From the sequence record PZ386972.1: a stretch of 64,000 bases of DNA; one strand, 5' to 3'. Numbering within the stretch: the stretch's first letter is position 1; the number at the start of each line of letters is the position of its first letter. Of this stretch, positions 1-64,000 are shown piece after piece. Source of the DNA: a phage. The translations under genes and the position numbers were made by a program. A model generated the notes under the pieces. That model had not been told where the DNA came from and searched no databases. It saw only the letters and a program-made list of their open reading frames with translations.

Positions 1-2476
1 GCATCTTATGAAAGAATGCAGCTCTATCATTCGGTTTATCTTTGATATATTGTTCAACATGCTCAACCGTTACATCTTTAATAGACTCAAGATGATAATA
101 GCGAACAAGAAGTAGTTTAGCTTCATACGCATCTGCATGGCGGGGGGCACAATAATCAGGAGTTGAGTACAAAATGGCTTTGATTCGCTCTTCTGTATAC
201 TCTTTACCTGCACCTTCGATAGTTCCCCAGCTTTCACTGAAAATATCAATAGTTGCACCCTGATCAAGCAAGTAATAACGTAAAGTACTAGTATAGTTCC
301 TAGACTCCAGCTCCCTGCGACGTGCGTATAATTGCTGTGCTAACTCCAGCCAACCCTCATCAATGTTATATTGTTCAGAACCTGCGGAAAATCCACTCGT
401 AGATTTATCAATAAAATAATAAATGTTCTGAGCGCCACGGTCGCGCCTGATTGCTTGAAAACGCATGTTTGGCGCTTGGTTACTAGTTCTAGTAATAACG
501 AATACGTTATCAAAATAGTTGAAGTCAACACCACTCGTTACGGATGGACTACATAATAAGCAATCAATTTGTTGGTCAATTAGCTCATTAGTTGTGTAAT
601 CCAGAATACGTCGAATATCCACATCAGACGTAGAGTTTGAGTGGATTTCCTTAACTAACGCACCCGTATTACGACGCAATGCCATGCCCTTCTCATTCAG
701 TTCATCCGGACCACAGTCAGATACTAGGATAGATTTCTCACCCATCTCTAGGGAAGTCTGAAGTGCAACCCAAATACTGGATTCATCAGGGAACTCATAA
801 GCATGAGCTTTTGACAGCATTTTACGATGATGATTATAAAATGCAACCGGTTTATCAAACTCAATCAAAGAACCATATGCTTCAATTGTTTCTGCACTAA
901 TATCCCCATCAGATAATATAATGATTTTTGCAGTTGCAAGAATATCCCGAAGAACCTGAATGCACTCGCGACGTTGTTTAACAACCGGGGCGAATAATAG
1001 GTCATTCATTACTGCATCACATTCATCAATAAAGATTGCATCAATTTGACCAATAAAACTCTTGAACTTATGCAAAGAGTGAATAGTTGTGGACATACGG
1101 TCAATAGCACCACGCTTAAAATTAAGCATATCTACAGACTTATCATATTGTCCTGCGCTAAATTTCTTAGCGTTTGAAGATACCAGCGCTCTAGTATTTG
1201 TAACTGCTAAGAAATTACCTTTAATAACTCCTGAATCTAACCAACGCACAACCGCCGTGGTTTTACCTGTACCTAGACTTGCTTTTACAAAAGTCATATA
1301 ACCTTCTGGCGGTACAGTATTTAATTTCAAAAAGTTATCAGTTTCTAGGGAATTAGTTTCTAGCTTTTTAAGTGGAATACCTTTTAAAACATCAGGTATA
1401 TCACGTTTAGAATTATTAACAAACGCTTTCAGAGCCTGTTTACGACCGTTATTAAAGTAATCTTGAATATTACGACTATTATCTTTAGTTGCAATATATT
1501 CTGATAAGGCTGGACGGATTTCTTTTTCTAGCCATGCAAAATCAACACCATCCTCTAAAGCTCTGTGATAGAGTTTAGGTATGATACGTAGATACACTCC
1601 ATCCTCAGCTTCTTCTAGTTCGCTGATAGTTTCCTCTACTTTATCAGAGGCAGCTTTTTTACCTTTAATTTGATCGAGTAAAGAGTAAAACTCCTCCTTA
1701 AACTCACCTCTAGTTGTTTCATAGTCAACCAGATTATTAGGTAAATTTACTTTAGAACCCTTAACAAATACCAGACGTGAAGCACCCTCCGCCTTAAACG
1801 GATCTACTATACCATCAGTAAATAACGGATCTGCAAAATAATGGAGCTGTACGGAAGAGTAATAAGCTAAGTCGGCAATATCAAAGCCATACTTTTGTCT
1901 ACTACTTTCGTTGATAGATGTAAATAAGAATTTGATTTGACCCTGAGTTACTTTAACATTAGATTCTAGTATTAGGTGCATTCGGATACCTGGTTTTAGC
2001 CCAGCCGAAGACGATGCATGAGCGATAAACCCTGCATCGAGAGGAAACATGTCCTCACTAATACTATTTAACATTCTAATAATATGTCGAGCCATGCCAA
2101 CAAGATCAAACTTGTTACAACCACCTGTATCTACAATACCATCCACGTCCATTGCAATTATATGACTTGGATTAGATACATTAAAGTTGCCCTTCTTACG
2201 CCGCACATTATTTTTAGGTGCAAGACATCGACCTCGTACCGCAACGATATGAGGATCAGACGTTAAACGTCTCATAAGAGGGAGCATTTCTACTAGGGTT
2301 TGAGGATCAACTTCATCAATTACATCAAACTTGAAGGGCATTGAAGCTGGTTTACCTTCAGAATGCTTTGAGGAAAATCTTTTAGCAAAAAGATAGTCTT
2401 CTGCTTTAACTTCTCGCCAAATGCCTGTGGCTAAATCGCGATGAAATCCTGCATGACCTTGTAGGATTGAGAACAC
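1..2476 (-). CDS. SF2-type helicase/ATPase with large N-terminal domain (possible replication initiator or origin-binding helicase); 3' end runs past window start
   Basis: Uninterrupted minus-strand frame from GTG at about 2474-2476 (AGGAG 7 nt upstream) to position 1; translation shows Walker A GTGKTT and Walker B FIDECD; absent from ORF track because no stop lies inside the window. Confidence 0.55.
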   Translation of the reverse strand, partial: MFSILQGHAGFHRDLATGIWREVKAEDYLFAKRFSSKHSEGKPASMPFKFDVIDEVDPQTLVEMLPLMRRLTSDPHIVAVRGRCLAPKNNVRRKKGNFNVSNPSHIIAMDVDGIVDTGGCNKFDLVGMARHIIRMLNSISEDMFPLDAGFIAHASSSAGLKPGIRMHLILESNVKVTQGQIKFLFTSINESSRQKYGFDIADLAYYSSVQLHYFADPLFTDGIVDPFKAEGASRLVFVKGSKVNLPNNLVDYETTRGEFKEEFYSLLDQIKGKKAASDKVEETISELEEAEDGVYLRIIPKLYHRALEDGVDFAWLEKEIRPALSEYIATKDNSRNIQDYFNNGRKQALKAFVNNSKRDIPDVLKGIPLKKLETNSLETDNFLKLNTVPPEGYMTFVKASLGTGKTTAVVRWLDSGVIKGNFLAVTNTRALVSSNAKKFSAGQYDKSVDMLNFKRGAIDRMSTTIHSLHKFKSFIGQIDAIFIDECDAVMNDLLFAPVVKQRRECIQVLRDILATAKIIILSDGDISAETIEAYGSLIEFDKPVAFYNHHRKMLSKAHAYEFPDESSIWVALQTSLEMGEKSILVSDCGPDELNEKGMALRRNTGALVKEIHSNSTSDVDIRRILDYTTNELIDQQIDCLLCSPSVTSGVDFNYFDNVFVITRTSNQAPNMRFQAIRRDRGAQNIYYFIDKSTSGFSAGSEQYNIDEGWLELAQQLYARRRELESRNYTSTLRYYLLDQGATIDIFSESWGTIEGAGKEYTEERIKAILYSTPDYCAPRHADAYEAKLLLVRYYHLESIKDVTVEHVEQYIKDKPNDRAAFFHKM

Positions 2477-3095
2477 AACAATACTCCTGTGTTGGAAATG
2501 AAATAAGTTTTCTTTAGGACTATTCAGAAAGAATAGAACAACTGTTACTGTCAATTTCTCAACAAATTAATTGCAAATACTGAAGTGGGGTGGCAACTTC
2601 CACTTTCACGCTGCGCTGCTGCTTTGCTATATCGCACAAATCCTTGAGGATGGCCGCTAAGCCAGATTTGCTCACCTAATGCTTCATATACTAGCTCATA
2701 CTAGATGCAATATAACTTACAGAATCACGTCTCGGAGTTTTTCACTCCTCCCGTCTCACTTCACAACCACCTCTATCTAGGTTGCTTCGAGGCCTTACCA
2801 GGGTTCCTACGGGACGCAGATCGCTAAGTATTCTATTAACTATTTGTTTAAAAACTAACACGTAACAGTTAAAACAACCCTTAATGTGGCAGCCTAACTG
2901 TTCCGTATCGCGGATTGTAAACAAGAAAAATTAGCAAAATCAATTTTTACTAATGTCTCTCAATTCAATATAAATATTATACCAAGATTTTGGGCATCAT
3001 GCAAGTAAAATTTTCCGGATGGTGCTATCATTGGTCTTAAGTACGGATAAAACCGAGCCAAAATGACTCGGTAATCAGAGTTCAGCTAATAAAAA
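2477..3095. other. about 620 nt non-coding spacer, GC-richer than flanks, no ORF of 60 aa or more
   Basis: Only short ORFs in six-frame track; several local inverted repeats visible. Confidence 0.4.
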
Positions 3096-3488
3096 TCATT
3101 CATCATTTAATCCTGGAACATAGATCCCAACACGATTTAATTGTTCTTTAGCTTCTGCGAGAATATCTGGAGTGTACTCCCAAATATCGTCTTCCACCTG
3201 TAAAAGATGGGAAGAACAACCATCATGCGGCACACGACATATGGCCAAACCACGTGGATGGAACAAAGAGAAATTTAGGGCAACAATTAAACCCATAGCA
3301 GACAACTCATTCCAATCCAACTCCCATTCCCCCGCGTAGCCGGATAGGAAAACACCAACACAGGGATCATCTATTTGCTGCTCCGGAAAAGTGAAGGAGG
3401 CTTGTCTTACCCCCAACCAACGTTGTAGCAGCTTCTCCGCACGTTTCACCAAACTAGGATCAATCTGACGCCAATATACTTGTTCCAT
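3096..3488 (-). CDS. hypothetical protein, paralog of the adjacent 3498..3926 gene
   Basis: ORF track; shares DDP/EAPC-G, MGL-ALN-LF-P and PGL motifs with neighbour. Confidence 0.5.
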   Translation of the reverse strand: MEQVYWRQIDPSLVKRAEKLLQRWLGVRQASFTFPEQQIDDPCVGVFLSGYAGEWELDWNELSAMGLIVALNFSLFHPRGLAICRVPHDGCSSHLLQVEDDIWEYTPDILAEAKEQLNRVGIYVPGLNDE

Positions 3489-3497
3489 TCTGCCTCC

Positions 3498-3926
3498 TTA
3501 AGCAGTTAAACCTGGGATCATATACCCGAAACGTCGAAGTTTCTGAATCCCATCATTTACTTCTTCCGGTGAGTAAGACCAACCGTAACGTTCATTAACC
3601 TGAAAACCAGGAGATTCACTAGTTTTATAGTTAACAACAAGGCGATGCTTAGCAGGCATAAACAGCTTATAGTTTAACGCAAAAACTAAGCCCATTTCAT
3701 CTAACTCTTTCCAGCCGACAATTTCTTCAAGACCCTCCTCTACCTGAACAATTAAACCAATACAGGGAGCCTCATCAATATCATCTTTAAAAGCAAAGGA
3801 GATTTCGTTATTCTCACACCATATTTTCAAAGAGTTAATAGCCTCATTATATAGGCTAGCTGGGAGAGTACGCCAAAAGTTAACCAAAATTGGGTTAGCT
3901 TCTTTAGAGAATACATTATTGAACAT
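3498..3926 (-). CDS. hypothetical protein, paralog of 3096..3488
   Basis: ORF track; tandem arrangement with 10 nt spacing; shared motifs with neighbour. Confidence 0.5.
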   Translation of the reverse strand: MFNNVFSKEANPILVNFWRTLPASLYNEAINSLKIWCENNEISFAFKDDIDEAPCIGLIVQVEEGLEEIVGWKELDEMGLVFALNYKLFMPAKHRLVVNYKTSESPGFQVNERYGWSYSPEEVNDGIQKLRRFGYMIPGLTA

Positions 3927-3928
3927 AT

Positions 3929-4435
3929 TTACACCTTAAATTGCTGTAAGGATTTACACATTTCAAGATCCGGACTAAATTCTAGCATATAGCTAACAGC
4001 TTTTAAATCTTGAAGATTTATCCCAGTCCTACCGTTGACTATAACCGTTGGATACTGATACATCATAGCACCCGCATCATCAAGCACACACCAATGTTTG
4101 AGCTTATGCTTTTCAACGAAGCGAAGAACAGAATTACCCCTAGATAATCCACCTCCAGTAAAATCCGTTGTACCAAGAAAGCGATCGATAAGACCTAATC
4201 CGGTCATAATCTGAACGTTCTCCATCTCATTTCTAACAGAGAACCAAGATGATACCCCAACAATCATTATTGGGGAAGGACGAATAAAGTCCTGAAAAGC
4301 CTTGAGAAGTGGTTTGAAAACCCAGTCACTTCCAAAGAAAATCTTTTCATCATCAGGTGCATGATGGTGGGAGATGCTCGAATTGAGCACCCCATCAATA
4401 TCTAGAAAAATAATTGGAGTATTACTTATTTCCAT
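3929..4435 (-). CDS. HAD-superfamily phosphatase (nucleotidase-like)
   Basis: N-terminal FLDIDGVL motif (DxDxV/T) typical of HAD hydrolases. Confidence 0.5.
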   Translation of the reverse strand: MEISNTPIIFLDIDGVLNSSISHHHAPDDEKIFFGSDWVFKPLLKAFQDFIRPSPIMIVGVSSWFSVRNEMENVQIMTGLGLIDRFLGTTDFTGGGLSRGNSVLRFVEKHKLKHWCVLDDAGAMMYQYPTVIVNGRTGINLQDLKAVSYMLEFSPDLEMCKSLQQFKV

Positions 4436-4604
4436 TTTTGTTCCTTTCTAAGAACGTATCATACTCAACCGTATCAACATATATAACACCATAGTCATCG
4501 GATTTATAGTCCATTTCCCACAGCTCACAGCGATAGCACCAACTACCATCAGCCCATACAAATATATCATCGGGATGTGTATAAACAGATTTAACTATGG
4601 ACAT
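4422..4604 (-). CDS. small hypothetical protein with WCYR motif
   Basis: ORF track; motif DIFVWADGSWCYR shared with next ORF. Confidence 0.35.
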   Translation of the reverse strand: MSIVKSVYTHPDDIFVWADGSWCYRCELWEMDYKSDDYGVIYVDTVEYDTFLERNKNGNK

Positions 4605-4780
4605 ACCTGTTTCTCCTCATCTCCAGAGGAGAACCACATATTATCCGTAGTATAGATAATTTTATATGTGTATCCCAACCGTTTTCTTACACTAGGAAAC
4701 CTGTAGGCAAACCTATAACACCAAGTGCCAGACTCAGTTATAAAAATATCCCATTCATTATTTCTTGCTTCTCGACACAT
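4595..4780 (-). CDS. small hypothetical protein with WCYR motif (paralog of 4422..4604)
   Basis: ORF track; motif DIFITESGTWCYR. Confidence 0.35.
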   Translation of the reverse strand: MCREARNNEWDIFITESGTWCYRFAYRFPSVRKRLGYTYKIIYTTDNMWFSSGDEEKQVCP

Positions 4781-5576
4781 AAGGTCTACCCTCTAAATGA
4801 GCTTCTACACGAGCAATAAAATCAGGATCACTGAAAGCATCTACCGCACCCTTACTCCAATAAGGGATACTACGTTCTTCCAGCTGGTACATCTCACTAC
4901 GAGTCATACCCTGATAGCCTGGCTCCGCTGCTAGGGCACTATCATAGTAGTTAACTACCATAAATTTCGCAGCAGTCCTATTAAGAACAGGAAATAATTC
5001 CCAGTAGAAGTTAATTACTTGGTTAGAGCAACCAACCACAACGATCATATCTTGGCTGGTAATACCATCAAAAACATTGTACATTTCTGCATATGCTGGA
5101 GCATGCTCTCCAAAGAAGATTACATTAGGTTTAACCCATTTATAATCATCTGGATCAATAGAAGTATATCCTACATCAATAACCAGTTTATTGCTACTAT
5201 TGTAGCTATCAGCTACAACAACCTCTTTTAAATATCCGTGAATGTGCAGAATGTCACTATGTGGAACGCCAGCACGCTCAATAAGGTCATCGACGTTGGT
5301 AGTCAAGTTTACTACTTGACCTGGATATTGTTTATACCATTCACCAATACGCAAATGCGCAAGATTGGGTTCAACAGTTTTTAGCTCTTCACGACGCTTG
5401 TTGTAAAACATATGGGTTTTATGATAAAAATTACCACGAAAGGCATGAATATTACATACTTCTTCTAGATCATAATCATCCCACAATGCTTTACCACTAG
5501 CAGTATCAGTACGAAAAGCTCGTACACCACTTTCAACACTCAAACCTGCACCGCTAATAATAATTAATCTACGCAT
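4758..5576 (-). CDS. Sir2-family NAD-dependent deacylase/ADP-ribosyltransferase-like protein
   Basis: N-terminal IISGAGLSVESGVRAFR matches the sirtuin GAGxSxxSGIxxFR NAD-binding signature. Confidence 0.65.
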   Translation of the reverse strand: MRRLIIISGAGLSVESGVRAFRTDTASGKALWDDYDLEEVCNIHAFRGNFYHKTHMFYNKRREELKTVEPNLAHLRIGEWYKQYPGQVVNLTTNVDDLIERAGVPHSDILHIHGYLKEVVVADSYNSSNKLVIDVGYTSIDPDDYKWVKPNVIFFGEHAPAYAEMYNVFDGITSQDMIVVVGCSNQVINFYWELFPVLNRTAAKFMVVNYYDSALAAEPGYQGMTRSEMYQLEERSIPYWSKGAVDAFSDPDFIARVEAHLEGRPYVSRSKK

Positions 5577-5790
5577 TTTTCACCTGTTCTCTGAAGTTTT
5601 GCCCAATACTGTCTAATAGCTCAGCTAATTCTTTATTGCCTTTCTCCGTTAAGGTATTAGCAATAACTTCTAGCATAGTAGCGCAGGATTCAACACCGTC
5701 CTTATAGCCAGCTTCCCATTGCTGCATTAATGCGTTTTCCAAAGCAGCGTTTAAACCCTTATCTGGTAGCATCGGCTTCGAGAATGCCAT
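5569..5790 (-). CDS. hypothetical protein
   Basis: ORF track, overlaps start of Sir2 gene by 8 nt (operon-like). Confidence 0.35.
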   Translation of the reverse strand: MAFSKPMLPDKGLNAALENALMQQWEAGYKDGVESCATMLEVIANTLTEKGNKELAELLDSIGQNFREQVKNA

Positions 5791-5977
5791 AAAGTTTCTC
5801 CTCTAGTTCCATAACACGATTTTCATAAGAGGCACGCAACTTTTCAATTGCCAGCGCACGCACTGTAACCTCATTAGAGTTAATAGCTAATTGGGCCAGA
5901 TCTTCTGTTTCCATACGTCCGTTGTAAATTAAGCGATATTTAAGATGTTTTACATTCTTCATAGTTTCTCCTCTCAA
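5759..5977 (-). CDS. hypothetical protein
   Basis: ORF track, RBS-like GGAGA upstream. Confidence 0.35.
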   Translation of the reverse strand: MRGETMKNVKHLKYRLIYNGRMETEDLAQLAINSNEVTVRALAIEKLRASYENRVMELEEKLYGILEADATR

Positions 5978-6060
5978 ATTTATAAATCAATTATACATAA
6001 GTTTTAGCTCGAAAGCAAATAAAATAAAAGCCAGGTCGACTAGCAACCCGGCTGATTAGC

Positions 6061-7935
6061 TTATTTAGCTCGAATATCCTGATGTTTCACCCTACCCATA
6101 ACTTCATGTTGTTTGCCGGGGTTAAATGGACGAGCACCCGGATTTCCAAGATACCCACAAACTCGACGAGTTACTTCAAGAGTTTCTGGGTCATGATTAC
6201 CACAGATAGGGCACTTAAATCCATCTTCGGATGCTATTGTTTCACCTAAGAATCCACATTTACCACAAGAATCTACTGGAGTATTAATACCGAAGTAATG
6301 AACCTTACTAGCAGCATAATTAATAACCCATTCGAGTGCATCTGGGAATCGTTTCATATCCGGTAGTTCTACATAGGAAATACACCCACCAGAAGCAATC
6401 GGAGTAAAGTTAGATTCATAATCAAATTTCACGTTAGGAGCAACTTTACGTTCTACATCAAGGTGATGCGAGTTAGTATAGTATCCTTTGGACAGAATAT
6501 CTTCATGCTCCGGGAAATATTCACGATCTAGACGACAAAAACGGTCACATAGGGACTCTGATGGTGTAGCATACAGGCTATAACCTAACTTAGTTTCTTC
6601 CTTCTTCTGATCTACCCTATCCCGCATGTACTGCAGTACACGCTGAACAAACTTGATGCAGGTCTCGGACATTGTGTCTATATCTTTGCCAAACATGAAC
6701 TGTAGCATTTCATGGCAACCAATATACCCTAGAGATACAGAAGCACGGTTATAGAAATGATCGAATACGTATTCATCAGGCTCCAAGCGCAGTCCAAAGG
6801 CTCCTGACATATAGAGGATGGGTGCAGCTTTAGCTTGAATGTATTTTAAGCGATCAACTCTCCACTCCAATGCTTTTAACGCTGTATCCACACGTAGCTC
6901 AAGCAAATCAAAGAATAGGTCAATATTTCCTTCAGCTTCGATAGCAATTCTAGGCAAGTTTACAGAAACAACACCTAAGTTATTACGACCGGCAGTTTCA
7001 CCATCTTCTGTAGCAGCTAGGAATGAACGGCAGCCCATAGAAACTTTGTAGTCTCCAGTAACTTCTACAACTTTGTCATAGCTGATATAATCTGGATACA
7101 TACGTTCAGCAGTACATTTCATAGCTAACTTCTTGATGTCATAATTAACATCTCCTGGTTTCATATTTACGCCATCACGAAGCACAAATACCAGTTTCGG
7201 GAAGATAGCTGTACGTTTATTGATACCTAAACCATCCATGCGTACTTTCAGTATTGCTTTCTGTACTAGACGTGCTTCCCAAGAAGTTCCTAGACCAAAA
7301 CCAAAGGTAATAAATGGACTCTGACCATTAGAGTTGAACATCGTATTGATTTCATACTCTAGACCCTGACAAGCATCATAGACTTCTTTTTCAGTCATCT
7401 CCGTAGCCATTACTGATGCTTTGGCTTCATCCTTAGTCCAACGTTTTGCAAAGGCATGATTTTTGTCATAGGATTTACGAACATAAGGAGCTAATACCTC
7501 ATCTAATCGGTCTACAGAAGTACCACCATACTGATGGGAGCTAACCTGTGTGATAATCTGAGCTGTAATAGCCGCCGCAGTAGTAATAGAGTTTGGAGTA
7601 CTAATTTCAGCATTACCAACCTTCATACCATTCTTCAACATATCTTCCAGAGCTACCAGACAACAATTAGTCATGCCTAATGCAGCATAATCAGCATCAT
7701 GGAAATGAATATCCCCAATCATATGAGCATTTCGAATCTGAATTGGCATTTCTTCTAGAATCAGATACTTACTCAATTCACCTGCAAGCATATCCCTCTG
7801 TGTAGGGAAACGTTCTGAGGGTTTATTGGCATTATTAAACAGCAGCTCTTCATCTGCTGACCCTTCGATAATCTCTTTGCAGTTTCTAATTAACGCCTGC
7901 ATTTCTTTATACTTTAGTTCTTCATTGCGATTCAT
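6061..7935 (-). CDS. nrdD: anaerobic ribonucleoside-triphosphate reductase (class III RNR)
   Basis: 624 aa; C-terminal glycyl-radical motif RVCGYLG and Cys-rich CxxC...CxxC zinc ribbon; overall NrdD-like sequence. Confidence 0.85.
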   Translation of the reverse strand: MNRNEELKYKEMQALIRNCKEIIEGSADEELLFNNANKPSERFPTQRDMLAGELSKYLILEEMPIQIRNAHMIGDIHFHDADYAALGMTNCCLVALEDMLKNGMKVGNAEISTPNSITTAAAITAQIITQVSSHQYGGTSVDRLDEVLAPYVRKSYDKNHAFAKRWTKDEAKASVMATEMTEKEVYDACQGLEYEINTMFNSNGQSPFITFGFGLGTSWEARLVQKAILKVRMDGLGINKRTAIFPKLVFVLRDGVNMKPGDVNYDIKKLAMKCTAERMYPDYISYDKVVEVTGDYKVSMGCRSFLAATEDGETAGRNNLGVVSVNLPRIAIEAEGNIDLFFDLLELRVDTALKALEWRVDRLKYIQAKAAPILYMSGAFGLRLEPDEYVFDHFYNRASVSLGYIGCHEMLQFMFGKDIDTMSETCIKFVQRVLQYMRDRVDQKKEETKLGYSLYATPSESLCDRFCRLDREYFPEHEDILSKGYYTNSHHLDVERKVAPNVKFDYESNFTPIASGGCISYVELPDMKRFPDALEWVINYAASKVHYFGINTPVDSCGKCGFLGETIASEDGFKCPICGNHDPETLEVTRRVCGYLGNPGARPFNPGKQHEVMGRVKHQDIRAK

Positions 7936-7964
7936 TATACTCTCCTTCTCTAACTAAGACTACT

Positions 7965-7993
7965 ATTATAACTCATTCGAGGGCGGATGTCAA
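7965..7993 (-). promoter_or_regulatory. sigma70 consensus promoter (TTGACA-17-TATAAT on minus strand) driving nrdD
   Basis: Reverse complement of the plus strand reads TTGACA, 17 nt spacer, TATAAT. Confidence 0.6.
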
Positions 7994-8044
7994 CAATATT
8001 TTACTATAAAGTTCTGTAACATGATCTGAGTCAAAAAATTTTAT

Positions 8045-8073
8045 TTGCCAATTTCTATTAAAAATTGTATAAT
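8045..8073 (+). promoter_or_regulatory. promoter TTGCCA-17-TATAAT followed by palindrome CACGCACTCGTGCACGCG
   Basis: Seen in sequence upstream of phoH. Confidence 0.5.
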
Positions 8074-8186
8074 CACGCACTCGTGCACGCGATATAAAAT
8101 GATTATCTAGTATCACACATCTCACGTTAAAAGCAAGCAAATTTTTTATTTAAATGCAATATCATAGGCTTATTTAAAATTGTAGT

Positions 8187-8214
8187 TGCTTTTTACTGTA
8201 TATATTGGTATAAT
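8187..8214 (+). promoter_or_regulatory. T5-type early promoter (TTGCTT-16-TATAAT)
   Basis: Member of the dispersed promoter module family. Confidence 0.55.
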
Positions 8215-8287
8215 ATATTTGTAAGTTGATAAACAAGATCTTTTTGTTGATCCTCTGTTAGCGAAGTACACTATAGGAGTGTTATTT

Positions 8288-9040
8288 ATGGGAAAAGCAC
8301 GTCAAAAAAGAGAGAACCGCAATGGTTCAAGAAAGCGTGGCAACAAATATGAGAATAACGTAATTCAGGCTGATTTTTCTAATGATTACGCTAACCCAGT
8401 TGCTAAATCCCTAGTAGGTAAAAACCGCGAGCAAAAATCATATATCAATATGATCAAGAACAACACAGTGACTGTGGGTATCGGTGAGCCAGGTACTGGT
8501 AAAACCTTTATTCCGTCCGTTCTTGCAGCTCAGGAACTCGTAGACATTCACTCAGATATTGAGCAAGTGATCCTCGTACGTCCTAATGAACCTCTAGGTA
8601 AGTCTCTTGGTATGCTTCCTGGTGATCTAGCAGAAAAGCTAGAGCCTTGGTTGGAGCCAATAGCTGATGGTATGAAATGGGCCATCGGCGAACATGCCTA
8701 TAAGGGATATGTCGAACGTCAGAAAATTAAATTTTTGGCTATCGAACATGCTCGTGGCAGAACTTTCAACAACTCCTATGTAATTGTCGATGAAGCTCAG
8801 AATATTTCCGTTGAGGCAATGATTTGTCTCCTAACTCGTGTAGGACAAGACTGCCGTTTAATTATCTGCGGAGATATAGCTCAGAAAGACATTAAAGGTG
8901 ACTCAGGTCTAGCACTCCTTATGGAAGTCTATGAGAAATACGAAAATGCCCCATTCTCAATGATCGAATTGATTGATAACGTTCGTTCTGTTGAGTCTAA
9001 AGCATTCTATGACATCTTTAAAGACATGGGGAAGGTGTAA
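8288..9040 (+). CDS. phoH: PhoH-like ATPase
   Basis: Walker A GEPGTGKTF and PhoH-like body; start moved to ATG 8288 with AGGAG RBS (track gives GTG 8279). Confidence 0.8.
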   Translation: MGKARQKRENRNGSRKRGNKYENNVIQADFSNDYANPVAKSLVGKNREQKSYINMIKNNTVTVGIGEPGTGKTFIPSVLAAQELVDIHSDIEQVILVRPNEPLGKSLGMLPGDLAEKLEPWLEPIADGMKWAIGEHAYKGYVERQKIKFLAIEHARGRTFNNSYVIVDEAQNISVEAMICLLTRVGQDCRLIICGDIAQKDIKGDSGLALLMEVYEKYENAPFSMIELIDNVRSVESKAFYDIFKDMGKV

Positions 9041-9041
9041 T

Positions 9042-9263
9042 ATGGGAAACGTCGTTCATCTGAGCCGTAAAACTAAAATACATCGTACTTCACTGAGTGC
9101 TGCTAATATGATTACACGTAAGGAAGGGGAAGAAAGTCCTAAGACAACCCTAGCGTGGAAAATTGTAACCTCAAATCCAAATAAACCATTCAATTATAAC
9201 GAGCTGAGCACCTCCATAGATATTCTATTAAAAGAAGTAGCTAGAGCTAAAGTAATTGAATAA
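9042..9263 (+). CDS. hypothetical protein
   Basis: ORF track 8973..9263; internal ATG 9042 preferred because it avoids overlap with phoH. Confidence 0.35.
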   Translation: MGNVVHLSRKTKIHRTSLSAANMITRKEGEESPKTTLAWKIVTSNPNKPFNYNELSTSIDILLKEVARAKVIE

Positions 9264-9405
9264 GCTAAAAAGCTAGACTGGTAATATACAGGGCCTGGGT
9301 ATGAAAATACTCGGGCCTTTTCTATCAGAAAATTTTATTTGCCTAATGACCGATAATAAAGTAGAATATTCCTTAAATCCTGATAACTATAAAAAGGAAA
9401 GCCAA

Positions 9406-11736
9406 ATGAGCCATCGCATTGAAAAAGTAATTAAACGTGACGGTACTGTAGAAGACTTTGCTCCTGAAAAACTCAATGGTTGGGCAGAGTATGGTTGCAA
9501 AACAGTTGATGTAAGTTGGTCCGCCATTACTATGGCTGCTCAAAAAACGCTACCTAAAGGGGTTGTAGATTCCGACACTCTGATGGACGCATTAATTAAA
9601 GCTGCTGAAAGTCTTATCAAAGATAACCCAGCATACGATGTGCCAGCAAAGGAATTACGTCTTGCGCAAATGCGTAAACGCCTTTATGACTCTTTCGAAC
9701 CGCCTTCTCTACGCTTCTTCCATGACCACATGGTTAGCGTAGGTGCATGGGAAGACATGAGTGCATGGATTACCGATGAGCAATTTGAAGCTCTGAATCA
9801 GGTTATCGACCATGATCGTGACCGTCTTTTTACTAGTGGTGGGCTGAAGCAGTTCTTTGATAAGTATTCCCGTCGTAACATAGCCACTGGTGAAATTTAC
9901 GAAACTCCGCAGTTTGCCTACATGGGTATGGCAATGGCGATGCTATCTCAACCTAACTGGACAATTCTAGATGCAATCGACCTCTACAACGCAATGTCAC
10001 TCCACAAAATCAACGTTCCTACGCCGCCACTGGTTGGTCTGCGCTCTAGTGACCGTGGATTTGCTAGTTGCTGCCTCGTGGATTCCACTGACACGTTGGA
10101 TTCAATCGACACCGCCGAGCACATCGTCTTCAAAATGGTCGCAGCCAGAGCGGGAATCGGGTATCATCTTGAAAGCCGATCAATTGCTGATCCGGTGCGA
10201 AATGGGGCATTCCCGCATTCCGGAAAACTGCCATATTATCGACACATTGACCGCTCAGTAAAGGCCAATACTCAGCAAACTCGTGGTGGTTCTGCTACAG
10301 TATCTTATCCATACTTCGACCCTGAAATCATTCAATTGATGCAGGTTAAGCAACAACGTGCTACAGATGAGAATAAAATCGATAAGATGGATTATTCTCT
10401 GAGCTTTAACAACCTTTTGTTAAAACGTTATCTTAAAAACGAAGATATTACGCTAATGTCATACTTCTATGCTCCAGAAGTTCATGAAGCGTTTTATAGT
10501 GATGACGAGGCTAAATTTGAAGAAATCTACGTGGCAGCGGAGAAACGTGTGGCATCTCTTACAAAGATCGACCACGAAGGAAAAACAGTTCCTGCAGCTC
10601 CTAAAGTCTCTGCAAAAGAAATCCTAGATACTTGGCTACGTATCCGAATGGAAACAGGACGTATGTATGCTCACCACATTGGAGAATCTAATCGTCACGG
10701 TAACTTCCTTGATCCGATCCGTATGACAAACCTTTGTGTTGAAATTACTCAGCCTACACGCCCGTTCCATCACATTACAGAGCTGTACAAGACAAAAGAG
10801 CAGCTTGATCAAATGAAGCCGGAGGATATTGGTGAAGTATCTCTGTGTAACTTAGGTGGTGTTGTACTTGGACGCATGGAATCTCTGGCTGAGTGGGAAA
10901 AAACTTGCTACATCCTTCTGAAATTTGTTGACACAATTATTGAAATTCAGGATTATCCGTTCCCAACTATGGAATATACGGCTAAGAAACGTCGTAATGT
11001 TGGTATTGGCCTGATGAACGCAGCGGGTGCAATGGCAGCAGAAGGTCTGGCTTACGAAGGTATTGAAGCCCGTAACTGGATTCACCGTGAGGCTGAAAAA
11101 CTGTCTTACTTCCTGCATAAAGCCTCTGTACGCCTGGCTAAAGAACAGGGTGCATGTGAGTGGTTTGATCGTACTAAACCATCTAAAGGAATTCTAGTAA
11201 TCGACACGTATAAGAAAACTGTTGATGAACTGGTATCCGTAGGTCTAGAAATGGATTGGGAGTCTCTACGTGCAGATATTCTGAAATATGGTATGCGTAA
11301 CTCTGTTCTGACTGCTCAGATGCCGGGAGAAAGTTCTTCTGTTCTGCTAGGAGTTACTAACTCTATTGAACCGCCTCGTAAGATTGTATCTATCAAGGGT
11401 AGTGCAGTGAATAAAGTAATTGCAATTGCTCCGGGTGCAACCGATTGGGAAACGTTAATGAGCTATAAACTGGCTTATGATGTAGATCGTATCGAGTGGA
11501 TCAAATGGGTAGCAACTATGCAAAAATTCTTCAGTCAGTCTATCAGTACGAATATGTACTATGACTACACCAAGTTTGAGAATGAAATCATTCCTGGCCC
11601 AGTAGTAGTTCGTGATTTCATGACTGCTGTTAAGTATGGGTGGAAAACTTTCTACTATGCAAACTTCAATACCGCAAATGGTGGAGGTGCTGGAGAAGAA
11701 GCAGCCGGTTGTGCATCCGGTGGTTGTACTATTTAA
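9406..11736 (+). CDS. nrdA: ribonucleoside-diphosphate reductase alpha subunit (class Ia)
   Basis: ATP-cone N-terminus, NLCVEI active-site region, C-terminal CASGGC; start at ATG 9406 with AAGGAAAG RBS (track start 9301 probably too early). Confidence 0.9.
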   Translation: MSHRIEKVIKRDGTVEDFAPEKLNGWAEYGCKTVDVSWSAITMAAQKTLPKGVVDSDTLMDALIKAAESLIKDNPAYDVPAKELRLAQMRKRLYDSFEPPSLRFFHDHMVSVGAWEDMSAWITDEQFEALNQVIDHDRDRLFTSGGLKQFFDKYSRRNIATGEIYETPQFAYMGMAMAMLSQPNWTILDAIDLYNAMSLHKINVPTPPLVGLRSSDRGFASCCLVDSTDTLDSIDTAEHIVFKMVAARAGIGYHLESRSIADPVRNGAFPHSGKLPYYRHIDRSVKANTQQTRGGSATVSYPYFDPEIIQLMQVKQQRATDENKIDKMDYSLSFNNLLLKRYLKNEDITLMSYFYAPEVHEAFYSDDEAKFEEIYVAAEKRVASLTKIDHEGKTVPAAPKVSAKEILDTWLRIRMETGRMYAHHIGESNRHGNFLDPIRMTNLCVEITQPTRPFHHITELYKTKEQLDQMKPEDIGEVSLCNLGGVVLGRMESLAEWEKTCYILLKFVDTIIEIQDYPFPTMEYTAKKRRNVGIGLMNAAGAMAAEGLAYEGIEARNWIHREAEKLSYFLHKASVRLAKEQGACEWFDRTKPSKGILVIDTYKKTVDELVSVGLEMDWESLRADILKYGMRNSVLTAQMPGESSSVLLGVTNSIEPPRKIVSIKGSAVNKVIAIAPGATDWETLMSYKLAYDVDRIEWIKWVATMQKFFSQSISTNMYYDYTKFENEIIPGPVVVRDFMTAVKYGWKTFYYANFNTANGGGAGEEAAGCASGGCTI

Positions 11737-11745
11737 TAAAAACAA

Positions 11746-11769
11746 GGAGATCTTCGGGTCTCCTTTTTC
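11746..11769 (+). terminator. rho-independent terminator after nrdA
   Basis: GGAGATC-TTCG-GGTCTCC hairpin followed by TTTTTC. Confidence 0.6.
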
Positions 11770-11782
11770 TTTGAAATTTTAC

Positions 11783-11811
11783 TTGCTAATCGCTACCAGA
11801 TTTGCTATAAT
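11783..11811 (+). promoter_or_regulatory. T5-type promoter (TTGCTA-17-TATAAT) immediately upstream of HNH gene
   Basis: Seen in sequence. Confidence 0.5.
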
Positions 11812-11817
11812 ATTTAT

Positions 11818-12315
11818 ATGAAATTAACACAGAGTAGATTAAAAGAGCTAATCTCCTATGATCCTGAAACTGGTGAATTTACCTGGCTTCCAAGAAAAAA
11901 TTTAGCAAAGCATTTATGGAACGCTAAAGCAGGAACCTACGATAAGCTAGGGTATCTTCGTATAAAAGTGGAAGGAGTTCAATACTTAGCTCATCGCCTA
12001 GCCTTCTTGTATATGACTGGAGAAATACCAGAAGGAAAAATTGACCATAAAGATACTAATCCGTCCAATTGTGCCTGGAATAATCTACGTGAAGCCACGA
12101 GTTCCCAAAATTCTATGAACTCATGCGCAAGAGTGGATAACCAGCTTGGAATGAAAAATATTCGTGTAAAAGGCAATTCATTTCAGGTTAGGATAGGCAA
12201 AGACGGTAAATCTTATACAAAAACTTTAAAAACCATAGAAGAAGCTATAGAGTGGAGAGATACCAAACTACTAGAACTTCATGGGGACTTTGCAAACAAC
12301 GGAGAAGCTAAATGA
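11818..12315 (+). CDS. HNH homing endonuclease inserted between nrdA and nrdB
   Basis: 165 aa; HNH-like KDTNPSNCAWNNLREATSSQNSMN region; overlaps nrdB start by 4 nt. Confidence 0.7.
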   Translation: MKLTQSRLKELISYDPETGEFTWLPRKNLAKHLWNAKAGTYDKLGYLRIKVEGVQYLAHRLAFLYMTGEIPEGKIDHKDTNPSNCAWNNLREATSSQNSMNSCARVDNQLGMKNIRVKGNSFQVRIGKDGKSYTKTLKTIEEAIEWRDTKLLELHGDFANNGEAK

Positions 12316-13457
12316 CTACTTTACTTAACTTAGAATGGGATCATACTAACGCTGATCTTTTCCTCGGTGATTCTTTGGGTATCGCAGATTATGTGCGTGT
12401 GGCACATCCCGAACTGGAGCGATTAGCTCTGTTGCAGCGTTCCCAATTCTGGACTGAAACTGAAATTAGTCTTGAAGCTGATAAAAAGCAGTGGGGTAAT
12501 CTCCCGCGTGAAATTCAGGAAATTACACTCCTGAACTTAGCATGGCAAACTCAAACTGATTCCTTTATCAGTCGTGCCCCTGAAGCAGCTATTATGCCGC
12601 TTGTAAGTCGTCCAGAATTGGAAGGTATGCTCAAGCAGTGGAGCTACTTCGAAGATCTGCATAGCCGTGCATATAGTAATATTATTCGTAATGTGCTGAC
12701 TGATCCAGCAGAATTTATTGATTCTGTAACCAAAAACCAGGAAGCATTCGCACGCATCGCTGATTCTGTTGAACTATTCGATGAACTGTATCAGTTAGGT
12801 CAGTATTTCATCGCAGTACGCGATCATCGTGGTGACAATACATATCCAGAAACTGAGTTCCCTGAAGTTAAACGTGAAACTCAGGCTAAACTATTAGACG
12901 CTTACTTTGCGATCTATGGTCTGGAAGCAATGCAGTTTTACGCATCCTTTGCATGTACCTTTGCATTAGCAGAGAACGATATTCTGCAAGGTATTGCTAA
13001 AAATCTGCAATTAATCGCTAAAGATGAAGCTCTGCACACTCAGATGTCCAAAGCAATCATCCAGATTATGTTCCAGCAGTTTGACAAAGATCTGGTGAAT
13101 GAAGCAGTGGCTAAAGCACCAGCACAGCTCCTGAAAACTCTGAAAACTGAAATTGAATGGGGTCATTTCATTTTCAAAGGTCGTAGTCTGATTGGCTTGA
13201 ATGCAGAACTTCTAGAAGAATATCTGTACTTTGTGGGGCGTAATGCATTTATGCACATCGGTGTAGAATGGCCTAGTCATTTACCAGTAATCACCAAGAA
13301 CCCCATTCCGTGGATCATGAACTGGCTGGATACCACTTCTTTACAGCCTGCTCCACAAGAAATCCAGATTGGTGCAGCATATCGTGTAGGTCAGGTAACT
13401 GAGACCTCTACTGATACTCTGAAAGATCTGGGTAATGAATTTGGAGATTTCTTATGA
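12312..13457 (+). CDS. nrdB: ribonucleoside-diphosphate reductase beta subunit
   Basis: 381 aa ferritin-like R2 protein, position directly after nrdA. Confidence 0.85.
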   Translation: MTTLLNLEWDHTNADLFLGDSLGIADYVRVAHPELERLALLQRSQFWTETEISLEADKKQWGNLPREIQEITLLNLAWQTQTDSFISRAPEAAIMPLVSRPELEGMLKQWSYFEDLHSRAYSNIIRNVLTDPAEFIDSVTKNQEAFARIADSVELFDELYQLGQYFIAVRDHRGDNTYPETEFPEVKRETQAKLLDAYFAIYGLEAMQFYASFACTFALAENDILQGIAKNLQLIAKDEALHTQMSKAIIQIMFQQFDKDLVNEAVAKAPAQLLKTLKTEIEWGHFIFKGRSLIGLNAELLEEYLYFVGRNAFMHIGVEWPSHLPVITKNPIPWIMNWLDTTSLQPAPQEIQIGAAYRVGQVTETSTDTLKDLGNEFGDFL

Positions 13458-13987
13458 TTACAGCAATGTATGCAGTTGGGCCGAATGGAGAGTTCGGCCT
13501 CCGCGGTAAACTTCCCTGGGGTTCCTTCAAAGAAGAACTAGATGCCTTCTATTCTCAACTGGACGTGTTGAATCCAGATAACATCATCATTGGTGCTGGT
13601 ACTTATTTAGCTCTTCCATACGCCGTTAGGGAACGTATGATTGGAGCTTCTGATCTATTTATTCGTGCTGATCGTCCACTGCCAGACGATATTACGCATG
13701 ATATTTACACCCCAATTTCAAAGATTGGGGATACATTACCTACTTTTCTAAAAGATCAGCAAACAGTAGTTCTAGGTGGAGCTAATCTTCTTCTAGAAAT
13801 GTACCAACATGGGCATATAGAAAGTGCTTTTGTATCTACAATCTTTAGCGAACAGAAGCTAGAGGCAGATATACACCTAGATAGTATGATACTGGATTAT
13901 AACTATGAATCCACCCGATTAGTCTATGCAGTTGGCGCAAACAGTGATAACAGCCTGCGATTTGTACAGGAATTGGTTACTTATTAA
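13454..13987 (+). CDS. dihydrofolate reductase
   Basis: 177 aa; N-terminal AVGPNGEFGLRGKLPW matches the DHFR NADPH/folate-binding region. Confidence 0.75.
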   Translation: MITAMYAVGPNGEFGLRGKLPWGSFKEELDAFYSQLDVLNPDNIIIGAGTYLALPYAVRERMIGASDLFIRADRPLPDDITHDIYTPISKIGDTLPTFLKDQQTVVLGGANLLLEMYQHGHIESAFVSTIFSEQKLEADIHLDSMILDYNYESTRLVYAVGANSDNSLRFVQELVTY

Positions 13988-14826
13988 TGCAACAATATTT
14001 AAAAATTTTGACAGATGTAATTTTACTAGGTGAACCCCGTAATGACCGTACAGGAACAGGCACAGTTTCAATTTTTGATTCCTATGCTAAGTTCGACCTA
14101 CGTGAAGGGTTCCCGGCTGTAACTACCAAACGCCTGGCCTGGAAATCAGTAGTAGGAGAACTTTTATGGTTCTTGTCTGGTTCCACAAATCTTCATGATC
14201 TACGTGTATTCACATTCGGTCGTGACGAAGGACAGTGGACCATCTGGACTCCAAATTATGAAGACCAAGCCATAAGTATGGGGTATGATAAGGGTAATCT
14301 AGGACCAGTATATGGTAAACAGTGGCGTAACTTTGGTGGGCGAGATCAGATTCTAGAACTTATTGAAGGACTCAAGAATAATCCTCATGGCCGCAGACAT
14401 CTAGTTTCTGCATGGAACGTAGCTGAACTTGATAAAATGGCATTACCACCCTGTCACTACGGCTTCCAGTGCTATGTAAGTAACGAGGGATACCTAGACC
14501 TTAAATGGACACAACGTTCTGTAGATTGTTTCCTCGGTTTACCTTTCAATATTGCTAGTTATGCTTTATTAACGCATATATTAGCAAAACTGACAGGGTT
14601 AAAACCTCGTTATCTTATCTTTAGTGGCGGTGATACTCATATCTATAATGACCACATGGAACAGGTAGAAGAACAGGTAAAACGTAAACCTCGTGCTTTA
14701 CCTACTCTAGTAATGCCAGAGTTTGTAGATCTTTACGATTTATTAGAAAATAATACAGCAGCTTGGTCCTTCCAGCTTGAAGGATATGATCCGCATCCGG
14801 CTCTTAAAGCTAAAATGTCCTCTTAA
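13987..14826 (+). CDS. thyA: thymidylate synthase
   Basis: 279 aa; ThyA motifs WFLSG and active-site PCHYGFQCYV. Confidence 0.9.
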   Translation: MQQYLKILTDVILLGEPRNDRTGTGTVSIFDSYAKFDLREGFPAVTTKRLAWKSVVGELLWFLSGSTNLHDLRVFTFGRDEGQWTIWTPNYEDQAISMGYDKGNLGPVYGKQWRNFGGRDQILELIEGLKNNPHGRRHLVSAWNVAELDKMALPPCHYGFQCYVSNEGYLDLKWTQRSVDCFLGLPFNIASYALLTHILAKLTGLKPRYLIFSGGDTHIYNDHMEQVEEQVKRKPRALPTLVMPEFVDLYDLLENNTAAWSFQLEGYDPHPALKAKMSS

Positions 14827-14832
14827 CTTAAA

Positions 14833-14856
14833 TAGCCCTTCGGGGCTATTATATTT
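14833..14856 (+). terminator. rho-independent terminator after thyA
   Basis: AGCCC-TTCG-GGGCT hairpin followed by AT-rich run. Confidence 0.55.
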
Positions 14857-14865
14857 AAATTTCAT

Positions 14866-14894
14866 TTGCTTATTTAGTGAAATCTAAATATAAT
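14866..14894 (+). promoter_or_regulatory. T5-type early promoter
   Basis: TTGCTT-17-TATAAT inside conserved module. Confidence 0.6.
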
Positions 14895-14919
14895 ATATTT
14901 TATAAATTGGAGGTATACA

Positions 14920-15201
14920 ATGATTTCAGCCAAAGAAGCTCAAGAACTTGCAGGATTAACAGAAGTACCCGCATTTCTAAAGTTTATAGAAGAAAAGATT
15001 GTAGAAGCTGCTAAGTCTGGAAATACAGAAGTAATTATTCGAGATAATCCTTACGCTAGGTGGCTATATAATCCTAGAGAAATGCCAGGAGCAGCTAAAT
15101 CGGTACTAAAAACCTTATCGGATAAGGGGTATCATCTCTCACAATACTACCGAGAAGCCGCCTTTGTAGACATGGGTCTTAAAATTAGTTGGGAGGTATA
15201 A
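14920..15201 (+). CDS. hypothetical protein
   Basis: ORF track, RBS GGAGG upstream. Confidence 0.45.
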   Translation: MISAKEAQELAGLTEVPAFLKFIEEKIVEAAKSGNTEVIIRDNPYARWLYNPREMPGAAKSVLKTLSDKGYHLSQYYREAAFVDMGLKISWEV

Positions 15202-15677
15202 TGTCGGTTTTCCACATTTATACAGATGGTGCTTGTAAGTCTAATCCAGGTCCAGGTGCTTGGGGTTTTATTGTCTATGATGATAACGACGATCGTTTAG
15301 GTTCTAAATCTGGATATAGTCCTAAAACTACAAATAATGAGATGGAACTCACGGCTATTGTAGAAGCTCTACGTTGGTCTGTTAAAAAAGATAATAGACC
15401 AATTGCTATCTATACTGACTCTGCTTATTGCAAAAATGGCATGGAAAGTTGGATGTTTTCTTGGCAAAGGAAAGGCTGGAAGAAAGCAGATGGTGAAGTC
15501 CCTCTTAATCTAGAACTTTGGCAGGAAGCATTTAAATTAACACAGCAGTATATCAACTTTCACAATACTAATCCTACCTTTATTAAGGTTAAAGGACATT
15601 CTGGTATTAGTGGTAATGAAGCTGTAGATGCATTGTGTAACACAGTTATTACTGAGGCTGAAATGGCCGAGATGTGA
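15201..15677 (+). CDS. rnh: ribonuclease H
   Basis: HIYTDGACKSNPGPGAWGF and later DSAYC/HSG motifs typical of RNase HI; start taken at ATG 15201 with GGAGG RBS. Confidence 0.8.
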   Translation: MSVFHIYTDGACKSNPGPGAWGFIVYDDNDDRLGSKSGYSPKTTNNEMELTAIVEALRWSVKKDNRPIAIYTDSAYCKNGMESWMFSWQRKGWKKADGEVPLNLELWQEAFKLTQQYINFHNTNPTFIKVKGHSGISGNEAVDALCNTVITEAEMAEM

Positions 15678-15697
15678 TAAATAAATTAAAAATTTTC

Positions 15698-15726
15698 TTG
15701 CTTAAAGCCACCTAATTTAGTATAAT
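15698..15726 (+). promoter_or_regulatory. T5-type early promoter
   Basis: TTGCTT-17-TATAAT. Confidence 0.6.
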
Positions 15727-15753
15727 ATTCGTATTGAAAGTGAGGAGGGCTTT

Positions 15754-16038
15754 ATGCGAATTTATAACTCAAATTCATTAGGATTTAAACCATTGAGAAA
15801 ACGTGCACAATCACCTCGTCAAATAAGAAAGGCTAATATTGGTGAGCCAGAAACACGTCTTCCACCTCCTCCAGAACAACGTTTAGTTTATCTGGACGAA
15901 GAATTAGCTGAACGCGAAAGAAAAGCTCAAGAAGAGATTGAGCGTAAGAAAATGTGTACTGCCCCAGCCTACTCCAAAGGGGCTTATCAGTATATCTATA
16001 CAGCCGAAGAGGCCAAAGATGCGGGGCGTAAAAAATGA
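15754..16038 (+). CDS. hypothetical protein
   Basis: ORF track, RBS GAGGAGGG upstream. Confidence 0.45.
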   Translation: MRIYNSNSLGFKPLRKRAQSPRQIRKANIGEPETRLPPPPEQRLVYLDEELAERERKAQEEIERKKMCTAPAYSKGAYQYIYTAEEAKDAGRKK

Positions 16039-16484
16039 AGATTACTGAATTTAAAGGTGCTTATAGTTTCTTATCTAACTTTTATTTATCACCAATTACT
16101 TTCGAATATCTGAATGAAATATGGCATGCTGATACTGTAGAACATGCTTTTCAGGCTATGAAATCCGACCAAAAAGATGATGTAGCTCATGTACTACGCT
16201 CCCTAAATGCAGGAGTTGCTAAACGTAGAGGACGTAAATTAATTCTACGCTCTGACTGGGATAAGGTAAAAGATGATGTAATGTTAGAGCTTTTACGGTT
16301 AAAGTTTGCAATCCCTGATTTGAGAGACAAACTGTTAGCAACAGAAAATGCAACTTTGATTGAAGGAAATACCTGGGGGGATACATATTGGGGTGTTTGC
16401 CGAGGCATCGGGGATAATACTTTAGGAGTTCTTTTGATGCAGGTAAGGTCTGAAATTAAAAGAAGCTTACAGTTAATAAATTAA
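16035..16484 (+). CDS. NADAR-domain (YbiA-like) protein
   Basis: FLSNFY...EHAFQAMK motifs characteristic of the NADAR/DUF1768 fold. Confidence 0.55.
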   Translation: MKITEFKGAYSFLSNFYLSPITFEYLNEIWHADTVEHAFQAMKSDQKDDVAHVLRSLNAGVAKRRGRKLILRSDWDKVKDDVMLELLRLKFAIPDLRDKLLATENATLIEGNTWGDTYWGVCRGIGDNTLGVLLMQVRSEIKRSLQLIN

Positions 16485-16492
16485 AAATTCAT

Positions 16493-16521
16493 TTGCTAAA
16501 CGCTTCAAATTCTCGTATAAT
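16493..16521 (+). promoter_or_regulatory. T5-type early promoter
   Basis: AAAAATTCATTTGCTAAA...TATAAT...CATAAATTGA module. Confidence 0.65.
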
Positions 16522-16559
16522 ATACTTCATAAATTGATAAACAAAAAGGAAAATAAATA

Positions 16560-17075
16560 ATGGCTAAGCAGAAAAACGCAAAAACTCAAGCAGCTCCGGC
16601 AGTTAAAACTTTCCCCCAGACTGAGGCTAACCGCAAAGCTCGTCTGGAACGCCACCTGCGTAAGCATCCTACCGATGCTCAGGCTGCGCAAGCACTGAAT
16701 AATCCGGCTCCGATTCGTCAAAAGCCGAAGGCTAAGAACGCTACTCGTTCTGTAGCCCGCCTTGTGACCTATGTACAGGGTTACGGTCACAAATCTGTTC
16801 CCGTAGCACTGAGTTTCAATGCTGGAGCAGAATTGTTCCCTCGTAATGGCATGGCCATGAAAGATTATGAGAAAGCAGTTAACCAGAAACGCAAACCAAC
16901 GGCAGATGTATTGCGTGATACTCGTGGACAGTTTGGTTCTGTTAAGCCAAATATCTTTGGCGTAGAGTATAGTAAAGATAATGTTCGTGCTCTGTGTTAC
17001 GGTGTAGGCATTAAGTTCACGGGTGATTCTGCTCGTAAATCTGCTAAACCAGCTCGTAAACGTAAAGAGAAGTAA
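16560..17075 (+). CDS. basic hypothetical protein (possible nucleic-acid binding)
   Basis: 171 aa, Lys/Arg-rich termini. Confidence 0.45.
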   Translation: MAKQKNAKTQAAPAVKTFPQTEANRKARLERHLRKHPTDAQAAQALNNPAPIRQKPKAKNATRSVARLVTYVQGYGHKSVPVALSFNAGAELFPRNGMAMKDYEKAVNQKRKPTADVLRDTRGQFGSVKPNIFGVEYSKDNVRALCYGVGIKFTGDSARKSAKPARKRKEK

Positions 17076-17138
17076 TAGATAAATAGGGGCTTCTGCCCCT
17101 AGAATCTACTAATTCTCTAACTAATCAAGGATATTTTT

Positions 17139-17354
17139 ATGTTCTCTAAGAAACCACGTTCTGTTACTGAAATCGTTGCTTCCTTTACCACTATCACTGA
17201 TGAGCTTCAAGCTCGTATTGAGGCTGATCAAAAAATTGCTGCGGATATTCAGAAACAGCAGGAAGAACTCGCTTTAAAGTTGGCTGAAACCAACAAGAGT
17301 GAAAAATCTGCCCAAACTATTATGGAAAATATCCTTAAACTGCTGGGCAAGTGA
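17139..17354 (+). CDS. hypothetical protein
   Basis: ORF track. Confidence 0.4.
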   Translation: MFSKKPRSVTEIVASFTTITDELQARIEADQKIAADIQKQQEELALKLAETNKSEKSAQTIMENILKLLGK

Positions 17355-17363
17355 TTTAAATCA

Positions 17364-17388
17364 GGGGGCGAAAGCCCCTCTTATTTGG
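17364..17388 (+). terminator. rho-independent terminator
   Basis: AGGGGGC-GAAA-GCCCCT hairpin then CTTATTTGG. Confidence 0.55.
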
Positions 17389-17395
17389 AGAAACT

Positions 17396-17632
17396 ATGCG
17401 TAATTTTGTAGCAAAGAATGATTTTAACCGTGCTAGCACCCATAAGTCAGCTAGGGATTATACACGACTTTCTAGTCATGAGGTAATGGATGCCTGTTAT
17501 GAAGAGCTGGAAGGTAGCTGGAATGAATGGCCCGACTTCTCTATGGAAGAGAACTGGGATGTCAGTGAGGATATGCTTCCTGGTTTTAAAGACCCCAAGA
17601 AGTGGGAGTCTATTAAAGAGACAGCTCTTTAA
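17396..17632 (+). CDS. hypothetical acidic protein
   Basis: ORF track. Confidence 0.4.
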   Translation: MRNFVAKNDFNRASTHKSARDYTRLSSHEVMDACYEELEGSWNEWPDFSMEENWDVSEDMLPGFKDPKKWESIKETAL

Positions 17633-17660
17633 TAGTTTTCTACACAATAAAGGATAGATT

Positions 17661-18362
17661 ATGAAAGTAAAACCATTTGGTATGCTAGATATTGAATCTC
17701 TAGGAACTCCAGGAGATTGTGGTACTACTCATATCGCAATGCCTTCTTTCGCTTTTGTGGCTATGCATGGGATTGATAAAGACCCTGACTTAGTATTTGT
17801 TACTTTGGATGTGCAGGATCAGCTTAATTCTGGTGCCAAAGTTACAGCATCTACTCTAGCATTCTGGATGGATCAAGCTAAAAATAGCCCCTCTGCTATT
17901 CACATAATGGAAGCTATGAAGGAACGTAATCCAAAACTGATTGCCTTCCAAAATGGTAAACATCATTGCACTAATAAATTAGGCTCAAACTATGCTGCCT
18001 TCTCTATGGCGCAAAATATTATGGAGTTGGCTCTAGGCGAAAATGCTTTGTATTATGGCAATGGCCCAGAGTTTGATATGACTATCTACTCTGCAAACAC
18101 GTTCCATGCTGGAACCAATGAAGAGGTAGTTCCGTGGAAATTCTGGAATTTAGGCAATGTTCGATCTCTTCGTAATCTCTGGATGCAAGCTGGTTATAGT
18201 TACAAAGATCTAGAGGCTGAAGGTATTAGCTGGGCAAAAGCTAAAATGGAAAAGATGGACACCATTCGTTATGGGATCTATCCGGTTAAGCACGACCCAG
18301 CATTCGATGCCCTAGTTGAGGGCTATTGTGTTGCAGCTATGATCGAAAAAATGAAAATTTGA
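17661..18362 (+). CDS. DEDDh-type 3'-5' exonuclease (DnaQ-like)
   Basis: N-terminal MLDIESLG (DxE) and C-terminal HDPAFDA (H-x4-D) motifs. Confidence 0.5.
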   Translation: MKVKPFGMLDIESLGTPGDCGTTHIAMPSFAFVAMHGIDKDPDLVFVTLDVQDQLNSGAKVTASTLAFWMDQAKNSPSAIHIMEAMKERNPKLIAFQNGKHHCTNKLGSNYAAFSMAQNIMELALGENALYYGNGPEFDMTIYSANTFHAGTNEEVVPWKFWNLGNVRSLRNLWMQAGYSYKDLEAEGISWAKAKMEKMDTIRYGIYPVKHDPAFDALVEGYCVAAMIEKMKI

Positions 18363-18363
18363 T

Positions 18364-18392
18364 TTGCTTCCGGCTCCAAAATTCTGTATAAT
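18364..18392 (+). promoter_or_regulatory. T5-type early promoter
   Basis: TTGCTT-17-TATAAT. Confidence 0.6.
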
Positions 18393-18432
18393 ATATTCAT
18401 AAATTTGAGAAAACAATAAAAGGAAAACAAAT

Positions 18433-18615
18433 ATGCCAGTATCTAAAAATGTTCGTAAAAATGGTAAGAAAGCTACTCGTAATCTTGGTATCCGTCGTAT
18501 GGCTGAACGTCAATCAGGTATCCAGAAAATCTTTGATCTGCTAAATCGTGCTAATCCTAAAATTGATAACAGTAACGATACTGTTCTGCGCACTCTGCTG
18601 GCAATTGGTCTGTAA
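18433..18615 (+). CDS. small basic hypothetical protein
   Basis: ORF track, RBS AAGGAAA. Confidence 0.4.
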   Translation: MPVSKNVRKNGKKATRNLGIRRMAERQSGIQKIFDLLNRANPKIDNSNDTVLRTLLAIGL

Positions 18616-18668
18616 TAGACCAAGTTTAAACAAATTCAAATCTCAAACTTCATATAAGGAAGCAAATA

Positions 18669-19307
18669 ATGACTACTCGTATTTCTAAAACTCGTGCTCT
18701 GGCAACCATCAAATCTCTGGAAGCTAAAATCCGTAAAGCTACTGAACAACAGCTCCTGATCGCTGTTGGTGAAGGTAAGGATAAAAATAAGGTTGTAGTT
18801 GGCGCTGCAATCGAAGTAGACGATCTATCTGCTCGTATTAAGGCAGATTTCCAATCTCTCCTAGATATGATGTCCCAGCGTGATCGTATAAAAGCTGCTC
18901 TGATTAAGAGCAATGCGGAAACAGTAGTTGAGATTGGTTCTCGTAAGATGACTGTTGCGGAAGCAATTGAAGCTAAGCGTTCTATGGAACTTAAAGCTCA
19001 ACTGCTGGCTAACATGCGTAAACAGTTCCATGCCGCTACGGTTAAGTTTAATACGCAGAAAGCACAGTTTGATGCTAAATATGAGCGTCTGCAGGATAGC
19101 ATGGCTACCCGCGATAAGAAAACTTCCGAAGATGAAGTTAAAATGCAGCTCAACCTGCTGGAACTCAAGAATACTCCATTCTTGATTGATCCGCTGGAAC
19201 TGGAAAAGCTGATTAAGCAGCATGACGAGGAATATCAGGACTTTGCAACAAATGTTGACTTTGTTCTGTCCGAGTCTAACGCCTCTACCTTCATTGAAGT
19301 AGAGTAA
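18669..19307 (+). CDS. coiled-coil hypothetical protein
   Basis: ORF track; heptad-rich sequence. Confidence 0.45.
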   Translation: MTTRISKTRALATIKSLEAKIRKATEQQLLIAVGEGKDKNKVVVGAAIEVDDLSARIKADFQSLLDMMSQRDRIKAALIKSNAETVVEIGSRKMTVAEAIEAKRSMELKAQLLANMRKQFHAATVKFNTQKAQFDAKYERLQDSMATRDKKTSEDEVKMQLNLLELKNTPFLIDPLELEKLIKQHDEEYQDFATNVDFVLSESNASTFIEVE

Positions 19308-19690
19308 TAATTTAAAAGCTAGTAAATCGGTAGACGAAAGCCCAAGCATCTTACCTCGCAGCAGCGGTTGAAATACGAGGTTAAATAAGACCGCTGACCA
19401 TACTATAAAGTATAATCTATTGGAGATTATGTTTATTACACCAGCCTTTTAAGCTGACACGTAAGAACAAAGCGTCGTTGATATTACCGACACAACTTCA
19501 AAGATCAACATTTAAGTATGAAAGCTGAAAAGTTTAAAGAACTCAAACTTCTAAACTTCTAAAGCTAAAAGATGCAAAGTATTCGTTGATGATTCAAACC
19601 CTAGATCAAAGGTACATGGCTTATAAGATATGGCCTGTGGCGCCTCTAGGCTGTTTATCGGTTTACTAGTTTCACAATTTAAAAATGTAT

Positions 19691-19719
19691 TTGCTAATTT
19701 ACTAAGTTATTTGTATAAT
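19691..19719 (+). promoter_or_regulatory. T5-type early promoter
   Basis: TTGCTA-17-TATAAT. Confidence 0.6.
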
Positions 19720-19749
19720 ATATTTTTAAATTGATGAAACGAGGCTATT

Positions 19750-20067
19750 ATGACTTTTCATATTTTGATTGATGATGTGCGTAATCTTCACGGAATGGAC
19801 ATTATCATTCGAACCCCAGAAGCCGCTGTAGAGTTTCTGAATAAAACTGATACCACAGGCCACTTCGTTTATATGGATAATGACTTGGCTGTAGATGGTA
19901 TGGAAGGTTATCAAATTCTTCGTTTACTATTAGAATTTGGGCAGAGACCAAAGAAAGTGGTACTAGTAACCTCGAACCCAGTAGCTAAGCAAAATATGCG
20001 TAATGATTTGCTTGACTTAGGGTATAAAGAAAATCCCAATCGTGTTGAATATGATTGGCAGGAGTAA
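19750..20067 (+). CDS. hypothetical protein
   Basis: ORF track. Confidence 0.45.
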   Translation: MTFHILIDDVRNLHGMDIIIRTPEAAVEFLNKTDTTGHFVYMDNDLAVDGMEGYQILRLLLEFGQRPKKVVLVTSNPVAKQNMRNDLLDLGYKENPNRVEYDWQE

Positions 20068-20072
20068 AAAGA

Positions 20073-20522
20073 ATGAAGGCAGCTTTGCTTTTAGTAGCTG
20101 CCCTTACCTTCAGCTTTAGTAGTCAGGCATCGCACGATGCAAAAGAAATAGATTGCATTGCTAAAAATATCTATTTCGAGAGTCGTGGTGAGGGCATAAA
20201 GGGAATGACGGCGATAGCACATGTTACTAAAAACCGTGTAAACTCCGGTAAATTCCCAGATTCCTACTGTAAAGTAGTATATCAGTCTAACCAGTTCTCT
20301 TGGGTATCTAAGAGACCAAAAGTTGATAAAACTGATGAGGCTTGGCAAACCGCTAAGAATTTAGCTAGAGTGATATACTACGTTGATTTACCACAAGATC
20401 CTACACATGGAGCACTATACTTCCATAGTGGTAAAGATAAACCTTACTGGACAAAGAAGTTTAAGAAAACAACTAAGATTAAGGGACATACGTTTTATAA
20501 ACCTGTTGTCACTAAAACTTAA
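20073..20522 (+). CDS. secreted SleB-like cell-wall hydrolase
   Basis: Signal peptide MKAALLLVAALTFSFSSQA and NIYFESRGEG...AIAHVTKNRV resembling the SleB/Hydrolase_2 family. Confidence 0.55.
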   Translation: MKAALLLVAALTFSFSSQASHDAKEIDCIAKNIYFESRGEGIKGMTAIAHVTKNRVNSGKFPDSYCKVVYQSNQFSWVSKRPKVDKTDEAWQTAKNLARVIYYVDLPQDPTHGALYFHSGKDKPYWTKKFKKTTKIKGHTFYKPVVTKT

Positions 20523-20530
20523 AAATTTAC

Positions 20531-20559
20531 TTGCTTAAATACTTAAATTTCTGTATAAT
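20531..20559 (+). promoter_or_regulatory. T5-type early promoter
   Basis: TTGCTT-17-TATAAT. Confidence 0.6.
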
Positions 20560-20590
20560 ACTTTCATAAATTAATGAGAGGAAGCGAATT

Positions 20591-20760
20591 ATGAAATCAG
20601 TTGTAATTATTGGTGTTAACACTCGCGGTATTCGTACTACGAAAACTGTTAAAACTTCTAACGTTGCTGAAATCACTACGAACCCTAAAAAGTTTGATTT
20701 CGCCAAAGTCTCAGCAGTTATGACAGAACAATCTTTTAACCAAGCATTGGGGATGAAATA
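20591..20760 (+). CDS. small hypothetical protein (56 aa)
   Basis: ATG 20591 with GAGGAAG RBS; below ORF-track length cutoff. Confidence 0.3.
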
Positions 20761-21195
20761 ATGGGTACGAATATGCTTCGTGTGCTGCGAGAATTAATTG
20801 AAAAAGCTCGCAAACACGGTGATACTGTGTCAGTCAAGCACCTTAGTACGATTTTAGGCGACTTACAACGAATTGATAAAGATTGCGTATCTAGACTAGA
20901 GTTTACTAACTGGGTTAAATCACAGTTCAAAGCAATTGAGAATACAATGACTTCTGCTGCAAAAGCAAATATCGAATATACTCCAGATGCTGAATATCTC
21001 GACTTGTTAGCAGGTCTAGAGCATGAATATGCTCTGGAGCAGTTAACTGAAGTTCAGATTCGTGAGTATTTTGCAGAACTGGTTAAATTAAACCCAGGTA
21101 TTACCAAAGCTCTATTAATGAAAACTATTAAGGCAGAATTTCCTGGACGTTATGATGGTAAAACAACTGCTTTGATTGCTAGTGAATTTTTCTAA
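20761..21195 (+). CDS. hypothetical protein
   Basis: ORF track. Confidence 0.45.
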   Translation: MGTNMLRVLRELIEKARKHGDTVSVKHLSTILGDLQRIDKDCVSRLEFTNWVKSQFKAIENTMTSAAKANIEYTPDAEYLDLLAGLEHEYALEQLTEVQIREYFAELVKLNPGITKALLMKTIKAEFPGRYDGKTTALIASEFF

Positions 21196-21203
21196 AAATT
21201 CAT

Positions 21204-21232
21204 TTGCTAAATACTTATAAATTCTGTATAAT
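21204..21232 (+). promoter_or_regulatory. T5-type early promoter at head of tRNA region
   Basis: AAAAATTCATTTGCTAAA...TATAAT. Confidence 0.6.
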
Positions 21233-21239
21233 ATATTCA

Positions 21240-22029
21240 TAAATTAGGGAACAGCGAGCCGATTACGCTGAGTGCAGAATCCCAACCGGAGCGCATTGAA
21301 TAGAGTCGGTGGGTTAGTTGTAAAACTAGTACACAGGGGGCGGCAATCCCGGTTAGTGGCTAGAACGTGTAAAATGAGGCGTCTGAAACCTCTCCCCTAA
21401 ACTCTTCTCTGATTTATAAATAGTGGGGTGTGGAAATCACTTATGTAGTAACACTGCCGTCCTAGTATAATTGGTATTATCAAGCCGTAACTGGTGGAAG
21501 ATGTAGGTTCGAATCCTACGGTCGGTAAGAACTGGATAACTGATGCTTTTAACGTAAAAGCTTCCTAGGTTAGTTGCGCACTGCCTAAACCACGCGGTAG
21601 TTGGTTCCAGACTAACCAACCAGTCTGCTGAATAGTTTTATTACGATTTAACTATGTCCAGGCTAAAGAAGAACTTTAGAAGGTATTCTAGGATAGTGAA
21701 GTTCTTTCTCCATATCGGAGTAGTTTTTCAAGCTATCCACAAAGTGGGAAATGCTGACATGAGAGATGTCACTAATGGTGCACAATAGCACAGGTAATTC
21801 GCGATAACTCCTGTTGAGTAGCAGCAAAAGGTGGGAAGTCATGACCCCAAGCCTAACCGAGTCCTCAATATACCGCAGGACATAACCACTAAGTCACCCT
21901 GACTTAAACTGGAAAATAATAGACGTTACTGTATTTTGTCTTGAAATACTTAATGAGTGAGACTTATGACTCTCCCGGTATCGTCTGTATTTTTAAGAGT
22001 TTTTACGAGAGTTCTTAAAAATACTTAAA
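21240..22029 (+). ncRNA. about 790 nt structured non-coding transcript region (candidate stable RNAs)
   Basis: No ORF of 60 aa or more on plus strand; multiple hairpins such as AAGAACTT/AAGTTCTT and TTTTTAAGAGT/GAGTTCTTAAAAA; lies between promoter and first tRNA. Confidence 0.3.
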
Positions 22030-22101
22030 CGGGGTGTAGTCTAAGGGAGAGGCAGGAGTCTTCTAAATTCCTTTATGCAGGTTCGAATCCTGTCACCTCG
22101 G
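22030..22101 (+). tRNA. tRNA-Arg (anticodon TCT)
   Basis: Acceptor CGGGGTG/CACCTCG, anticodon loop CTTCTAA, T-arm GCAGG-TTCGAAT-CCTGT, encoded CCA. Confidence 0.7.
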
Positions 22102-22138
22102 CCAATTTTATTAACTGTAACTAAAACAAAGGAAATAT

Positions 22139-23086
22139 ATGTTTAATACTAAAAATATGAAAGAACTGACTTCTGAGCAGAAAGTAATTCGTACTATTAA
22201 ACGTTGGGGTATTGGTGCTGTAGTTGGTTTAGCAGGCTTGATTCTAGCCTTTAATTCATATACTATTGTTTCTGATGGTACGGTTAAAACTCAAACATTC
22301 CTGGGTAAAGTAGATCCTAATCCAGTATTGCCGGGTTTCCATCTTGTAAACCCGTTTGCATCTTTCGATACTTTTAGTACAAAAGATATTGCTGTAAAAT
22401 TAGATAAACTTCAGGTTCCTAGTCAGGATAAGTTTAAATCCACTGTTGACCTGACTGTTATGTTGCAATTTGATGGTTCTAAGGCACCGATTAACCGTAT
22501 TAACGCAGGTACTCAGGATCAGGCACTAGACAAGTATGTAACTGAAAAATTACTGTCTACTATTCGTGAGTTTGGTAAGTCTGTACCTAAAGCACAAGAT
22601 TTGTTTGATGCTAAAATTCAGGCTCAATTGCAAACTGCAATTCAACAGGAAGTTGAAGAGTATGCGCGCCCATATGGTTACACAGTTAAGCAGGTATTCC
22701 TTCAGGATATTACCTTGCCGCCAGTAATCATGGAACAGGTACAGAATACCAAAGTTCGTGAAGAGCAAGTTAATGCTGCGAAAGCTGAACTTGCTCGCGT
22801 TGAACAGGAAGCACAGCAAAAAGTTAAACAAGCAGAAGCAGATCGTGAAGCTCGTAACAACCAAGCTATTGCTAATGAACGTGACGCAGATGCTAAACTG
22901 TACGCAGCTAAGAAAGAAGCTGAAGCTAACGCCGCATTGCAACGTACCATTACTCCTGAAATGATTCGTTGGAAACAACTGGAAGTTGAAATGATCCGTG
23001 CTCAGAAGTATCAAGGTGGTGTACCTCAGACTGTGGTAGGTACTGGCTACGATGGTCAAATGATCATGGATATGCGTAATAAATAA
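22139..23086 (+). CDS. SPFH/band-7 (HflC/prohibitin-like) membrane protein
   Basis: N-terminal TM helix, SPFH-like core, C-terminal Ala/Glu-rich coiled coil. Confidence 0.55.
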   Translation: MFNTKNMKELTSEQKVIRTIKRWGIGAVVGLAGLILAFNSYTIVSDGTVKTQTFLGKVDPNPVLPGFHLVNPFASFDTFSTKDIAVKLDKLQVPSQDKFKSTVDLTVMLQFDGSKAPINRINAGTQDQALDKYVTEKLLSTIREFGKSVPKAQDLFDAKIQAQLQTAIQQEVEEYARPYGYTVKQVFLQDITLPPVIMEQVQNTKVREEQVNAAKAELARVEQEAQQKVKQAEADREARNNQAIANERDADAKLYAAKKEAEANAALQRTITPEMIRWKQLEVEMIRAQKYQGGVPQTVVGTGYDGQMIMDMRNK

Positions 23087-23110
23087 TACCCGCATGTAAC
23101 ATCTGAAGTA

Positions 23111-23146
23111 AGCCCTGCGTTTCCTGGAGAGCGCAGGGCTTTTCTA
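23111..23146 (+). terminator. rho-independent terminator
   Basis: AGCCCTGCG...CGCAGGGCT hairpin followed by TTTTC. Confidence 0.6.
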
Positions 23147-23182
23147 TATAATGTAATTATAAAACTAACTAGGAGATTAAAC

Positions 23183-23701
23183 ATGGGTGTTGATGAATTA
23201 ACACAGCATCTTCTATCTAGAGGATTTGATGCGGATAAATATCATTGCTGGTTAAGTCCGGAAGGATGGCTAACAGTCCCGTTGTATGATTTCTCTGGGA
23301 TGTTGAGGGGCTATCAAACTTATAATCCTTCTGCTCCAAAAGGTCATGGTAAGTGTCCCTTTGAAGCTAAATATTTTACCTATTCTACTACCCAGTGTGT
23401 ATGGGGATTAGAAACTCTCAATGGAGATGAAAAAGTAGTATTGATCGCTGAATCTGTATTTAAGGCAGTTGCGTTACATAATGCTGGTTATCCAGCCCTA
23501 GCAATGTTGGGTTCTTCTCCAGGAAAAGCGTTATTAAAGCAACTGAAATTATTACCTTTTAAATTGGTAGCTGTCGGGGATAACGATCCTGCGGGTGAAA
23601 AATTTGCTAGAAAATTAAACGGCTTTGTTTCTCCTGTAGATGTGGATGAGATGTCTACAGAAAACTTGAAAAATTTTCTTGCTATGAAGCTAAATTTCTA
23701 A
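23183..23701 (+). CDS. Toprim-domain protein
   Basis: Conserved acidic residues LIAESVFKA and VGDNDPAGEKFA resemble the Toprim E and DxD motifs. Confidence 0.4.
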   Translation: MGVDELTQHLLSRGFDADKYHCWLSPEGWLTVPLYDFSGMLRGYQTYNPSAPKGHGKCPFEAKYFTYSTTQCVWGLETLNGDEKVVLIAESVFKAVALHNAGYPALAMLGSSPGKALLKQLKLLPFKLVAVGDNDPAGEKFARKLNGFVSPVDVDEMSTENLKNFLAMKLNF

Positions 23702-23707
23702 TATAAT
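23679..23707 (+). promoter_or_regulatory. T5-type promoter overlapping the 3' end of the upstream CDS
   Basis: TTGCTA-17-TATAAT ending about 15 nt before tRNA-Ser. Confidence 0.5.
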
Positions 23708-23722
23708 ATATCTTATAAATTC

Positions 23723-23808
23723 GGAAGAATAGCATAACGGTATTGCAGCAGATTGCTAATCTGTCGGTTTGAAATATAGCCTTGTGGGTTCGATTCCCAC
23801 TTCTTCCA
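23723..23808 (+). tRNA. tRNA-Ser (anticodon GCT), class II
   Basis: Acceptor GGAAGAA/TTCTTCC, anticodon loop TTGCTAA, long variable arm, T-arm GTGGG-TTCGATT-CCCAC, CCA encoded. Confidence 0.8.
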
Positions 23809-23817
23809 CCAAATTCT

Positions 23818-23892
23818 GGTTCTCAAGCTCATATGGTATGAGCACCCGGCTCATAACCGGAAGGTACGTAGGTTCGAATCCTCGGGGAGCCA
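23818..23892 (+). tRNA. tRNA with CAT anticodon (Met or Ile2)
   Basis: Acceptor GGTTCTC/GGGAGCC with wobbles, D-arm GCTC...GAGC, anticodon loop CTCATAA, TTCGAAT T-loop (imperfect T stem), CCA encoded. Confidence 0.6.
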
Positions 23893-23914
23893 CCAAATTA
23901 AATAAGGACAACTA

Positions 23915-24103
23915 ATGGAATTATTCATAGTTTCTGTTAAATTTGCACAAGATAGAGAACGTTCGGATGAGTTTAAACAAGGGTACAGACTAGTAAAGGC
24001 TACATCTGAACTCCATGCTATGGACAAAGTAGTAGACTATATGTATAATGTAGAAGATGTTTACTACGTCAATGCTTTAGAAGCCTCAAAAGTAATTAAC
24101 TAG
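23915..24103 (+). CDS. hypothetical protein
   Basis: ORF track. Confidence 0.4.
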   Translation: MELFIVSVKFAQDRERSDEFKQGYRLVKATSELHAMDKVVDYMYNVEDVYYVNALEASKVIN

Positions 24104-24112
24104 GGAGACTAT

Positions 24113-24289
24113 ATGTCTAAGTTTCAAGAACTCAAGCAAGAGCTAGAAGAGTGTGCCTGCCCTGAGTGTAGGGGAATTGGTGAAAGTTCTGATGCAGAAG
24201 CAGGAGATACTTTTTGCAATATCTGGGTTTGCCCAAATTGCAGTGGTACAGGTATTAATCCTAACTGCGGTATTTCCCCTAGATATTGA
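24113..24289 (+). CDS. small Cys-rich (zinc-ribbon-like) protein, 58 aa
   Basis: ATG 24113; CxxC...CxxC pairs (CPECRG, CPNCSG); below track cutoff. Confidence 0.35.
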   Translation: MSKFQELKQELEECACPECRGIGESSDAEAGDTFCNIWVCPNCSGTGINPNCGISPRY

Positions 24290-24400
24290 ACGAGGGTAAC
24301 ACCTGTGAAACTAAAAGATTATTATATTGGTTGGTTTGTGGGACTAGTAGTAGGATTTTCACTAGGCTATAATATGTATCAACTAATAAACTGATTACAT

Positions 24401-24474
24401 GGGGGTGTAATCGAATTGGCATAGGTACTGGACTTAAAATTCAGGTTTTGTGGGTTCGAATCCCACCACCCCTA
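24401..24474 (+). tRNA. tRNA with TAA anticodon (Leu by anticodon) but class I architecture
   Basis: Acceptor GGGGGTG/CACCCCT, anticodon stem CTGGA/TTCAG, loop CTTAAAA, 5-nt variable loop, T-arm GTGGG-TTCGAAT-CCCAC, CCA encoded; weak D stem. Confidence 0.5.
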
Positions 24475-24652
24475 CCAACTTAAGGAAATAAGATGTATAG
24501 ACATCCACCTCCGCCAACACGTCGTTCTAGAGAAGTTATCCTCATGGAATTGACGAAAAACTTCAAGGCAACTCTTGAAGATAGAGATCTAGGCACGGAT
24601 GAAGACATTGATTTTATTTGTAGACTATTAAAGATGAAACTGGAGAAACAAC

Positions 24653-24859
24653 ATGGCTAATCCTGAAATTACCGCACAACGTTTCATGCTTAAAGGCATG
24701 ATTGCTGAGGCAGGTATGACCCAAGAGGTTGCAGACTTTCATAAGCAATTTCTTGATATTATAACTCTAGCTAAAGAGACAGGAGAAAGAGAACACGGAG
24801 CAGCAATTATGGCTATATCTCTTATTAGCCTAGACTTAGCTGAAGAATCTGGAGTTTAG
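24653..24859 (+). CDS. hypothetical protein
   Basis: ORF track. Confidence 0.4.
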   Translation: MANPEITAQRFMLKGMIAEAGMTQEVADFHKQFLDIITLAKETGEREHGAAIMAISLISLDLAEESGV

Positions 24860-24889
24860 CTCCTCCAAACAGAATTTTTAAAAATGTAC

Positions 24890-24919
24890 TTGCCTTTTGC
24901 TTTAAATTTCTGGTATAAT
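24890..24919 (+). promoter_or_regulatory. T5-type early promoter
   Basis: TTGCCT-18-TATAAT. Confidence 0.55.
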
Positions 24920-24949
24920 AGTTATATAAATTGATGAAGGAGTTAACGA

Positions 24950-25225
24950 ATGCAAAATCGTGTTATAGCAACTGGTATTGAAAGTGCAATCTGTAAATCC
25001 TGGGAAGGCTGGGAAGGTGAGATTGAATGGCTTTATTTCTACGATGTAGAACTTCTGCCGGAAGTTAAAGCTAAATGTGTTGAAGCTGGCATGGCTCCAG
25101 ATGCAAAAGCTGATATTGATATTTCAATGTCTGAACTTAAAGGTCGTGTAATTACTGTTAGTGATGAGGGCGAAGAAGTTTTCGAACTTCCATTCTCCTT
25201 AACTGTCGCTCCTAAGTTCGACTAA
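24950..25225 (+). CDS. hypothetical acidic protein
   Basis: ORF track. Confidence 0.4.
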   Translation: MQNRVIATGIESAICKSWEGWEGEIEWLYFYDVELLPEVKAKCVEAGMAPDAKADIDISMSELKGRVITVSDEGEEVFELPFSLTVAPKFD

Positions 25226-25261
25226 CTAATACAGCACTGAGCAAGTTCTTTAAAATTTGAC

Positions 25262-25290
25262 TTGCTCAGTGCCATAAAACTTGATATAAT
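25262..25290 (+). promoter_or_regulatory. T5-type promoter; its -35 lies in the 3' arm of a long terminator-like inverted repeat
   Basis: CAGCACTGAGCAAG...CTTGCTCAGTGC inverted repeat at about 25232-25273, then TTGCTC-17-TATAAT. Confidence 0.55.
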
Positions 25291-25353
25291 AGTTATCTAA
25301 TTTGGAAACATATCTAAAAGTGTTTAAACTAGTATTTGAATACTTTTAAATAT

Positions 25354-25438
25354 GGGCGTTTATTCCGTAGATGGTAGCGGAGGGGATTGTAAATCCCTGG
25401 TCATTGCGACTCGAGTGGTTCGACTCCATTAACGCCCA
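25354..25438 (+). tRNA. tRNA-Tyr (anticodon GTA), class II
   Basis: Acceptor GGGCGTT/AACGCCC, anticodon loop TTGTAAA, long variable arm, T-arm GTGG-TTCGACT-CCAT, CCA encoded. Confidence 0.8.
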
Positions 25439-25459
25439 CCAAATTTAAAGGTAAAATAT

Positions 25460-25942
25460 ATGTACACTGATAGAATTGTTCAAGAAGCTGCAAACAGAGG
25501 TCTTATTGATCTGGGATCACCAGTTGATATAACTAAAGAGCTAATAACAGAGAGCCTTACGTTTGGCACAGCTAACTTTGGCCGAGATAGTAACCGTCGG
25601 TATAGCTTGAAACTATCAGCATTATCTTTTATTAAGTACAATAAGAGTATTGGAGAAAAATCAAGTTGTGGTTTTATCTACGCGATAACTAATCCAGCTT
25701 GGACTGATTATGTAAAAATTGGCATGTCTTCTGACCCAAAAACAAGATTAGCCAATTACCAGACATATTCTCCACTACGTGACTATAAGTTAATACATTG
25801 GTCATTTTGGTTTAATGCTAGAGAAGCAGAGAAAATGCTTCATAATAGCTTTCCAAAAAGAATTAATGAATGGGTAGTTTTGGACAGAAGTGTAGATGAA
25901 ACACTTGCTGATTTTAATAAACTATCTAATAAACAATTTTAA
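25460..25942 (+). CDS. T5orf172/GIY-YIG-like domain protein (homing-endonuclease-like) embedded in tRNA cluster
   Basis: GFIYAITNPAWTDYVKIGMSSDPKTRLANYQT matches the GIY-YIG-related T5orf172 signature. Confidence 0.5.
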   Translation: MYTDRIVQEAANRGLIDLGSPVDITKELITESLTFGTANFGRDSNRRYSLKLSALSFIKYNKSIGEKSSCGFIYAITNPAWTDYVKIGMSSDPKTRLANYQTYSPLRDYKLIHWSFWFNAREAEKMLHNSFPKRINEWVVLDRSVDETLADFNKLSNKQF

Positions 25943-25943
25943 T

Positions 25944-26015
25944 GCACCTATCATCTATCGGTTAGGACATCAGGTTTTCAACCTGAGAAGCTTGGTTCGA
26001 TTCCGTGTGGGTGTA
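25944..26015 (+). tRNA. tRNA-Glu (anticodon TTC)
   Basis: Acceptor GCACCTA/TGGGTGT, anticodon stem TCAGG/CCTGA, loop TTTTCAA, TTCGATT T-loop, CCA encoded. Confidence 0.7.
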
Positions 26016-26026
26016 CCAAATTCTGC

Positions 26027-26100
26027 ATTCCTAGAGTGTTACTGGACAGCATGTCGGTCTCCAAAACCGTACGGTCTAGGTTCGAGTCCTAGTAGGTTTG
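26027..26100 (+). tRNA. tRNA-Trp (anticodon CCA)
   Basis: Anticodon loop CTCCAAA, T-arm CTAGG-TTCGAGT-CCTAG, CCA encoded; acceptor stem has two U-U mismatches. Confidence 0.55.
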
Positions 26101-26109
26101 CCAAAATTT

Positions 26110-26181
26110 GCACCTTTAGCTGAGATGGATTAGCGCTTGCCTGAAGAGCTTGAGAGGTTCGTTCGATACGAACAGGGTGCA
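26110..26181 (+). tRNA. tRNA-Phe (anticodon GAA), tentative
   Basis: Acceptor GCACCTT/AGGGTGC, loop CTGAAGA, T-arm GTTCG-TTCGATA-CGAAC, CCA encoded; anticodon stem weak. Confidence 0.5.
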
Positions 26182-26201
26182 CCAAATTGAGGGAGCTGCT
26201 G

Positions 26202-26474
26202 ATGCATCCTGAAAACTTCTTTATTTACTGCGCGGATAAGTTGCTGAAACGTAGAATTAACAAAGTCTATCATTATCGTGCTAGTCAACAGCCTTATGTA
26301 TACGCTTTTGACGGTGATCACATCCCATTAGAACAACTATCTTGTGATTACATGATATTGAAGAACTTTGACGAGACAAAGATCTCAAGCGTTCATAATC
26401 GACAGAATCCCTTAACGTGGAAATATAAGAAGAAAAAGAAAGGCATCAAATTCTTAAAAAATGTAGTTGCTTAG
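26202..26474 (+). CDS. hypothetical protein
   Basis: ORF track (TTG 26187); ATG 26202 with GAGGGAG RBS preferred. Confidence 0.4.
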   Translation: MHPENFFIYCADKLLKRRINKVYHYRASQQPYVYAFDGDHIPLEQLSCDYMILKNFDETKISSVHNRQNPLTWKYKKKKKGIKFLKNVVA

Positions 26475-26495
26475 TTTCCAAAAGTTCTGTATAAT
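26467..26495 (+). promoter_or_regulatory. T5-type early promoter
   Basis: TTGCTT-17-TATAAT. Confidence 0.6.
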
Positions 26496-26523
26496 AATTA
26501 CATAAATTGAACTGGAGAAGCAA

Positions 26524-26811
26524 ATGAAACGATTAGTTAGATTTAAGTGTTGTGGTTCTGAACATATTTTCACACATCTTCGTGAATTTAAAATGTGTGA
26601 TTGTGGTAAATCAGGCTATGACTCAGGAGATGGGTTCTACACCCGTACTCTAGGGAACTTCAATGATCTAGAATTTGAAGATCTCGAAAAACAAGAAAAA
26701 GAATTATGTATCTGTTATGAATGTGGTGATCAAGATTACTACTCTAAAACAGGTAAGAAAGTGTGTAGCAATTGTGGTTCCGATCATGTAGCTACACATT
26801 ATGAAAGATAA
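26524..26811 (+). CDS. zinc-ribbon protein with four CxxC pairs
   Basis: CCGSEH, CDCG, CICYECG, CSNCG motifs. Confidence 0.45.
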   Translation: MKRLVRFKCCGSEHIFTHLREFKMCDCGKSGYDSGDGFYTRTLGNFNDLEFEDLEKQEKELCICYECGDQDYYSKTGKKVCSNCGSDHVATHYER

Positions 26812-26816
26812 TAAAC

Positions 26817-26889
26817 CGACCGTTGGCTGAATGGCTTAGGCGAAGGATTGCAAATCCTTTTTATGTGAGTTCAAATCTCATGCGGTCGT
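26817..26889 (+). tRNA. tRNA-Cys (anticodon GCA)
   Basis: Acceptor CGACCGT/GCGGTCG, anticodon stem AAGGA/TCCTT, loop TTGCAAA, T-arm GTGAG-TTCAAAT-CTCAT, CCA encoded. Confidence 0.75.
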
Positions 26890-26892
26890 CCA

Positions 26893-27044
26893 ATTTGCTG
26901 AAAGAATTGTTAAATCAATTCAGGCACGCGTAGGAACACTGTCTCCGTAATTGAAAGATGAGACACGGTTTGGAGAGGTATGCCGCTACACGCTACGGTG
27001 CTAACTCCGTCTAGGTGAAAATCCTAGTCAGCAATATAAATTTA
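26893..27044 (+). ncRNA. about 150 nt structured spacer between tRNA-Cys and tRNA-Asn (candidate small RNA)
   Basis: Hairpins such as GTCTC...GAGAC; no ORF. Confidence 0.25.
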
Positions 27045-27124
27045 GGGTCGTTAGCCAAGCGGTTTGGCGGTGGACTGTTAATCCATGTCGAAAGACAACG
27101 TAGGTTCGAATCCTACACGGCCCG
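27045..27124 (+). tRNA. tRNA with GTT anticodon (Asn) and unusually long 13-nt variable arm
   Basis: Acceptor GGGTCGT/ACGGCCC, D-arm GCCA...TGGC, anticodon stem GTGGA/TCCAT, loop CTGTTAA, variable GTCGAAAGACAAC, TTCGAAT T-loop, CCA encoded. Confidence 0.65.
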
Positions 27125-27229
27125 CCAAATTCTGTGTAGAGTTAAGTAAACCGGTAGCCAACCAGCTATCATTGCTGACATCGAATTCAGCCACAGATAC
27201 CATTTTCATTAATAACTGAGGAAACAAGC

Positions 27230-27415
27230 ATGTCCAAGAATGTAATTGCACAGTTAGAAGTTCATCGTGATAACACAGCTAATAACATTAAGTGCCGACA
27301 AAAAGATATTGAAGCTCAAAAGGCTGATCTTTTAATGAGTATTCGAGAGCTTAATGTACGAAAAGAGTTTCTTAAAGAACTTAATGCAGCTATTGAAAAA
27401 CTCAAAGCTGAGTAA
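27230..27415 (+). CDS. small coiled-coil protein
   Basis: ORF track. Confidence 0.35.
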   Translation: MSKNVIAQLEVHRDNTANNIKCRQKDIEAQKADLLMSIRELNVRKEFLKELNAAIEKLKAE

Positions 27416-27424
27416 ATGAATTAT

Positions 27425-27498
27425 GCGACCGGGGCTGGCTTGGTAATGGTACTCCCCTGTCACGGGAGGGAATGTGGGTTCGAATCCCATCGGTCGCG
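27425..27498 (+). tRNA. tRNA-Asp (anticodon GTC)
   Basis: Acceptor GCGACCG/CGGTCGC, anticodon stem CTCCC/GGGAG, loop CTGTCAC, T-arm GTGGG-TTCGAAT-CCCAT, CCA encoded. Confidence 0.8.
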
Positions 27499-27678
27499 CC
27501 AAATAAGGTAGGTTAGCTATGGAACGTAGGGAGTTTACTCCGGAAGAGATAGAGCAGATAAAAGAATCTGCTATGAAAAATGCTAGAATATCTCTGTCAC
27601 TGGAAGGTATCATTATAAGTGATGTAAACTTTGAAAAAATCAAAGCCATAGCTGATGAACTGGAAAAAGTAATTTAAT

Positions 27679-27751
27679 ACATCCATAGCTCAATGGTTAG
27701 AGCTACCGCCTCTTAAGCGGAGGGTTCTAGGTTCAAGTCCTAGTGGGTGTA
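27679..27751 (+). tRNA. tRNA-Lys (anticodon CTT)
   Basis: Acceptor ACATCCA/TGGGTGT, D-arm GCTC...GAGC, loop CTCTTAA, T-arm CTAGG-TTCAAGT-CCTAG, CCA encoded. Confidence 0.65.
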
Positions 27752-27780
27752 CCAAACTAAACTAGCACGAGAAATATGCT

Positions 27781-28128
27781 ATGATTAATGCTAAAGAAGA
27801 GTTGTTACTTGCCCTAAAGAATACTAAGTCTGAAGTTAAGTGTATTAAGATAGAATTCGGTTATTATGGGAACAAAGAAGTTTGGATATTACCCGTAGGT
27901 TATACAGAAAAAGATATTGAAGATTTTCTAAATAATCTAGACTTCAAATATGATTCTGGTTTCGGTGGACAATTGCTTTACGGTAACGTATGGTTTACTG
28001 ATGGAACTTGGTTAGAGCGTGGTGAATATGATGGTTCTGAATGGTGGGAGTATAAGACTACACCAGCAATCCCAGAAGAATGCCGAACAATTAATGGTGA
28101 AGTAGATCGTACTTTACTATTAAATTAA
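27781..28128 (+). CDS. hypothetical protein
   Basis: ORF track. Confidence 0.45.
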   Translation: MINAKEELLLALKNTKSEVKCIKIEFGYYGNKEVWILPVGYTEKDIEDFLNNLDFKYDSGFGGQLLYGNVWFTDGTWLERGEYDGSEWWEYKTTPAIPEECRTINGEVDRTLLLN

Positions 28129-28250
28129 CAAAATTTCAGTGCAGAACACGGAGCTAGCAATTCGGAAGTGCTGACTCATGATAGGCTGCCTATGTACTTG
28201 CGAAGCGGTCGTGTCCAAGACTCGGACTCTTGCACTGAAAACAATCAAAC

Positions 28251-28368
28251 ATTCTAGCGTGGTTGATGGGGAAACCAGCTTGGCTAGGGCAGAAGCTCGT
28301 TCGATTCGAGTGAAAGAATGGTTCTCGTAAGTCCGCACAAGTGATAACAGGTTCGAGTCCTGTCTAGA
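28251..28368 (+). ncRNA. 118-nt tRNA-like RNA: perfect 7-bp acceptor-like stem and canonical T-arm, no encoded CCA
   Basis: 5' ATTCTAG pairs with 3' CTAGAAT; T-arm ACAGG-TTCGAGT-CCTGT; internal second TTCGATT hairpin. Confidence 0.35.
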
Positions 28369-28383
28369 ATGACACTATAAAGT

Positions 28384-28494
28384 TTACTTATTATGTAGGT
28401 TCCGATAGATCGGCGGGTCTATTCTGGCATTTAAGAGAGGTCTCGCAAACTTCTTTGTCAGCCGTGGGGTTGATAGCCTCCAGGTGGCCTACAC
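28384..28494 (+). ncRNA. about 110-nt structured RNA closed by terminal helix
   Basis: 5' TGTAGGT pairs with 3' GCCTACA; internal hairpins; no ORF. Confidence 0.3.
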
Positions 28495-28520
28495 AATAAG
28501 TAAATTTATTAAAAATTCAT

Positions 28521-28549
28521 TTGCTATTCTGCTTAATTATCTGTATAAT
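28521..28549 (+). promoter_or_regulatory. T5-type early promoter
   Basis: TTGCTA-17-TATAAT. Confidence 0.6.
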
Positions 28550-28579
28550 ATATTTTATAAAGTGAGTTAACAAAATTAA

Positions 28580-28652
28580 CAGTGCGTAGCGCAGTTGGTA
28601 GCGTGGGAGCCTTGGATGCTTCGGGTCGCAGGTTCGAGTCCTGCCGCACTGA
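28580..28652 (+). tRNA. tRNA-Pro (anticodon TGG)
   Basis: Acceptor CAGTGCG/CGCACTG, D-arm GCGC...GCGT, loop CTTGGAT, T-arm GCAGG-TTCGAGT-CCTGC, CCA encoded. Confidence 0.75.
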
Positions 28653-28661
28653 CCAAACAAT

Positions 28662-28736
28662 TGCGGGTTAGATCTCTGGTAGAGATCGCTAGTCTCATAA
28701 GCTAGAAAGAGGTAGGTTCGATTCCTGCACCCGCTT
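28662..28736 (+). tRNA. tRNA with CAT anticodon (Met or Ile2)
   Basis: D-arm GATC...GATC, anticodon stem CTAGT/GCTAG, loop CTCATAA, TTCGATT T-loop, CCA encoded; 1-72 U-U mismatch. Confidence 0.6.
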
Positions 28737-28759
28737 CCATTTTAATAGAGGATTTCGAA

Positions 28760-28927
28760 ATGAAAGTATTTCGATTAGTAGTAAGTGACAAACGTTTAGG
28801 TAAGAATACCTCAAAATCCTTACTTGCTCATTATGGAAAAGATGAGAAAGAAGTAATGGCGGAGTTTGGGATTAATCACCCTTACTTGAAAGTTCACTCT
28901 ATTAAAGAAGTATATAATGGTTACTAA
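28760..28927 (+). CDS. small hypothetical protein (55 aa)
   Basis: ATG with GAGGA RBS between two tRNAs; below track cutoff. Confidence 0.3.
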   Translation: MKVFRLVVSDKRLGKNTSKSLLAHYGKDEKEVMAEFGINHPYLKVHSIKEVYNGY

Positions 28928-28928
28928 T

Positions 28929-29004
28929 AGATCGCTAGCTCAATAGGTTTAGTAGCATCCGACTTTTAATCGGAAGGTTCTGGGTTCGAGTCCCAGGCGA
29001 TCTA
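28929..29004 (+). tRNA. tRNA-Lys (anticodon TTT)
   Basis: Acceptor AGATCGC/GCGATCT, anticodon stem TCCGA/TCGGA, loop CTTTTAA, T-arm CTGGG-TTCGAGT-CCCAG, CCA encoded. Confidence 0.8.
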
Positions 29005-29026
29005 CCAATTTCAAGAAAAACGCAGT

Positions 29027-29054
29027 TGCTTGATGCTTAATTTCTTGTTATAAT
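29027..29054 (+). promoter_or_regulatory. T5-type early promoter
   Basis: TTGCTT-16-TATAAT. Confidence 0.55.
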
Positions 29055-29104
29055 ATTTATATAAATTGATGAGGATTTCTCCTCATCATAGTTCACTAAG
29101 GTAT

Positions 29105-29268
29105 TAGCTCGACCTAGGACTGGCTGCCAAAAAGCACGATCCCTACGATTCGGGAGAAGTTCTAGATTAGTCCACTAGATTCAGCGGCAACTGAATAGTG
29201 TATCGGGTTTGCGAGATGACGCGGTTCCTTCCGCTCGAAGCGAAGGTGCTGTAGTTACGCCGAGCTAA
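29105..29268 (+). ncRNA. about 165-nt structured RNA closed by TAGCTCG/CGAGCTA helix
   Basis: Long-range complementary 7-mers plus internal hairpins; no ORF. Confidence 0.3.
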
Positions 29269-29292
29269 TAGCCTTAGTAAACTAAAGAATTT

Positions 29293-29368
29293 GGGGAATG
29301 GGTCTGCATGGAGTGGACACCTCGCTTGCACCGAGGACATCAGAACGGTTCGATTCCGTTATTCTCCA
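29293..29368 (+). tRNA. tRNA-Ala (anticodon TGC)
   Basis: Acceptor GGGGAAT/ATTCTCC with G3-U70 wobble, anticodon stem CCTCG/CGAGG, loop CTTGCAC, T-arm AACGG-TTCGATT-CCGTT, CCA encoded. Confidence 0.75.
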
Positions 29369-29376
29369 CCAAATAC

Positions 29377-29450
29377 GCGTGATTGATGGAATTGGCATAC
29401 ATACCGTCCTTAGAAGTCGGGTTTTGAGGGTTCGAATCCCTTGTCACGCA
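29377..29450 (+). tRNA. tRNA with TAG anticodon (Leu by anticodon) but class I architecture
   Basis: Acceptor GCGTGAT/GTCACGC, loop CTTAGAA, 5-nt variable loop, T-arm GAGGG-TTCGAAT-CCCTT, discriminator A, CCA encoded; weak D stem. Confidence 0.5.
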
Positions 29451-29453
29451 CCA

Positions 29454-29565
29454 AATTTGATGGTCAGAGTAAATTAAACCTACTATCTCGGTTGAGCTGT
29501 TTTAATGGGTTCGAATCCCAGCGAGGCGTAACTGCCTGGCGTGATAGAGGCATCATCTTATTATT
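29454..29565 (+). ncRNA. about 110-nt segment containing an orphan T-arm-like hairpin (tRNA-like fragment or small RNA)
   Basis: TGGG-TTCGAAT-CCCA hairpin with no matching acceptor stem or CCA; AGGCGTAACTGCCT hairpin. Confidence 0.25.
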
Positions 29566-29653
29566 GGAAGAGCAAATCGAATTGGCGACGAAAACCGCTT
29601 GGAAAGTGGCTGACTGGTAAAACGGCTTGAGAGTTCAAATCTCTCCTCTTCCG
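29566..29653 (+). tRNA. tRNA-Ser (anticodon GGA), class II
   Basis: Acceptor GGAAGAG/CTCTTCC, loop TTGGAAA, long variable arm, T-arm GAGAG-TTCAAAT-CTCTC, CCA encoded. Confidence 0.7.
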
Positions 29654-29668
29654 CCAAACAATTTATAT

Positions 29669-29760
29669 GGTAGGTCAATCCAATGGCTGGCGCTGGACTC
29701 CGACTTGAAATCGGTTGATCGTAGTGATACGGTGTAAGGGTTCGATCCCCTTACCTACCT
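29669..29760 (+). tRNA. tRNA-Ser (anticodon TGA), class II
   Basis: Acceptor GGTAGGT/ACCTACC, loop CTTGAAA, long variable arm, T-arm AAGGG-TTCGATC-CCCTT, CCA encoded. Confidence 0.7.
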
Positions 29761-29764
29761 CCAA

Positions 29765-29910
29765 GTCTTGAAGTATGCCGGAATCGGTAGACGGGGCTGC
29801 CTAAAAGGTTTATAGGGAACATCCACTCCCTACAACATACCTCATAAAGCGGCTGAGATAAATGGTCTATCTCGTGAAGGTTCAAGTCCTTCTGCTTCTT
29901 GATACATCTA
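29765..29910 (+). ncRNA. about 145-nt structured segment with D-arm-like and T-arm-like hairpins but no complete cloverleaf
   Basis: GAGATA-AATGGTC-TATCTC and GAAGG-TTCAAGT-CCTTC hairpins; no CCA. Confidence 0.25.
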
Positions 29911-30014
29911 TGGCTCAAAGTGTAACGGTGCTATTTGATGCTCTTAGTAAGACTTTCCCGACATGCGTTCGGGAGTAAGCTGCTAAGGCTAGAATAGAAG
30001 AGTTTCTGAGAGCC

Positions 30015-30134
30015 GCCACAATTGAAAATTCGTACTCGTCTTGAGCTGCGTGCAATAGGAGATAACTTGATTAGTATTCTAGAACATGCTAATTGAGGAT
30101 GGTTTCGCTAACCCTGCGAGTTTTCAATTGTGGC
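30015..30134 (+). ncRNA. structured element closed by a perfect 14-bp helix whose 3' strand overlaps the 5' end of tRNA-His
   Basis: GCCACAATTGAAAA at about 30015-30028 is the exact reverse complement of TTTTCAATTGTGGC at about 30121-30134. Confidence 0.4.
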
Positions 30135-30203
30135 TATATCATAATTGGTTAATGATCCTGATTGTGAATCAGGCCTATGTGGATTCGAATTCCACTAGCC
30201 ACC
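30130..30203 (+). tRNA. tRNA-His (anticodon GTG)
   Basis: Acceptor GTGGCTA/TAGCCAC, anticodon stem CCTGA/TCAGG, loop TTGTGAA, T-arm GTGGA-TTCGAAT-TCCAC, discriminator C, CCA encoded. Confidence 0.8.
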
Positions 30204-30231
30204 CCAAATTAACTTAAATAGGAAATAAAAT

Positions 30232-30429
30232 ATGGCTGATTTCTGCAAACAATGCTCCATTGATATGTGGGGCAGAGATACTGGTGATCTTTCTGGTTTG
30301 ATTACAGAAGCTGAGGTCAAAGAAGGTTATGGTGCAGTTGTGATTTGCGAAGGATGCGGAGTTATTCGAGTAGATCATGAAGGCAAACGTTTAGAAGAAC
30401 AGGAAAACTTAGGAGAAACAAATGAGTAA
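30232..30429 (+). CDS. small Cys-containing protein
   Basis: ORF track. Confidence 0.4.
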   Translation: MADFCKQCSIDMWGRDTGDLSGLITEAEVKEGYGAVVICEGCGVIRVDHEGKRLEEQENLGETNE

Positions 30430-30658
30430 TGCTTTAATTAGTGAAATTATGTTAACACGTCTTGCAGAACTGCAAACTCTTCGAGATGAATCTCAGAATA
30501 ACTTAGCCTACCATAAACAGATGGTAGATACTCTTACTACTCGTATTGATACTTACGAGCGTGATATTGCAGCATTACAAGCTCTTTTCTCTGTATCAGC
30601 ACCAGATACGTTAGAACAGCCTGCTGTATCTCAGCCAGTAGAAACAGCATCTAGCTAA
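30422..30658 (+). CDS. hypothetical coiled-coil protein
   Basis: ORF track; overlaps upstream stop. Confidence 0.4.
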   Translation: MSNALISEIMLTRLAELQTLRDESQNNLAYHKQMVDTLTTRIDTYERDIAALQALFSVSAPDTLEQPAVSQPVETASS

Positions 30659-30667
30659 TAGCATTCT

Positions 30668-30740
30668 TGGGATGTAGATCAATTGGCAGATCGTCGGCCT
30701 CTGACTCCGAAGGTTCCACGTTCGATCCGTGGCATCCCAG
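30668..30740 (+). tRNA. tRNA-Gln (anticodon CTG)
   Basis: Acceptor TGGGATG/CATCCCA, D-arm GATC...GATC, loop CTCTGAC, T-arm CCACG-TTCGATC-CGTGG, discriminator G, CCA encoded. Confidence 0.7.
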
Positions 30741-30749
30741 CCAAACAAT

Positions 30750-30822
30750 TGGAGAGTAGTGTAACGGTTAGCACAACGGCCTTTGACTCCGTTAATGGTA
30801 GGTTCGATTCCTCCTTCTCCAG
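30750..30822 (+). tRNA. tRNA-Gln (anticodon TTG)
   Basis: Acceptor TGGAGAG/TTCTCCA, loop CTTTGAC, TTCGATT T-loop, discriminator G, CCA encoded. Confidence 0.65.
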
Positions 30823-30833
30823 CCAAGTAATAA

Positions 30834-30906
30834 GCGGTTAAGCACACGGGTTGTGTCGCAGGCCTTCCAAGCCTCGCTGAGTAGGGTTCGATTCCCTCTA
30901 GCCGCT
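30834..30906 (+). tRNA. tRNA-Gly (anticodon TCC)
   Basis: Acceptor GCGGTTA/TAGCCGC, loop CTTCCAA, TTCGATT T-loop, CCA encoded. Confidence 0.6.
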
Positions 30907-30925
30907 CCAACTTTAAGGAAACATT

Positions 30926-31177
30926 ATGCACGTTTTTGAGTTTCGTAATAAAAGTACCGATAAACGAGTTATTGTTATTGGAGAAACATACCGAGCATAC
31001 GAACAAACTGACGGCTCTGTTATCCTAAACGATGAGAAAGGAGGTTTTAGCTTTTATCCAGAAGAACCTTATGAAGAGTTTCGAAAACAATTTAACCTAG
31101 ACTGGAGAAAGCATTTAAACACTGTTGCTTCATCTGTAGTATTGCCAACTACCAGTACTGTACTCTCTAATGGCTGA
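30926..31177 (+). CDS. hypothetical protein
   Basis: ORF track. Confidence 0.4.
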   Translation: MHVFEFRNKSTDKRVIVIGETYRAYEQTDGSVILNDEKGGFSFYPEEPYEEFRKQFNLDWRKHLNTVASSVVLPTTSTVLSNG

Positions 31178-31342
31178 TAACCTAAAAGTCAAGATCGATA
31201 AACAAAAGAAACGTGTAGAAGTAGAGATTGGTGAAGAACGTGTAGCCTTCACCTTTGAATTTCTACAACAAATGGCAATGGCGGTTATGACTGATAAGTC
31301 TCCTGTTATTGAAAAAGAAATCCCGTTGAAATAACGGGTTCT

Positions 31343-31426
31343 GCTGGGTTGGCAGAATGGTTGAATGCACCTGATTTGTAATCAGGAGGAGTAATCCCGT
31401 TGCAGGTTCGAATCCTGTGCCCAGCA
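31343..31426 (+). tRNA. tRNA with TGT anticodon (Thr) and long 15-nt variable arm
   Basis: Acceptor GCTGGGT/GCCCAGC, anticodon stem CCTGA/TCAGG, loop TTTGTAA, T-arm GCAGG-TTCGAAT-CCTGT, CCA encoded. Confidence 0.55.
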
Positions 31427-31611
31427 CCAACTTAAGGACTATTATGTTTAAATTATTAGTAGTTATCTGGTATAGTCAATCAAATAGAGCGAATACCTCC
31501 CACGTTATAGACTTTAATACTAAAAATGAAGCTGAAAAAGCATATTCTAATTTAATAGAACGTAATAAAGAATCTCGTAGTATAGTTTATGAAGTGACTA
31601 AACTTTATTAA
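31417..31611 (+). CDS. small hypothetical protein (track start overlaps tRNA 3' end; true start probably the internal ATG)
   Basis: ORF track. Confidence 0.3.
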   Translation: MPSTNLRTIMFKLLVVIWYSQSNRANTSHVIDFNTKNEAEKAYSNLIERNKESRSIVYEVTKLY

Positions 31612-31619
31612 AAATTCAT

Positions 31620-31648
31620 TTGCTTTCTCTCTTATTTATTGTTATAAT
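31620..31648 (+). promoter_or_regulatory. T5-type early promoter
   Basis: TTGCTT-17-TATAAT. Confidence 0.6.
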
Positions 31649-31678
31649 ATTTATATAAATTAATGAGAGGGAAGCCAA

Positions 31679-31972
31679 ATGAAACGTTATCTTTCTGTTG
31701 TGTTCCAAACTGGTGGTCAACGCTATACCTATGAATTTCCTGGCTCTTGGAAGATCAAAGAGGGTGATCAAGTAGTAGTGTTAACACCGCGTGAGGGTTT
31801 CAAGGTAGTAACGGTTAAGCAAGTATTTCCAAAAGAGCATGAACCAGCTAAAGGCATTCGCTATAAGATGATTCATGGTGTAGTTCGTCAAGTACCACGA
31901 GCGGAAGTCGAAATCAAAGTAGATAAAGATGGTAGACTTAAATATACCTCTTGCTTAGATGAGCTGCTATAA
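31679..31972 (+). CDS. hypothetical protein
   Basis: ORF track, GAGGGAAG RBS. Confidence 0.45.
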   Translation: MKRYLSVVFQTGGQRYTYEFPGSWKIKEGDQVVVLTPREGFKVVTVKQVFPKEHEPAKGIRYKMIHGVVRQVPRAEVEIKVDKDGRLKYTSCLDELL

Positions 31973-32178
31973 TGAGGATTACTTTCACAGAAAAGATCAT
32001 GAGTAATGGTGTTATGATCATTACTGCATGGGATGGCAATCAGTGGTGTAGTGTTTCAGGTATTAAGCCTGAAGAACAAACACTAGAAAATATCTCAAAG
32101 ATTAAGCGAAGAATGGCAGAACGTGCACGACTTCCAGGTGCACCTAGAAATGGCAAACGTTCTGCTGCAAAATGTTAA
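31972..32178 (+). CDS. hypothetical protein
   Basis: ORF track, ATGA start-stop overlap with upstream gene. Confidence 0.4.
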   Translation: MRITFTEKIMSNGVMIITAWDGNQWCSVSGIKPEEQTLENISKIKRRMAERARLPGAPRNGKRSAAKC

Positions 32179-32179
32179 T

Positions 32180-32253
32180 GCTTCGGTAGCTTAGCGATCT
32201 AAAGCACTCGGCTGATAACCGAGAGATCGGGGGTTTAAATCCCTCCCGGAGTA
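32180..32253 (+). tRNA. tRNA-Ile (anticodon GAT) with atypical TTTAAAT T-loop
   Basis: Acceptor GCTTCGG/CCGGAGT, anticodon stem CTCGG/CCGAG, loop CTGATAA, T-arm GGGGG-TTTAAAT-CCCTC, CCA encoded. Confidence 0.7.
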
Positions 32254-32352
32254 CCAAATTTAGGAATTAAGACTATGCGTCCAGGAAAGTTTAAAAAAGC
32301 TAATTGGTCTAAAGAGTATAAAGAATACTTACTTAGTCTAGTAAAACATAAC

Positions 32353-32425
32353 AGTTAGTTGGCAGAGTGGTTATGCACCTCCTTCATACGGAGCGACTAC
32401 AGTGGTTCAAATCCACTACTAACTA
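32353..32425 (+). tRNA. tRNA with CAT anticodon (Met or Ile2)
   Basis: Acceptor AGTTAGT/ACTAACT, loop TTCATAC, T-arm AGTGG-TTCAAAT-CCACT, CCA encoded. Confidence 0.65.
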
Positions 32426-32465
32426 CCATTAAAAGAGCTAGAGATAGCTAAATTTAGGAGCAGCT

Positions 32466-32660
32466 ATGTTAACAATTAAAATAATGTCAGCCAAGAATGG
32501 TGAACATATCCATACAGGCAAAAGTGTGAGCTTTAATCCTAGAAATAAAAGATTGGCTATAGTTGGAGTAGACCAAGCCATCTTTTTAAAAGAAGATGAA
32601 GTAGCATATGTCATGAACCAAACTGGTAAGACAGTTTCCGTATACTATGGAAAAGTATAA
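32466..32660 (+). CDS. hypothetical protein
   Basis: ORF track. Confidence 0.4.
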   Translation: MLTIKIMSAKNGEHIHTGKSVSFNPRNKRLAIVGVDQAIFLKEDEVAYVMNQTGKTVSVYYGKV

Positions 32661-32702
32661 AGAATAAATAGCTGAGCCAAATTCTAACATCTGGGAGATC
32701 TA

Positions 32703-33071
32703 ATGAAAGCATATCAAAATCTTAAATCTGGCGTAATTAACCTTGTTCATGAAAATCAGATTATTCAGCTATACTCCGACAACGGTGAACTTAAACAGAA
32801 AGTTCTAGTTGAAGATCTAGAAGGTATCACACCACAATTCGATCCCGAAGCCTTCCGTGAAGTCAAAGTGGAAGTCGCCCCTCAAATCGAAGGTGGTCAG
32901 CACCTAAATGTCAATGTGTTAAGCCGTGATCAGCTTTTGGATGCGCAGAAACATCCTGAAAAATATCCTCAGTTGACCATCCGTGTCTCTGGCTACGCTG
33001 TTCGATTTAACGCACTGACTCGTGAACAACAGAACGACGTTATTAGTCGTACATTTACTCAGGCGATGTAA
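32703..33071 (+). CDS. autonomous glycyl-radical cofactor protein (GrcA/YfiD-like)
   Basis: C-terminal [27 protein letters not shown] matches the glycyl-radical domain signature of PFL/GrcA. Confidence 0.6.
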
Positions 33072-33152
33072 TGGGGTTTGGGTACGATTTCTCCGAACTA
33101 CGTGAGGTAGTCGAGCAAACTCCATTTATCTCCCAAGTTTTAGGAGAAATGT

Positions 33153-33467
33153 GTGGATCGAGCATTAAGACGCCATCACCGGCAACGTGTGAAGAACAAC
33201 CGCAGGAAGTATTGGACAGTCTTCCCACATGAAGAAAGCCCTAAGCGGTTAGGTATTATCACTACTACTCCTTGCATCTGTTCTTGTTGGATGTGTGGGA
33301 ACCCTCGCAAATACTATAAGAATAGTAAAGCAGGCATGAAAATTTCGGAGATTAGAAAAATGGAAGCAATGATTATGGGCATCTCAAATGATGAATTTGA
33401 TGGCTTTGTAGGATTCGGAGAAGGAATCAGCTCAAGCTGTTTCGAAGATGAACGCCCCGATCTGTGA
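33153..33467 (+). CDS. hypothetical Arg-rich/Cys-rich protein (alternative overlapping small ORFs exist in the other two frames)
   Basis: ORF track (GTG start); see findings for the overlapping coupled ORFs. Confidence 0.3.
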   Translation: MDRALRRHHRQRVKNNRRKYWTVFPHEESPKRLGIITTTPCICSCWMCGNPRKYYKNSKAGMKISEIRKMEAMIMGISNDEFDGFVGFGEGISSSCFEDERPDL

Positions 33468-33476
33468 TTAATAACA

Positions 33477-33512
33477 AACCCCAGCTATTGAATAAGTAGT
33501 CTGGGGTTTTTC
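33477..33512 (+). terminator. rho-independent terminator
   Basis: AAACCCCAG...CTGGGGTTTTT hairpin. Confidence 0.65.
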
Positions 33513-33588
33513 TGTATATAGGTAAATAATTTATGTATAACAAAATTCATCCACATTAGGTTAATTTAAAAGACTTAATGGAGGTAAT

Positions 33589-33936
33589 ATGAGCCGTACT
33601 TATCGTAAACAATCTGGTGATCAGTGGTGGAAGTCTAAAGAACAATTCTCTCAAGAATATTCTTTCTTCAAAGAAAATGGCTACTGGATTCGTGTTATTT
33701 ATGCTAAATCCTGGGATGATATAAGACAGGAAATGAAGGAAGCAACCATTCGTAATGAGAAAAAGGATGGTTATAACTGGAATTCTATTAGTAAGAATGT
33801 TAAGTGGCATTCTAATAAAATGGTTCGTCAAGGGAATCGTCAAGAACTCCACCGCGTGATGAAAGATCCAGAAAATTACGACTATAATCGCGATCATGAC
33901 ATGCGTAAGCGTGGATTATGGTGGTGCTATGACTAA
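33589..33936 (+). CDS. hypothetical protein
   Basis: ORF track, GGAGG RBS. Confidence 0.45.
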   Translation: MSRTYRKQSGDQWWKSKEQFSQEYSFFKENGYWIRVIYAKSWDDIRQEMKEATIRNEKKDGYNWNSISKNVKWHSNKMVRQGNRQELHRVMKDPENYDYNRDHDMRKRGLWWCYD

Positions 33937-33953
33937 ATTCTGAAATAATTCAT

Positions 33954-33982
33954 TTGCTAAACCTCTCTTTTCTTGATATAAT
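33954..33982 (+). promoter_or_regulatory. T5-type early promoter
   Basis: TTGCTA-17-TATAAT. Confidence 0.6.
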
Positions 33983-34012
33983 ATATTTATAAATTGATGA
34001 GAGAGGTTTGAA

Positions 34013-34294
34013 ATGAAAAATCGCCTAGACTGTGCTGTTCATGTTCTTGAACATGATGTTGTGGGAACCTGTATGTCTTACCATGAAGCAGGTCGTTTAA
34101 TTAAAGAACGTGTGGCAGATGTGTGCGGGTTGAAGATTACTGCTGAGGAAGCTGATGATCTCTTAGGTCAAGCACTGGAGAAAACCGAAATGTTCCTCTG
34201 CGATTCTTGTTCTTGGTGGTGTGAAGCTCACGAACGTTCTTTCAACGATTATGATGTATGTCGTGATTGTAGCGGGGAGGATGAAGATGAATAA
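34013..34294 (+). CDS. Cys-rich hypothetical protein
   Basis: ORF track. Confidence 0.45.
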   Translation: MKNRLDCAVHVLEHDVVGTCMSYHEAGRLIKERVADVCGLKITAEEADDLLGQALEKTEMFLCDSCSWWCEAHERSFNDYDVCRDCSGEDEDE

Positions 34295-34586
34295 GTTTAT
34301 TATTGCACTGATGATCTCCGCAGTTAGTTTCGGTTCTCTGGCATCTACCAAAGTTTCTATGAAAAATGGTAATGTTAAAGTCCAACAGAACGGCATTATT
34401 ACTGAATATGGTAAAGTTCGTGATGTTAAGGAACGTAATGGTAAAGTAGAAATATATACTAATAAAAACTTCTCTACTCCAGCCGTTACTATTAGCAAAC
34501 GCGGTGAAATAACCACTCAACGTACTAATAGCTCTAGTTCTTTTACTTGTCGTTATGATTGCGACTTTGAAGGTGAAGATGAATAA
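34287..34586 (+). CDS. secreted small protein with signal peptide
   Basis: MNKFIIALMISAVSFGSLAST signal sequence; ATG 34287 with GGAGG RBS preferred over track start 34221. Confidence 0.45.
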   Translation: MNKFIIALMISAVSFGSLASTKVSMKNGNVKVQQNGIITEYGKVRDVKERNGKVEIYTNKNFSTPAVTISKRGEITTQRTNSSSSFTCRYDCDFEGEDE

Positions 34587-34998
34587 TTTAGACCCTAGAA
34601 TTAAATTTGCAATTACAGAAATCCAAGATCAAATTGATGAGGACTTCACTGTTTGGTCAAGGTCTGGTAATGGAGAATATTGCCAGCTTTATAGCATGAA
34701 AATGGGTATCTCAATTGAGCTTAATATCAACTCTGAAGGTAGAGTAGAAGCCCAACCCATGTTCAGTGTTCCAGGCTTCTCTGGATTTGTTTCAGGTATA
34801 AAATTGTGTCTACCAAATAACCATCTTCATCGAGTTATTTGTCAGCTAGAGACTATCAAGCATTTCTTGCCAGAAGATAACATTAATGACTACTACCACG
34901 AAGTTATAGCAGCTCATATGATGAAAGAATGTAAACGTCGGAGAGAAGAACGTGAAAAGGCTAAACATCAACAGCACGGTGCAGATTCCAGCAACTAA
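34555..34998 (+). CDS. hypothetical protein
   Basis: ORF track. Confidence 0.45.
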   Translation: MIATLKVKMNNLDPRIKFAITEIQDQIDEDFTVWSRSGNGEYCQLYSMKMGISIELNINSEGRVEAQPMFSVPGFSGFVSGIKLCLPNNHLHRVICQLETIKHFLPEDNINDYYHEVIAAHMMKECKRRREEREKAKHQQHGADSSN

Positions 34999-35248
34999 GG
35001 ATATTTTAACATTCCTACGTAGTGAGAATACCCAGTTTTGGCATGACTATATTCAGGAAAATAAAAATAATCCAGATATAGTTGCTTTTGCCAAGAAACG
35101 TATTGGGGAGTATAAAGATCCAGAGATTAAAGATGGGATGATTACTATGCAGTTATGGATAGCTATGAAAACCTTTGGACCCACTATGAGTCTAGGATTT
35201 ACTCCACTGTTTACTGATATTCTAATTAATGAAAAGGATCTGAAATGA
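34952..35248 (+). CDS. hypothetical protein
   Basis: ORF track. Confidence 0.4.
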   Translation: MKRLNINSTVQIPATKDILTFLRSENTQFWHDYIQENKNNPDIVAFAKKRIGEYKDPEIKDGMITMQLWIAMKTFGPTMSLGFTPLFTDILINEKDLK

Positions 35249-35529
35249 TTATCTCTCCCTTTGCTCTTTGGTTCGTCATCGGGTCTGTGGTTGCTATTTA
35301 CAGCTTGATTGATGATCTATATATTTCTAAGAATAAAGATGTAATATTATACGTTATACATAAAACCCGACCATTAGACCTACCACCTCTTGATGATAAA
35401 ACATTACTCAGGTGTGCTAGATCTATGATATTTATTATGGATATTCTTTTAGGGCCAGCATCTGTACTTTTCTTTTATAGAAAAACTCGTAATATGAAAA
35501 AGTTTAAAGCTGAAATGCGGAATATTTAA
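35245..35529 (+). CDS. small membrane protein
   Basis: ORF track; hydrophobic N-terminal helix. Confidence 0.4.
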   Translation: MIISPFALWFVIGSVVAIYSLIDDLYISKNKDVILYVIHKTRPLDLPPLDDKTLLRCARSMIFIMDILLGPASVLFFYRKTRNMKKFKAEMRNI

Positions 35530-35603
35530 AGAACTCGCGTAGGACCGAGTTGCGTCACCTGCAACTGTTACGGATAAGGGAGTCGTGCCCCTTAGTGCGG
35601 TAA

Positions 35604-35984
35604 GTGGTGAGGTGGCTGCTAGCCATAACTGGAGATGATATGACTATATTACTAATTCTTGTTACAACTTGGTTTTTAATTGGTGCTGGATATGCGATAG
35701 CTATTATTAGACATTTGGACGAATATTCTGCTGAATGGTTTGTTAAGTATCTACGTATTGATGATCAGGAACATGAATTTAAGGATGAAAAGCAGAAAAA
35801 GGCAGTAGAGAAAATGACAGGCAAAGAATGTTTATTCTACATGCGTATTGTAGGATTCTTTGGGTTATTAATTGCTGGCCCAATTGGTTCTACTATTGCT
35901 CCGTACAAAGAAACAGTTGCTGACATCAAATTATGGAGAAATGCAGGGGTACTACGCAAAGCTAGAGAAACTAATATCACATAA
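35604..35984 (+). CDS. membrane protein (2-3 TM helices)
   Basis: ORF track; hydrophobic segments. Confidence 0.4.
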   Translation: MVRWLLAITGDDMTILLILVTTWFLIGAGYAIAIIRHLDEYSAEWFVKYLRIDDQEHEFKDEKQKKAVEKMTGKECLFYMRIVGFFGLLIAGPIGSTIAPYKETVADIKLWRNAGVLRKARETNIT

Positions 35985-36028
35985 GATTGACACTAAGTCA
36001 ACTTACTAGCAAAAGCAAATAATGACAA

Positions 36029-36064
36029 AGCCCAGCCTGCACTTTTGCGACTGGGCTATTTTTG
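36029..36064 (+). terminator. rho-independent terminator
   Basis: AAGCCCAG...CTGGGCT hairpin then ATTTTTG. Confidence 0.6.
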
Positions 36065-36078
36065 TAATAAAATTTTAG

Positions 36079-36107
36079 TTGCATAGATGCCCGAACTTTT
36101 GTATAAT
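36079..36107 (+). promoter_or_regulatory. T5-type early promoter
   Basis: TTGCAT-17-TATAAT. Confidence 0.55.
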
Positions 36108-36138
36108 ATATTCATAGATTGAGGCAAGAGGATTAAAT

Positions 36139-36837
36139 ATGAGGATTATTTCTAAATTCGCAGATGTATATGATTTGCAGAACAGTTTGTTTGATCCCGA
36201 TCGTGTTTGGGAGCGTAAAACTGAAGAGTTACTGGTTAAAGTAACTGATGATGCAGAAAAGAACATCGTGCATAGTCGCCAGGTATTTCGTGAAGATTCA
36301 CTATCTTTCCGTGGAGACTTCGAATACTTTGTAAATCCATTGTTCGTTGCAGGTGAAGTTTACTGGTTACACGAGCTGTACTGCTGGCATCCAGAGTTTA
36401 GCTTCAAAACGTTCGACCTCGACACTATGTTCGATAAAATGGAAGAGATGGGATTGCATGCTCGCTCTTACTTAATGGATAAGAGTCGTGGAGATGTTCG
36501 TGAAACAATGCGTGATTTGCTCGTTGAAGCAAAACCTAAAGCAGAACGTATCTTGTCCGAACTGCGTGTACCGATTGCATATGTGAAAGGTATCAAGAAG
36601 AACGATAACGATGATGTTCGTAACTTCGTGATTCAGACTAACATTCGTTTCCATCAGTCAGGTATTCCGTGGCAGGAAATTGAAAGTAACTTATACCGTT
36701 TACACCAAGTTCTCGAACAGTATATCTTCGGTGTACTAGGAACTGGTGAGCCTGATATGATTAAAGTATCAGATAAAGATAGGTTAGCAGCGCATGGATT
36801 TGATACAAAAACTTCTTTCAGGAATATGGCATGGTAA
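36139..36837 (+). CDS. hypothetical protein
   Basis: ORF track. Confidence 0.5.
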   Translation: MRIISKFADVYDLQNSLFDPDRVWERKTEELLVKVTDDAEKNIVHSRQVFREDSLSFRGDFEYFVNPLFVAGEVYWLHELYCWHPEFSFKTFDLDTMFDKMEEMGLHARSYLMDKSRGDVRETMRDLLVEAKPKAERILSELRVPIAYVKGIKKNDNDDVRNFVIQTNIRFHQSGIPWQEIESNLYRLHQVLEQYIFGVLGTGEPDMIKVSDKDRLAAHGFDTKTSFRNMAW

Positions 36838-37243
36838 GTGGTATATCCTGGGAGCAGGTCTAGCGATAGGCATCGGATTCGGTGCTTATCACTTAGTAGA
36901 TAAAGTGGAGACTTTAGCGGGAGATCTTGCAGTAGCTACTAAAAAGATCTCTTCTCTAGAGACTTCCCTTAATAAGGTGAAAGCTGAAAGCGAACTTCGT
37001 GAGACTAGAATGAATCAGTATTTCACGATGAATAATATTTCTCAAGCAGATCTAGACAAAAAGATTAAGCAGCTAGATAAAGCTCTTAGTCGTCAAGATG
37101 TTATCGCTGCAAAACCTGGATTGGTAACATTAATTGCTAAAAAGCAGAATAAAGAGTTCGAGGAAAGATTAGCGTGTTTAACTGGAAACTTGGAGTACTG
37201 CTCGCAGCCACAATCACAATCACAGGCTGTGCAGAAGAAATAA
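36794..37243 (+). CDS. i-spanin-like protein (N-terminal TM helix plus periplasmic coiled coil)
   Basis: TM segment WYILGAGLAIGIGFGAY followed by heptad-rich region; 3' end overlapped by lipoprotein gene in another frame. Confidence 0.4.
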   Translation: MDLIQKLLSGIWHGKWYILGAGLAIGIGFGAYHLVDKVETLAGDLAVATKKISSLETSLNKVKAESELRETRMNQYFTMNNISQADLDKKIKQLDKALSRQDVIAAKPGLVTLIAKKQNKEFEERLACLTGNLEYCSQPQSQSQAVQKK

Positions 37244-37527
37244 AACCAGAGCCATCTCATGAGTTAAAGCAAGCTCATGTAGATTGGCCTAAAGGACTTC
37301 AACCTTGTAGCTTTGACTTTAAATTTGAAAAGAAATTAGCTACAAATGGGGAAGATGGCGTAGTAGTTGTTATACCATACAAAGATTGGAATGCAAAAGC
37401 AAAATGTGAGGAAGCAGTTTACTCTTACATTTCACGACTGACTGGTATGGTCTGCTTTTATCGTCAAGATTTACAAGAAAAACGTTGCTTAGTTTACTAT
37501 CCACCAATTAACAATAGGAAAGATTAA
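37174..37527 (+). CDS. outer-membrane lipoprotein (o-spanin-like), start embedded in the previous gene
   Basis: Signal peptide with lipobox LLAATITITGC; embedded/overlapping arrangement typical of Rz/Rz1 pairs. Confidence 0.4.
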   Translation: MFNWKLGVLLAATITITGCAEEIKPEPSHELKQAHVDWPKGLQPCSFDFKFEKKLATNGEDGVVVVIPYKDWNAKAKCEEAVYSYISRLTGMVCFYRQDLQEKRCLVYYPPINNRKD

Positions 37528-38279
37528 TGTCAGTATTAGTCGGTTTACATGGTGAAGCTGGTTCGGGAAAAGATACCGTTGCAAAATTAATTATCGATTG
37601 GTGTAATGACACGTATCCAACGTGTTTATCTCGTCGTTATAGTTTTGCTAAGCCCGTTTATGAACTTGCATCCGTAATCCTCGGTGTAACTCCAGAGTTT
37701 CTAGGAGAGCGCAGGGGGAAAGAGATTGACCAATGGTTTACGGTCACACAATCTCAGTTGGAACGAGCCAGGGATGTGTGGTTTAAGTACGGTATCGATA
37801 AGTTTGAAGACTTCTCGTACGTTTGGCCTATTTTTGAGGAAAAATATCTTAATCCTCAACAACTTATCTCAGAGAATAAAGAAGACGGACTTTATAGTTT
37901 ATTTATTTCTCCGAGAAAAATGTTACAGCTCGTAGGGACAGAGCTAGGAAGGCAGCTGGTGCATGAACGCATTTGGCTCATAATTCTGGAGCAATCCATC
38001 GCTAAAGACGACCCAGACGTCGCCGTAATAACAGATGTTAGATTCCCCAATGAAGGAGAGCTACTCAGAGAAACAAACCATTTAGATATGGATTCTTTGA
38101 TAGTAAATGTAGTACCCGCTGAGCAGAAGTTTACTATTAAATCAGATCATCCATCTGAAAGTGGTATTCCTGCAAAATATATTACCCACGAATTAGTTAA
38201 TAAATTCGATGGTATCAATAACCTTAAACTAGAAGTTTATAACTTCTGTGACTTAGAGCTAGAACCACTAGTTGAATAA
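37527..38279 (+). CDS. deoxynucleoside monophosphate kinase
   Basis: 250 aa; P-loop GLHGEAGSGKDT at N-terminus; T5-type dNMP kinase size and position. Confidence 0.6.
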   Translation: MSVLVGLHGEAGSGKDTVAKLIIDWCNDTYPTCLSRRYSFAKPVYELASVILGVTPEFLGERRGKEIDQWFTVTQSQLERARDVWFKYGIDKFEDFSYVWPIFEEKYLNPQQLISENKEDGLYSLFISPRKMLQLVGTELGRQLVHERIWLIILEQSIAKDDPDVAVITDVRFPNEGELLRETNHLDMDSLIVNVVPAEQKFTIKSDHPSESGIPAKYITHELVNKFDGINNLKLEVYNFCDLELEPLVE

Positions 38280-38291
38280 TCAAGGATCGCT

Positions 38292-38891
38292 ATGACTAAT
38301 AAAAAAGAAGAAAAGACTAACCTGTTTCACTCCATTCGCCAATCTAATGAGTATACCTTTTTCTTTGATGAAGAATTAGGCCCGCCGGATGAATACCGTG
38401 ATTTATCAATGGTACTTATGCAGGCAAATGAGGACGACGAAATTAATCTGATGATTAATGGCCCGGGTGGTTATGTTGATACTGCTGCACAGTTATCTAA
38501 CTTAATTGCTAATTGCCGTGGAACAGTTATAGGACATCTGGTTGGTCCTAGTGCTTCTGCTTACTGCACAATTTTCCTATCCTGTCATGGATGGGTGGTA
38601 CATCCACATGCTACGCTAATGGGACACACGTTCTCTGGCGGATTCTGTGAGAAAGGTCAAGAAATCAAGAAAGCCTATGAATCTTACAACAAGTTCGTAG
38701 AAGATATGATGCTAGATGTCTACTATCCGTTCTTCTCAATAGATGAAATCGACGAGATGGTAAAAGACAACAAAAATATCTATCTAGATAGCAAGGAAAT
38801 CCATAAGCGTATTGAAATCTTGGCAAAATATCGATCTGAGCAATATAATAAAGCCCATTTACCTAAATCCGAGAAGCACAACGAAGAGTAA
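38292..38891 (+). CDS. ClpP-like serine peptidase
   Basis: MINGPGGYVDTAAQL resembles the ClpP INSPGG motif; GPSASAY and MGHTFSGG around candidate Ser/His. Confidence 0.5.
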   Translation: MTNKKEEKTNLFHSIRQSNEYTFFFDEELGPPDEYRDLSMVLMQANEDDEINLMINGPGGYVDTAAQLSNLIANCRGTVIGHLVGPSASAYCTIFLSCHGWVVHPHATLMGHTFSGGFCEKGQEIKKAYESYNKFVEDMMLDVYYPFFSIDEIDEMVKDNKNIYLDSKEIHKRIEILAKYRSEQYNKAHLPKSEKHNEE

Positions 38892-38900
38892 GTAATTTTA

Positions 38901-38934
38901 AGCCAGGGTTTAACGACCCTGGCTTTTCTTTTAT
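38901..38934 (+). terminator. rho-independent terminator
   Basis: AGCCAGGG...CCCTGGCT hairpin then TTTCTTTT. Confidence 0.65.
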
Positions 38935-38994
38935 CTAAAATTCTTCTTGACAACGACAAAATTTTATGCTCCAGAAGTGATCTTTAAAAACACA

Positions 38995-39023
38995 TTGTAA
39001 TTTTCCTCCAAAATTAGTATAAT
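38995..39023 (+). promoter_or_regulatory. candidate promoter upstream of holin (TTGTAA-17-TATAAT)
   Basis: Seen in sequence; weaker -35. Confidence 0.35.
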
Positions 39024-39047
39024 GGTAATGGTTAGAGGAGGTTACAA

Positions 39048-39704
39048 TTGGAAAAGTTCTTACAATTATTAACAGTACTGCTCCAAGAAGCGAAAGATCC
39101 AGCATCGCTTCTTAAACGTCTGCTAACTATCTTAGTTGCTGTCATTATTTTCTTATTTGTTAGTAATACTAGCGAGGTGATGTCATTCTTAAAGACTTTC
39201 TCCACGTCTGCGGTTCTACAGGATGTTCAAACTCAAAGGATAGATAACTTTCCCAATGTAGCTAGAGAAAAGAGCATGGTACTCTTTTCTCAAACGGGTG
39301 CGGATGCTGTTTTTGTCGTCAAGTATAAACCCGATGCCATTAATGATTATTCTAACATTATTGCATGGGAAAGCAATGCGCAATTAGATAGGGCTGACTT
39401 GGCCGATAAAGCGGTAAATAAAACGTCTGAGCTATATAGACGTCACTTGGAAGGCTTTAACTACGCATCGGATTTAAGTGTAAAAGTAAATAAATACATG
39501 GGGTTAAATATACCTGCGTTTAAGAACGTTACTTTTAATTACATATACACTTGTCCGTATTTCAATCTAAACAATATCTATGCTGGATATATTGGTATTG
39601 CTTGGAAAGATAATCCTGTAGATGCGGCCGATTCTGAGAAATTTAACGAGTATTTAACAAAGCTCTGTTCTCCACAACAGAGATCTTTAGGTAGATCAAT
39701 ATGA
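39048..39704 (+). CDS. putative holin
   Basis: TTG start with GAGGAGG RBS; TM segment LLTILVAVIIFLFV; immediately upstream of and overlapping the endolysin start. Confidence 0.5.
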   Translation: MEKFLQLLTVLLQEAKDPASLLKRLLTILVAVIIFLFVSNTSEVMSFLKTFSTSAVLQDVQTQRIDNFPNVAREKSMVLFSQTGADAVFVVKYKPDAINDYSNIIAWESNAQLDRADLADKAVNKTSELYRRHLEGFNYASDLSVKVNKYMGLNIPAFKNVTFNYIYTCPYFNLNNIYAGYIGIAWKDNPVDAADSEKFNEYLTKLCSPQQRSLGRSI

Positions 39705-40114
39705 GTTTTAAATTTGGTAAAAATAGCGAAAAACAATTAGCTACCGTTAAGCCAGAGCTACAAAAAGTAGCTCGTAGAGCTTTAGAATTATCTCCATATG
39801 ATTTCACGATCGTACAGGGTATTCGTACAGTAGCACAAAGTGCCCAGAATATTGCTAATGGTACTTCATTTTTAAAAGATCCTAGTAAAAGCAAGCATAT
39901 TACTGGGGATGCCCTTGATTTTGCTCCATACATTAATGGCAAAATTGATTGGAATGATTTAGAAGCATTTTGGGCAGTTAAAAAGGCTTTTGAACAAGCT
40001 GGTAAAGAACTGGGCATTAAACTTCGTTTTGGTGCTGATTGGAATGCTTCGGGAGATTATCACGACGAAATAAAACGTGGTACCTATGATGGTGGTCATG
40101 TCGAACTAGTTTAA
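39701..40114 (+). CDS. lys: endolysin, M15-family L-alanyl-D-glutamate peptidase
   Basis: 137 aa; VanY/M15-like H...D...H zinc-binding pattern (SKHITGDALDF, DGGHVE); matches T5-type endolysin size. Confidence 0.75.
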   Translation: MSFKFGKNSEKQLATVKPELQKVARRALELSPYDFTIVQGIRTVAQSAQNIANGTSFLKDPSKSKHITGDALDFAPYINGKIDWNDLEAFWAVKKAFEQAGKELGIKLRFGADWNASGDYHDEIKRGTYDGGHVELV

Positions 40115-40124
40115 TTAATAACTG

Positions 40125-40148
40125 AGGCGGGGATATTCCCGCCTTTTT
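40125..40148 (+). terminator. rho-independent terminator after endolysin
   Basis: AGGCGGGG...CCCGCCT hairpin then TTTTT. Confidence 0.65.
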
Positions 40149-40191
40149 AGGCAAAGGGGGCTTTAATAATTTTTGAAGATAGGAGAAAGCC

Positions 40192-40608
40192 ATGTTTGCA
40201 GAACTATTCACTATGATGCTGCTAGGTATCTGGAAAATAAGTCTAGTAGTATTCGTTTTAATGATAGTCTTTACTATCATTGCATTAACTACCCGAAATA
40301 GCTTATTAATAAAGGTTATTCACGGACTAGAGTATATAATTATGGGTTCATTCGGCGTTTGTAAATGCAATTGCCATAGAGATACGAAATATTGTTGGTT
40401 ATGGATGGAACTAGAGAATCCTATATCCATAGCTTTGGCTGTTTCATTCGGTATGATTCTTATGGCCCTTACTCTAGCATTAATACCTTTGATGTTAGCT
40501 GGGGGAGTTACAGCGTATTTCACCCTTTTCTCCCCGATACTTATGTACTCAATTTACCCAATAACTATGTATCTAGTTAGGAAAAAATTTATACATACAG
40601 TAGATTAA
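40192..40608 (+). CDS. multi-pass membrane protein
   Basis: ORF track; 3-4 hydrophobic helices. Confidence 0.45.
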   Translation: MFAELFTMMLLGIWKISLVVFVLMIVFTIIALTTRNSLLIKVIHGLEYIIMGSFGVCKCNCHRDTKYCWLWMELENPISIALAVSFGMILMALTLALIPLMLAGGVTAYFTLFSPILMYSIYPITMYLVRKKFIHTVD

Positions 40609-40621
40609 GATAAAAAAGTAG

Positions 40622-40650
40622 TTGACTTTTAGCCCTAGTTATTATATAAT
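40622..40650 (+). promoter_or_regulatory. promoter TTGACT-17-TATAAT
   Basis: Seen in sequence. Confidence 0.55.
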
Positions 40651-40683
40651 ATATACATAAATTAGTTAAGAGAGGTATATATT

Positions 40684-41115
40684 ATGTCTGATCGTTTCTA
40701 TACTCAAATGGCGGAACATTTTCGTATACCACATTACGAGCTAAACATTGCACTCCGTGATCATGACTCTCCTGAGTACAAAAAGCTCGAAAAGAAAGCG
40801 GAAAAATCTATTGATACAAAGGTAGGTGCATCTATGTCTAAGGGCAAAAAGTTAACTCGTCTTGATCTTAATAAAATTTTAACTGAACTTTTGGGTACTG
40901 ATATTGAAGGTGCTAAATTACCGCTTCTTGTATTAGAGACTATGATTAAAAAGGTCAAAAATAAAGAATATAAGAAGGTAGAAGTGCCAGAAGGCAGATT
41001 AAAGGCTCCTTATCAGGAAGCATTAACCGAGTGTTTGGGTGTAAATCTTGATCTGAGCACCGCAACCGTAAAAACTATGAAAAACTTCTTAGAGGCCATT
41101 AATAACTATGAGTAA
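40684..41115 (+). CDS. hypothetical protein
   Basis: ORF track. Confidence 0.45.
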   Translation: MSDRFYTQMAEHFRIPHYELNIALRDHDSPEYKKLEKKAEKSIDTKVGASMSKGKKLTRLDLNKILTELLGTDIEGAKLPLLVLETMIKKVKNKEYKKVEVPEGRLKAPYQEALTECLGVNLDLSTATVKTMKNFLEAINNYE

Positions 41116-41398
41116 ACTAGTATATCTATTGAAAGGTTCCACTTGCAATCCTTGCAAAATGTTTGAGCCAGTATTTGATAAAGTAGTCAATGACTATAAT
41201 TTGGAAATCCATAAAGAGACTGATAACACAGAATTAATGCAGAAATTTGGTGTGCGCCAAGTTCCTGTAGTAGTTCTGGCGGATCGCTTACCTAATGGTC
41301 GAGTAGAAGCTAATCATATTCTGATTGGACGTCAGCTTCGTAAAGAAACTATGCACGAAGCTATTAAAAATTTCCTGGATGATAATCCAGAGGACTAA
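41108..41398 (+). CDS. thioredoxin/glutaredoxin-like redoxin
   Basis: CNPC active-site-like CxxC motif near N-terminus, about 96 aa. Confidence 0.5.
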   Translation: MSKLVYLLKGSTCNPCKMFEPVFDKVVNDYNLEIHKETDNTELMQKFGVRQVPVVVLADRLPNGRVEANHILIGRQLRKETMHEAIKNFLDDNPED

Positions 41399-41403
41399 TA
41401 AAC

Positions 41404-41437
41404 AAAGCCTGATCTTAGCGGATCAGGCTTTTATTTT
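41404..41437 (+). terminator. rho-independent terminator
   Basis: AAGCCTGATC...GATCAGGCTT hairpin then TTATTTT. Confidence 0.65.
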
Positions 41438-41439
41438 AC

Positions 41440-41468
41440 TTGCTTTTTGCTAAAAATTTTGGTATAAT
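41440..41468 (+). promoter_or_regulatory. T5-type early promoter
   Basis: TTGCTT-17-TATAAT. Confidence 0.6.
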
Positions 41469-41495
41469 ATTTATATAAATTGACCGGAGGATTAA

Positions 41496-41741
41496 ATGTT
41501 AGCGGAACAGGCAAAACGTTTAGCCAGAATAAATAGAGCTGCACTTCTTAAAAGCAGAAAGAAACAATATAAGTATGTTAAAAAGAGAATAGTTTCTTCT
41601 GTGGGGATTGGAGGTTCTTTTGTACAGTTTAATCGTGATGAAATTAGTTATGAAGCTATAAAAGCCCTCTATAAAGAGGGTTATACCCTCCAACTATCTA
41701 ATGATTATGGTACAACTATTTTAACTGTTATTTGGGAATAA
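41496..41741 (+). CDS. hypothetical protein
   Basis: ORF track. Confidence 0.4.
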   Translation: MLAEQAKRLARINRAALLKSRKKQYKYVKKRIVSSVGIGGSFVQFNRDEISYEAIKALYKEGYTLQLSNDYGTTILTVIWE

Positions 41742-42607
41742 TTATGAAAAAAGAATTTAATGTACATAAAACTCTAGTAGTGCCGGATGATGCCAACTTG
41801 TTTTTCGTTGGTGATATTCATGGATGCAACGATTTGCTAGAAGATGCGTTGAAATTAGCTGGGTATAATAGCAAAAAAGATTGCGTAGTATGTGTTGGTG
41901 ATTTAATTGACCGAGGCACGCAAAACCTACAAGTTTTAGCCAAATTCCTGTATAATCCACGCTTTATCAGTGTCCGTGGTAATCATGACCAATTTATGAT
42001 TGTGGGAGATTGGGCTAATTGGATGTATAATGGCGGTATGTGGGCCATGAATGAACTAGATGCAGACACCATTAAAAATATTGCCGAAGATATGGCTGAA
42101 AAAATGCCAGTATTCCTAACTGTTAGACATCGTGGTAAGAAGTTTGGTGTTGTTCATGGTGGTGTACCTTTTACATACAAAGAATGTGGTAATGAAGTAG
42201 AAACCCCAGTATGGGATAATCTTATTGCACAAGTAGAAGCAACTAAGGAAGACCCACATGACCATCCGGGATACCATGTTGAACCATATTTATGGGATCG
42301 AGATGTAATCCAAGAAATAGGCTTCTACTTGTCCAAAAATGGTGAGGAACACCCATATTTCCAGCGTTATGCAGGATTTAAAGAAAAATACATGGTAGAA
42401 GTGCCAGAAGTTAAAGGGGTAGATTTCGTATTTCACGGGCATACTGGGGTCCCTTACCCGCTTCTTTATAAAAACCGTGTTTATCTTGATACTGGCGGTG
42501 TTTTCAACGGGCAGTTGACGGTTGCGCAGGTTAATGATGAAACGGGCAAAATCACCACATTTACTACACTCCGGGAAGATAGCTGTGGTGTACAGAGGAT
42601 TCTTTAA
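41732..42607 (+). CDS. Ser/Thr protein phosphatase-like metallophosphoesterase
   Basis: GDIHG, GDLIDRG and GNHD motifs of the calcineurin-like phosphoesterase fold. Confidence 0.65.
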   Translation: MGIIMKKEFNVHKTLVVPDDANLFFVGDIHGCNDLLEDALKLAGYNSKKDCVVCVGDLIDRGTQNLQVLAKFLYNPRFISVRGNHDQFMIVGDWANWMYNGGMWAMNELDADTIKNIAEDMAEKMPVFLTVRHRGKKFGVVHGGVPFTYKECGNEVETPVWDNLIAQVEATKEDPHDHPGYHVEPYLWDRDVIQEIGFYLSKNGEEHPYFQRYAGFKEKYMVEVPEVKGVDFVFHGHTGVPYPLLYKNRVYLDTGGVFNGQLTVAQVNDETGKITTFTTLREDSCGVQRIL

Positions 42608-42906
42608 TGAATGATAGAATGAAAGAAGTACGAGAAGAATTACGAGCAATGCGTATTGATGCCCTTCGTTGGAGGGCATTAGTTAATGCTTTCGTCAAAG
42701 GAGATACTGGGGTAATATATTCTGGGATAGCAGTCAATTTTTGTTTTAATTCTCCTACTGAAATAGAGGTAGAAACAAGGCTTACTACCTATCTTAATGA
42801 GGTAGACCTTAAGGAAGGAGAGACTTCCGAGGAGTTTAAAACCAAAGTGTTAACCTCTTGGGTTGATAGTTTAATACAGAATAAGGAAAAGAGTAATGAA
42901 AGTTAA
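42607..42906 (+). CDS. hypothetical protein
   Basis: ORF track. Confidence 0.4.
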   Translation: MNDRMKEVREELRAMRIDALRWRALVNAFVKGDTGVIYSGIAVNFCFNSPTEIEVETRLTTYLNEVDLKEGETSEEFKTKVLTSWVDSLIQNKEKSNES

Positions 42907-43486
42907 ATTCTGGTCAGACTTGCACCTAGACCACCCTGGAGCGTTACGTTTCCGTCCGTGGTTTAAGAACATGAAGGAGCACGATGAGTATATTCTAGAC
43001 ACTTTGTCCAAGCATATTGGTAAACGAACAAAACTTATTTTGCTAGGGGATATTGCAGTAGGTCGTGAAGGTCTGGCCAAATTAAAGTCGGTTATCCACA
43101 ATGTTCCTAACCAACTTATAATGGGCAACCACGATGCGGAACGTCAAGGACTGAGTATTAGGGACTTAGCAGAAGTTTATGACGATATTCAGGCTCTAGG
43201 TAAACAGACTGGAGGCGGCAAAAAGTTTTGGCTATCTCACTGCCCTTTGCACCATAATGAACTTCGTGGCAAACTAAATATTCACGGACACGTACATACT
43301 ACTTCTCTACGTGATCCACGTTATATCAATGTCTCATTTGAAATGAGTAAAACTCCAATTCCACTAGAAGATATTGTGTCTGGTAAGTTTACTAGTTATG
43401 ATAGAGTAGTTAATTGTACTACCGGCGAGGTATTACAAATAGGGGAAGACGTAGCTGCTGTATTGCGTGGTGATATAAATGTCTGA
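42896..43486 (+). CDS. second calcineurin-like metallophosphoesterase
   Basis: SDLHLD, GDIAVG, GNHD and GHVH motifs. Confidence 0.55.
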   Translation: MKVKFWSDLHLDHPGALRFRPWFKNMKEHDEYILDTLSKHIGKRTKLILLGDIAVGREGLAKLKSVIHNVPNQLIMGNHDAERQGLSIRDLAEVYDDIQALGKQTGGGKKFWLSHCPLHHNELRGKLNIHGHVHTTSLRDPRYINVSFEMSKTPIPLEDIVSGKFTSYDRVVNCTTGEVLQIGEDVAAVLRGDINV

Positions 43487-43594
43487 GTATATAGCTGAGG
43501 CTATTATTAAACGAATTATACAAGCGGTAGCAATACTTATAATCATTTGTATTGCTATTGGCACAGGATTAGGCATTTTAATTAAAAGTTTTAT

Positions 43595-43623
43595 TTGCTA
43601 AAATGCTTAAGTTTCTGTATAAT
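43595..43623 (+). promoter_or_regulatory. T5-type early promoter
   Basis: TTGCTA-17-TATAAT. Confidence 0.6.
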
Positions 43624-43653
43624 TACTTTATAAATTGATGAGAAGGAATCAAA

Positions 43654-44082
43654 ATGAACAAAGTTGATAAAGCTCTAGTTTTCGCAGCAGCAGATAAGTT
43701 TGAACAAGTTAAGGCAACTTTCCGAACCTTGTTCCAGTCTTACGTTCAGGATAAGTCTAACCCTATCTCTGAACGTTTGATGGTCTGGGAATGTTACGCA
43801 ACTGATGCCCTATTAATGGCAGATTACAGAGGTGAGGCAGACGAAGAGATCGAAGAACTCTTTGCTGAAGAAGCACCACGTTACCAGGCAGTTTATTTCC
43901 AGGATCTAGCTGAACGCATCATTCCTGATGATCTTTGGGACAAATACTATGGCAATCCTGAAGATGATGGAATGACACCAGAAGCGTGTATTGAGCTGAT
44001 CTGCAAAGATCATCCTGAAATCGCAGAAAAATTTGAGCAAGTATTGGCTTCTGAGTTTTCAGGTTTCGTTAACGATTGGTAA
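43654..44082 (+). CDS. acidic hypothetical protein
   Basis: ORF track. Confidence 0.45.
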   Translation: MNKVDKALVFAAADKFEQVKATFRTLFQSYVQDKSNPISERLMVWECYATDALLMADYRGEADEEIEELFAEEAPRYQAVYFQDLAERIIPDDLWDKYYGNPEDDGMTPEACIELICKDHPEIAEKFEQVLASEFSGFVNDW

Positions 44083-44099
44083 GTAATTAAAAAATTCAG

Positions 44100-44128
44100 T
44101 TGCTTTAAGCCTTAAAATTCTGTATAAT
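44100..44128 (+). promoter_or_regulatory. T5-type early promoter
   Basis: TTGCTT-17-TATAAT. Confidence 0.6.
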
Positions 44129-44142
44129 AAGTTCATAAATTA

Positions 44143-44412
44143 ATGAGAGAGGAAATTCTAATGGAAAACATGACTAAAAATGAAATGGCTAACGTTCTGG
44201 CAATTCTCCTCGACATGCAGGGTTTTGAGGGCCAGCTCATGAAGATGTCTATTCCGGCAATGAAAAAGATGTATGATTCCCTGAATAAGAATGCTATGGC
44301 GTTCAACCTCGCAAAACAGGAAGCACGTTTTGCGAAAGAACATCAGGCGACTGCCGAACGCCGTGCAGCATCTTTTGAGCGTGAAGTTAAGCAACTGAAA
44401 GGTAAGAAATAA
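44143..44412 (+). CDS. hypothetical protein
   Basis: ORF track. Confidence 0.4.
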   Translation: MREEILMENMTKNEMANVLAILLDMQGFEGQLMKMSIPAMKKMYDSLNKNAMAFNLAKQEARFAKEHQATAERRAASFEREVKQLKGKK

Positions 44413-44575
44413 TGGAAAGAGTATCAATTTCAATACTGTCATTCCTTATAGGAGTACTAATATATAATATGGTTGCTCTTAACATACACTTAACTGAAGT
44501 AGACAAGTCTCTTCATGAGCTAAATGTAGAGATTTGCAAAGTAACTCCAAATAACGAAAAATGTAAGGGTATTTA

Positions 44576-44857
44576 ATGTTAATTGAAATTCTTATTGGAC
44601 TGCTAGTGCTTATGACACTAGCAGCGATTGGTGGAATTATTGGTATTGTAAGCATACGAAAAAATATGGAAGGTATGCTCATTACTAACAGCGGATTGCA
44701 CCACCGTTTACTAGAGCAAGAACAAGATATTGAACTGGCCCAAAGACGCTCAGATATTCTTAAAGAAAAGTTAAATAATATTGAAGTAATAGTTGGAAAT
44801 AATAAATTACCTGCTAAAGTAATGCGTGCGCAGATAATTACGGAGATTAAAAAATGA
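44576..44857 (+). CDS. membrane-anchored coiled-coil protein
   Basis: ORF track; N-terminal TM helix. Confidence 0.4.
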   Translation: MLIEILIGLLVLMTLAAIGGIIGIVSIRKNMEGMLITNSGLHHRLLEQEQDIELAQRRSDILKEKLNNIEVIVGNNKLPAKVMRAQIITEIKK

Positions 44858-45099
44858 TGATGTTTATTCTCGCATTTTATTTAGTTGTGGTTGGTGTACT
44901 AGTTACTAAATACCACACATGGACACCAAAGAATGTAGCTAAGGTAGCTTTATTTGTTATTCCAGTACCTTTTATTATCTTCTCTATGTTACTGGTAATG
45001 CTAATTGGTAAAGTAACAAAAACCGATGTTAAACGTATTGCTGATGAATTGCAACAGTCTTGTGATATGGTAGAGGATATTATTAAAGATGAAGCTTAA
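44854..45099 (+). CDS. small membrane protein (2 TM)
   Basis: ORF track. Confidence 0.4.
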   Translation: MMMFILAFYLVVVGVLVTKYHTWTPKNVAKVALFVIPVPFIIFSMLLVMLIGKVTKTDVKRIADELQQSCDMVEDIIKDEA

Positions 45100-45415
45100 T
45101 TTTAATGAATTAAATACCTTACATGAGATATTACAGTTTGTGAATAATAATATTAGTATTCCGGATGATACAGTAGAAGTTCTCAAGATAATTGAGAAAA
45201 AAGTAGGAATTGAGATTGAGGACTCCTGGAAGCCACTTTCTGTATTAACACCTCTTAATATGAAAGTGATAGTTAAAAATATTGATACTGGTGAAGAATG
45301 TGAAATGATTCGTAAAGAACTAGCTGATAGCTATTCACCAAAGTCTGTAGTAATGTACCATGATGATACCGCTAAGATTCTACAGACAGCTAATTACGTA
45401 TGGCGTCTCCCATGA
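45089..45415 (+). CDS. hypothetical protein
   Basis: ORF track. Confidence 0.4.
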   Translation: MKLNFNELNTLHEILQFVNNNISIPDDTVEVLKIIEKKVGIEIEDSWKPLSVLTPLNMKVIVKNIDTGEECEMIRKELADSYSPKSVVMYHDDTAKILQTANYVWRLP

Positions 45416-45514
45416 TTGATTTAGTACCAATTACTGCGGGGCTAATAGCACTATTAGTGCTCGCAGTTTTTATTATTGTGGAGCAGGCCAAAGTAATAAG
45501 GAGACTTAAAAACA

Positions 45515-45715
45515 ATGATTGATTTTTATAACCCTAACATTCCCACAGCAGCAACAGAGTATTGTGTATTGCTCCCTTTTGCCGCTCTGTTAGCAGCACT
45601 CTTTAATATAGTTTTTAAAACAATAGGTCTAGATGTTCCTCCATATTATATTTCTGACCTCATTCCTTATATGTATGAGATGCTTCCAGTAGCGTTTAAT
45701 GGAGTTCGTAAATGA
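45515..45715 (+). CDS. small membrane protein
   Basis: ORF track. Confidence 0.35.
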   Translation: MIDFYNPNIPTAATEYCVLLPFAALLAALFNIVFKTIGLDVPPYYISDLIPYMYEMLPVAFNGVRK

Positions 45716-46173
45716 CAGCACTACAACAACTACAGAATTACTGGTTTGATAATCAATTTAACGATCTCTTTATCCAGTTATTTGTCGAAACGAACGGACG
45801 CTTCAACTACCGATTCTTTAATAAGTTTCACGAAACAAAATTCTCTCATACAGAAATTAATGCAGCGATCCAAGACCTAACGGGTTCTAAAGTAATTCAG
45901 TATCGTGAAGTAGACTTCACACCAGATTGTTTTGGGTTTGAATTGTTTAAGAAAGCGTATAAATTTGGTAAGTTTGAGGATGCTCGTCAATGGGTTCACG
46001 ATTTCTGGTACAACACTGATATTGTTCCTAGTCGTGTACTGATTCTTAACTGGATTGCTAAACAACATCCACCTAAAATGCAGTCATCCTTCTTACCAAC
46101 TGACACAGGAAACCTCTACCATGACAGAAAAGAAAAATCCATTGCTGGAGCAGATGAAGGAATGGGAGAGTAA
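45712..46173 (+). CDS. hypothetical protein
   Basis: ORF track. Confidence 0.45.
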   Translation: MTALQQLQNYWFDNQFNDLFIQLFVETNGRFNYRFFNKFHETKFSHTEINAAIQDLTGSKVIQYREVDFTPDCFGFELFKKAYKFGKFEDARQWVHDFWYNTDIVPSRVLILNWIAKQHPPKMQSSFLPTDTGNLYHDRKEKSIAGADEGMGE

Positions 46174-46492
46174 TATTGAATCTGGTCTAGTAGACGGAGA
46201 AGATATTGTTAACTCTATGCTAGAAATAACAATAGATAATGTTAACCCTATCTTGGCCAGTGAAACCTCAGATCTTATAGGACTTTCTAGTACTTTCGAT
46301 TCTTTAGCTAAATTAGCTTTAGATAATGAAGAGATAACCAAAGAAGATCTCGCCTCAGCTATGAATATGGCTATTAACGCTTACATTGGCAAACGTACCG
46401 ATGAACTTGACAAACAAATCAAAAAGCGTGATACAACGTTAAATCTTATGGAAACGGCCACTATTTTAAGAAGTGGTAAACAACTTCATTAA
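46121..46492 (+). CDS. acidic hypothetical protein
   Basis: ORF track 46055..46492; internal ATG 46121 preferred. Confidence 0.4.
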   Translation: MTEKKNPLLEQMKEWESNIESGLVDGEDIVNSMLEITIDNVNPILASETSDLIGLSSTFDSLAKLALDNEEITKEDLASAMNMAINAYIGKRTDELDKQIKKRDTTLNLMETATILRSGKQLH

Positions 46493-46498
46493 TTTTAG

Positions 46499-46530
46499 AG
46501 GCCAGGACTTAATTGTTCTGGCCTTTTGTG
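46499..46530 (+). terminator. rho-independent terminator
   Basis: AGGCCAGGA...TCTGGCC hairpin then TTTTGTG. Confidence 0.6.
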
Positions 46531-46750
46531 TTTCAAGGAACTTCAAATGCAAGTATATGTCCTTACTAGAGATATAAATGAGTATAATCAGGATGGTGAG
46601 TATTTTGTAAAAGTATTCGCTGAAAAGCCAAGTAAACAACAATTATTAGATGCTGGAGTACCAGAAGACCAGGCTAAGTGTATACTACAAGATAAAGAGT
46701 TTACTGGTGATGCTTACGAATGTTTCTACCTTAGCTGTGAGAATATCTAA
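46526..46750 (+). CDS. hypothetical protein
   Basis: ORF track. Confidence 0.4.
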   Translation: MCFKELQMQVYVLTRDINEYNQDGEYFVKVFAEKPSKQQLLDAGVPEDQAKCILQDKEFTGDAYECFYLSCENI

Positions 46751-47192
46751 TATGAGAGAAAAAGTAAATGAATTACTAATCAAGGAAGCTAACAACTTTC
46801 CAATAAATAGATTCATCAAATCGGATGGATCTATTAATAGAACTAAGATTAAGCAGCTACATCCCGACTTTCAACAAGAAGCACTAAACCTTATATTTAT
46901 CAAGAAAGCTGTTGCAGCTCATGGAGCTTTCTTTGGGTATGAGCGTGTAAATTACAAAACAATGCAACAGCAAGTAGAAATCTATTGTCCAGATCATGAA
47001 GGATATTACTGGCAAACTGCTAGATCTCATTTAGAAGGGCACGGTTGTCGACTGTGTGCACACAAGGTTGTGCAGCGTGTCACGGATTATGGAACTTATA
47101 CCGTACCAGCATGTTATCATAAATTTGTAATTGACGATAATCACATAGTTTGGTATAATAAGTTTTCAAAGTTAAGAATGGAGATAAAATAA
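46751..47192 (+). CDS. hypothetical Cys/His-rich protein (possible nuclease or DNA-binding)
   Basis: Internal start of track ORF 46650..47192; CPDHEG...HGCRLCAH cluster. Confidence 0.35.
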
Positions 47193-47377
47193 TGGAAACT
47201 CTTTTTATTTTAATGCTAGTAGGTTCCTTGCTAGTTATACTAGCACTTCTATTTATTTGCAGTCTTCTTAATAAAGAGAACCTAGAGTTAAAGTGTGAGA
47301 ACCAAATCCTTAATCGTGAACTTGAACAATATAACCTAGCAGCCCATAAACTGTTAGACAAACTGGAGAATAAATAA
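47192..47377 (+). CDS. small membrane protein
   Basis: ORF track. Confidence 0.4.
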   Translation: METLFILMLVGSLLVILALLFICSLLNKENLELKCENQILNRELEQYNLAAHKLLDKLENK

Positions 47378-47982
47378 TGACTTTTAATGCACAACAATCT
47401 ATTCAAGTAGTACCGGATCATGAATTGAATACGTGGGATTATAGCTTTAAAGATTTAACTGCTACTGTACAATTCAAATCTATGAAGCTAACATTTGCAC
47501 ACGCTGACATTAGCGCCTGTAAAGATCTTGAAAGTAAGCTCGAAGATGCTCGTAAGATTTTTGGTACGGCTCGCATCCCCGCTGATAACCTGATTAATGC
47601 ACTGATCGATGCAGGGTACAAACTCGTGAAGACCGAGGTGAACCGCCCTAGTACTCCAGTGACTATTAGAGATCCGTGGCAATCAGGGTCAATCGCACTG
47701 TTAAATAAATCATCGGATTTGCACAATATTCCATGCGGTGGTACGCTGTCATCTAACCAATCCTATCGAGTTGGGGAAGATTATGGCCCTTCTGTACAGT
47801 TGAAACATACTCAAGAAGCTTTTGAATCTGATATGCGAAGCGTAGCACCTGCGGATGCTGGAGTTTCTAGGAGTTCTGTTTGTACTATTCATTTTAATAA
47901 TCCTGGTAAACATGGAAGTTTAGAGGATGCTATTATGGAGGCGTTGGGAGCTGCTATTAACGAGAGTAAAAAAGATCAATAA
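47377..47982 (+). CDS. hypothetical protein
   Basis: ORF track. Confidence 0.45.
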   Translation: MTFNAQQSIQVVPDHELNTWDYSFKDLTATVQFKSMKLTFAHADISACKDLESKLEDARKIFGTARIPADNLINALIDAGYKLVKTEVNRPSTPVTIRDPWQSGSIALLNKSSDLHNIPCGGTLSSNQSYRVGEDYGPSVQLKHTQEAFESDMRSVAPADAGVSRSSVCTIHFNNPGKHGSLEDAIMEALGAAINESKKDQ

Positions 47983-48054
47983 AGATCGTTAACTAATTTA
48001 TAGGTCTACGCCTCTCCAGACCTTTTATTAGGGGAGGCACATTAGGAGAATAAT

Positions 48055-48438
48055 ATGTTACATTACACAATCGCATTAAATCGTCAAATAACTAGTCAAA
48101 CTCGTGTTATCATTCGTGAGCTGGATGCAAATAGAGTCCATCCAGAAGAGGAGGGAATAATCATAGAAGTATCTTTAGTTACTAATGGAGTGGATGAAGT
48201 AATCTATGAATCTCAAGCCTTAGCTGTACATCAGGTTGAAGATGCAAAAAAGATCCTAGAGATTTTGGTAGAAGAAATCATAAAGCTCAAACCTAATCGT
48301 AAGATCTTCAAAGAGTCTTTTATTAATGAACTGCGTTATATCCAGAATACTGCTGATTACTTAAGTTTTGAGTTCTTTACTGCTCACTACAATTCACTAG
48401 AAGATTTCTATCCGGCAGACAAAGTTCAGGAGGCTTAA
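48055..48438 (+). CDS. hypothetical protein
   Basis: ORF track. Confidence 0.45.
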   Translation: MLHYTIALNRQITSQTRVIIRELDANRVHPEEEGIIIEVSLVTNGVDEVIYESQALAVHQVEDAKKILEILVEEIIKLKPNRKIFKESFINELRYIQNTADYLSFEFFTAHYNSLEDFYPADKVQEA

Positions 48439-48439
48439 T

Positions 48440-49171
48440 ATGAGTATTAGTGAGAATTTAAAGACTATTATTAAGCTGGCTAAGAATGCAGACGGCAAAT
48501 GTGTTTCTGAACTAACTCCTGATGAAGCTCATGCAGTAGCATTCTGTTCTGAGTTTCATCCCGCAGCTTATACAGAAGCTGGAATTGTTAAATATAATAA
48601 AGAAGAAAAATTCGTAACTCTATCTCCTTCTTATATTGCAATGAGAAAGATCATCAATTCTGTTGGTGATAAGATTGTAGGGTTCAAGGCAGATTCATAT
48701 CATGTCTTTGCAGATCAGGAACTTCCAGTATTTAAAGAAGGAAATGTTAGAGTTGCACTAGAATTATATCCCGAGGAAAAGTTCATTCCACCTAAACGTT
48801 GTGAATATGATCATCTTCCTAGACTCCAAAGAAAAGATACTGGATTCCCTTATACAAAAGATGAAGTGTTGCTAGGGATTGCTTCTACGATTGCGCAGGT
48901 TCATCTATGTCTCGAAAAGAACCTAGAGATGCCATTAATCTTACAGTCTGCACATAAAGCAATGTTAAATGACTGGGATCAATTCTTTAAGATTATAGGA
49001 GCTGTCGGATTAGCACGTTTACTTCCTGCATTTGAGAACTCTGAAGTATTTGGCGAAGGTTCTTTCGGAACTGTAGATTATGATGCGCTAAAATCCCCAC
49101 ACTCCTATCTTGCAACTTTTCTCTTCATGGTCTCGAAGGGTATCGTTCTCAAATACAAGCGGAAGGAATAA
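48440..49171 (+). CDS. hypothetical protein
   Basis: ORF track. Confidence 0.45.
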   Translation: MSISENLKTIIKLAKNADGKCVSELTPDEAHAVAFCSEFHPAAYTEAGIVKYNKEEKFVTLSPSYIAMRKIINSVGDKIVGFKADSYHVFADQELPVFKEGNVRVALELYPEEKFIPPKRCEYDHLPRLQRKDTGFPYTKDEVLLGIASTIAQVHLCLEKNLEMPLILQSAHKAMLNDWDQFFKIIGAVGLARLLPAFENSEVFGEGSFGTVDYDALKSPHSYLATFLFMVSKGIVLKYKRKE

Positions 49172-49188
49172 ACGTTAACAAAATCTTC

Positions 49189-49218
49189 TTGACAACTCAT
49201 TAAGGTACATGTTATAAT
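49189..49218 (+). promoter_or_regulatory. promoter TTGACA-18-TATAAT directed into the gene-poor repeat locus
   Basis: Consensus hexamers; downstream 1.3 kb has no convincing plus-strand ORF. Confidence 0.5.
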
Positions 49219-49254
49219 AATCTCATAGATTAAAAACAACTTCTGTTTTTAGCT

Positions 49255-49536
49255 CTAGGCAACAAGATTATTGCTATCCCAACTCGAAGAGTACACCAGA
49301 GCCCCTGGCGCTAGGATGTATTCTGCAGCAGTTTTCACGGGATTAGCATACAGATCTTGAACGCCTAGAGCAGCAGACTTACGAGATTGGGGGATCTTAT
49401 ATTTAAAATAAAAGTAAAACTTTTGACCACATAATTTACATTCAAGATGATACACCTGTTGCCGCTCATCTGCTAGGATGGCACAACACTTTCCTAGAAA
49501 CTCCAGAGTTCTCACGAAATAATCACGAGATACCAC
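49255..49536 (-). CDS. small hypothetical protein (possible Zn-binding regulator), doubtful
   Basis: ORF track; CKLCGQKF motif; sits antisense to a promoter-driven region, so may be spurious. Confidence 0.3.
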   Translation of the reverse strand: MVSRDYFVRTLEFLGKCCAILADERQQVYHLECKLCGQKFYFYFKYKIPQSRKSAALGVQDLYANPVKTAAEYILAPGALVYSSSWDSNNLVA

Positions 49537-49544
49537 TCTTTCTA

Positions 49545-49625
49545 GGGCGGTTCTCCTAAGTTTCTAGGAACATATACTAGGCGGTTTAATACAGGGCGGT
49601 TATTGGGAGGGCGGTTATTTCTAGG
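49545..49625 (+). repeat. short direct repeats GGGCGGTT (x4) interleaved with TTTCTAGG(A) (x3)
   Basis: Seen in sequence. Confidence 0.6.
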
Positions 49626-49660
49626 AGACATTTTTTGAAAACACATTTCCAGAAATTACT

Positions 49661-50260
49661 GTCGGATTTGCACATTGTGTTTCTAGAAATTTATGGTCGG
49701 ATTTGCACAATCGCCTAAGTTTTTAGGAACATATAATCTCTTGAAAATGGCAGCATTATTTCGGGCCGAAGGCCCATGATTGCCTGAGTTTTTAGAGCCA
49801 CAAGAATTTTCACTTGTCAAGCTATTTTGCCCCATTTTGCTAATAAAATTTTACTTTATCTGCACTTATCTCAAATTAACCCAAATCTTCTCAACTCTTC
49901 TCCAAAATCCCCGCAAATCAGGTGCTCCGCACCAAACATGCGCCCCTCCCGCAGTTCCCCCAAATTTCTCTCGCTCTCTCAACTTCTCCCCAAACTCACA
50001 CAATCACACACCCTCTAATCGAAGTCACAAAAATCTTGTCGGATTCGCACATCTTAATCCTAGAAAAACCATGTCGGATTTGCACATACCCCACAGGATT
50101 CGAACGCAGTTCGTGATTGCTGGAGTTTTTAGGAAAATTCATTGTCGGATTTGCACACTATAAAAATTTTTCGGGTCGGATTTGCACACTACCAAAAATT
50201 GTCGGATTTGCACATACACGCCCCCGCGTAATCCATGGGGGCAAATGTCGGTTTTGCACA
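49661..50260 (+). repeat. array of 8 direct copies of the 14-mer GTCGGATTTGCACA (two with single substitutions), irregular spacing
   Basis: Copies at about 49661, 49696, 50038, 50073, 50144, 50175, 50201, 50247. Confidence 0.8.
49800..50035 (+). other. G-depleted, C/A-rich low-complexity tract on the plus strand
   Basis: About 235 nt with almost no G on the plus strand. Confidence 0.6.
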
Positions 50261-50285
50261 AAAGCGCAGGGCAATTGCCCTGCCC

Positions 50286-50450
50286 ACCTGAATGCAAATA
50301 AAAATGAGAATCGTTTGCATTTAAAAAGTGAAATGAGAATGATAATGATTCGCATTTAGAAAGTGAAATGATTCTCATTTAGAAAGTGGAATGATTCTCA
50401 TTTAGATAGTGAAATACAAATGATAATGATTCGCATTTAAGAACGGAAGT
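50286..50450 (+). repeat. iteron-like repeat cluster (ATGATTCTCATTTAGAAAGTG and GATAATGATTCGCATTTA units)
   Basis: Three to four tandem or inverted copies of about 20-bp units rich in AATGAGAAT/ATTCTCATT. Confidence 0.7.
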
Positions 50451-50470
50451 GAGAAACACTATTATTTAAG

Positions 50471-50479
50471 TTATCCACA
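50471..50479 (+). promoter_or_regulatory. DnaA box TTATCCACA
   Basis: Exact consensus 9-mer. Confidence 0.6.
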
Positions 50480-50543
50480 GACTTATTAACAGCACGATTT
50501 GACTTGACAGAATCCTAGCCATTTTGAGGCGTTATTAACAGAC

Positions 50544-50552
50544 TTATCCACA
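50544..50552 (+). promoter_or_regulatory. DnaA box TTATCCACA
   Basis: Exact consensus 9-mer; adjacent CTTATCCTA variant. Confidence 0.6.
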
Positions 50553-50945
50553 GCTTATCCTACTGTATAAATATACAGTATTCCTACGCAGTGAATAATT
50601 CTAATATAGCGTTAAAACGTCCTAGATCGCATTCTAACGCGTTTAATTTTGGTGGGGATACTAAAACAAGGGCAAAATTGGAGGAGGCTTGAAAATTAGT
50701 TAGCTCGCTAACGATCACACAAGGCGACACGTAACATCCTAATCATTAGCAGGCTAACCATCGCGGGCGCGGTCAAATAAGAATGATTCTCATTTGAGAA
50801 TTGGGGCACTTCCTGATAGTTGCGCCCCGTGATTATTACAGTAGTGGGCAACCGTTACGCTTTGCCCATTCCCGCCACTCATCTTGATGTCTAGACTTGC
50901 GACGGCGTACTAAAAACCGTTTATACCAGTGATTAAACCATCGTT

Positions 50946-51179
50946 TCATAAATCCTCCTCCGGTAGTCGATGCGTGATTTTTTCCTCCTCCCCATAGGAA
51001 TCCGCCAAATGCTGATAATAACCCTCGTGATCATAAATCACTTTATCATACTCGCCACGCTCGACCGCTTGCCGATTCTCTGGCGTATCGGGCACGTAAA
51101 AAACGTCTACCATCGTAGTAGTTTTGGTCACAATAATTTTATTGCTCATAGTAACTCCTAGTAAATATATTTTTGCCAA
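50946..51179 (-). CDS. hypothetical acidic protein
   Basis: ORF track; GGAGG RBS. Confidence 0.4.
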   Translation of the reverse strand: MAKIYLLGVTMSNKIIVTKTTTMVDVFYVPDTPENRQAVERGEYDKVIYDHEGYYQHLADSYGEEEKITHRLPEEDL

Positions 51180-51249
51180 TAGTGGCGAACGTTATCGCCA
51201 CCAGCGGAATCATTAGCTGCCTCAACATTACCAACGAAAATATATAATT

Positions 51250-51609
51250 TCATTGCGCCACCTTTCGAAACGCTGTTTCAATACTATCAGCCGTGGATTG
51301 AATATACGCGCCTTTCATTATCAGGCGCTCGGTGCATACCTTGCGGAAAATATTAATAAAATCCTCTTCATTTTCTGCAATCAATGCTTCCCCCATGACC
51401 TGAATATCACAAGATGCAAAGGTCAAAAATTGAAATGCTAGTTCACGGGCAACGACCGCATTGATTTTATAATGCGCCTTGCCCTCATAAATATTAATAA
51501 CGCCCTTGTAAGCTGGGGAAAGCTGATTTAAGTAATTTGCTAGTAATGCCGGACGGCAATTAGCAACAAAGCGATTGCCTTCATAAATTATCATTTGCAT
51601 AGCTCCCAA
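51250..51609 (-). CDS. hypothetical protein
   Basis: ORF track. Confidence 0.4.
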   Translation of the reverse strand: MGAMQMIIYEGNRFVANCRPALLANYLNQLSPAYKGVINIYEGKAHYKINAVVARELAFQFLTFASCDIQVMGEALIAENEEDFINIFRKVCTERLIMKGAYIQSTADSIETAFRKVAQ

Positions 51610-51836
51610 ATAGTTCCGCCGATGATCATTAGCTGACTAATAATTATCAGAATAAAACCAATTGAAGGCAGGACGCCCCAATATTGGAACGCCCTTTTAA
51701 TTTGTTGAATCATTTGTTAGCCTCCCAATCAGATAGCCAGATAAAAGCATAAAAATCCCCAATGAAAGGGGATCATTTTTAAATAAGGTGGCGGTAAAAC
51801 CGCCAACCATTGCAAGGATAATAATAATAACGCTTT

Positions 51837-52049
51837 TCATAGTACCCCACGAAAGGCCGCGTAAAAGGTGGCAAAGTGTTTAACCGTTTCAGCGATAACG
51901 TTGCCGCGCTTATCAAATTTCTTTTCTGTAACACGGAAGGCGTTTTTATTCCGCGCTACATATTCGATTTTACAATCAGGACGCTCAAACGTGTTTACAT
52001 CCACCAGCTTAAAGCCTTTCGAACGTGCAAGGGAAACGTTGCGAATCAT
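51837..52049 (-). CDS. hypothetical basic protein
   Basis: ORF track. Confidence 0.35.
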   Translation of the reverse strand: MIRNVSLARSKGFKLVDVNTFERPDCKIEYVARNKNAFRVTEKKFDKRGNVIAETVKHFATFYAAFRGVL

Positions 52050-52248
52050 TTTTTATTCTCCTTTACTAGTCATGCAGCCCAGCAGATAAGAAAATGCAGC
52101 GATACCCGCGCCAATAATAACCGCGTGGACACCGAAAGCTATTGCAAAAAGGGATAAAATAGCGCCCAAGATACCTGCTAGAATAGCTCGAAAAATAACC
52201 ATTTTCATTCTCCTAGTTAGTGGGGCGAAAGTAACGCCCCGTTATTAA

Positions 52249-52557
52249 TTACATTAAAACAATTTTAGCGGCTTGTTTTTTAGTACAGTGTTCCGCTTTC
52301 AGGGTATCCAGCAAAAAGCCCGCCGTTTGCTGATCGATTTTATCGGCATTATATAGTTCCTGAATGGTGTTATAGGTTTTAGCAATGCCGAACTCCTGCA
52401 CCATTTCATGAATGATGACGCGATTAGATACCCAACCTTGCGCGGTGAACAGATGACTAGCAGAAGAATAAGCAACCATTTTAAGCCTCCAAATTTTTGG
52501 GAAAATTTTTAATCCACCGTTTTGGTGTAAAGGCATTATAACAAAAAAGGCCACCAT
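52249..52557 (-). CDS. hypothetical protein (start uncertain, may be an internal ATG)
   Basis: ORF track; hairpin GGGGCG...CGCCCC just downstream. Confidence 0.35.
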   Translation of the reverse strand: MVAFFVIMPLHQNGGLKIFPKIWRLKMVAYSSASHLFTAQGWVSNRVIIHEMVQEFGIAKTYNTIQELYNADKIDQQTAGFLLDTLKAEHCTKKQAAKIVLM

Positions 52558-52584
52558 AAAAGGCGACCTTTACAAAACTTTACA

Positions 52585-53079
52585 TTAAACTACCTGTAAG
52601 GATTCAATATTGAAACATCGTTTCAATTCGTCATGCAAAACAGCATATTCCTCCCATCGGGTACTATCAGGAATATAAACAAGCTGTTTTAATCGGTTTG
52701 CATATATTACCGCTTTGTTATCGACTATCTCGACGCCGCCATATTTAATAATTAATTTCATGACGGAATTAATAGGATCTCCGCCGTTTACATATGTGCC
52801 GGATTTACTTAGCTGATAATGATAAAGGCTTGCATATACGTTTTCATTTTCATACCATTCGCCAGTTTCTTCGTCTTCATAGCCATCGCTACCAAAACGA
52901 GAAGCATTATCAACAGCCATTTCATGAGCAAAAGCGTCCAGATCCGTACCAGCAGGAACAAAATATTCCTCGGTATTCCCTTCCCCGCAATAGCCAGTAT
53001 GACAATCGACCAAAATGATCATATCATGTTTTGCCGTGCTCACTTCCCCTAGCGAGAAGCCGTATTTTTCCTCAGCCAT
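52585..53079 (-). CDS. hypothetical acidic protein
   Basis: ORF track, AGGAGG RBS. Confidence 0.45.
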   Translation of the reverse strand: MAEEKYGFSLGEVSTAKHDMIILVDCHTGYCGEGNTEEYFVPAGTDLDAFAHEMAVDNASRFGSDGYEDEETGEWYENENVYASLYHYQLSKSGTYVNGGDPINSVMKLIIKYGGVEIVDNKAVIYANRLKQLVYIPDSTRWEEYAVLHDELKRCFNIESLQVV

Positions 53080-53144
53080 TTATTAGCCTCCTATTAGTTA
53101 ACAAGGGAATAGTAGAGCGGGGAAATAATCCCCGCTAGTTATTA

Positions 53145-54155
53145 TTACTCGCTTTCGGTGCTAGTGGTAAAAGTAGAAATATCAATACCTTTTACCATTT
53201 CATCAATCATTTCAGCGATGTTAAAACTTTGCACCATTTCTAGCATTGCCGCCTCCATAGCTGCACCTGCCACCGCTTTCGCCTTTTGGTTAGTCGGGGC
53301 GTACTGGTCAACCGCTACACTTAGCAGGTTAGCGATCACTACACGACCAATCGGCGTATCAATATAACCTTTAATCATGAACGGCGCTTTTTTAGCCGCT
53401 ACTTTCGTGATTTGAGTCAGTGCAATTTTACCCGCTTCCAGTTTTGCAGCATTTACAACAGCGGATTTATTGGCGGCAACGATGTTAGCAATCTTGGTCA
53501 TGGTATTTTTTCCTTTGTTTTCAGTAGTTTGAGTGTTAACGCTTTGAGTGTTAGAATTTACATCATGTTTTTCTATATTGTCAATAGGCTGATTTTCATC
53601 TTTCCAGAAAGAAAAACCAGCGCTTTCAATATCTCCGTCATAAATATACGAGTATAGTTCCGAGGGTAACAAAAAATTACCATCGCCATCAAAAGCCATT
53701 ACAGCGGTATATTGAGATCCGTCATCATCCGGCTTATGCCACCCAGCGGGTAAATACTTCCAGATAACATTTAAAAATCCCTCAATACTAGAAAGTCCAT
53801 TTATCAGATCAAGTCCAATAAGCTCAAAACCATTTATATTAAATGATTGACGGCCTGAATTGCTATGATACGCAACAATATTATTGCCCTGCGCAATAAT
53901 AAAATCGGCATCCGGCCCCGCTCCCCTGCCTGTAAAGATATGGCAATCCCGATTATATAAAACTAACGTTGCCCCTTGCTTATATAGTGGTAGAAAACTA
54001 TCAATATCATAAGCGTCATAATCATCAAAAAAGTTTTGATGAATAGTTTCAGCCTTGTTAATAAAATGTTTAATACTGGTTGTCCTGCTACCGTCCAGCA
54101 GGTTGCGCAATGCACCTTTTAAAACGGTGGCATTATCAGGTTTATAAAGCCTCAT
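53145..54155 (-). CDS. hypothetical protein (336 aa), first gene of the minus-strand pre-early block
   Basis: ORF track, GAGGGAGG RBS; terminator-like hairpin GCGGGGA...TCCCCGC downstream. Confidence 0.5.
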   Translation of the reverse strand: MRLYKPDNATVLKGALRNLLDGSRTTSIKHFINKAETIHQNFFDDYDAYDIDSFLPLYKQGATLVLYNRDCHIFTGRGAGPDADFIIAQGNNIVAYHSNSGRQSFNINGFELIGLDLINGLSSIEGFLNVIWKYLPAGWHKPDDDGSQYTAVMAFDGDGNFLLPSELYSYIYDGDIESAGFSFWKDENQPIDNIEKHDVNSNTQSVNTQTTENKGKNTMTKIANIVAANKSAVVNAAKLEAGKIALTQITKVAAKKAPFMIKGYIDTPIGRVVIANLLSVAVDQYAPTNQKAKAVAGAAMEAAMLEMVQSFNIAEMIDEMVKGIDISTFTTSTESE

Positions 54156-54456
54156 TTGTTCGGCCTCCCTCGTTAATCGGTGAGTGAATGATATAGATAT
54201 TTTCTTTCTAGGGGCAAATATTATTTTACCTTTTTACCTTTTTATTTTCCTTGCCTAGCGCCTAGTTTTATGCTAACCGCGCAGCGGTGCAATAAAGAGC
54301 AAAACACGGCGAAGCCACCAGGGCGACGGGTGAAGGCTTTACTTTAATATTACTCCACCGCATTTAGCTCGTTAGAAAGCGTTTTAGGCCGCTTAAAATT
54401 GATTGCAGTTGTTAACACTACCTTTCTACCCTGTATATTTATACAGTAGAATAACC

Positions 54457-54465
54457 TGTGGATAA
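54457..54465 (-). promoter_or_regulatory. DnaA box (TGTGGATAA on plus strand)
   Basis: Exact consensus. Confidence 0.6.
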
Positions 54466-54468
54466 GTC

Positions 54469-54477
54469 TGTGGATAA
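54469..54477 (-). promoter_or_regulatory. DnaA box (TGTGGATAA on plus strand)
   Basis: Exact consensus, 12 nt from the previous box. Confidence 0.6.
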
Positions 54478-54529
54478 GTCTTTATATCGCCGCCTATCGT
54501 GTCAAATCATTTTGTGCTGTTAATAAACT

Positions 54530-54538
54530 TGTGGATAA
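54530..54538 (-). promoter_or_regulatory. DnaA box (TGTGGATAA on plus strand)
   Basis: Exact consensus. Confidence 0.6.
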
Positions 54539-54649
54539 CTTAAATGATAGTGGTTCTCACTTAGGCCGATAGTTTCTTATAGTTATTATTTCTCATTAAT
54601 TTATATGTATATTATATATCATGAAATAGTTAGTTGGCTAATGAGATTT

Positions 54650-54830
54650 TCCGTGATTAATAGTCTGCTAATAGTTTAAGCCGTTACAATCCACCAGCAT
54701 GATTATCATCCTAGCAATTATTAGTCTGCTATCTTTCCGATGCATACTAACAAATAAAAGTCAATTAATTTATTTCATAAAATAAGTAGTTATCCACTGG
54801 AAAATAAAAGTCAAGTGGATAACTAGGAAA
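54650..54830 (+). repeat. AT-rich control region with direct repeats (ATTAnTAGTCTGCTA x2, AATAAAAGTCAA x2) and two convergent DnaA-like boxes
   Basis: TTATCCACT at about 54790 and its inverse AGTGGATAA at about 54814. Confidence 0.55.
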
Positions 54831-55280
54831 ATTTCATTTTTGCTTTTGGGGATAAGTTATCAACAAGGCTAGAATGCGCCTAAAACGCCCTAGAATGCGA
54901 TGAAAGTTTTAGTCATGCCATTGCATTGCCTACCCTCGTTTATCGCTACCACGAGCTTTTTAGGTTTTGTCAAGTAGGGCAAAGCAAATATAAATGAAAA
55001 AATTACTTGCCTATCTGCTATGTTTTGTGGTATTCGCGCGCCCGTTTCTTTTAATTTTAGTGCGCCGCGCCCAGGTCGCCGCACGCCGTCCGGTGGATCG
55101 TGTCTTTACATTTCTTTACAAAATTAAGGTTGCGCCCTTTTCGGGAATCCCCTATTATTTATCACGTAGGGCGGCAATGACGAACTACACGGCGGGAAGT
55201 TTACCGCCGCGCTCTTTAAAAATTGGGTACATCTTAAAGCCTATCGGCGGTAAACTTATACATTATAAGGAATCGACGAT

Positions 55281-55484
55281 ATGAAACAAACTTTATTGAT
55301 CACTGGTAAACCTAGCAAGGCACTGGACAGCAAAACAAAAAATTTGTTGACAGTAGCGCAAAGATCGGTAAAATATCGATTTAAGCAGTACAAGAAAGGT
55401 CGCCAGCAAGGTCTGGAAATGATCTGGCGAAATATTATGATTGACCTGAAAGAAAATCATAAAAAATCTCAAAAAATTGTTTGA
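55281..55484 (+). CDS. small basic protein
   Basis: ORF track. Confidence 0.4.
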   Translation: MKQTLLITGKPSKALDSKTKNLLTVAQRSVKYRFKQYKKGRQQGLEMIWRNIMIDLKENHKKSQKIV

Positions 55485-55711
55485 CAACCTAGCCGATAGG
55501 TTTTAAGATGTACTCAGTTCGATAAGAGCGATAACTTGATAAAATTTGACGGTCGGTGCTTACCATAATGCATCCCGCCCCCTAACTGGGATATAGCGGC
55601 CTACGTGGAGTTCTTTAAATTGAATATACTGGCGAGCGGATTGTTACTTATTACCTGCTACTTTCTAGCAGGTAATGCGGAACAATCCCCAAATAACTAG
55701 GAGTTTATATT

Positions 55712-55963
55712 ATGCAAAACGTTATCACCGCGCCGAAAGTTGGTCAGTCTGTTTTTATTCCTTTCGTTACTAAAACGGATGAACTAACCGGAAAAGCCGA
55801 ACGTATTAAAGGTGCGGCGCTTATGCCGTTTGATACAATCGACGCGGTATATGCTGAAAATGAACGCAGTAACAACGGCAAAACCGTTTTTAGCGTTCGG
55901 GTTAAATCCGGCGATGTTGTAAAGGTTGTTCAACGCAACGAAAAATGGGAAGCTGTTTTATAA
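55712..55963 (+). CDS. hypothetical protein
   Basis: ORF track, AGGAG RBS. Confidence 0.45.
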   Translation: MQNVITAPKVGQSVFIPFVTKTDELTGKAERIKGAALMPFDTIDAVYAENERSNNGKTVFSVRVKSGDVVKVVQRNEKWEAVL

Positions 55964-56061
55964 TTTAGTGTTAACTTTATATACCCCAGTAGTTAGGGGT
56001 ATATAACGATTAACATTATGTTAATCTTATCCCTTAAATTAAACTAATAGGAGTTTTTACC

Positions 56062-56469
56062 ATGACTAACGTTAAAACCGCAAAATTCGCTTGGAATGAA
56101 GAAAACACCCAGAAAGCTGTTTCTATGTACCAGCAGTTAATCAATGAAAACGGTTTAGATTTCGCAAATAGTGACGGGCTGAAAGAGATTGCAAAAGCAG
56201 TAGGCGCGGCTTCTCCCGTGTCAGTTCGCTCAAAATTGACCAGTGCAAAAGCCTACCAAAAAAGCGATAAGCCTCGTAAAGTTGGCGGCGGTAGTTCTGT
56301 ACGCAAGGCGCATTATGTGCGCGTTATCGCTAAACACGCCATTGATTCCGGCATTATCAAAGACGCTGATGATCTGGCAAGTCTGGAAAGTGCAAAACTT
56401 GAAACGCTGGATGCGGTAGCGCAACTGTTAGGCGTTGCTGATGAAGTGAAACAAGCCGCAGGAGAATAA
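56062..56469 (+). CDS. hypothetical protein
   Basis: ORF track, AGGAG RBS. Confidence 0.45.
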   Translation: MTNVKTAKFAWNEENTQKAVSMYQQLINENGLDFANSDGLKEIAKAVGAASPVSVRSKLTSAKAYQKSDKPRKVGGGSSVRKAHYVRVIAKHAIDSGIIKDADDLASLESAKLETLDAVAQLLGVADEVKQAAGE

Positions 56470-56477
56470 TTATATAC

Positions 56478-56508
56478 CTTGCCCCCTTCTAGTGAGGGGG
56501 CAATAATA
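56478..56508 (+). terminator. rho-independent terminator
   Basis: CTTGCCCCC...GGGGGCAA hairpin. Confidence 0.55.
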
Positions 56509-56558
56509 TAACTGTTTAGCGATAGTTATTTTCTTCCCTTAAATCAGGAGTTTTAAAA

Positions 56559-56756
56559 ATGATTTTCTTTCCTACTGAATCCTTAATTCTAGGCTTGTTT
56601 ATTATGGCGGCCTCGTTATTGTTCGCTTATTTTCAAAATGATTTAGATTCGTATTATTTTAAACGTAAATCTAAGTTAGCAAAACGTTTGGGCTTGCTTT
56701 GTTTTATCGCTGCCGTTGCTTGTGGTGTTAGTTCTAGCCTTATGCCTTTAAATTAA
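56559..56756 (+). CDS. small membrane protein (2 TM)
   Basis: ORF track. Confidence 0.4.
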   Translation: MIFFPTESLILGLFIMAASLLFAYFQNDLDSYYFKRKSKLAKRLGLLCFIAAVACGVSSSLMPLN

Positions 56757-56846
56757 TGTTGCAAATTATAACGCCTATTATTCGAGGCGTTATATTTGGC
56801 AATATTGCCGTTATTAATCTAATCCCTTTAATGGAGTTTTATTATT

Positions 56847-58511
56847 ATGATTATTTCCGCAGAAAAACAAACCGTTATCCTGAAAATGGCCGCTGACTTT
56901 AATTTCTATGGTAAACGTCTGCGCGCCACTAAACTGGAGGTCTGCGACGATATATCAAAAGCGGTATATGATACTACAAAACACTCGACCGCTATCTGCG
57001 ACTGGCTGGAAGCAAATAAACCAGTTAAACCGAAAGCGGCGAAAGTAGCAAAAGCCATTAAAAACGATGAGCGTCCAGAAGCGGCGGGGATTGTTTCTAG
57101 CACGGTTGAACAGTGGGAAGTAAAACAAGGCAAACGCTTTATTATTACGTCGATTCAGAATAATACTTTCCCGCATAAAAACTTTTTAGCCTCATTGGAA
57201 AAATTCGCTGAATATATCGGTGCTGATTTGCTTGTTTCTAAGTATATTTATAATAAAAACGGCTTCCAAAATGGCGAGGGTGCGGATGGAATCAAATATG
57301 ATTCCGCGTTCGATAAATATATTTGCAGCAAAAACGTGTTTTTAAATAACCGCCGTTTTGCTTTCATGGCTGAAATTAACGTGTTACCAACCGCAGACTA
57401 TCCGCTTTCTGGATTCGCTGAAACTGCAACGGCGCTTAATCTGGAAGGTCTGGCAATCGGTCACGCTAAAATCACCGCTGAAAGCGTGCCAGCTCTCAAA
57501 GGTGAAGTAGTACGCCGTATGTATTCAACGGGCACGGCAACGCTCAAAAACTACATTCAGCAAAAAGCAGGGCAAAAAGCGGAGGCGCTTCATAACTTTG
57601 GTGCGCTGATTGTCGAGTTCGATGATGATGGTGAGTTTTTTGTGCGCCAGCTTGAAACAATGGATGAAAGCGGGGTGTTTTATGATCTGAATGTTTGCGC
57701 TACTCCCGCAGGATGCTATGAAACATCGGGGCATGTGCTAGGCTTGCAATATGGTGACATACACGCCGAAAAACTGGATGATGATTGTGCCGTTGCGTCA
57801 TGGGCTGGCGAAAATAGCTTGCTTGATATTCTTAAACCAAAATATCAGTTTATCCATGACGTGCATGATTTTACATCCCGCAATCATCATAATCGTGCAT
57901 CCGGTGTATTCCTAGCTAAACAATACGCCGCCGGACGTGATAAAGTTCTGGATGATCTTATCGATACTGGTCGCGTGCTGGAATCGATGGAACGTGATTT
58001 TAGTCAAACGATTATTGTGGAATCTAACCATGATTTAGCGTTATCCCGCTGGTTGGATGATCGTAATGCTAACATTAAAGACGATCCAGCAAACGCGGAA
58101 CTATATCACCGCCTGAATGCCGCGATTTACGGAGCTATTGCAGAAAAAGACGATACTTTCAACGTGCTAGATTATGCATTGCGCAAGGTTGCAGGTTGTG
58201 AGTTTAACGCCATTTTCCTAACAACTGACCAATCATTTAAAATTGCAGGCATCGAGTGTGGCGTACACGGTCACAACGGCATTAACGGCAGCCGTGGCAA
58301 TCCTAAACAATTTAAGAAATTGGGCAAATTGAACACCGGACACACTCACACCGCCAGCATTTACGGCGGGGTATATACCGCTGGCGTTGCTGGTAGTCTC
58401 GATATGGGTTACAACGTTGGCGCGTCAAGCTGGACGCAAACGCATTTAATTACCTATGCAAACGGGCAGCGCACTTTGATCGATTTTAAGAATGGTAAAT
58501 TCTTTGCGTAA
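56847..58511 (+). CDS. A1: A1-like pre-early protein, metallophosphoesterase-fold nuclease
   Basis: 554 aa; calcineurin-like motifs GDIHAE, ESNHD, GHTHT; size and placement beside dmp-like gene match T5 A1 (from memory). Confidence 0.6.
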   Translation: MIISAEKQTVILKMAADFNFYGKRLRATKLEVCDDISKAVYDTTKHSTAICDWLEANKPVKPKAAKVAKAIKNDERPEAAGIVSSTVEQWEVKQGKRFIITSIQNNTFPHKNFLASLEKFAEYIGADLLVSKYIYNKNGFQNGEGADGIKYDSAFDKYICSKNVFLNNRRFAFMAEINVLPTADYPLSGFAETATALNLEGLAIGHAKITAESVPALKGEVVRRMYSTGTATLKNYIQQKAGQKAEALHNFGALIVEFDDDGEFFVRQLETMDESGVFYDLNVCATPAGCYETSGHVLGLQYGDIHAEKLDDDCAVASWAGENSLLDILKPKYQFIHDVHDFTSRNHHNRASGVFLAKQYAAGRDKVLDDLIDTGRVLESMERDFSQTIIVESNHDLALSRWLDDRNANIKDDPANAELYHRLNAAIYGAIAEKDDTFNVLDYALRKVAGCEFNAIFLTTDQSFKIAGIECGVHGHNGINGSRGNPKQFKKLGKLNTGHTHTASIYGGVYTAGVAGSLDMGYNVGASSWTQTHLITYANGQRTLIDFKNGKFFA

Positions 58512-58564
58512 TTAAATTATTCCCTAGCGGCTTGAAATATAGCCGCTATCACAGGAGTCAAAAA

Positions 58565-58822
58565 ATGAAAGTTACATTACCCAAAACATTGGACGAAAAA
58601 GTATTCATTTCACCGGATGAAATGGAATCTGATAAAGTTTACAGCTTCGGGCCTATCCTAGCCGCCAAAACTAATACGGATGGTATTATTTCCGTCGATT
58701 CCCGTGATAACGATATTGTCCCTTTTGATGATGATGGTGCTTTTTATGAGTGGCTAAGCGATAATAATTTACCCGTAAACGGTGAATTAACGCCATACCA
58801 GATGCAGATTATTATCAAATAA
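58565..58822 (+). CDS. hypothetical acidic protein
   Basis: Internal ATG of track ORF 58532..58822 with GGAG RBS. Confidence 0.4.
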   Translation: MKVTLPKTLDEKVFISPDEMESDKVYSFGPILAAKTNTDGIISVDSRDNDIVPFDDDGAFYEWLSDNNLPVNGELTPYQMQIIIK

Positions 58823-58860
58823 ATTAAATCCATTATCAAACTAACTGGAGTTTTATAAAT

Positions 58861-59259
58861 ATGAAAAAGCAAAATATCCCATTCGATCGCGCTCAGTCCT
58901 CAATTGTTCTGGTTTATTCTAATGGCGAACGTTACCACGTCGAGGCGGGGCACGTTATTGATGACCTATTAGATTTCAATGACGCTTTGCAGGTTACTAC
59001 CTTTGCCTATACGCAAGGCAAACTAACCAGCCATATTAAGGCAAAAGGCGTTTATGTTGACACGGTGAAACAAGAAACGGTTATCATCGATGCCGTAAAA
59101 TCCGGCCTAGCCTTTGCAGTTGTCGCGCCTTGCCTCGCTTGCCTTGATGATCAATTGATTAGTGCAAAGGTCTACACATGTGCGGGGATTCGTTCTAGCG
59201 TATCCGGTGAGGATGTTAGTTTTATCGCTGATGCTCTCGCTTTTGGTCTGGCGTTCTAA
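58861..59259 (+). CDS. hypothetical protein (132 aa; possibly A2-like)
   Basis: ORF track; position between A1-like and dmp-like genes. Confidence 0.35.
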   Translation: MKKQNIPFDRAQSSIVLVYSNGERYHVEAGHVIDDLLDFNDALQVTTFAYTQGKLTSHIKAKGVYVDTVKQETVIIDAVKSGLAFAVVAPCLACLDDQLISAKVYTCAGIRSSVSGEDVSFIADALAFGLAF

Positions 59260-59273
59260 TAGTTAATTGAACA

Positions 59274-59306
59274 TAGCCCACTAATAAAATATAATTAGTG
59301 GGCTAG
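59274..59306 (+). terminator. hairpin, possible terminator
   Basis: AGCCCACTAAT...ATTAGTGGGCT inverted repeat, no clear U-run. Confidence 0.35.
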
Positions 59307-59346
59307 ATTGAATTAATCTAATCCCTTAAATGGAGAACGTAACAAA

Positions 59347-60081
59347 ATGAATCAAGTTAAAACGAATATTACCCGTAATTTCCCGCATATTTCCCGCGTC
59401 ATGATTTGGGATTTAGACGGCACTATCGTTAATTCCTTCCATCGTGTAGCGCCTTGCTTTGATAGCGAGGGCAATTTAGATTTAAATAAGTATAAAAATG
59501 AAGCCTGCAAACATCATTTAATAATGCAAGATACTTTATTGCCATTAGTTGAATATATGCGCCAGTGCATGAATGACGCAAATACTTTAAACATTATTTG
59601 CACCGCTCGACTAATGAGCAAGTCGGACTATTATTATTTGCGCAAACAAGGCTTGCGCGGTCGTGGTAATAGTAATATTCGCGTGTTTTCCCGTGATACA
59701 CTGCATAAATATTTTGAGGCTGATAAAGTTAGCGAAATATACCACAGCAAGGACGCAGTATATAAATCTTATTATTTTGAATTATTTAAACAACTATATC
59801 CGAACGCTGATTTTACAATGATTGATGATCATAAAGGCGTGCTATCAGCGGCAGCATCATACGGATTTAAAACGCTGGACGCGCAAGCCGTTAACGATAT
59901 TCTATCAATCGGCGTGACATTAATAGGTGAAACCTTTATTGATGAATCTCTCGACGATGATAATGATTATCAATTCCTAGCTGACCGCTTAAAGCTATGC
60001 TGGGAAGGTATGACCGAGGAAGAACGCGCAGAATATAGTTGCAGCCCGCAACAATATATCGAGAAATTAAAAGTTGCGTAA
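59347..60081 (+). CDS. dmp: HAD-type 5'-deoxyribonucleotidase (dmp-like)
   Basis: 244 aa with WDLDGTI HAD motif; size matches T5 dmp (from memory). Confidence 0.6.
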   Translation: MNQVKTNITRNFPHISRVMIWDLDGTIVNSFHRVAPCFDSEGNLDLNKYKNEACKHHLIMQDTLLPLVEYMRQCMNDANTLNIICTARLMSKSDYYYLRKQGLRGRGNSNIRVFSRDTLHKYFEADKVSEIYHSKDAVYKSYYFELFKQLYPNADFTMIDDHKGVLSAAASYGFKTLDAQAVNDILSIGVTLIGETFIDESLDDDNDYQFLADRLKLCWEGMTEEERAEYSCSPQQYIEKLKVA

Positions 60082-60099
60082 TAATTAAAGTTGAAATAG

Positions 60100-60136
60100 T
60101 TTCATCCTGCAATTAAAATGATTGCAGGATGAAACA
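60100..60136. terminator. bidirectional terminator hairpin between convergent gene blocks
   Basis: GTTTCATCCTGCAAT...ATTGCAGGATGAAAC perfect 15-bp inverted repeat. Confidence 0.65.
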
Positions 60137-60245
60137 ATTACCCTGCTAATAGTAACGGGGGTGGCGGTTAGCAGACTAAGTATTTTCGCCGGAGGCAGTG
60201 GACACACCTCCATGTGTAATCTTATGAAATTTGGCAAAAGTCAGA

Positions 60246-60491
60246 TTAGCGCATAGAAGGGTCATCAAACCGATGTTCAGGTCTAAACTCACGAAATCTC
60301 TTCCGCGACGCCCGAGATCCATCCGACCACTCCCGCTCAAACTCCACACGTTTCTCGTCAAACTTCCGCTCCCTTTCCGCAATCTCCCGCGTCACTCCCG
60401 CAATATATTCCCGATGTTTATTGATTGCCGCAGTTGTCCCGAAAACTCCCGCGAGTATCCCGATAATAAAAGCAATTATAATACTAAACAT
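60246..60491 (-). CDS. small single-pass membrane protein
   Basis: ORF track; N-terminal TM helix. Confidence 0.4.
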   Translation of the reverse strand: MFSIIIAFIIGILAGVFGTTAAINKHREYIAGVTREIAERERKFDEKRVEFEREWSDGSRASRKRFREFRPEHRFDDPSMR

Positions 60492-60681
60492 CTAATTCCT
60501 TCTCAATTTGCAGAATACGGGTGCTATCACAACGTTGCAGTAGTACTAGCTTTTCTAGAATAACTTGTTGTTGTTGTTTCACCTGAGCTTCTAGAGTTTT
60601 TAGGCGGAGATACACGACACGAGAGACAATGAGGATTACCCATACTAATATTACTATTAGTGTAACTGCCGCTTCCATCAT
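60484..60681 (-). CDS. small single-pass membrane protein (paralog family)
   Basis: ORF track; TM helix plus coiled-coil tail. Confidence 0.4.
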   Translation of the reverse strand: MMEAAVTLIVILVWVILIVSRVVYLRLKTLEAQVKQQQQVILEKLVLLQRCDSTRILQIEKELDV

Positions 60682-60784
60682 TTACGTTTCCCCGATAGTA
60701 AGGTTTCGATTCTAGCTAAGTGATTATCTAAAATACACTGCCCAATAATCACAATCCCCAGTAGTGCAATAATTACCCATTCCA

Positions 60785-60970
60785 TTATTTACGCTCCTCT
60801 AATAAAGTTTCAATTCTAGATAGTCTATTGCTCAACTGCATTAATTTAATTTCTGTTTGGGTTACAGAGGTATCTATTACACGTAAGCCTATAAAGAGAA
60901 GTATCAATAAGACGAATATGCCAATAATTACCCATTCCATTAAATCCACCCCGCCATAGCTGCTAACCAA
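60785..60970 (-). CDS. small single-pass membrane protein (paralog family, MEWVII N-terminus)
   Basis: ORF track; an unlisted 34-aa sibling MEWVIIALLGIVIIG... lies at about 60690-60790. Confidence 0.4.
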   Translation of the reverse strand: MVSSYGGVDLMEWVIIGIFVLLILLFIGLRVIDTSVTQTEIKLMQLSNRLSRIETLLEERK

Positions 60971-61015
60971 AAACCTACGAAAATTAGGAATAATACAAAA
61001 CCAAATCCGTAAATA

Positions 61016-61348
61016 TTAATCCACGCTTCGTACACTTCTCCGCGCCTGTTCTTTCTTTTGTTTGACATATCTTTCATGCTCCCGTAAATGTGGTATTTGG
61101 AATATTCTAGCAATTGCACGAACCATTATAACTGTTCCTATGAGATCCATCATTTCATCAAATCCAGATTCTTCTAGAAGAAATGATGTTCCCATTACAT
61201 CTTCCATAGTGTCTTGTATGACGTCCTGAATGATTTCATTAACTGCATTGTGAACCGCTTTTGCTCTAGGAGTCATCTCAAGTGGCATAGGTTCCTGGAA
61301 GGGCTTCTCATTTTCTTGCATAGTGTTTTCTGCCAGTACACCATCCAA
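61016..61348 (-). CDS. hypothetical protein
   Basis: ORF track. Confidence 0.4.
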   Translation of the reverse strand: MDGVLAENTMQENEKPFQEPMPLEMTPRAKAVHNAVNEIIQDVIQDTMEDVMGTSFLLEESGFDEMMDLIGTVIMVRAIARIFQIPHLREHERYVKQKKEQARRSVRSVD

Positions 61349-61395
61349 GAAATAAAAAATTTAGTTTACTTGGATGTCTTTTTGTTTTATACTAA

Positions 61396-61662
61396 TTACA
61401 GGTAATTAGATTGTTCTAGTTTAAATTTACAATTACCATATTTAAGGTCAAACTGACTGAGATCCCACCATCCAAACTTAGTACGGAGCTGTACTACTGG
61501 AAAGCGATCTCCCTTAATACGAACTTTTTGAACCTTGAGACCGTAATGTTCTTCTCCCGCACCACCAAAAGATTTTACAAATCCCGTACAAAATGGTTTG
61601 GGAGCAGGTGCACAACCAGATAACATAACTGCGGCAACTAGTGCAATCACAAACTTTTTCAT
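61396..61662 (-). CDS. llp: Llp-like lipoprotein (candidate receptor-blocking superinfection-exclusion protein)
   Basis: Signal peptide with lipobox LSGC; small size; divergent from the adjacent receptor-binding-protein-like gene, as for T5 llp/oad. Confidence 0.5.
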   Translation of the reverse strand: MKKFVIALVAAVMLSGCAPAPKPFCTGFVKSFGGAGEEHYGLKVQKVRIKGDRFPVVQLRTKFGWWDLSQFDLKYGNCKFKLEQSNYL

Positions 61663-61747
61663 ATTTATCTCTCCATTTCTAATTTATGAATCTATTATAG
61701 CAAAATAGAGGGATGAAAGCAAATACATTTTTATAATAGGAGATTAT

Positions 61748-63508
61748 ATGGGTTTTTTCGCTGGAAAATATAGTGATGGTAAAACTGTATTATCACTAAA
61801 TACTGCTAGTGGTGGAGATATTAATGCTCATAAAAACCCTAGTACTAATACTATTTTTCATTCTGATATGCCCTTCGTATTAGTAGAAAGCACTTATGAG
61901 AGTGCATTAAGTAGTGCTGGGAATGGTTTCTATGTATGCCAGATGCCTTCTGCAATAGCTAACTTAAAGAGTAATGATCCTGGTAGAGTTATACTAACAG
62001 CTATAGAAGTTAATGGTACTCATCGTGGTTTTTTGAATGGTACTCAATCTCAAGTTGGGCAGTTTCTTTCTTCTACTCAGGCCGATCCTTTTAGATCATT
62101 TGCTAGCTTAAGTCAAACTGCTGGATTTGCTTTTGGTAATAGTCTAGCTTCAGGTACTTATTCCTATAATAGTTCTCTAGGGCATGAAGAATCTATAGCT
62201 AGAAGTGGTACTGGCGGTACTGTACTACATAGTACTTATCATGGTGTTGTAAGACCAGGTGGTGGTGCACCTGTAGGTGCTACTGTAGCTGAAACTTTCA
62301 AACAACTAGGGTATCCTATAGGAAGTACTTCTGTTCCTATATCTTCAGGTGATACGTACTATTGGGATCCTAACTGGATGGCTCCAATGGGGGCTGGTAA
62401 ACGTGGCCATAACTGGTTTTATGTATGTAATTCTAATATTAGGGGGTATGCTGGATACAAACAAACAATCCCTAGCAATATAGTACAGCACTTTAGTGAT
62501 GGGGGGTATAGATATGTTTGTAGAGGTTCTACTACTAAGTTAGTAAGTCAATCAGCTAATACAAAAATAGTTCAAGATGGCTACGGAGTAACCCCTACAA
62601 AAGTTATATGGTATGTACTAAACCTAAGGTATTCTAATGGTGGTATGTCTGTTTCTAGCAATCCCTTTACAGGTTCTGACATAATAATTTCTCCGTCCAA
62701 CTTTACTATTAAGGGAGTTAAGTTATCTACTACTGGTTGGAAGTTTATTAATCAGAATGCTCTAGGGAATCTAAGTTCTCGTGCTGATATGGAGTATATT
62801 GGAGTAAACGCTGCGCATGGTGGAGTGTTTGGGGATACTACTGGAAGATGTGAATTTGTATGCTCTAACAAAGGATCTATATGGGCACCAGTCAACTATA
62901 GTGGTACAAGAGCACAACTTAGTATTTATAAGTTCTCTGCTAGTAAGACCTGGTATGTAAACTCTAATAATAATACTATTGGTAATGAGAATGGTGTTGT
63001 CTGGGGACCTTCATCAATACCTTTACGCCTATTATCCGGTAATGTGGCTAGTGCCTATATTGGTAATGATATTACTCCGACCTATCCGGGCACTGGTAAT
63101 GTTTATAAATCCCTAGCAACAGTTGGATTAGGCCTACCCAATAATAACTCTACTGTTATACTAACTAGTGAAATATTATCGGGTAACCTTAATGTTGCTG
63201 GGTTACCAGTAAATACGTGGAATGGTAGTGTTTTTCAGGTGCAAGGAAGAAAATCACAAAGTTATACAGGAGGAGATGCTATATTTCACCAAATTTTAGT
63301 TCTTCCTCCCGGAAAGTTAGTACCTTTCCACACTACCTCCGCCTATAAATATACTCCAGATAGCGGAGCTTTTAGTAGAAACAGTTTTATATATACAATA
63401 AAAAATCTTGGTAATGGTAATGCAGAATTAGGTGTTATACTACACGTTAGTTTAGGTTCCGCAGTTTTCTTACCGAGACTACGAGTAACAGTTCAACGCC
63501 TTACCTAA
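61748..63508 (+). CDS. receptor-binding tail protein (pb5/Oad-like), by synteny
   Basis: 586 aa, Gly/Ser/Thr/Asn-rich; adjacent and divergent to llp-like gene. Confidence 0.45.
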
Positions 63509-63518
63509 AGGAGGAAAT

Positions 63519-64000
63519 ATGGCAAATGATGTATTAGTACCAGATCTTATGTCCCCTGAAGGGATGGATGTGATTGAAGCTTATTTACAGTGTGGCAGCG
63601 ATGTGCCTTCTGCCGCACGTAGTCTTGGAATGTCCGAAATTGCTTTCCGAGATATTATGAATCGTAGTGAAGTTAAGAACTACTTAAACGATATTTTTAT
63701 GGAAAGTGGTTTCCGTAACAGAGACCGTTTGTTCGGTGTTCTAGATGAAGTTATTAAACGTAAGCTGGAGGAACTGGAAGAAACTGGCATGGGTTCTGAC
63801 CAGGATATTATGGATATTCTCTGGAAGGCACATAAAATGAAGATGGAAGAGATGAAAATGATGGTGGAGCTAGAAAAAGCTAAAGCTGCTGTCCGAGCTC
63901 CTGCTAGTCAGACCAATATCCAGAATAATATTATTGCTGGAGCTGGGGATCAAAACTACATGGACTTAATTACTTCCCTAGCTACTGGAGGTAAGAAGTA
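63519..64000 (+). CDS. HTH-containing protein (possible terminase small subunit or DNA-binding protein), 3' end beyond window
   Basis: Reading frame from ATG 63519 with GGAGG RBS runs to window end; [16 protein letters not shown] helix-turn-helix-like segment. Confidence 0.35.

Follow-up and report, generated by a model that had tools for sequence, protein, structure and literature searches.

An SPFH/prohibitin-type membrane protein encoded in the tRNA region of a T5-like phage

The 64,000-nucleotide stretch of phage DNA analyzed here (PZ386972.1, hereafter the window) belongs to a T5-like phage (Tequintavirus) and carries, at positions 22139 to 23086 of the plus strand, the orthologue of the T5 gene T5p078. 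With a probability of roughly 0.55, we read its product as a prohibitin/HflC-type SPFH protein that forms a cage over patches of the host inner membrane and serves the phage as an accessory fitness factor. The SPFH assignment is correct but already known, T5 and its relatives having been so annotated since 2004; public T5-family annotation has listed the gene with its band 7/SPFH domain, as well as the guess of an FtsH modulator, for about twenty years.

A constrained gene in the tRNA region and its annotation

The original prediction had placed a 315-aa protein at 22139-23086, and an open reading frame of 315 codons plus stop, with an ATG start on the plus strand, was found at exactly these coordinates. 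A Shine-Dalgarno motif, AAGGA (22129 to 22133, plus strand), can be read from the sequence with the ATG 5 nt downstream, and the chance expectation for an open frame of 315 codons in the window is about 5e-5. Assignment as an SPFH/prohibitin-type CDS is based on the ORF, Pfam, tblastn against phage records, the T5 annotation, dN/dS and an exact-sequence look-up. Since dN/dS amounts to 0.011 in comparison to T5 and 0.07 in comparison to Epseptimavirus (overall, 0.011-0.11), this is a constrained protein-coding gene, and it is under strong purifying selection. Antisense ORFs inside it (22550-23095 and others) were set aside as side effects of a coding strand rich in Ala, Glu and Gln codons. The earlier observation is confirmed, and the gene is real.

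The only promoter-like site on the plus strand upstream of the SPFH gene is TTGCTA-17-TATAAT (21204 to 21232), a putative sigma-70 promoter matching 10 of 12 positions, which lies at the position equivalent to T5 promoter P16-17. In the T5 annotation, P16-17 precedes RNAX, tRNA-Arg and T5p078. The window likewise contains a non-coding leader with short ORFs only (21240 to 22029, plus strand), equivalent by the T5 annotation to 'RNAX', a misc_RNA of 719 nt directly before tRNA-Arg; a tRNA-like element lies within the leader at 21456-21527 (Rfam tRNA, 35.5 bits). The tRNA-Arg gene (anticodon tct; 22030 to 22104, plus strand) is located 34 nt upstream of the SPFH start codon and, because this gap is too small for a separate promoter, the SPFH message probably arises from a transcript shared with the tRNA. 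The transcription unit, which holds one CDS, is closed 24 nt past the SPFH stop codon by an intrinsic terminator consisting of a 13-bp GC-rich hairpin followed by a T-run (23110 to 23146, plus strand). The gene had been described as lying between tRNA-Arg and tRNA-Ser, which is only approximately the case: tRNA-Arg does lie immediately upstream, but a 172-aa Toprim ORF (23183-23701) intervenes before tRNA-Ser(gct), which starts at 23723. No second SPFH gene was found in the window, where tblastn with the protein returned the protein itself only, and none of the nine neighboring ORFs matched NfeD.

Over all 315 residues, the window protein is 99.4% identical to T5p078 (AAU09419.1 / AAX12012.1). 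In T5 as in the window, the SPFH gene directly follows tRNA-Arg in the tRNA region, and both share the terminator hairpin and a nick-site sequence downstream of the gene; the bidirectional terminator ter1 is annotated near the hairpin in T5. The reverse-strand genes T5p075-077 and ter1 separate the SPFH and Toprim genes in T5, whereas in the window both genes are adjacent. The exact protein sequence is already present in NCBI and UniRef, in more than 20 phages, and among the public names for the identical sequence are 'Protease regulator' and 'Modulator of FtsH protease'. None of the NCBIfam naming models matched.

Two further names in circulation would imply different functions. In the T5 record AY734508, T5p078 is annotated as band 7/COG0330 'membrane protease subunits, stomatin/prohibitin homologs' and bears the product name 'putative membrane protease'. 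Taken literally, this would make the protein a membrane protease itself, and a weak match to PHROG 11227 'protease' (E=0.001), limited to residues 185-288 of the coiled-coil region, points the same way. However, the name traces to the title of COG0330, whose members are regulators and not enzymes; no peptidase family was matched in Pfam or NCBIfam, and SPFH core and helices account for the whole chain in the structure model and the fold search. We regard proteolysis by the protein itself as extremely improbable and the T5 label as unsupported. The same degree of improbability applies to a lipoprotein, the name used in many phage records, RefSeq included, and in PHROG 200, the family to which the protein belongs and which it matches at E=1.7e-86. 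The window protein has not a single Cys and therefore no lipobox, which makes acylation impossible, and 20 of 23 aligned family members are likewise devoid of Cys. The RefSeq/PHROG label 'lipoprotein' is thus refuted for the window protein.

Domain architecture, structural relatives and predicted topology

The profile search on which the original prediction depended returned an SPFH match: in Pfam, PF01145 (Band_7) covers residues 52-225 (E=2e-17; 64.2 bits versus a cut-off of 23.6). An AlphaFold2 model (pLDDT 78) consists of a helix (residues 12-39), an alpha/beta core (41-192), a long helix (195-270) and a further helix (273-290); it is a model of a monomer with a C-tail of low confidence and says nothing on cage formation. 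Foldseek aligned this model at probability 1.0 over about 265-305 columns with erlin, prohibitin, HflK/C, stomatin, QmcA and flotillin. E-values against cage protomers were 2.6e-14 for erlin, 4.6e-13 for prohibitin, 1.3e-11 for HflK/C, 1.8e-11 for stomatin and 3.5e-10 for QmcA. Profile, structure prediction and fold searches together fully back the proposed membrane scaffold of SPFH/band-7 type, including its N-terminal TM helix and its coiled coil.

The chain can be divided into five segments, all encoded on the plus strand. A basic N-terminal tail (residues 1-22; 22139 to 22204) is predicted to be cytoplasmic by its charge count. It is followed by a single predicted transmembrane signal-anchor helix (residues 23-43; 22205 to 22267), for which hydropathy and the model helix 12-39 provide the evidence. 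The hydropathy maximum falls on residues 25-43 (mean Kyte-Doolittle 1.79), residues ~23-43 are the sole strongly hydrophobic stretch, and the hydrophobic 19-mer is kept in all 23 aligned family members. Residues 44-194 (22268 to 22720) form the SPFH alpha/beta core, recognized by profile, conservation, model and fold, with the invariant motif VPSQDK at 93-98. Model, fold and composition show residues 195-270 (22721 to 22948) to be one long helix, rich in Ala, Glu and Gln, which corresponds to the CC1 wall helix in SPFH cages; 24% of its 76 residues are Ala, 14% Glu and 12% Gln. Finally, conservation and the model delimit residues 273-315 (22955 to 23083), comprising a second, CC2-like helix (273-290) and a conserved, Gly-rich C-terminal tail (GGVPxTVVG..Y.G.MIMDMR). 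By analogy with the structures of HflK/C, prohibitin and QmcA, this last segment is a candidate cap-forming region.

The charges flanking the TM helix are distributed unevenly, with 6 K/R and 2 D/E before it and 2 of each kind after it, and most of the 23 aligned family members have the same bias. According to the positive-inside rule, this predicts an N-in topology with a periplasmic SPFH dome. The top fold matches erlin, prohibitin and HflK/C are all type II, N-in proteins.

In a phmmer search of the window protein against all PDB chains (E<=1), QmcA was the best match (E=1.8e-6), followed by prohibitin-2 (E=8.6e-5), and the PH stomatin was found as well. The QmcA match stems largely from the coiled coil. 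HflK or HflC was absent from the matches of this search, though HflK/C chains were present in the library. Prohibitin hence takes second rank in both comparisons, after QmcA by sequence and after erlin by fold. A cellular relative, 36-41% identical to the phage protein, has human prohibitin-1 as its best PDB match, near full length and with E=2.1e-10, and a chromosomal copy in Morganella matches HflC weakly (E=1.5e-4). Judged by these sequence relationships, the nearest solved relatives are prohibitin and HflC.

The prohibitins (PHB1/PHB2 and p-prohibitins) and the phage protein have the same layout of a short N-tail, N-terminal anchor, SPFH core, wall helix and second helix. The p-prohibitins correspond to SPFH4 of Hinderhofer et al. 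2009 (PMC2636767), and the phage gene resembles this type in being single and without a detected NfeD gene at its locus. Its SPFH domain is predicted to be periplasmic, as that of mitochondrial prohibitins faces the intermembrane space. Identity to prohibitins, however, is only about 16-19%, and whereas these are PHB1/PHB2 hetero-oligomers, the virus-encoded protein is presumably a homo-oligomer, given its one gene. HflK/HflC, which form a cage around FtsH, align structurally with the phage protein over the full length (Foldseek; 7vhq 1.3e-11, 7wi3 7e-10), and their N-in, periplasmic orientation is the one that charge bias predicts for it. They differ in being a paralogue pair that builds a hetero-oligomer, while the phage protein is encoded by a single gene whose neighboring ORFs are not SPFH, and it is shorter than HflK. 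QmcA forms a homo-oligomeric cage (26 QmcA-sequence chains in 8z5g), but QmcA-YbbJ combines a stomatin-type SPFH1 protein with an NfeD partner, and no NfeD was found beside the phage gene or its cellular relatives. QmcA is also said to face the cytoplasm, reportedly on the evidence of Chiba and colleagues in 2006, opposite to the orientation predicted for the phage protein.

Distribution, mobility and dispensability

Phage SPFH proteins had been considered uncommon, a view at odds with the records for this family. Relatives of the window protein were found by tblastn in 726 of 50,697 phage records, and about 30 SPFH structure clusters, giant viruses included, occur in a viral structure library. 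At E<=1e-10, relatives amount to 337 clusters. For Tequintavirus and Epseptimavirus, ~430-440 records contain the SPFH gene (at least 89% identity) versus ~440 for the A1 gene (at least 90%), and on this count the gene can be regarded as near-universal in the two genera. It is also present in T4-like (Straboviridae), Grimontviridae and Vibrio phages, where its differing neighborhoods indicate that it moved singly. In Slopekvirus it directly follows the lysis-inhibition genes rI and rI.-1, and in Aeromonas phage 31 it lies 3 kb from rI.

We rejected two larger mobile units. A cassette of the SPFH gene with an NMN adenylyltransferase gene, shared between Epseptimavirus and Slopekvirus, was dismissed, since the respective downstream genes align at 27% identity across 33 residues and show no relationship as one unit. 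We also discarded a general module of SPFH and Toprim genes moving together, the Toprim gene not being adjacent in T4-like, Grimontviridae, Vibrio-phage and Epseptimavirus contexts. According to the T5 annotation, the SPFH gene falls inside the T5st0 deletion, and it is absent from BF23 (PMC12752171); it is therefore dispensable in the laboratory. BF23 lacks the Toprim gene along with the SPFH gene.

Among 91 neighbor proteins at 23 loci of cellular relatives, no family occurred at more than five, and neither FtsH nor NfeD was found next to these 23 genes. With no recurrent partner, the cellular gene context names no client. Morganella and Providencia appear to have taken a phage copy into their chromosomes. 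The copies in Morganella and Methylophagaceae are flanked by housekeeping genes, and we rejected a prophage origin for them.

Proposed role and alternative functions

In the mechanism that we favor, the gene would be expressed early, from a strong sigma-70 promoter through the non-coding RNA, tRNA-Arg and the SPFH gene to the hairpin terminator. The protein would enter the host inner membrane via its N-terminal signal-anchor, so that the basic tail remains cytoplasmic and the SPFH domain points into the periplasm, and may then self-assemble into a cage as other SPFH proteins do; with a single SPFH gene available, this cage would be homo-oligomeric. In such a cage, the SPFH domains would rest on the membrane, the long helices would form the wall, and the second helix and C-tail would close the top. 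The dome would enclose a patch of inner membrane together with a membrane protein within it. By analogy with HflK/C and prohibitins, the FtsH protease is the most obvious, though speculative, candidate for this client, and as a result the proteostasis or stability of the infected cell's membrane may be altered. As an accessory fitness factor, the gene would be selected in nature and unneeded for plaques on laboratory E. coli.

The FtsH/HflKC-like modulation or microdomain role suggested in the original prediction is plausible by analogy. T5 is strictly lytic and the classical HflKC/FtsH/lambda-CII logic is therefore inapplicable; we know of no T5 substrate of FtsH. A full-text search of the published literature found no experimental study of phage SPFH proteins, those of T5 type included, and nothing specific on the T5 transcriptome; a phage transposon-mutagenesis preprint does not mention T5.

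Alternatively, the SPFH assembly could act as a membrane stabilizer or repair device that keeps the inner membrane energized and intact from DNA injection to programmed lysis without regulating any protease. It would then work like a flotillin/PspA-type envelope-stress device and lengthen the productive period. The phage protein resembles flotillin and stomatin scaffolds in fold and architecture, although in the fold search flotillins come behind prohibitin, erlin and HflK/C. The location of the gene in an early transcription unit would suit this role, as would its position beside rI and rI.-1 in Slopekvirus; against the latter, accessory genes tend to collect in the tk-rI region of T4-like phages, and the Aeromonas phage 31 copy lies at some distance from rI. 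Further support comes from cellular systems: the link of PspA to the membrane requires an SPFH protein in Bacillus subtilis (PMC8581546), and a role in stress tolerance and respiration is described for E. coli HflKC (PMC10434171, PMC12005517). Altogether, we judge this membrane-stabilizer reading to be unlikely.

Somewhat lower still do we place a role in conflict, in which a periplasm-facing cage would mediate superinfection exclusion or, as an anti-defense factor, neutralize a membrane-acting abortive-infection effector. An accessory gene that laboratory hosts do not require of the phage, but that is highly conserved and passes horizontally between unrelated virulent phages, follows a pattern typical of conflict genes. 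The T5 tRNA region in which it resides also encodes a proven counter-defense element, the tRNA-Lys that neutralizes PARIS (PMC11464382). On the other hand, dN/dS values of 0.01-0.1 are unlike the fast evolution common in arms-race proteins, and the cellular relatives occur in housekeeping contexts. No family of the PADLOC defense models matched at E<=0.1, and the literature search found no link of SPFH proteins to exclusion or anti-defense.

Beyond the cage reading favored above, the protein may, though we consider this improbable, be a portable single-gene module for host takeover, i.e., a cage on the periplasmic side that takes hold of one particular inner-membrane machine of the host. Its client could be FtsH, or a membrane-acting defense or lysis effector. 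If true, this would explain both the exchange and the strong constraint of the gene among unrelated virulent phages (T5-like, T4-like, Grimontviridae and Vibrio) as well as the apparently phage-derived chromosomal copies in Morganella and Providencia, and it would make this the first SPFH cage encoded by a virus whose client is defined. For SPFH biology, a conserved, mobile and laboratory-dispensable gene in many large virulent phages, with counterparts in giant viruses, poses a modest, well-posed question. T5 is genetically tractable and natural deletions are available in st0 and BF23, making it a convenient system for establishing what a viral SPFH cage encloses.

The SPFH gene and its identity

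The ORF listing of the window contains a 315-aa reading frame at 22139..23086 on the + strand, which begins with ATG and is preceded at a distance of 5 nt by an AAGGA Shine-Dalgarno motif (22129-22133). Given the base composition, the chance expectation for a stop-free run of 315 codons in the window is ~5e-5, and the ORF predicted at exactly these coordinates is real. In the ARAGORN prediction, tRNA-Arg(tct) occupies 22030-22104 and ends 34 nt upstream of the ATG, while tRNA-Ser(gct) lies at 23723-23811; both belong to a cluster of 22 tRNAs extending from 22030 to 32428. The gene thus lies inside the tRNA cluster, as had been proposed, but is not directly followed by tRNA-Ser, since a 172-aa Toprim-domain ORF intervenes (23183-23701, + strand; Toprim_2, E=2.2e-5).

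Residues 1-22 of the protein are basic (six K/R, two D/E), residues ~23-43 form its sole strongly hydrophobic stretch, and residues 195-270 contain 24% Ala, 14% Glu and 12% Gln, in agreement with the N-terminal TM helix and Ala/Glu-rich helical part described previously. Membership of the SPFH/band-7 family, which was to be checked by profile search, was confirmed by a match of residues 52-225 to Pfam Band_7 (PF01145; E=2e-17, 64.2 bits versus a cut-off of 23.6). The protein also matched PHROG 200 (E=1.7e-86), while searches of NCBIfam and PADLOC yielded no match. An AlphaFold2 model, computed from an alignment of 23 family members, reached a mean pLDDT of 78. In it, a helix (12-39) leads into an alpha/beta core (41-192), which is followed by one helix of 76 residues (195-270), a second one at 273-290 and a tail of low confidence. 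In agreement with the profile match, Foldseek aligned this model to protomers of solved SPFH cages in the PDB with probability 1.0 over ~265-305 columns: erlin1/2 (E 2.6e-14), PHB1/2 (4.6e-13), HflK/C (7vhq; 1.3e-11), stomatin (1.8e-11) and QmcA (3.5e-10), with weaker matches to flotillin and major vault protein. The SPFH family assignment is secure, and the original prediction had classified a real gene correctly.

At the nucleotide level the window matches Tequintavirus genomes with 95-98% identity and hence derives from a T5-like phage. Its SPFH protein is 99.4% identical to T5p078 of T5, leaving hardly any doubt that the two are orthologues. In GenBank AY734508, T5p078 is annotated as a 'putative membrane protease' of the band 7 family (PF01145) with stomatin/prohibitin homologs (COG0330), and an exact-sequence look-up showed that the identical protein has entries from numerous phages, among them AHN83509.1, under the labels 'Protease regulator', 'Modulator of FtsH protease', 'Band 7 domain-containing protein', 'putative transmembrane protein' or 'lipoprotein'. 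Both the observation and its interpretation were therefore already public; this is a long-annotated gene, common in its phage group, with nothing unexpected in its sequence. Among the deposited labels, we rejected 'lipoprotein', as the whole protein contains no Cys, and 'protease', based on the Pfam and NCBIfam searches.

Distribution, selection and cellular relatives

The protein had been regarded as an uncommon type in phages. This is contradicted by tblastn, which detected relatives in 726 phage records, and by ~30 further SPFH clusters, giant viruses included, in a viral structure library. Copies of at least 89% identity occur in ~430-440 records, all Tequintavirus or Epseptimavirus. As the family-specific A1 gene is found at >=90% identity in about as many (~440), the SPFH gene is near-universal in these genera. 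More distant copies are carried by T4-like Slopekvirus and Karamvirus phages of Klebsiella, Cronobacter and Enterobacter (73-78%), Grimontviridae (Proteus phage P59, ~75%), Aeromonas T4-like phages (~61%) and Vibrio phages (31-41%). The gene follows tRNA-Arg in Epseptimavirus and RtcB plus an ATPase in P59. In the tk-rI accessory region of T4-like phages it lies immediately 3' of the lysis-inhibition gene rI and rI.-1 in Klebsiella phage Matisse (L063, 4239-5900) and after tk in Aeromonas phage 31 (L064, 3987-5837). The neighbourhood differs each time, which indicates that SPFH moves as a single gene.

Nei-Gojobori dN/dS was 0.011 against T5 (dS 0.37; two amino-acid changes), 0.07 against Epseptimavirus and ~0.1 against the T4-like and P59 copies; the gene is under strong purifying selection. 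It is nevertheless dispensable for plaques on laboratory hosts: the 8.2-kb segment that T5st0, a viable mutant, has lost is exactly AY734508, and with it T5p078; in BF23 the band 7 and 'primase' genes are naturally missing (PMC12752171); and further viable T5 tRNA-region deletions are in use (PMC11464382).

When 1.84 billion representative proteins were searched with a profile, 337 clusters passed E<=1e-10 and 1907 passed E<=1e-3; we read this as a bounded subfamily rather than the whole SPFH superfamily. Among species-representative genomes, copies of 57-59% identity are present in Morganella and Providencia chromosomes (L003-L015; e.g., L014, 7968-8939) and copies of 31-41% in Methylococcaceae, Methylophagaceae, Desulfocapsaceae and other MAGs. 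These copies are flanked by housekeeping genes, and neither prophage genes nor NfeD were found beside them. In Morganella, SPFH follows decarboxylase, permease, TetR and ADH genes, in this order, and precedes HlyD and an ABC exporter; in a Methylophagaceae chromosome it follows trpFBA, accD and folC and precedes an FAD oxidoreductase gene. The 91 neighbour proteins from 23 loci included no family with more than five occurrences. In a neighbour-joining tree computed without support values, the Morganellaceae copies fall inside the phage clade, and those from the remaining bacteria group apart in a clade of their own. Together with conservation of the chromosomal gene across Morganellaceae species, this suggests a phage-to-host transfer that became fixed in the host. 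Copies of 73-100% identity, T4-like or T5-like, also occur in several phage-sized 'bacterial' records (~111 or ~178 kb), such as the 'Flagellimonas marina' contig (L002; 178,077 bp) and WP_ entries from Citrobacter and Enterococcus; these are almost certainly phage DNA in bacterial assemblies.

The best match of a cellular-clade protein was human prohibitin-1 (E=2.1e-10, residues 22-248 versus 23-243), and the Morganella copy matched HflC (E=1.5e-4). The window protein itself matched QmcA (E=1.8e-6), mostly via the coiled coil, and prohibitin-2 (E=8.6e-5). The single gene, the lack of NfeD and the short basic tail ahead of a single anchor helix agree with one another, and on these features we provisionally place the family closest to the prohibitin/HflC branch. 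Prokaryotic members have been termed 'p-prohibitins' (SPFH4) and predicted to face the periplasm (Hinderhofer et al., PMC2636767).

Predicted assembly and possible roles

By analogy with the SPFH cages of HflK/C-FtsH, prohibitin, erlin, QmcA and stomatin, we consider the protein to be a cage-forming membrane scaffold, with a probability of about 0.7. Its copies would self-assemble into a dome, with SPFH domains on the membrane and the 76-residue helices as wall; the cap would consist of the second helix together with the conserved C-tail GGVPxTVVG..Y.G.MIMDMR. Following the positive-inside rule, the N-terminus would be cytoplasmic and the dome, somewhat less surely, periplasmic. This predicted orientation is that of HflK/C and, topologically, that of prohibitins and erlins.

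What such a cage would enclose or support is a more tentative matter. FtsH, the obvious candidate by analogy with HflK/C and the prohibitins, is a speculative and rather unlikely client: a sequence-level search against PDB chains gave no match of the window protein to HflK/C, T5 is a strictly lytic phage, and the gene context gives no hint of FtsH or any other client. A part in membrane stabilisation or lysis timing appears similarly doubtful; the tk-rI placement in T4-like phages hints, if only weakly, at a connection with the control of lysis or of the envelope. Exclusion or anti-defence is the least likely of these roles. Our literature search found no function test for a T5p078-type or any other phage SPFH protein, and the remaining interest of the gene lies here.

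Transcription unit and neighbouring genes

The lone promoter-like site upstream on the + strand (TTGCTA-17-TATAAT, 21204-21232) corresponds to T5 promoter P16-17, annotated ahead of 'RNAX' (719 nt), tRNA-Arg and T5p078. The 34-nt gap behind tRNA-Arg is too short to hold a promoter, and a GC-rich terminator-like hairpin of 13 bp with a T-run (23110-23146), kept in T5, follows its stop codon. We infer that tRNA and mRNA are transcribed together early on, and that tRNA processing would create the 5' end of the mRNA. The T5 record also lists a 'major DNA single-chain interruption' 44 nt past the T5p078 stop codon. It aligns to 23130/23131 of the window (GGAGA^GCGCAGGG), fully conserved and within the terminator hairpin (23110-23141); one of T5's characteristic genome nicks thus probably lies right behind the gene.

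In T5 (L001, 2169-3825), the SPFH and Toprim genes are separated by the bidirectional terminator ter1 and by three genes on the reverse strand (T5p075-077), whereas in the window the two genes are adjacent (spacer 23087-23182). The Toprim ORF has its own promoter-like site (23125-23152) and is missing from BF23 together with the SPFH gene. Its relatives are annotated as 'DNA primase(-like)', for which 172 aa is far too short. A Toprim protein amid tRNA genes is of note, since AriB, the effector of the PARIS defence, is a Toprim tRNA nuclease (PMC11464382).

Two tRNA matches were reported by Rfam only, at 21456-21527 (+; 35.5 bits) in the non-coding RNAX-equivalent stretch 21240-22029, and at 23818-23892 (+; 40.3 bits) just past tRNA-Ser, the latter corresponding to T5 tRNA-Ile2. 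Just upstream of the tRNA region, two + strand ORFs overlap by 13 nt at their ends: one (19750-20067) encodes a cREC_REC 'cyclic-phosphate processing receiver' domain (PF20274, E=3.8e-15), and the product of the other (20055-20522) is a cell-wall hydrolase of the SleB type (PF07486, E=2.4e-25) whose N-terminus resembles a signal peptide. Between tRNA-Tyr and tRNA-Glu, an ORF at 25460-25942 (+) carries T5orf172/MUG113 domains (E ~1e-8), which lead us to suspect that a mobile gene for a nuclease has inserted into the tRNA cluster here.

What the first reader, a model, noticed from the sequence alone, without database searches (positions are those of the whole stretch)
24401..31426. Atypical tRNA architectures within the 26-tRNA cluster
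Hand folding suggests several non-canonical features: two tRNAs with Leu anticodons (TAA at 24401, TAG at 29377) but short class I variable loops and weak D stems; tRNAs with Asn (GTT, 27045) and Thr (TGT, 31343) anticodons but 13-15-nt variable arms; a tRNA-Ile with TTTAAAT instead of TTCGAAT in the T-loop; U-U mismatches in stems of the Trp and Phe candidates. These may be real phage adaptations (altered identity or resistance to host anticodon nucleases) or folding errors on my part.
Basis: seen in the sequence. Interest (0 to 1): 0.5.

Follow-up and report, generated by a model that had tools for sequence, protein, structure and literature searches.

The report
Phage tRNAs with swapped variable arms
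This T5-like phage carries working tRNA genes that break the usual shape rules (leucine tRNAs without the long extra arm, asparagine and threonine tRNAs with one), a pattern that is widespread in phages and probably helps the tRNAs escape bacterial enzymes that cut host tRNAs.

Summary
ARAGORN and Rfam reproduce every atypical feature: two 77-nt Leu tRNAs with 5-nt variable loops, an 83-nt Asn(GUU) and an 87-nt Thr(UGU) with 13- and 15-nt variable hairpins, an Ile T-loop TTTAAAT, and U·U mismatches in Trp and Phe. They are not folding errors or pseudogenes. All are 100% identical to genes in GenBank AJ604531, whose notes report amber-suppressor activity. The Thr equals the Bas33 Thr(UGU), reported to give strong counter-defence against the P2 OLD tRNase. 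Phage T5 itself has canonical versions at the same slots, so these are alternative alleles. Each variant belongs to a large cross-family phage group. Variable-arm stems of long-arm Asn and Thr covary and are mostly GNRA-capped. In my sample, 62 of 152 unique phage Leu tRNAs lack the arm, but only 1 of 99 Ser and 2 of 51 Tyr. Identity elements match the anticodons, so altered identity is not favoured, though it is not excluded. The best reading is that the tRNA body was reshaped to evade shape-reading immune nucleases such as PARIS AriB, P2 OLD and PtuAB. That step is inferred, not shown. I found no paper that discusses these arms. Verdict: a new variant of a known kind.

The parts
24401..24477 (+). 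tRNA-Leu(UAA), 77 nt, with no long variable arm (5-nt loop GTTTT at 24445-24449). It has a Leu-type D arm (3-bp stem, loop GAATTGGCATA), A73 and an encoded CCA.
   Evidence: ARAGORN; Rfam 57.4 bits. Identical to tRNAL2 of AJ604531, noted there as an 'effective amber suppressor' after an anticodon swap. At least 95% identical copies occur in 326 phage records.
29377..29453 (+). tRNA-Leu(UAG), 77 nt, with no long variable arm (GTTTT at 29421-29425). It has the same D loop and T arm as the Leu(UAA) paralogue, A73, and a U·U in the anticodon stem.
   Evidence: ARAGORN; Rfam 47.5 bits. Identical to the phage 5 / BF23 tRNAL1. Full-length relatives occur in Felixounavirus, Vequintavirinae, and Vibrio and Aeromonas phages, with partial matches in Xanthomonas and Myxococcus phages. 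T5 has an 85-nt class II Leu(UAG) at this slot.
27045..27127 (+). tRNA-Asn(GUU), 83 nt, with a 13-nt variable hairpin (27087-27099, GTC-GAAA-GAC + AAC), G73, and anticodon arm 3' side U36AAUCC41, the same as E. coli asnT.
   Evidence: ARAGORN; Rfam 59 bits. Identical to tRNAN of AJ604531, noted as an amber suppressor after an anticodon swap. The variable-stem pairs covary in 34 relatives. T5 has a 78-nt class I Asn at this slot.
31343..31429 (+). tRNA-Thr(UGU), 87 nt, with a 15-nt variable hairpin (31387-31401, GGA-GTAA-TCC + CGTT), a Ser-type D arm (3-bp stem, loop GAATGGTTGAA), G1-C72, C2-G71 and A73. Its anticodon stem keeps C28UG30/C40AG42 and U36AAUCA41 as in E. coli thrU.
   Evidence: ARAGORN; Rfam 58.9 bits. 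Identical to Bas33 (HildyBeyeler) Thr and to tRNAT of AJ604531, an 'effective amber suppressor'. The variable stem covaries. E. coli comparison. T5 has a 75-nt class I Thr at this slot.
32180..32256 (+). tRNA-Ile(GAU) with T loop TTTAAAT (32234-32240; U56 instead of C56) and a D loop that has GA instead of G18G19. This is a compensated tertiary pair, A19-U56.
   Evidence: The same arrangement occurs in T5 tRNAI1, which is convertible to an amber suppressor. Across 1523 phage tRNAs, 29 of 34 with U56 have a GA-only D loop, against 1452 of 1475 with C56 that have GG.
26027..26103 (+). tRNA-Trp(CCA) with U2·U71 and U3·U70 in the acceptor stem and U27·U43 in the anticodon stem; G73.
   Evidence: ARAGORN drawing; Rfam 36.3 bits. 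Identical to tRNAW of AJ604531, noted as an amber suppressor after an anticodon swap.
26110..26184 (+). tRNA-Phe(GAA) with U28·U42 and U29·U41 in the anticodon stem.
   Evidence: ARAGORN drawing; Rfam 42.4 bits. Near-identical to T5 tRNA-Phe, whose unusual recognition by PheRS is mentioned in the identity review.
28929..29007 (+). tRNA-Lys(UUU), 79 nt, with an enlarged D loop and U36AAUCG41. It is the third PARIS-target isoacceptor and a different allele from T5 tRNA-Lys.
   Evidence: T5 Lys differs. The PARIS target set is given.
29293..29371 (+). tRNA-Ala(UGC), 79 nt, with a 7-nt variable loop and G3·U70. It is the partner of the short Leu(UAG) in a conserved Ala-Leu pair.
   Evidence: The same 79-nt Ala occurs next to the short Leu in Cronobacter phage EspYZU15, and separately in Erwinia phage IT22, whose Leu(tag) is an 85-nt class II form.

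Best explanation
These are genuine, expressed, chargeable phage tRNAs that decode the codons their anticodons imply. Their bodies have been rebuilt into phage-specific shapes.

(1) The two Leu tRNAs are class II Leu tRNAs whose long variable arm has been reduced to a 5-nt U-rich loop. They keep every element that E. coli LeuRS uses: A73, A14, the A15-U48 pair, G18G19 in the Leu register, and A20a.

(2) Asn(GUU) and Thr(UGU) combine the acceptor stem, discriminator and anticodon determinants of AsnRS and ThrRS with a class-II-like core. That core has a 3-bp D stem, a Ser-type D loop, and a 3-4-bp variable hairpin that is usually GNRA-capped. Trp(CCA) in Erwinia phages uses the same core.

The most likely reason is escape from host immune enzymes that recognise tRNA shape. 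Thr(UGU), Asn(GUU) and Lys(UUU) are the substrates of OLD-family Toprim tRNases (PARIS AriB, P2 OLD). These cut the anticodon stem at C40|A41 (OLD also cuts after C28), three nucleotides from where the variable arm emerges, and AriB is modelled to contact D-loop U16-U17. The window's Thr and Asn keep the host-like cleavage motif but change the D loop and add the hairpin, which I infer blocks productive binding. For Leu, removing the arm removes a handle used by arm-reading effectors. The loss is tolerated only for Leu because LeuRS does not need the arm, whereas SerRS and TyrRS do.

Shown: the architecture, its conservation and covariation, retention of identity elements, in vivo function, and strong OLD counter-defence by this exact Thr sequence. 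Inferred: that the arm or D loop is what confers resistance, and which enzyme drives arm loss in Leu.
For: **Architecture.**

**Alternative alleles.** T5 carries canonical Thr (75 nt), Asn (78 nt) and Leu(UAG) (85 nt) at the same slots. T5's Thr and Asn have altered 36-41 sequences (UAAGCA, UAAGUU), whereas the window keeps UAAUCA and UAAUCC, as in E. coli thrU and asnT.

**Function.**
- AJ604531 genes are 100% identical. Their notes say the CUA-anticodon forms of Thr, Asn, Leu(UUA) and Trp are amber suppressors.
- Bas33 Thr is 100% identical to the window Thr.
- Bas33 Thr(UGU) gives strong counter-defence against P2 OLD. T5 Thr rescues only partially and E. coli Thr not at all.
- Bas33 lacks Lys(UUU) but carries the long-arm Thr and a long-arm Asn. 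It is rescued from PARIS by T5 tRNA-Lys alone.

**Selection for the arm.** IMG/VR holds 115 stretches matching the long-arm Asn pattern and 65 matching the long-arm Thr pattern. All variable-stem pairs change on both sides; for example, Asn columns 48/58 are GC 14, UA 9, AU 8, CG 1. None of 500 shuffles reaches the covariation score. GAAA caps 37 of the Asn arms.

**Identity kept.** 46 of 46 long-arm Thr tRNAs have G1-C72 and C2-G71, and 78 of 80 long-arm Asn tRNAs have G73. Leu determinants are present (with the review text).

**Isotype logic.** Unique tRNAs split as Leu 62 short, 3 intermediate and 87 long; Ser 1 short and 98 long; Tyr 2 short, 1 intermediate and 48 long.

[quoted passage not shown] MenT3 uses the tRNA-Ser variable arm as an anchor.

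**AriB and OLD specificity.**
Against: - No experiment has deleted or grafted the arm. Resistance could come from the D loop, U32, the 27-43 pair or other positions.
- In the small semi-unbiased sample, long-arm Thr tRNAs keep the paired CNG motif no more often than short-arm ones (3 of 8 against 8 of 20). The arm is therefore not generally a substitute for mutating the motif.
- T4 Thr(UGU), which I recall is class I, also gives strong OLD counter-defence, so an arm is not required.
- No tRNA-Leu-specific or arm-reading defence against Leu was found in the literature searched.
- My census loci were selected for long-arm Asn or Thr, so their frequencies are biased.
- The AriB-tRNA geometry is itself only an AlphaFold 3 model.
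Confidence: 0.55

Rival explanations
1. Historical or neutral remodelling. The odd bodies reflect how phage tRNA genes arise, by recombination of tRNA modules or by anticodon and acceptor shifts from class II ancestors. They are kept only because they fold and are charged. The arm has no adaptive role.
For: Erwinia phage IT22 Trp(CCA) shares its D arm, variable arm and T arm with the window Thr but has a Trp acceptor stem and G73. That points to modular exchange. Homing-type nuclease genes sit among the tRNAs. Long arms occur sporadically in many isotypes: Ile 17, Cys 5, Met 5, Trp 4. There is no association between the arm and retention of the cleavage motif.
Against: The hairpin is maintained by compensatory changes and GNRA caps across very divergent phages. 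A useless 13-15-nt insertion would be expected to decay. Loss of the arm is confined to the one class II isotype whose synthetase ignores it. That pattern shows constraint, but it also implies a recurrent drive to lose the arm. The long-arm Thr outperforms T5's class I Thr against OLD.
Confidence: 0.2
2. Dual or altered identity. The class-II-like body lets an anticodon-independent or arm-binding synthetase (TyrRS, SerRS or LeuRS) charge the Asn- or Thr-anticodon tRNAs, giving mistranslation or a back-up charging route. Nematode nev-tRNAs are the precedent.
For: CUA-anticodon versions of the long-arm Thr and Asn suppress amber codons, whereas T5's class I Thr and Asn do not. ThrRS and AsnRS normally depend on the anticodon. 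The window Asn variable arm (GTC-GAAA-GAC-AAC) resembles the E. coli tRNA-Tyr arm (c-GTC-ACA-GAC-ttc), and its acceptor has G1-C72, G2-C71 and G73, as in tRNA-Ser. nev-tRNAs show that class II tRNAs with foreign anticodons can be leucylated (abstract of PMC3333845).
Against: - Thr: C2-G71 is invariant in 46 of 46, the discriminator is U73 in 26 of 46 (which excludes LeuRS and TyrRS there), and the D loop has the Ser register, not the Leu register.
- Asn: G73 in 78 of 80 excludes LeuRS and TyrRS. The stems of 3-4 bp are much shorter than tRNA-Ser arms of 15-22 nt. Acceptor-stem signatures are the same in long- and short-arm Asn.
- Strong rescue of ACA decoding and near-wild-type plaques with Bas33 Thr would be unlikely if the tRNA inserted the wrong amino acid.
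- Amber suppressors are commonly mischarged by GlnRS or LysRS through U35 (my own knowledge), so the suppression says little about the native tRNA.
Confidence: 0.1
3. The arm is a handle for a phage factor rather than a shield. It might serve a phage-encoded processing or modification enzyme, or a protective binding protein, or it might act as a processing or stability signal in the polycistronic tRNA transcripts.
For: A small Toprim-domain protein (23183-23701) and many small ORFs of unknown function are interleaved with the tRNAs. GNRA tetraloops are classic docking modules (my own knowledge). Recurrent CAGAT(A/T)A motifs occur in very long variable regions of other phage tRNAs.
Against: The same long-arm tRNAs work when expressed alone from plasmids in uninfected or heterologously infected E. 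coli. The families span unrelated phage groups that share few accessory genes.
Confidence: 0.1
4. Artefact: mis-folded predictions or decaying pseudogenes.
For: Several tRNAs in the cluster have mismatched stems and low scores, for example Trp at 36.3 bits.
Against: Two independent predictors agree. CCA is encoded, the genes are 100% conserved in dozens of phages, the stems covary, and function is documented.
Confidence: 0.02

Closest known systems
Phage T5 counter-defence tRNAs: Lys(UUU), Thr(UGU) and Asn(GUU) against PARIS AriB, and phage Thr(UGU) against P2 OLD
   Same: Same isoacceptors, same syntenic slots in a T5-like genome, and the same presumed role of replacing cleaved host tRNAs. 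The window's Thr sequence has itself been used, as Bas33 Thr, and rescues from OLD.
   Different: Published resistance determinants are substitutions at or near the cleavage site, U16C in the D loop, an altered CNG motif and a shorter anticodon stem. The window's Thr and Asn keep the host-like motif and a full 5-bp stem, and instead carry a class-II-like core with a variable hairpin. None of these papers uses the word 'variable' for Thr or Asn.
T5 tRNA-Tyr resisting PtuAB (retron-Eco7 / Septu)
   Same: The variable arm of a phage tRNA is the feature that determines nuclease escape.
   Different: In that case a class II tRNA keeps its arm with a changed sequence. Here an arm is deleted (Leu) or present in normally class I isotypes (Asn, Thr).
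Arm-less tRNA-Leu: animal mitochondrial tRNA-Leu and engineered E. coli tRNA-Leu minimal substrates
   Same: A tRNA-Leu without the long arm is still leucylated through A73 and D/T-loop tertiary elements.
   Different: [quoted passage not shown] The phage genes are natural, work in a bacterial cytoplasm, and retain the bacterial Leu-type D arm.
nev-tRNAs: nematode class II tRNAs with Gly or Ile anticodons (PMC3333845)
   Same: A long variable arm combined with an anticodon that is not Leu, Ser or Tyr.
   Different: nev-tRNAs are tRNA-Leu bodies that are leucylated and so decode differently. The phage tRNAs carry the acceptor and discriminator determinants of the anticodon's own amino acid.
allo-tRNAs (Mukai et al. 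2017, PMC5389517)
   Same: Non-canonical tRNAs with long variable arms and diverse anticodons, some of them in phages (abstract).
   Different: allo-tRNAs have 8/4 or 9/3 acceptor/T branches. The window tRNAs have the canonical 7/5 arrangement.

Membership tests
tRNA (Rfam RF00005) | A full-length match to the tRNA covariance model above the gathering score, with a cloverleaf of 7-bp acceptor stem and 5-bp T stem. | tested here: met
   Leu(taa) 57.4, Leu(tag) 47.5, Asn 59.0 and Thr 58.9 bits against a gathering score of 29, all matching model positions 1-71. ARAGORN cloverleaves.
Class II (long-arm) tRNA | A variable region of 10 nt or more that forms a stem-loop, with a 3-bp D stem. | tested here: met
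   Met for Asn (13 nt) and Thr (15 nt, 3-bp D stem). The stems covary. Not met for the two Leu tRNAs, which have 5-nt loops.
Class II (long-arm) tRNA | In bacteria the class is restricted to the Leu, Ser and Tyr isotypes. | tested here: not met
   The anticodons are GUU (Asn) and UGU (Thr), and the discriminator and acceptor stem match Asn and Thr. Conversely, the Leu tRNAs here are not class II.
E. coli tRNA-Leu identity set | A73, A14, the A15-U48 Levitt pair, G18G19 in the Leu register, and A20a. The long arm is not required. | tested here: met
   Both Leu tRNAs have D loop G13-A14-A15-U16-U17-G18-G19-C20-A20a, variable loop GUUUU (U48) and A73. The determinant list comes from the review. 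Charging by LeuRS was not tested here. The GenBank note records an effective amber suppressor.
E. coli tRNA-Thr identity set | G1-C72, C2-G71, and anticodon G35 and U36. | tested here: met
   The window Thr begins GC...GC and has anticodon UGU. 46 of 46 long-arm relatives have G1-C72 and C2-G71. The charged amino acid was not tested.
Bacterial tRNA-Asn identity set | Anticodon G34-U35-U36 plus discriminator G73. | tested here: met
   The window Asn has GUU and G73. 78 of 80 long-arm relatives have G73.
allo-tRNA | A 12-bp acceptor branch arranged 8/4 or 9/3. | tested here: not met
   The arrangement is 7/5 in all four tRNAs.
Nuclease-resistant phage 'rescue' tRNAs (PARIS / P2 OLD) | Functional rescue of cells or phages from the tRNase. 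| not testable with these tools
   From the literature only. Bas33 Thr(UGU), identical to the window Thr, gives strong counter-defence against P2 OLD. Bas33 needs only an added Lys(UUU) to escape PARIS. The window's 83-nt Asn allele has not been tested. The Bas33 Asn is the related 86-nt allele.
Nuclease-resistant phage 'rescue' tRNAs (PARIS / P2 OLD) | The published resistance determinants: substitutions in U36AAUC|A41, loss of the paired CNG motif, a shortened anticodon stem, or U16C. | tested here: not met
   Thr has U36AAUCA41, C28UG30/C40AG42 and a 5-bp stem, all as in thrU, and has U16. Asn has UAAUCC as in asnT, but it does have C16.

The most novel reading that the evidence does not exclude
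Gain and loss of the variable arm is a general, shape-based immune-evasion strategy of phage tRNAs. A portable class-II-like core (Ser-type D arm plus a short GNRA-capped hairpin) is combined with the acceptor and anticodon modules of nuclease-targeted isoacceptors: Thr UGU, Asn GUU, Trp CCA, and sporadically Cys, Ile, Met and Lys. This shields the anticodon-stem cleavage site and alters the D-loop contact used by OLD-family Toprim tRNases. In the other direction, tRNA-Leu sheds its arm to escape effectors that read the arm. Which isotypes can do which is set by whether their synthetase tolerates the change.
Probability: 0.35. Interest if true: 0.8.

Novelty: new variant of a known kind. Interest (0 to 1): 0.62.

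Why it matters
Textbooks and a 2023 identity review state that tRNA-Leu always carries the long arm outside animal mitochondria, and that long arms belong to Leu, Ser and Tyr. Phages break both rules, often and in an orderly way.

If the reshaped body is what defeats PARIS- and OLD-type tRNases, three things follow.
- It explains why a Thr tRNA with an intact cleavage motif protects better than T5's mutated one.
- It gives a simple design rule for nuclease-proof tRNAs, useful for phage therapy and for orthogonal translation.
- It offers a marker for predicting which host defences a phage can bypass.

The work also shows that automated isotype or 'pseudogene' flags on phage tRNAs should not be trusted when the class does not match the anticodon.

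Tried and rejected
- BLAST of the Thr and Asn tRNAs against 5,426 E. coli genomes, meant as an isotype test, gave no match or only E-values near 1 to tRNA-Lys. It was uninformative because of database size. I fetched real K-12 tRNAs instead.
- Supplementary tables of the PARIS and P2-OLD papers are not held, so I could not see whether the 245-tRNA library contained these sequences.
- I tried to identify Bas32, whose Thr tRNA is shown intact on a northern blot. DaisyDussoix is bas31, TrudiRoth is bas30 and IrmaTschudi is bas28, and all three carry 75-nt Thr genes. Bas32 was not found.
- The DARNA preprint and a search for defences that target tRNA-Leu gave no candidate driver for arm loss in Leu.
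- MAFFT mis-registers the 5' acceptor strand, so I counted pairs only for the anticodon, variable and T helices, whose columns I checked by hand.
- I tested whether the arm replaces motif mutation. There was no association in the small semi-unbiased sample.
- Pseudogene or folding-error explanations were rejected.
- The PrrC and colicin explanation was not pursued further. Those enzymes cut in the anticodon loop of Lys, or of Tyr, His, Asn and Asp, and nothing ties them to the variable arm.

Full report
**1. What the window is**

The 8.5 kb around the finding matches about 650 T5-like phage records (Demerecviridae). The best hit is Salmonella phage SCF at 98.7%, followed by Escherichia phage slur09 at 96%. 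The tRNA cluster lies on the + strand between about 21.4 and 32.4 kb.

**2. Check of the observation**

ARAGORN finds 22 tRNAs at default settings.

Every claimed oddity is reproduced:
- Leu(taa) at 24401-24477 and Leu(tag) at 29377-29453 are 77 nt long. Each has a 5-nt variable loop GTTTT and a 3-bp D stem.
- Asn(gtt) at 27045-27127 is 83 nt long, with a variable hairpin GTC-GAAA-GAC-AAC.
- Thr(tgt) at 31343-31429 is 87 nt long, with a variable hairpin A-GGA-GTAA-TCC-CGTT.
- Ile(gat) has the T loop TTTAAAT.
- Trp has U2·U71 and U3·U70.
- Phe has U28·U42 and U29·U41.

The four main tRNAs are among the better Rfam matches in the cluster, at 47.5-59 bits against a threshold of 29. All encode CCA.

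**3. They are alternative alleles, not the T5 genes**

Phage T5 (NC_005859) has canonical genes at the same syntenic slots: Thr(UGU) 75 nt, Asn(GUU) 78 nt, and Leu(UAG) 85 nt with a 13-nt arm. It has no Leu(UAA).

The window's versions are common among T5-like phages:
- the 87-nt Thr occurs in 100 phage records;
- the Asn occurs at 90% identity or more in 285 records;
- Leu(taa) occurs at 95% or more in 326 records;
- Leu(tag) occurs at 95% or more in 162 records.

**4. They function**

GenBank AJ604531 ('Bacteriophage 5 tRNA gene region') contains Thr, Asn, both Leu, Trp, Phe and Ile genes 100% identical to the window's. Its feature notes describe what happens when the anticodon is replaced with CUA:
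- the Thr becomes an 'effective amber suppressor';
- the Asn becomes an amber suppressor;
- the Leu(UUA) becomes an 'effective' suppressor;
- the Trp becomes a suppressor.

The T5 record says its class I Thr and Asn cannot be converted in this way.

The BASEL phage Bas33 (HildyBeyeler) carries a Thr gene identical to the window's, a related 86-nt long-arm Asn, and both short Leu genes. It has no Lys(UUU).

Two published results therefore bear on this exact Thr sequence.
- Bas33 is PARIS-sensitive and is rescued by adding T5 tRNA-Lys(UUU) alone (Belukhina et al. 2025).
- Bas33 Thr(UGU), expressed from a plasmid, gives strong counter-defence against the P2 OLD tRNase. T5 Thr rescues only partially, and E. 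coli Thr not at all (bioRxiv 10.64898/2026.07.10.737580).

**5. Each oddity is a member of a broad phage family**

*Short Leu.* Full-length short relatives occur in Felixounavirus, Vequintavirinae, Vibrio Demerecviridae and Aeromonas phage Ah1. A record labelled as a Synechococcus phage also carries short Leu genes. Xanthomonas and Myxococcus phages give partial BLAST matches but carry 74-77-nt annotated Leu genes with 3-5-nt variable loops. All keep A73, U8-G9/A9, a 3-bp D stem, a D loop of the form GGAATTGGYAKAC, and a loop RUUUU. This is the E. coli Leu-type D arm (leuQ and leuZ). It supplies every LeuRS determinant listed in the identity review: A73, the A15-U48 pair, G18G19 and A20a. According to that review the long arm is not required.

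*Long-arm Asn.* Relatives of 82-86 nt occur in T5-like phages and in T4-like Klebsiella and Erwinia phages. They often lie directly after Lys(UUU). Further BLAST matches of the same length lie in Enterobacter, Pectobacterium and Raoultella phages.

*Long-arm Thr.* Relatives occur in Aeromonas phage Ah1 and in the record labelled as a Synechococcus phage. In Erwinia phage IT22 the same D arm, variable arm and T arm carry a Trp acceptor stem, G73 and anticodon CCA.

*IMG/VR scans.* Exact-pattern scans returned 115 stretches for long-arm Asn and 65 for long-arm Thr, from contigs of 5 to 476 kb.

**6. Evidence that the arms are selected structures**

Across 67 distinct Asn arms and 43 distinct Thr arms, the stems have many different sequences but stay complementary. 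Most are capped by GNRA loops; GAAA caps 37 of the Asn arms.

Formal pair counts support this.
- Asn (34 sequences): all four variable-stem pairs change on both sides. Columns 48/58 are GC 14, UA 9, AU 8, CG 1, with 1 unpaired. Columns 49/57 are CG 15, GC 8, UA 7, AU 2, with 0 unpaired.
- Thr (25 sequences, plus the IT22 Trp): all three pairs change on both sides.
- In both sets, none of 500 shuffles reaches the observed covariation score, and versions with slid partners collapse to 30-48% paired.

**7. Identity**

- All 46 long-arm Thr sequences have G1-C72 and C2-G71, which are ThrRS determinants. The discriminator is A or U.
- 78 of 80 long-arm Asn sequences have G73.
- The acceptor-stem signatures of long-arm and short-arm Asn are the same (determinants).
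- The Thr D loop (GAATGGTTGAA) has the Ser-type register (E. coli serU GAGCGGCTGAA), not the Leu register. C2-G71 and A73 argue against SerRS.

The anticodon-implied identities are therefore the most likely. The residual doubt comes from the suppressor notes. A CUA anticodon removes the main ThrRS and AsnRS determinants, yet the long-arm versions still suppress. Some synthetase must therefore charge the CUA derivatives. Candidates include TyrRS (the Asn arm resembles the tRNA-Tyr arm), and GlnRS or LysRS acting through U35 (my own knowledge).

**8. Isotype logic**

The census covers 1,523 well-paired unique tRNAs from 199 sequences: the window, the record-derived loci and the IMG/VR stretches. 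The IMG/VR stretches were chosen for long-arm Asn or Thr, and loci L012-L019 were fetched as relatives of the short Leu. The remaining loci are unselected with respect to Leu, Ser and Tyr.

| Isotype | Short (6 nt or less) | Intermediate (7-9 nt) | Long (10 nt or more) |
|---|---|---|---|
| Leu | 62 | 3 | 87 |
| Ser | 1 | 0 | 98 |
| Tyr | 2 | 1 | 48 |

Arm loss is confined to the one class II isotype whose synthetase ignores the arm.

Long arms occur in 8 of 28 Thr(UGU) in loci selected for Asn, and in 3 of 15 Asn in loci selected for Thr. They occur in 0 of 21 Thr(CGU/GGU) and in 2 of 54 Lys(UUU).

**9. Mechanistic reading**

PARIS AriB cuts E. coli Lys(UUU), Thr(UGU) and Asn(GUU) between positions 40 and 41, in the motif U36AAUC|A/C41. 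In an AlphaFold 3 model its second subunit contacts D-loop U16-U17. P2 OLD cuts after C28 and after C40 of a paired CNG motif. It prefers thrU and also cleaves Lys(UUU), Asn(GUU) and Val(UAC).

Published resistant phage tRNAs carry changes at the site or a shortened stem. T5's Thr (UAAGCA) and Asn (UAAGUU) fit that pattern. The window's Thr keeps C28UG30/C40AG42 and UAAUCA, and its Asn keeps UAAUCC, exactly as in thrU and asnT. Even so, this Thr protects against OLD better than T5's does. Overexpressed E. coli thrU does not protect, so supply alone is not enough.

What differs from thrU is the class-II-like D arm, the hairpin that starts three nucleotides after the scissile bond, U32, and the 27-43 pair. 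I infer that the reshaped core hinders productive binding.

There is precedent for the variable arm as a target. PtuAB cuts the tRNA-Tyr arm, and T5 tRNA-Tyr escapes through its distinctive arm. MenT3 anchors on the tRNA-Ser arm. These precedents make arm loss in Leu a plausible escape route, but I found no enzyme that targets Leu.

**10. Caveats**

- There is no direct test of the arm.
- In the small semi-unbiased sample, having the arm is not associated with keeping the cleavage motif.
- T4 Thr also protects; I recall it is class I, so an arm is not required.
- The census is biased for Asn and Thr.

**11. Minor items in the finding**

The Ile T loop TTTAAAT is a compensated tertiary pair. 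U56 goes with a GA-only D loop (A19) in 29 of 34 phage tRNAs, whereas 1452 of 1475 tRNAs with C56 have GG. T5 has the same Ile, and it can be converted to a suppressor.

The Phe and Trp mismatches are real. The Phe differs from T5 tRNA-Phe only in the T loop. T5 tRNA-Phe is known for unusual PheRS recognition. The Trp is functional as a suppressor.

**12. Novelty**

The sequences have been public since 2004 and are routinely annotated. In eight full-text searches, and in the key papers on phage tRNAs and on PARIS, OLD, retron and Schlafen defences, I found no discussion of arm-less phage tRNA-Leu or of long-arm Asn, Thr or Trp. The word 'variable' is absent from the main texts of the PARIS and OLD papers. 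The older Russian T5/BF23 literature is not in the library, so a prior remark there cannot be excluded.

Noticed in passing
window 23183-23701 (+): A 172-aa ORF with a stand-alone Toprim domain (Pfam Toprim_2, E = 2e-5) sits directly upstream of tRNA-Ser(gct). In T5 it is annotated as 'DNA primase' (T5.076). The tRNases that attack these tRNAs (AriB, OLD) and RNase M5 are Toprim enzymes, so a role in RNA processing or as a decoy is worth testing.
   Followed up: partly
window 25460-25942 (+): A 160-aa ORF with a T5orf172/MUG113 domain (E about 1e-8) lies between tRNA-Tyr and tRNA-Glu. T5 and its relatives have HNH homing endonucleases at other slots in the cluster. Such mobile nucleases could drive the allele swapping seen between T5-like phages.
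   Followed up: partly
window 21455-21528, 23818-23895, 29669-29763, 30834-30909; also 28130-28500 and 29454-30100: These are low-scoring or tRNA-like elements. They include a tRNA hit with an odd anticodon loop (21455), the CAU tRNA annotated in T5 as Ile2 (23818), Ser(tga) and Gly(tcc) found only at low threshold, and stretches that correspond to T5's 'stable RNAs with unknown functions' (RNA1, RNA2, RNAI, RNAIII, RNA2H).
   Followed up: partly
window 28929-29007: tRNA-Lys(UUU) is 79 nt long with an enlarged D loop and U36AAUCG41. This differs from the characterised PARIS-resistant T5 tRNA-Lys (UAAACC). The near-identical phage 5 gene is noted as not convertible to an amber suppressor. Whether this allele resists AriB is unknown.
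   Followed up: partly
window 29293-29371; L003 4466-4544; L012 63-141: tRNA-Ala(UGC) is 79 nt long with a 7-nt variable loop and G3·U70. Nearly the same gene occurs in Erwinia phage IT22 and, next to the short Leu, in Cronobacter phage EspYZU15. This suggests horizontal transfer of the gene and, with EspYZU15, of an Ala-Leu gene pair.
   Followed up: partly
L003 7992-8078 (Erwinia phage IT22); L057 4387; L109 8187: tRNA-Trp(CCA) genes of 87 nt have the same D arm, variable hairpin and T arm as the window's long-arm Thr, but a Trp acceptor stem (A1-U72, G2, G3) and G73. This looks like a shared scaffold carrying swapped identity modules.
   Followed up: partly
L032 5224, L035 313, L056 7444, L099 5943, L111 12394, L155 3629 (Ile UAU); L028 4473 (Met); L051 12820 (Pro): Some phage tRNAs have very long variable regions (17-27 nt) that share a CAGAT(A/T)A motif, mostly in Ile(UAU). 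This is a different kind of insertion from the short GNRA hairpins, and its nature is unknown.
   Followed up: no
L006, L009, L010, L011 (T4-like Klebsiella and Erwinia phages): Lys(UUU) is immediately followed by a long-arm Asn(GUU) in several unrelated large phages. Two PARIS/OLD target isoacceptors are thus kept as a unit.
   Followed up: no
L005 8601-8676 (record labelled Synechococcus phage BUCT-ZZ01): ARAGORN calls a tRNA with a CUA anticodon, a possible amber suppressor, in the same tRNA-rich region that carries the long-arm Thr and three short Leu tRNAs.
   Followed up: no

What the first reader, a model, noticed from the sequence alone, without database searches (positions are those of the whole stretch)
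25460..25942. GIY-YIG-related (T5orf172-type) gene inside the tRNA cluster
The protein carries the GFIYAI...KIGMS...R motif block of the T5orf172/GIY-YIG family and lies directly between tRNA-Tyr and tRNA-Glu. Nuclease-like selfish genes in tRNA clusters may target tRNA genes of competing phages or hosts.
Basis: partly seen in the sequence, partly recalled or inferred. Interest (0 to 1): 0.4.

Follow-up and report, generated by a model that had tools for sequence, protein, structure and literature searches.

The report
Mobile nuclease gene between phage tRNAs
A small, intact T5orf172 (GIY-YIG-type) nuclease gene fills the spacer between the tRNA-Tyr and tRNA-Glu genes of a T5-like phage and shows the population signature of a homing-endonuclease gene; elements of this kind are already known, so the finding is real but fairly ordinary.

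Summary
A 160-aa ORF (25460-25942, +) lies between tRNA-Tyr and tRNA-Glu in the tRNA array of a T5-like phage. It passes Pfam's T5orf172 and MUG113 cut-offs. A confident AlphaFold model has GIY-YIG nucleases (Slx1, I-TevI, UvrC) as its best structural matches.

Y74, K86, G88, R96 and E124 are invariant in 103 homologues, and dN/dS is 0.06, so the gene is functional.

The closest relative (phage SCF, 97-99% flanks) lacks it: there, 7 bp separate the two tRNAs. Only 42 of 121 public phage records with the same tRNA-Tyr allele carry it. The tRNA-Tyr/ORF/tRNA-Glu block is more similar than the backbone in one comparison and less similar in another.

The best explanation is a free-standing T5orf172 homing endonuclease that cuts ORF-less co-infecting phages near this junction and spreads with the neighbouring tRNA alleles. 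Cleavage and target are inferred, not shown.

It is a 42% paralogue of T5 gene T5.069. The nearest functional precedent is T4 SegB.

One modest addition: its ~65-aa N-terminal domain defines a narrow subfamily found almost only inside tRNA arrays, in both T5-like and T4-like phages.

New member of a known kind; low-to-moderate interest.

The parts
25244..25317 (+). Likely early promoter for the tRNA-Tyr / ORF / tRNA-Glu-Trp-Phe transcript. It is the equivalent of T5 promoter P14a, with TTGACT at 25257-25262 and an extended -10 TGATATAAT at 25282-25290.
   Evidence: The stretch is about 97% identical to the T5 region annotated 'promoter P14a' upstream of T5 tRNA-Tyr. The simple consensus scan did not call it, so this rests on homology only.
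25354..25441 (+). tRNA-Tyr(GTA), 88 nt, here called allele 'W'. It has U32 in the anticodon loop and stems that differ from the host-like 'S' allele of phage SCF.
   Evidence: ARAGORN calls it. It is 69% identical to the SCF allele. It occurs in 121 phage records, 42 of them with the ORF. It falls below Rfam's tRNA gathering score.
25440..25448 (+). Left copy (CAAATTTAA) of an imperfect 9-nt direct repeat that brackets the insert. It consists of the tRNA-Tyr 3' end plus the inter-tRNA spacer.
   Evidence: Comparison of filled sites with the empty sites of EH7, TrudiGerster and SCF.
25449..25459 (+). Start of the inserted DNA, carrying a Shine-Dalgarno-like AAGG 8 nt before the ATG.
   Evidence: Read directly from the sequence. 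The same AGGTAAA..ATG leader is present in I14, L098, L099 and the Klebsiella phage.
25460..25663 (+). N-terminal domain of the ORF, residues 1-68: three helices and no Cys/Zn motif. It defines the subfamily and is the putative target-recognition module.
25664..25942 (+). T5orf172 / GIY-YIG-like nuclease domain, residues 69-160, plus the stop codon. Candidate catalytic residues are Y74, K86, R96, E124 and E137.
25934..25942 (+). Right copy (CAATTTTAA) of the 9-nt direct repeat. It spans the last two codons (Q, F) and the TAA stop.
   Evidence: In I14 and the Klebsiella phage the equivalent ORF has no stop of its own and reads into the downstream tRNA.
25944..26018 (+). tRNA-Glu(TTC), 75 nt, rare allele 'W'. 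It is 56-58% identical to the common allele.
   Evidence: ARAGORN and Rfam call it. Among public phage records the allele is found only in EH7 and TrudiGerster, plus a partial match in GSW6, and never together with the ORF. It does occur with the ORF in L098 and L099/L100.

Best explanation
The ORF is a free-standing homing-endonuclease-type gene of the T5orf172 branch of the GIY-YIG nucleases, inserted in the 7-8-bp spacer between tRNA-Tyr and tRNA-Glu of a T5-like phage (Demerecviridae). It is probably transcribed early, from the P14a-like promoter, as part of the tRNA precursor transcript. The N-terminal ~65 residues would position the C-terminal nuclease domain on DNA of the tRNA array. 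In a mixed infection the enzyme would cut the genome of a related phage that lacks the gene, at or near the Tyr|Glu junction. Recombinational repair from the ORF-bearing genome would then copy the ORF and the adjacent tRNA alleles into the cut genome. Its own genome would be protected because the insertion splits the site. Shown here: the gene is intact and under purifying selection, it has the nuclease fold and conserved catalytic-type residues, it is present or absent at one precise site, and the block has a history different from its flanks. Inferred: DNA cleavage, the location of the target, and the role of the N-terminal domain.

For: 2. Catalytic-type residues. Y74, K86, G88, R96 and E124 are invariant and E137/W138 nearly so in 103 homologues. 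hhalign pairs Y74/K86/R96 with I-TevI Y6/Y17/R27. A T5orf172 nuclease, ICP1 Odn, is experimentally active and depends on the equivalent Glu (PMC8263062).

3. Purifying selection. dN/dS is 0.062 overall, 0.05 for the N-terminal domain and 0.07 for the nuclease domain.

4. Precise presence/absence. SCF has 97-99% identical flanks and 7 bp between the two tRNAs. EH7 carries the very same Tyr-W and Glu-W alleles, 7 bp apart, with no ORF. 42 of 121 records with the Tyr-W allele carry the ORF. The gene occurs in both Tequintavirus and Epseptimavirus.

5. Decoupled history of the block. Against L099 the flanks are 77-79% identical but Tyr is 99%, the ORF 91% and Glu 97%. Against I14 the flanks are 96-97% but the ORF is 85% and Glu 47%.

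6. Paralogues fill other inter-tRNA spacers: T5.069 between Cys and Asn, the Klebsiella phage and CkP1 between Tyr and Asn, 44RR2.8t between Tyr and Lys, and Hades between Asp and Pro.

7. Precedents. T5orf172 homing-endonuclease genes are described as abundant in T5-like phages and as sitting at boundaries of genetic exchange (PMC10448857). T4 SegB is a GIY-YIG homing endonuclease inside a tRNA cluster that recognises tRNA T-arm DNA and carries neighbouring tRNA genes with it (PMC2330249).
Confidence: 0.6

Rival explanations
1. It is a competition or exclusion nuclease rather than a homing element. The enzyme would cut DNA of co-infecting phages, satellites or the host to benefit its own phage, as ICP1 Odn does, without promoting its own copying.
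For: Odn shares the architecture of an N-terminal targeting domain followed by a C-terminal T5orf172 domain, and it is a defence nuclease against satellites (PMC8263062). The gene would be expressed early from the tRNA operon. It weakly matches the candidate defence family PDC-S57 in PADLOC through the nuclease domain only, E=1e-8.
Against: The sporadic distribution at one exact site, the intact empty sites and the block history decoupled from the backbone are what gene-level mobility predicts. The N-terminal domain tracks residence in tRNA arrays, not any recognisable satellite feature.
Confidence: 0.15
2. It is a passenger gene. The ORF would have some unrelated or dispensable function and be shuffled, like the other small ORFs of the array, by ordinary homologous recombination between conserved tRNA sequences of co-infecting phages.
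For: The whole array is mosaic. tRNA alleles, HNH genes and small ORFs all vary between relatives. Other small ORFs in the window also end 1-9 nt before a tRNA, so tight packing is not specific to this gene. The block's boundaries coincide with tRNA gene ends.
Against: The gene has a conserved nuclease active-site pattern under strong purifying selection. The family recurs in tRNA arrays of unrelated phage families. Nuclease genes at exchange boundaries are the documented pattern for T5orf172 homing-endonuclease genes.
Confidence: 0.12
3. It is a domesticated DNA-binding regulator, like CapR, that has lost or no longer uses its cleavage activity, for example to modulate transcription or processing of the tRNA operon.
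For: T5orf172 homing-endonuclease genes have been domesticated as repressors in phage satellites (listing; PMC10448857). The protein is small and compact, with pTM 0.86.
Against: Y74, R96 and E124 are invariant across 103 sequences. The gene is dispensable in close relatives.
Confidence: 0.06
4. It acts on RNA, either by cleaving or processing tRNAs or pre-tRNAs of the host or of rivals, or by assisting maturation of the phage's own tRNA precursor.
For: The subfamily lives almost only inside tRNA arrays. The ORF is co-transcribed with tRNAs and abuts a tRNA 5' end. Weak fold hits of the N-terminal domain include RNA-binding proteins such as uL11, Prp31/Nop and eS17.
Confidence: 0.05

Closest known systems
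Phage T5 gene T5.069 (YP_006897, 172 aa, 'hypothetical protein'), between tRNA-Cys and tRNA-Asn. It is probably the ORF after which the Pfam T5orf172 domain was named; that is my inference from its length and location.
   Same: It has the same two-domain architecture, 41.6% identity over residues 5-157 (E 2e-40), the same orientation inside the same tRNA array, and a 3' end abutting the next tRNA.
   Different: It occupies a different inter-tRNA spacer (Cys|Asn rather than Tyr|Glu) and overlaps the downstream tRNA by 24 nt. T5 itself has an empty Tyr|Glu site. Its function is also untested.
T5orf172 homing-endonuclease genes of ICP1 and other phages, and the ICP1 nuclease Odn (Barth et al. 2021, PMC8263062; Barth, Dunham and Seed 2023, PMC10448857)
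   Same: They share the nuclease domain family, the order of an N-terminal targeting region followed by a C-terminal T5orf172 domain, and a location at boundaries of genetic exchange. T5-like phages are explicitly listed as rich in such genes.
   Different: Those genes mostly carry CapR, DUF723, DUF4397 zinc-finger or RepA_N DNA-binding domains and sit near terminase, ribonucleotide reductase, capsid or replisome genes. This one has a distinct helical N-terminal domain free of cysteines and sits in a tRNA array.
T4 SegB (Brok-Volchanskaya et al. 2008, PMC2330249)
   Same: It is a GIY-YIG-superfamily homing endonuclease gene located inside a phage tRNA gene cluster and absent from close relatives. 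It spreads itself together with neighbouring tRNA genes, and its recognition site contains the conserved tRNA T-arm sequence.
   Different: SegB is a canonical Seg-type enzyme with an N-terminal GIY-YIG domain and a C-terminal DNA-binding region. It is not T5orf172, and no sequence similarity was detected here. SegB's activity is demonstrated, whereas this protein's is not.
T5 HNH endonucleases F-TflI/II/IV (hegA, hegC), encoded in the T5 tRNA region (Akulenko et al. 2004, as cited in PMC10644984)
   Same: They are free-standing, sporadically distributed endonuclease genes wedged between tRNA genes of the same array. hegC also overlaps its downstream tRNA.
   Different: They have an unrelated HNH nuclease fold.

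Membership tests
Pfam T5orf172 (PF10544) / MUG113 (PF13455), GIY-YIG clan | Score above the curated gathering threshold of the family HMM | tested here: met
   PF10544 scores 36.3 bits against a cut-off of 20 (residues 71-134). PF13455 scores 36.1 against 22.3 (residues 85-139).
GIY-YIG nuclease superfamily | Core fold: a three-stranded antiparallel sheet (beta1 'GIY', beta2 'YIG', beta3) flanked by helices | tested here: met
GIY-YIG nuclease superfamily | Catalytic residues: Tyr of GIY, Tyr of YIG, Arg in helix 1, metal-binding Glu, and a C-terminal Asn | tested here: inconclusive
   Y74 and R96 are invariant and align with I-TevI Y6 and R27. The second Tyr is K86, which is invariant and typical of T5orf172. 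E124 is invariant and sits in the helix after beta3, where I-TevI E75 lies, but this equivalence is inferred from secondary-structure position and is not a computed alignment. E137 sits roughly where the Asn would be.
GIY-YIG nuclease superfamily | Sequence-level match to solved GIY-YIG enzymes | tested here: not met
   phmmer and profile hmmsearch against PDB sequences gave no relevant hit. NCBIfam gave none. The relationship is visible only through Pfam clan membership and fold.
Homing endonuclease gene (functional class) | Presence/absence polymorphism at one precise site among close relatives, with intact empty sites | tested here: met
   SCF, EH7, T5 and DaisyDussoix have Tyr and Glu 6-8 bp apart. 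42 of 121 Tyr-W records carry the ORF.
Homing endonuclease gene (functional class) | History of the gene and its immediate flanks decoupled from the genome backbone (horizontal spread, co-conversion) | tested here: met
   Segment identities against L099, I14 and SCF. The gene occurs in two genera.
Homing endonuclease gene (functional class) | Site-specific cleavage of the gene-less allele and nuclease-dependent over-transmission in mixed infection | not testable with these tools
   This needs biochemistry and phage crosses.
T5orf172 homing-endonuclease genes as described by Barth et al. 2023 | CapR, DUF723 or DUF4397 zinc-finger (CxxC...CxC) or RepA_N DNA-binding region next to the nuclease domain | tested here: not met
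   The protein has a single Cys (C70). Pfam finds no second domain. None of the 109 N-domain relatives hits any Pfam family other than T5orf172 and MUG113.
Seg-type GIY-YIG homing endonucleases (SegA-G, I-TevI-like) | N-terminal canonical GIY-YIG domain (PF01541) followed by a C-terminal DNA-binding region | tested here: not met
   The domain order is reversed and there is no PF01541 hit. The protein works like SegB by position but is not a Seg family member.

The most novel reading that the evidence does not exclude
The ~65-residue N-terminal domain may be a previously undescribed module that recognises tRNA-gene DNA (or tRNA-like structure) and confines this T5orf172 subfamily to tRNA arrays in unrelated phage families: T5-like Demerecviridae of Escherichia, Salmonella, Klebsiella and Vibrio, and T4-like Straboviridae of Aeromonas and Citrobacter. 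If so, these nucleases would be the engines that shuffle phage tRNA repertoires. That would include alleles such as tRNA-Tyr that counter host tRNA-targeting defences. It would also explain the recurrent Tyr|ORF|Asn arrangement and the 96%-identical tRNA-Asn shared across genera.
Probability: 0.3. Interest if true: 0.55.

Novelty: new member of a known kind. Interest (0 to 1): 0.3.

Why it matters
If the homing model is right, this gene is one of the agents that make the tRNA region of T5-like phages so mosaic. It would move whole tRNA alleles between phages. T5 tRNA-Tyr is reported to rescue cells from a tRNA-targeting retron (cited in PMC10644984). Nuclease-driven exchange of tRNA alleles could therefore spread counter-defence traits. 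The N-terminal domain could also be a compact new DNA-recognition module. None of this changes current concepts: homing endonucleases in phage tRNA clusters (T4 SegB, the T5 F-Tfl enzymes) and T5orf172 homing-endonuclease genes in T5-like phages are already described.

Tried and rejected
- **Sequence searches for solved relatives.** Single-sequence and 103-sequence profile searches against PDB sequences gave nothing useful. NCBIfam gave no hit.
- **Paralogues in the window.** A family-HMM scan of all six-frame ORFs found only this gene.
- **Strict linkage of the ORF to a special tRNA-Tyr allele.** Rejected as a two-way rule. The ORF always follows allele W (42 records), but 79 records have allele W without the ORF.
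- **'Immunity' substitutions next to the insertion.** None are consistent. EH7 (empty) and L098/L099 (filled) share the same flanking bases.
- **The 152-nt Cys-Asn gap as a remnant of a T5.069-type gene.** There is no tblastn similarity.
- **Co-transfer of tRNA-Asn with a piece of the ORF between the Klebsiella phage and T5.** The similarity starts at or a few bases before the tRNA 5' end (shared ATG) and does not extend into the ORFs.
- **Modular reuse of the N-terminal domain with other nucleases.** Not found. 82 of 109 representatives hit T5orf172, the rest appear to be short fragments (judged from the lengths listed), and no other Pfam family appears.
- **IMG/VR scan with the conserved upstream flank.** It gave only 7 loci, all with empty sites.
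- **Promoter and terminator consensus scan.** It did not call the P14a-like promoter and found no terminator.
- **Literature.** No paper in the searchable library links T5orf172 genes specifically to tRNA arrays.

Full report
**1. What is there**

The window is part of a T5-like phage genome (Demerecviridae). A 14-kb stretch around the finding matches 678 phage records. The best is Salmonella phage SCF, at 98.2% identity over 96% of the stretch.

ARAGORN finds 22 tRNA genes at 22030-32428, all on the + strand. The ORF at 25460-25942 (+, 160 aa) begins 18 nt after tRNA-Tyr (25354-25441). Its TAA stop ends one base before tRNA-Glu (25944-26018).

**2. A real gene of the T5orf172 / GIY-YIG kind**

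- Pfam T5orf172 (36.3 bits, cut-off 20) and MUG113 (36.1 bits, cut-off 22.3) are both passed.
- PHROG 5032, of unknown function, matches the full length at E=1e-50.
- An AlphaFold2 model built on 103 homologues is confident, with pLDDT 92.7 and pTM 0.86. It shows three N-terminal helices (residues 5-63) followed by a beta-beta-alpha-beta-alpha core.
- The scores are moderate, and sequence searches against the PDB find nothing.
- Across the 103 homologues Y74, K86, G88, R96, Q101, P105 and E124 are invariant, and E137/W138 nearly so.
- A weak hhalign alignment pairs Y74, K86, G88 and R96 with I-TevI Y6, Y17, G19 and R27. I infer that E124 is the metal-binding Glu from its position in the helix after beta3.
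- For the T5orf172 nuclease Odn of phage ICP1, DNA cleavage has been shown and is abolished by mutating the equivalent Glu (PMC8263062).
- Against the orthologue in phage I14, dN/dS is 0.062 with dS 0.87, and it is similar in both domains. The protein is therefore under strong purifying selection.

**3. Expression (inferred)**

The region upstream of tRNA-Tyr is about 97% identical to the T5 stretch annotated as early promoter P14a. It contains TTGACT and an extended -10 TGATATAAT. A Shine-Dalgarno-like AAGG precedes the ATG.

The ORF would therefore be translated from the tRNA precursor transcript. The simple promoter scan did not call this site.

**4. Presence/absence at one precise site**

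- The closest relative, SCF, lacks the ORF. There, tRNA-Tyr and tRNA-Glu are 7 bp apart. The window-SCF alignment runs at 97-99% identity up to 25448 and resumes at 26016.
- T5, DaisyDussoix, EH7, TrudiGerster and six of the seven IMG/VR loci found with the upstream flank (the seventh has no tRNA genes) also have empty sites.
- EH7 carries the same tRNA-Tyr and tRNA-Glu alleles as the window, with 7 bp between them. The window therefore looks like an EH7-type site plus the insert.
- The insert is bracketed by an imperfect 9-nt direct repeat, CAAATTTAA at 25440-25448 and CAATTTTAA at 25934-25942. The right copy is the last two codons plus the stop.
- In I14 and in Klebsiella phages the equivalent ORF has no stop of its own and reads a few codons into the next tRNA.

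**5. Population picture**

The window's tRNA-Tyr allele ('W') is only 69% identical to the SCF allele ('S'). Allele W occurs in 121 phage records. Of these, 42 have the ORF behind it and 79 do not. The number with the ORF agrees with the 41 records that encode an 80-90% identical protein.

So the ORF implies allele W, but allele W does not imply the ORF.

The window's tRNA-Glu allele is rare. Among public phage records it occurs in EH7 and TrudiGerster, with a partial match in GSW6, and never together with the ORF. The Tyr-W/ORF/Glu-W combination does occur in a Logan assembly (L098, ORF 99.6% identical) and in a phage contig of a Salmonella assembly (L099/L100, ORF 91.5%).

The gene is found in both Tequintavirus (slur09, where it is not annotated) and Epseptimavirus (S116).

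**6. The block's history is decoupled from the backbone**

| Comparison with the window | Flanks | tRNA-Tyr | ORF | tRNA-Glu |
|---|---|---|---|---|
| L099 | 77-79% | 99% | 91% | 97% |
| I14 | 96-97% | 98% | 85% | 47% |
| SCF | 97-99% | different allele (69%) | absent | different allele (58%) |

[quoted passage not shown] That paper names T5-like phages as rich in T5orf172 genes.

**7. Relatives and a subfamily confined to tRNA arrays**

- T5 itself encodes a 41.6%-identical paralogue, T5.069 (172 aa). It lies between tRNA-Cys and tRNA-Asn and overlaps the latter. I infer from its length and location that it is the ORF after which the Pfam domain was named.
- A 56%-identical form in Klebsiella T5-like phages sits between tRNA-Tyr and tRNA-Asn.
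- A 43%-identical, 181-aa form occupies the same Tyr|Glu spacer in another T5-like genome (L018).
- Homologues lie between tRNA genes in T4-like phages, Aeromonas 44RR2.8t (Tyr|Lys) and Citrobacter CkP1 (Tyr|Asn), and in Vibrio phage Hades (Asp|Pro).
- A domain-only homologue in a jumbo Yersinia phage sits next to the capsid gene, with no tRNA nearby.
- In 80 IMG/VR loci (54 distinct proteins), 14 of the 16 proteins with the N-terminal domain abut a same-strand tRNA gene at their 3' end. Only 1 of the 38 without the domain does so. Fisher p is 5e-10, but the sequences are not phylogenetically independent.
- A search of 1.84 billion representative proteins with the N-domain profile finds only 117. 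The domain is always N-terminal. 82 of 109 scanned carry T5orf172, the remainder appear to be short fragments (lengths), and no other Pfam family appears.
- The N-terminal domain alone gives no significant fold match.

One control weakens part of this. Other small ORFs in this array also end 1-9 nt before a tRNA. Tight packing against the downstream tRNA is therefore not specific to this gene. What is specific is that the subfamily resides in tRNA arrays at all.

**8. Interpretation**

The best-supported reading (about 0.6) is a free-standing T5orf172 homing-endonuclease gene whose target lies in or near the Tyr|Glu junction of ORF-less relatives. It would spread together with adjacent tRNA alleles.

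The nearest functional precedent is T4 SegB, a GIY-YIG homing endonuclease in the T4 tRNA cluster. SegB recognises the conserved T-arm sequence in tRNA-gene DNA and drags neighbouring tRNA genes along (PMC2330249). T5's own HNH enzymes in the same array are another precedent.

Cleavage, target and biased inheritance are not shown. The rivals are an Odn-like exclusion nuclease, a passenger gene moved by recombination between tRNA repeats, a domesticated regulator, and an RNA-directed activity.

**9. Novelty and score**

The gene is a new member, and in several public records an unannotated one, of a known kind. The concept of homing endonucleases spreading phage tRNA genes is already in the literature.

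The modest addition is a narrow two-domain T5orf172 subfamily restricted to tRNA arrays across phage families. I found no description of it in the searchable library. Interest is 0.3.

Noticed in passing
window 25354-25441; also 29293-29371 and 23818-23892: Rfam's tRNA model at its gathering score does not report the ARAGORN tRNA-Tyr (allele W) or the tRNA-Ala at 29293-29371. It does report an extra tRNA at 23818-23892 that ARAGORN missed. Some public records annotate allele W as 'tRNA-Pseudo-GTA'. Allele W has U32 and different stems compared with the host-like allele S. T5's related tRNA-Tyr is annotated as an effective amber suppressor after anticodon replacement, and T5 tRNA-Tyr is reported to rescue retron Eco7 toxicity.
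   Followed up: partly
window 26893-27044: A 152-nt non-coding stretch lies between tRNA-Cys and tRNA-Asn, where I14 and TrudiGerster have 7 nt and T5 has T5.069. It is 97-100% conserved in SCF, L098, L006 and L027. It is 87% conserved in a Klebsiella phage, where it lies just downstream of tRNA-Asn (L017 2548-2690). It folds stably (-41.9 kcal/mol, not compared with shuffled sequence) and shows no similarity to T5.069. It may be one of the small stable RNAs annotated in the T5 tRNA region.
   Followed up: partly
L011 3468-3545, L010 4487-4564, L097 3953-4030 (tRNA-Asn, 78 nt): The tRNA-Asn allele that directly follows the family gene is 96% identical between a Klebsiella T5-like phage and T5/DaisyDussoix. 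Their other shared tRNAs are 55-85% identical. E. coli and Salmonella phages without a gene at that spot carry a 61-64% identical 83-nt allele.
   Followed up: partly
family loci L017, L018, L103, L014, L042, L048, L061, L089: tRNA-Tyr upstream and tRNA-Asn downstream recur as neighbours of subfamily genes. Tyr|ORF|Asn appears in both a T5-like Klebsiella phage and a T4-like Citrobacter phage, and Asn is the downstream tRNA in about 7 of 16 distinct contexts. Yet outside the T5-like/Klebsiella pair the Asn genes themselves are only 59-71% identical. This is unexplained. It could reflect an ancestral arrangement or a target preference.
   Followed up: partly
L002 3066-4837 versus window ~23090-23180: Phage SCF has a ~1.8-kb block of four minus-strand ORFs between the lipoprotein gene and the primase-like gene that the window lacks. 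Its position matches T5.077-079, judged from position and ORF sizes only. This is another presence/absence difference between two 98%-identical phages.
   Followed up: no
L097 1023-1607 (T5 hegC); L010 7661-8245: The HNH endonuclease gene hegC of T5 and DaisyDussoix also overlaps the 5' end of its downstream tRNA-Ser by about 14 nt. Reading into the next tRNA is therefore shared by unrelated endonuclease genes in this array.
   Followed up: no
L101 (NC_028840 slur09) 825-1307 and other public records: The orthologous ORF is not annotated at all in several public records, among them slur09 RefSeq, ESCO30, SE18 and 1-29. Record PP892525 (phage I14), a T5-like genome, is labelled Felixounavirus in its taxonomy line.
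   Followed up: no
L013 3011-3169 (TrudiGerster): TrudiGerster carries both tRNA-Glu alleles in tandem, the rare W type and then the common S type, after an S-type tRNA-Tyr. tRNA alleles in this array therefore also accumulate by duplication or insertion, not only by replacement.
   Followed up: no
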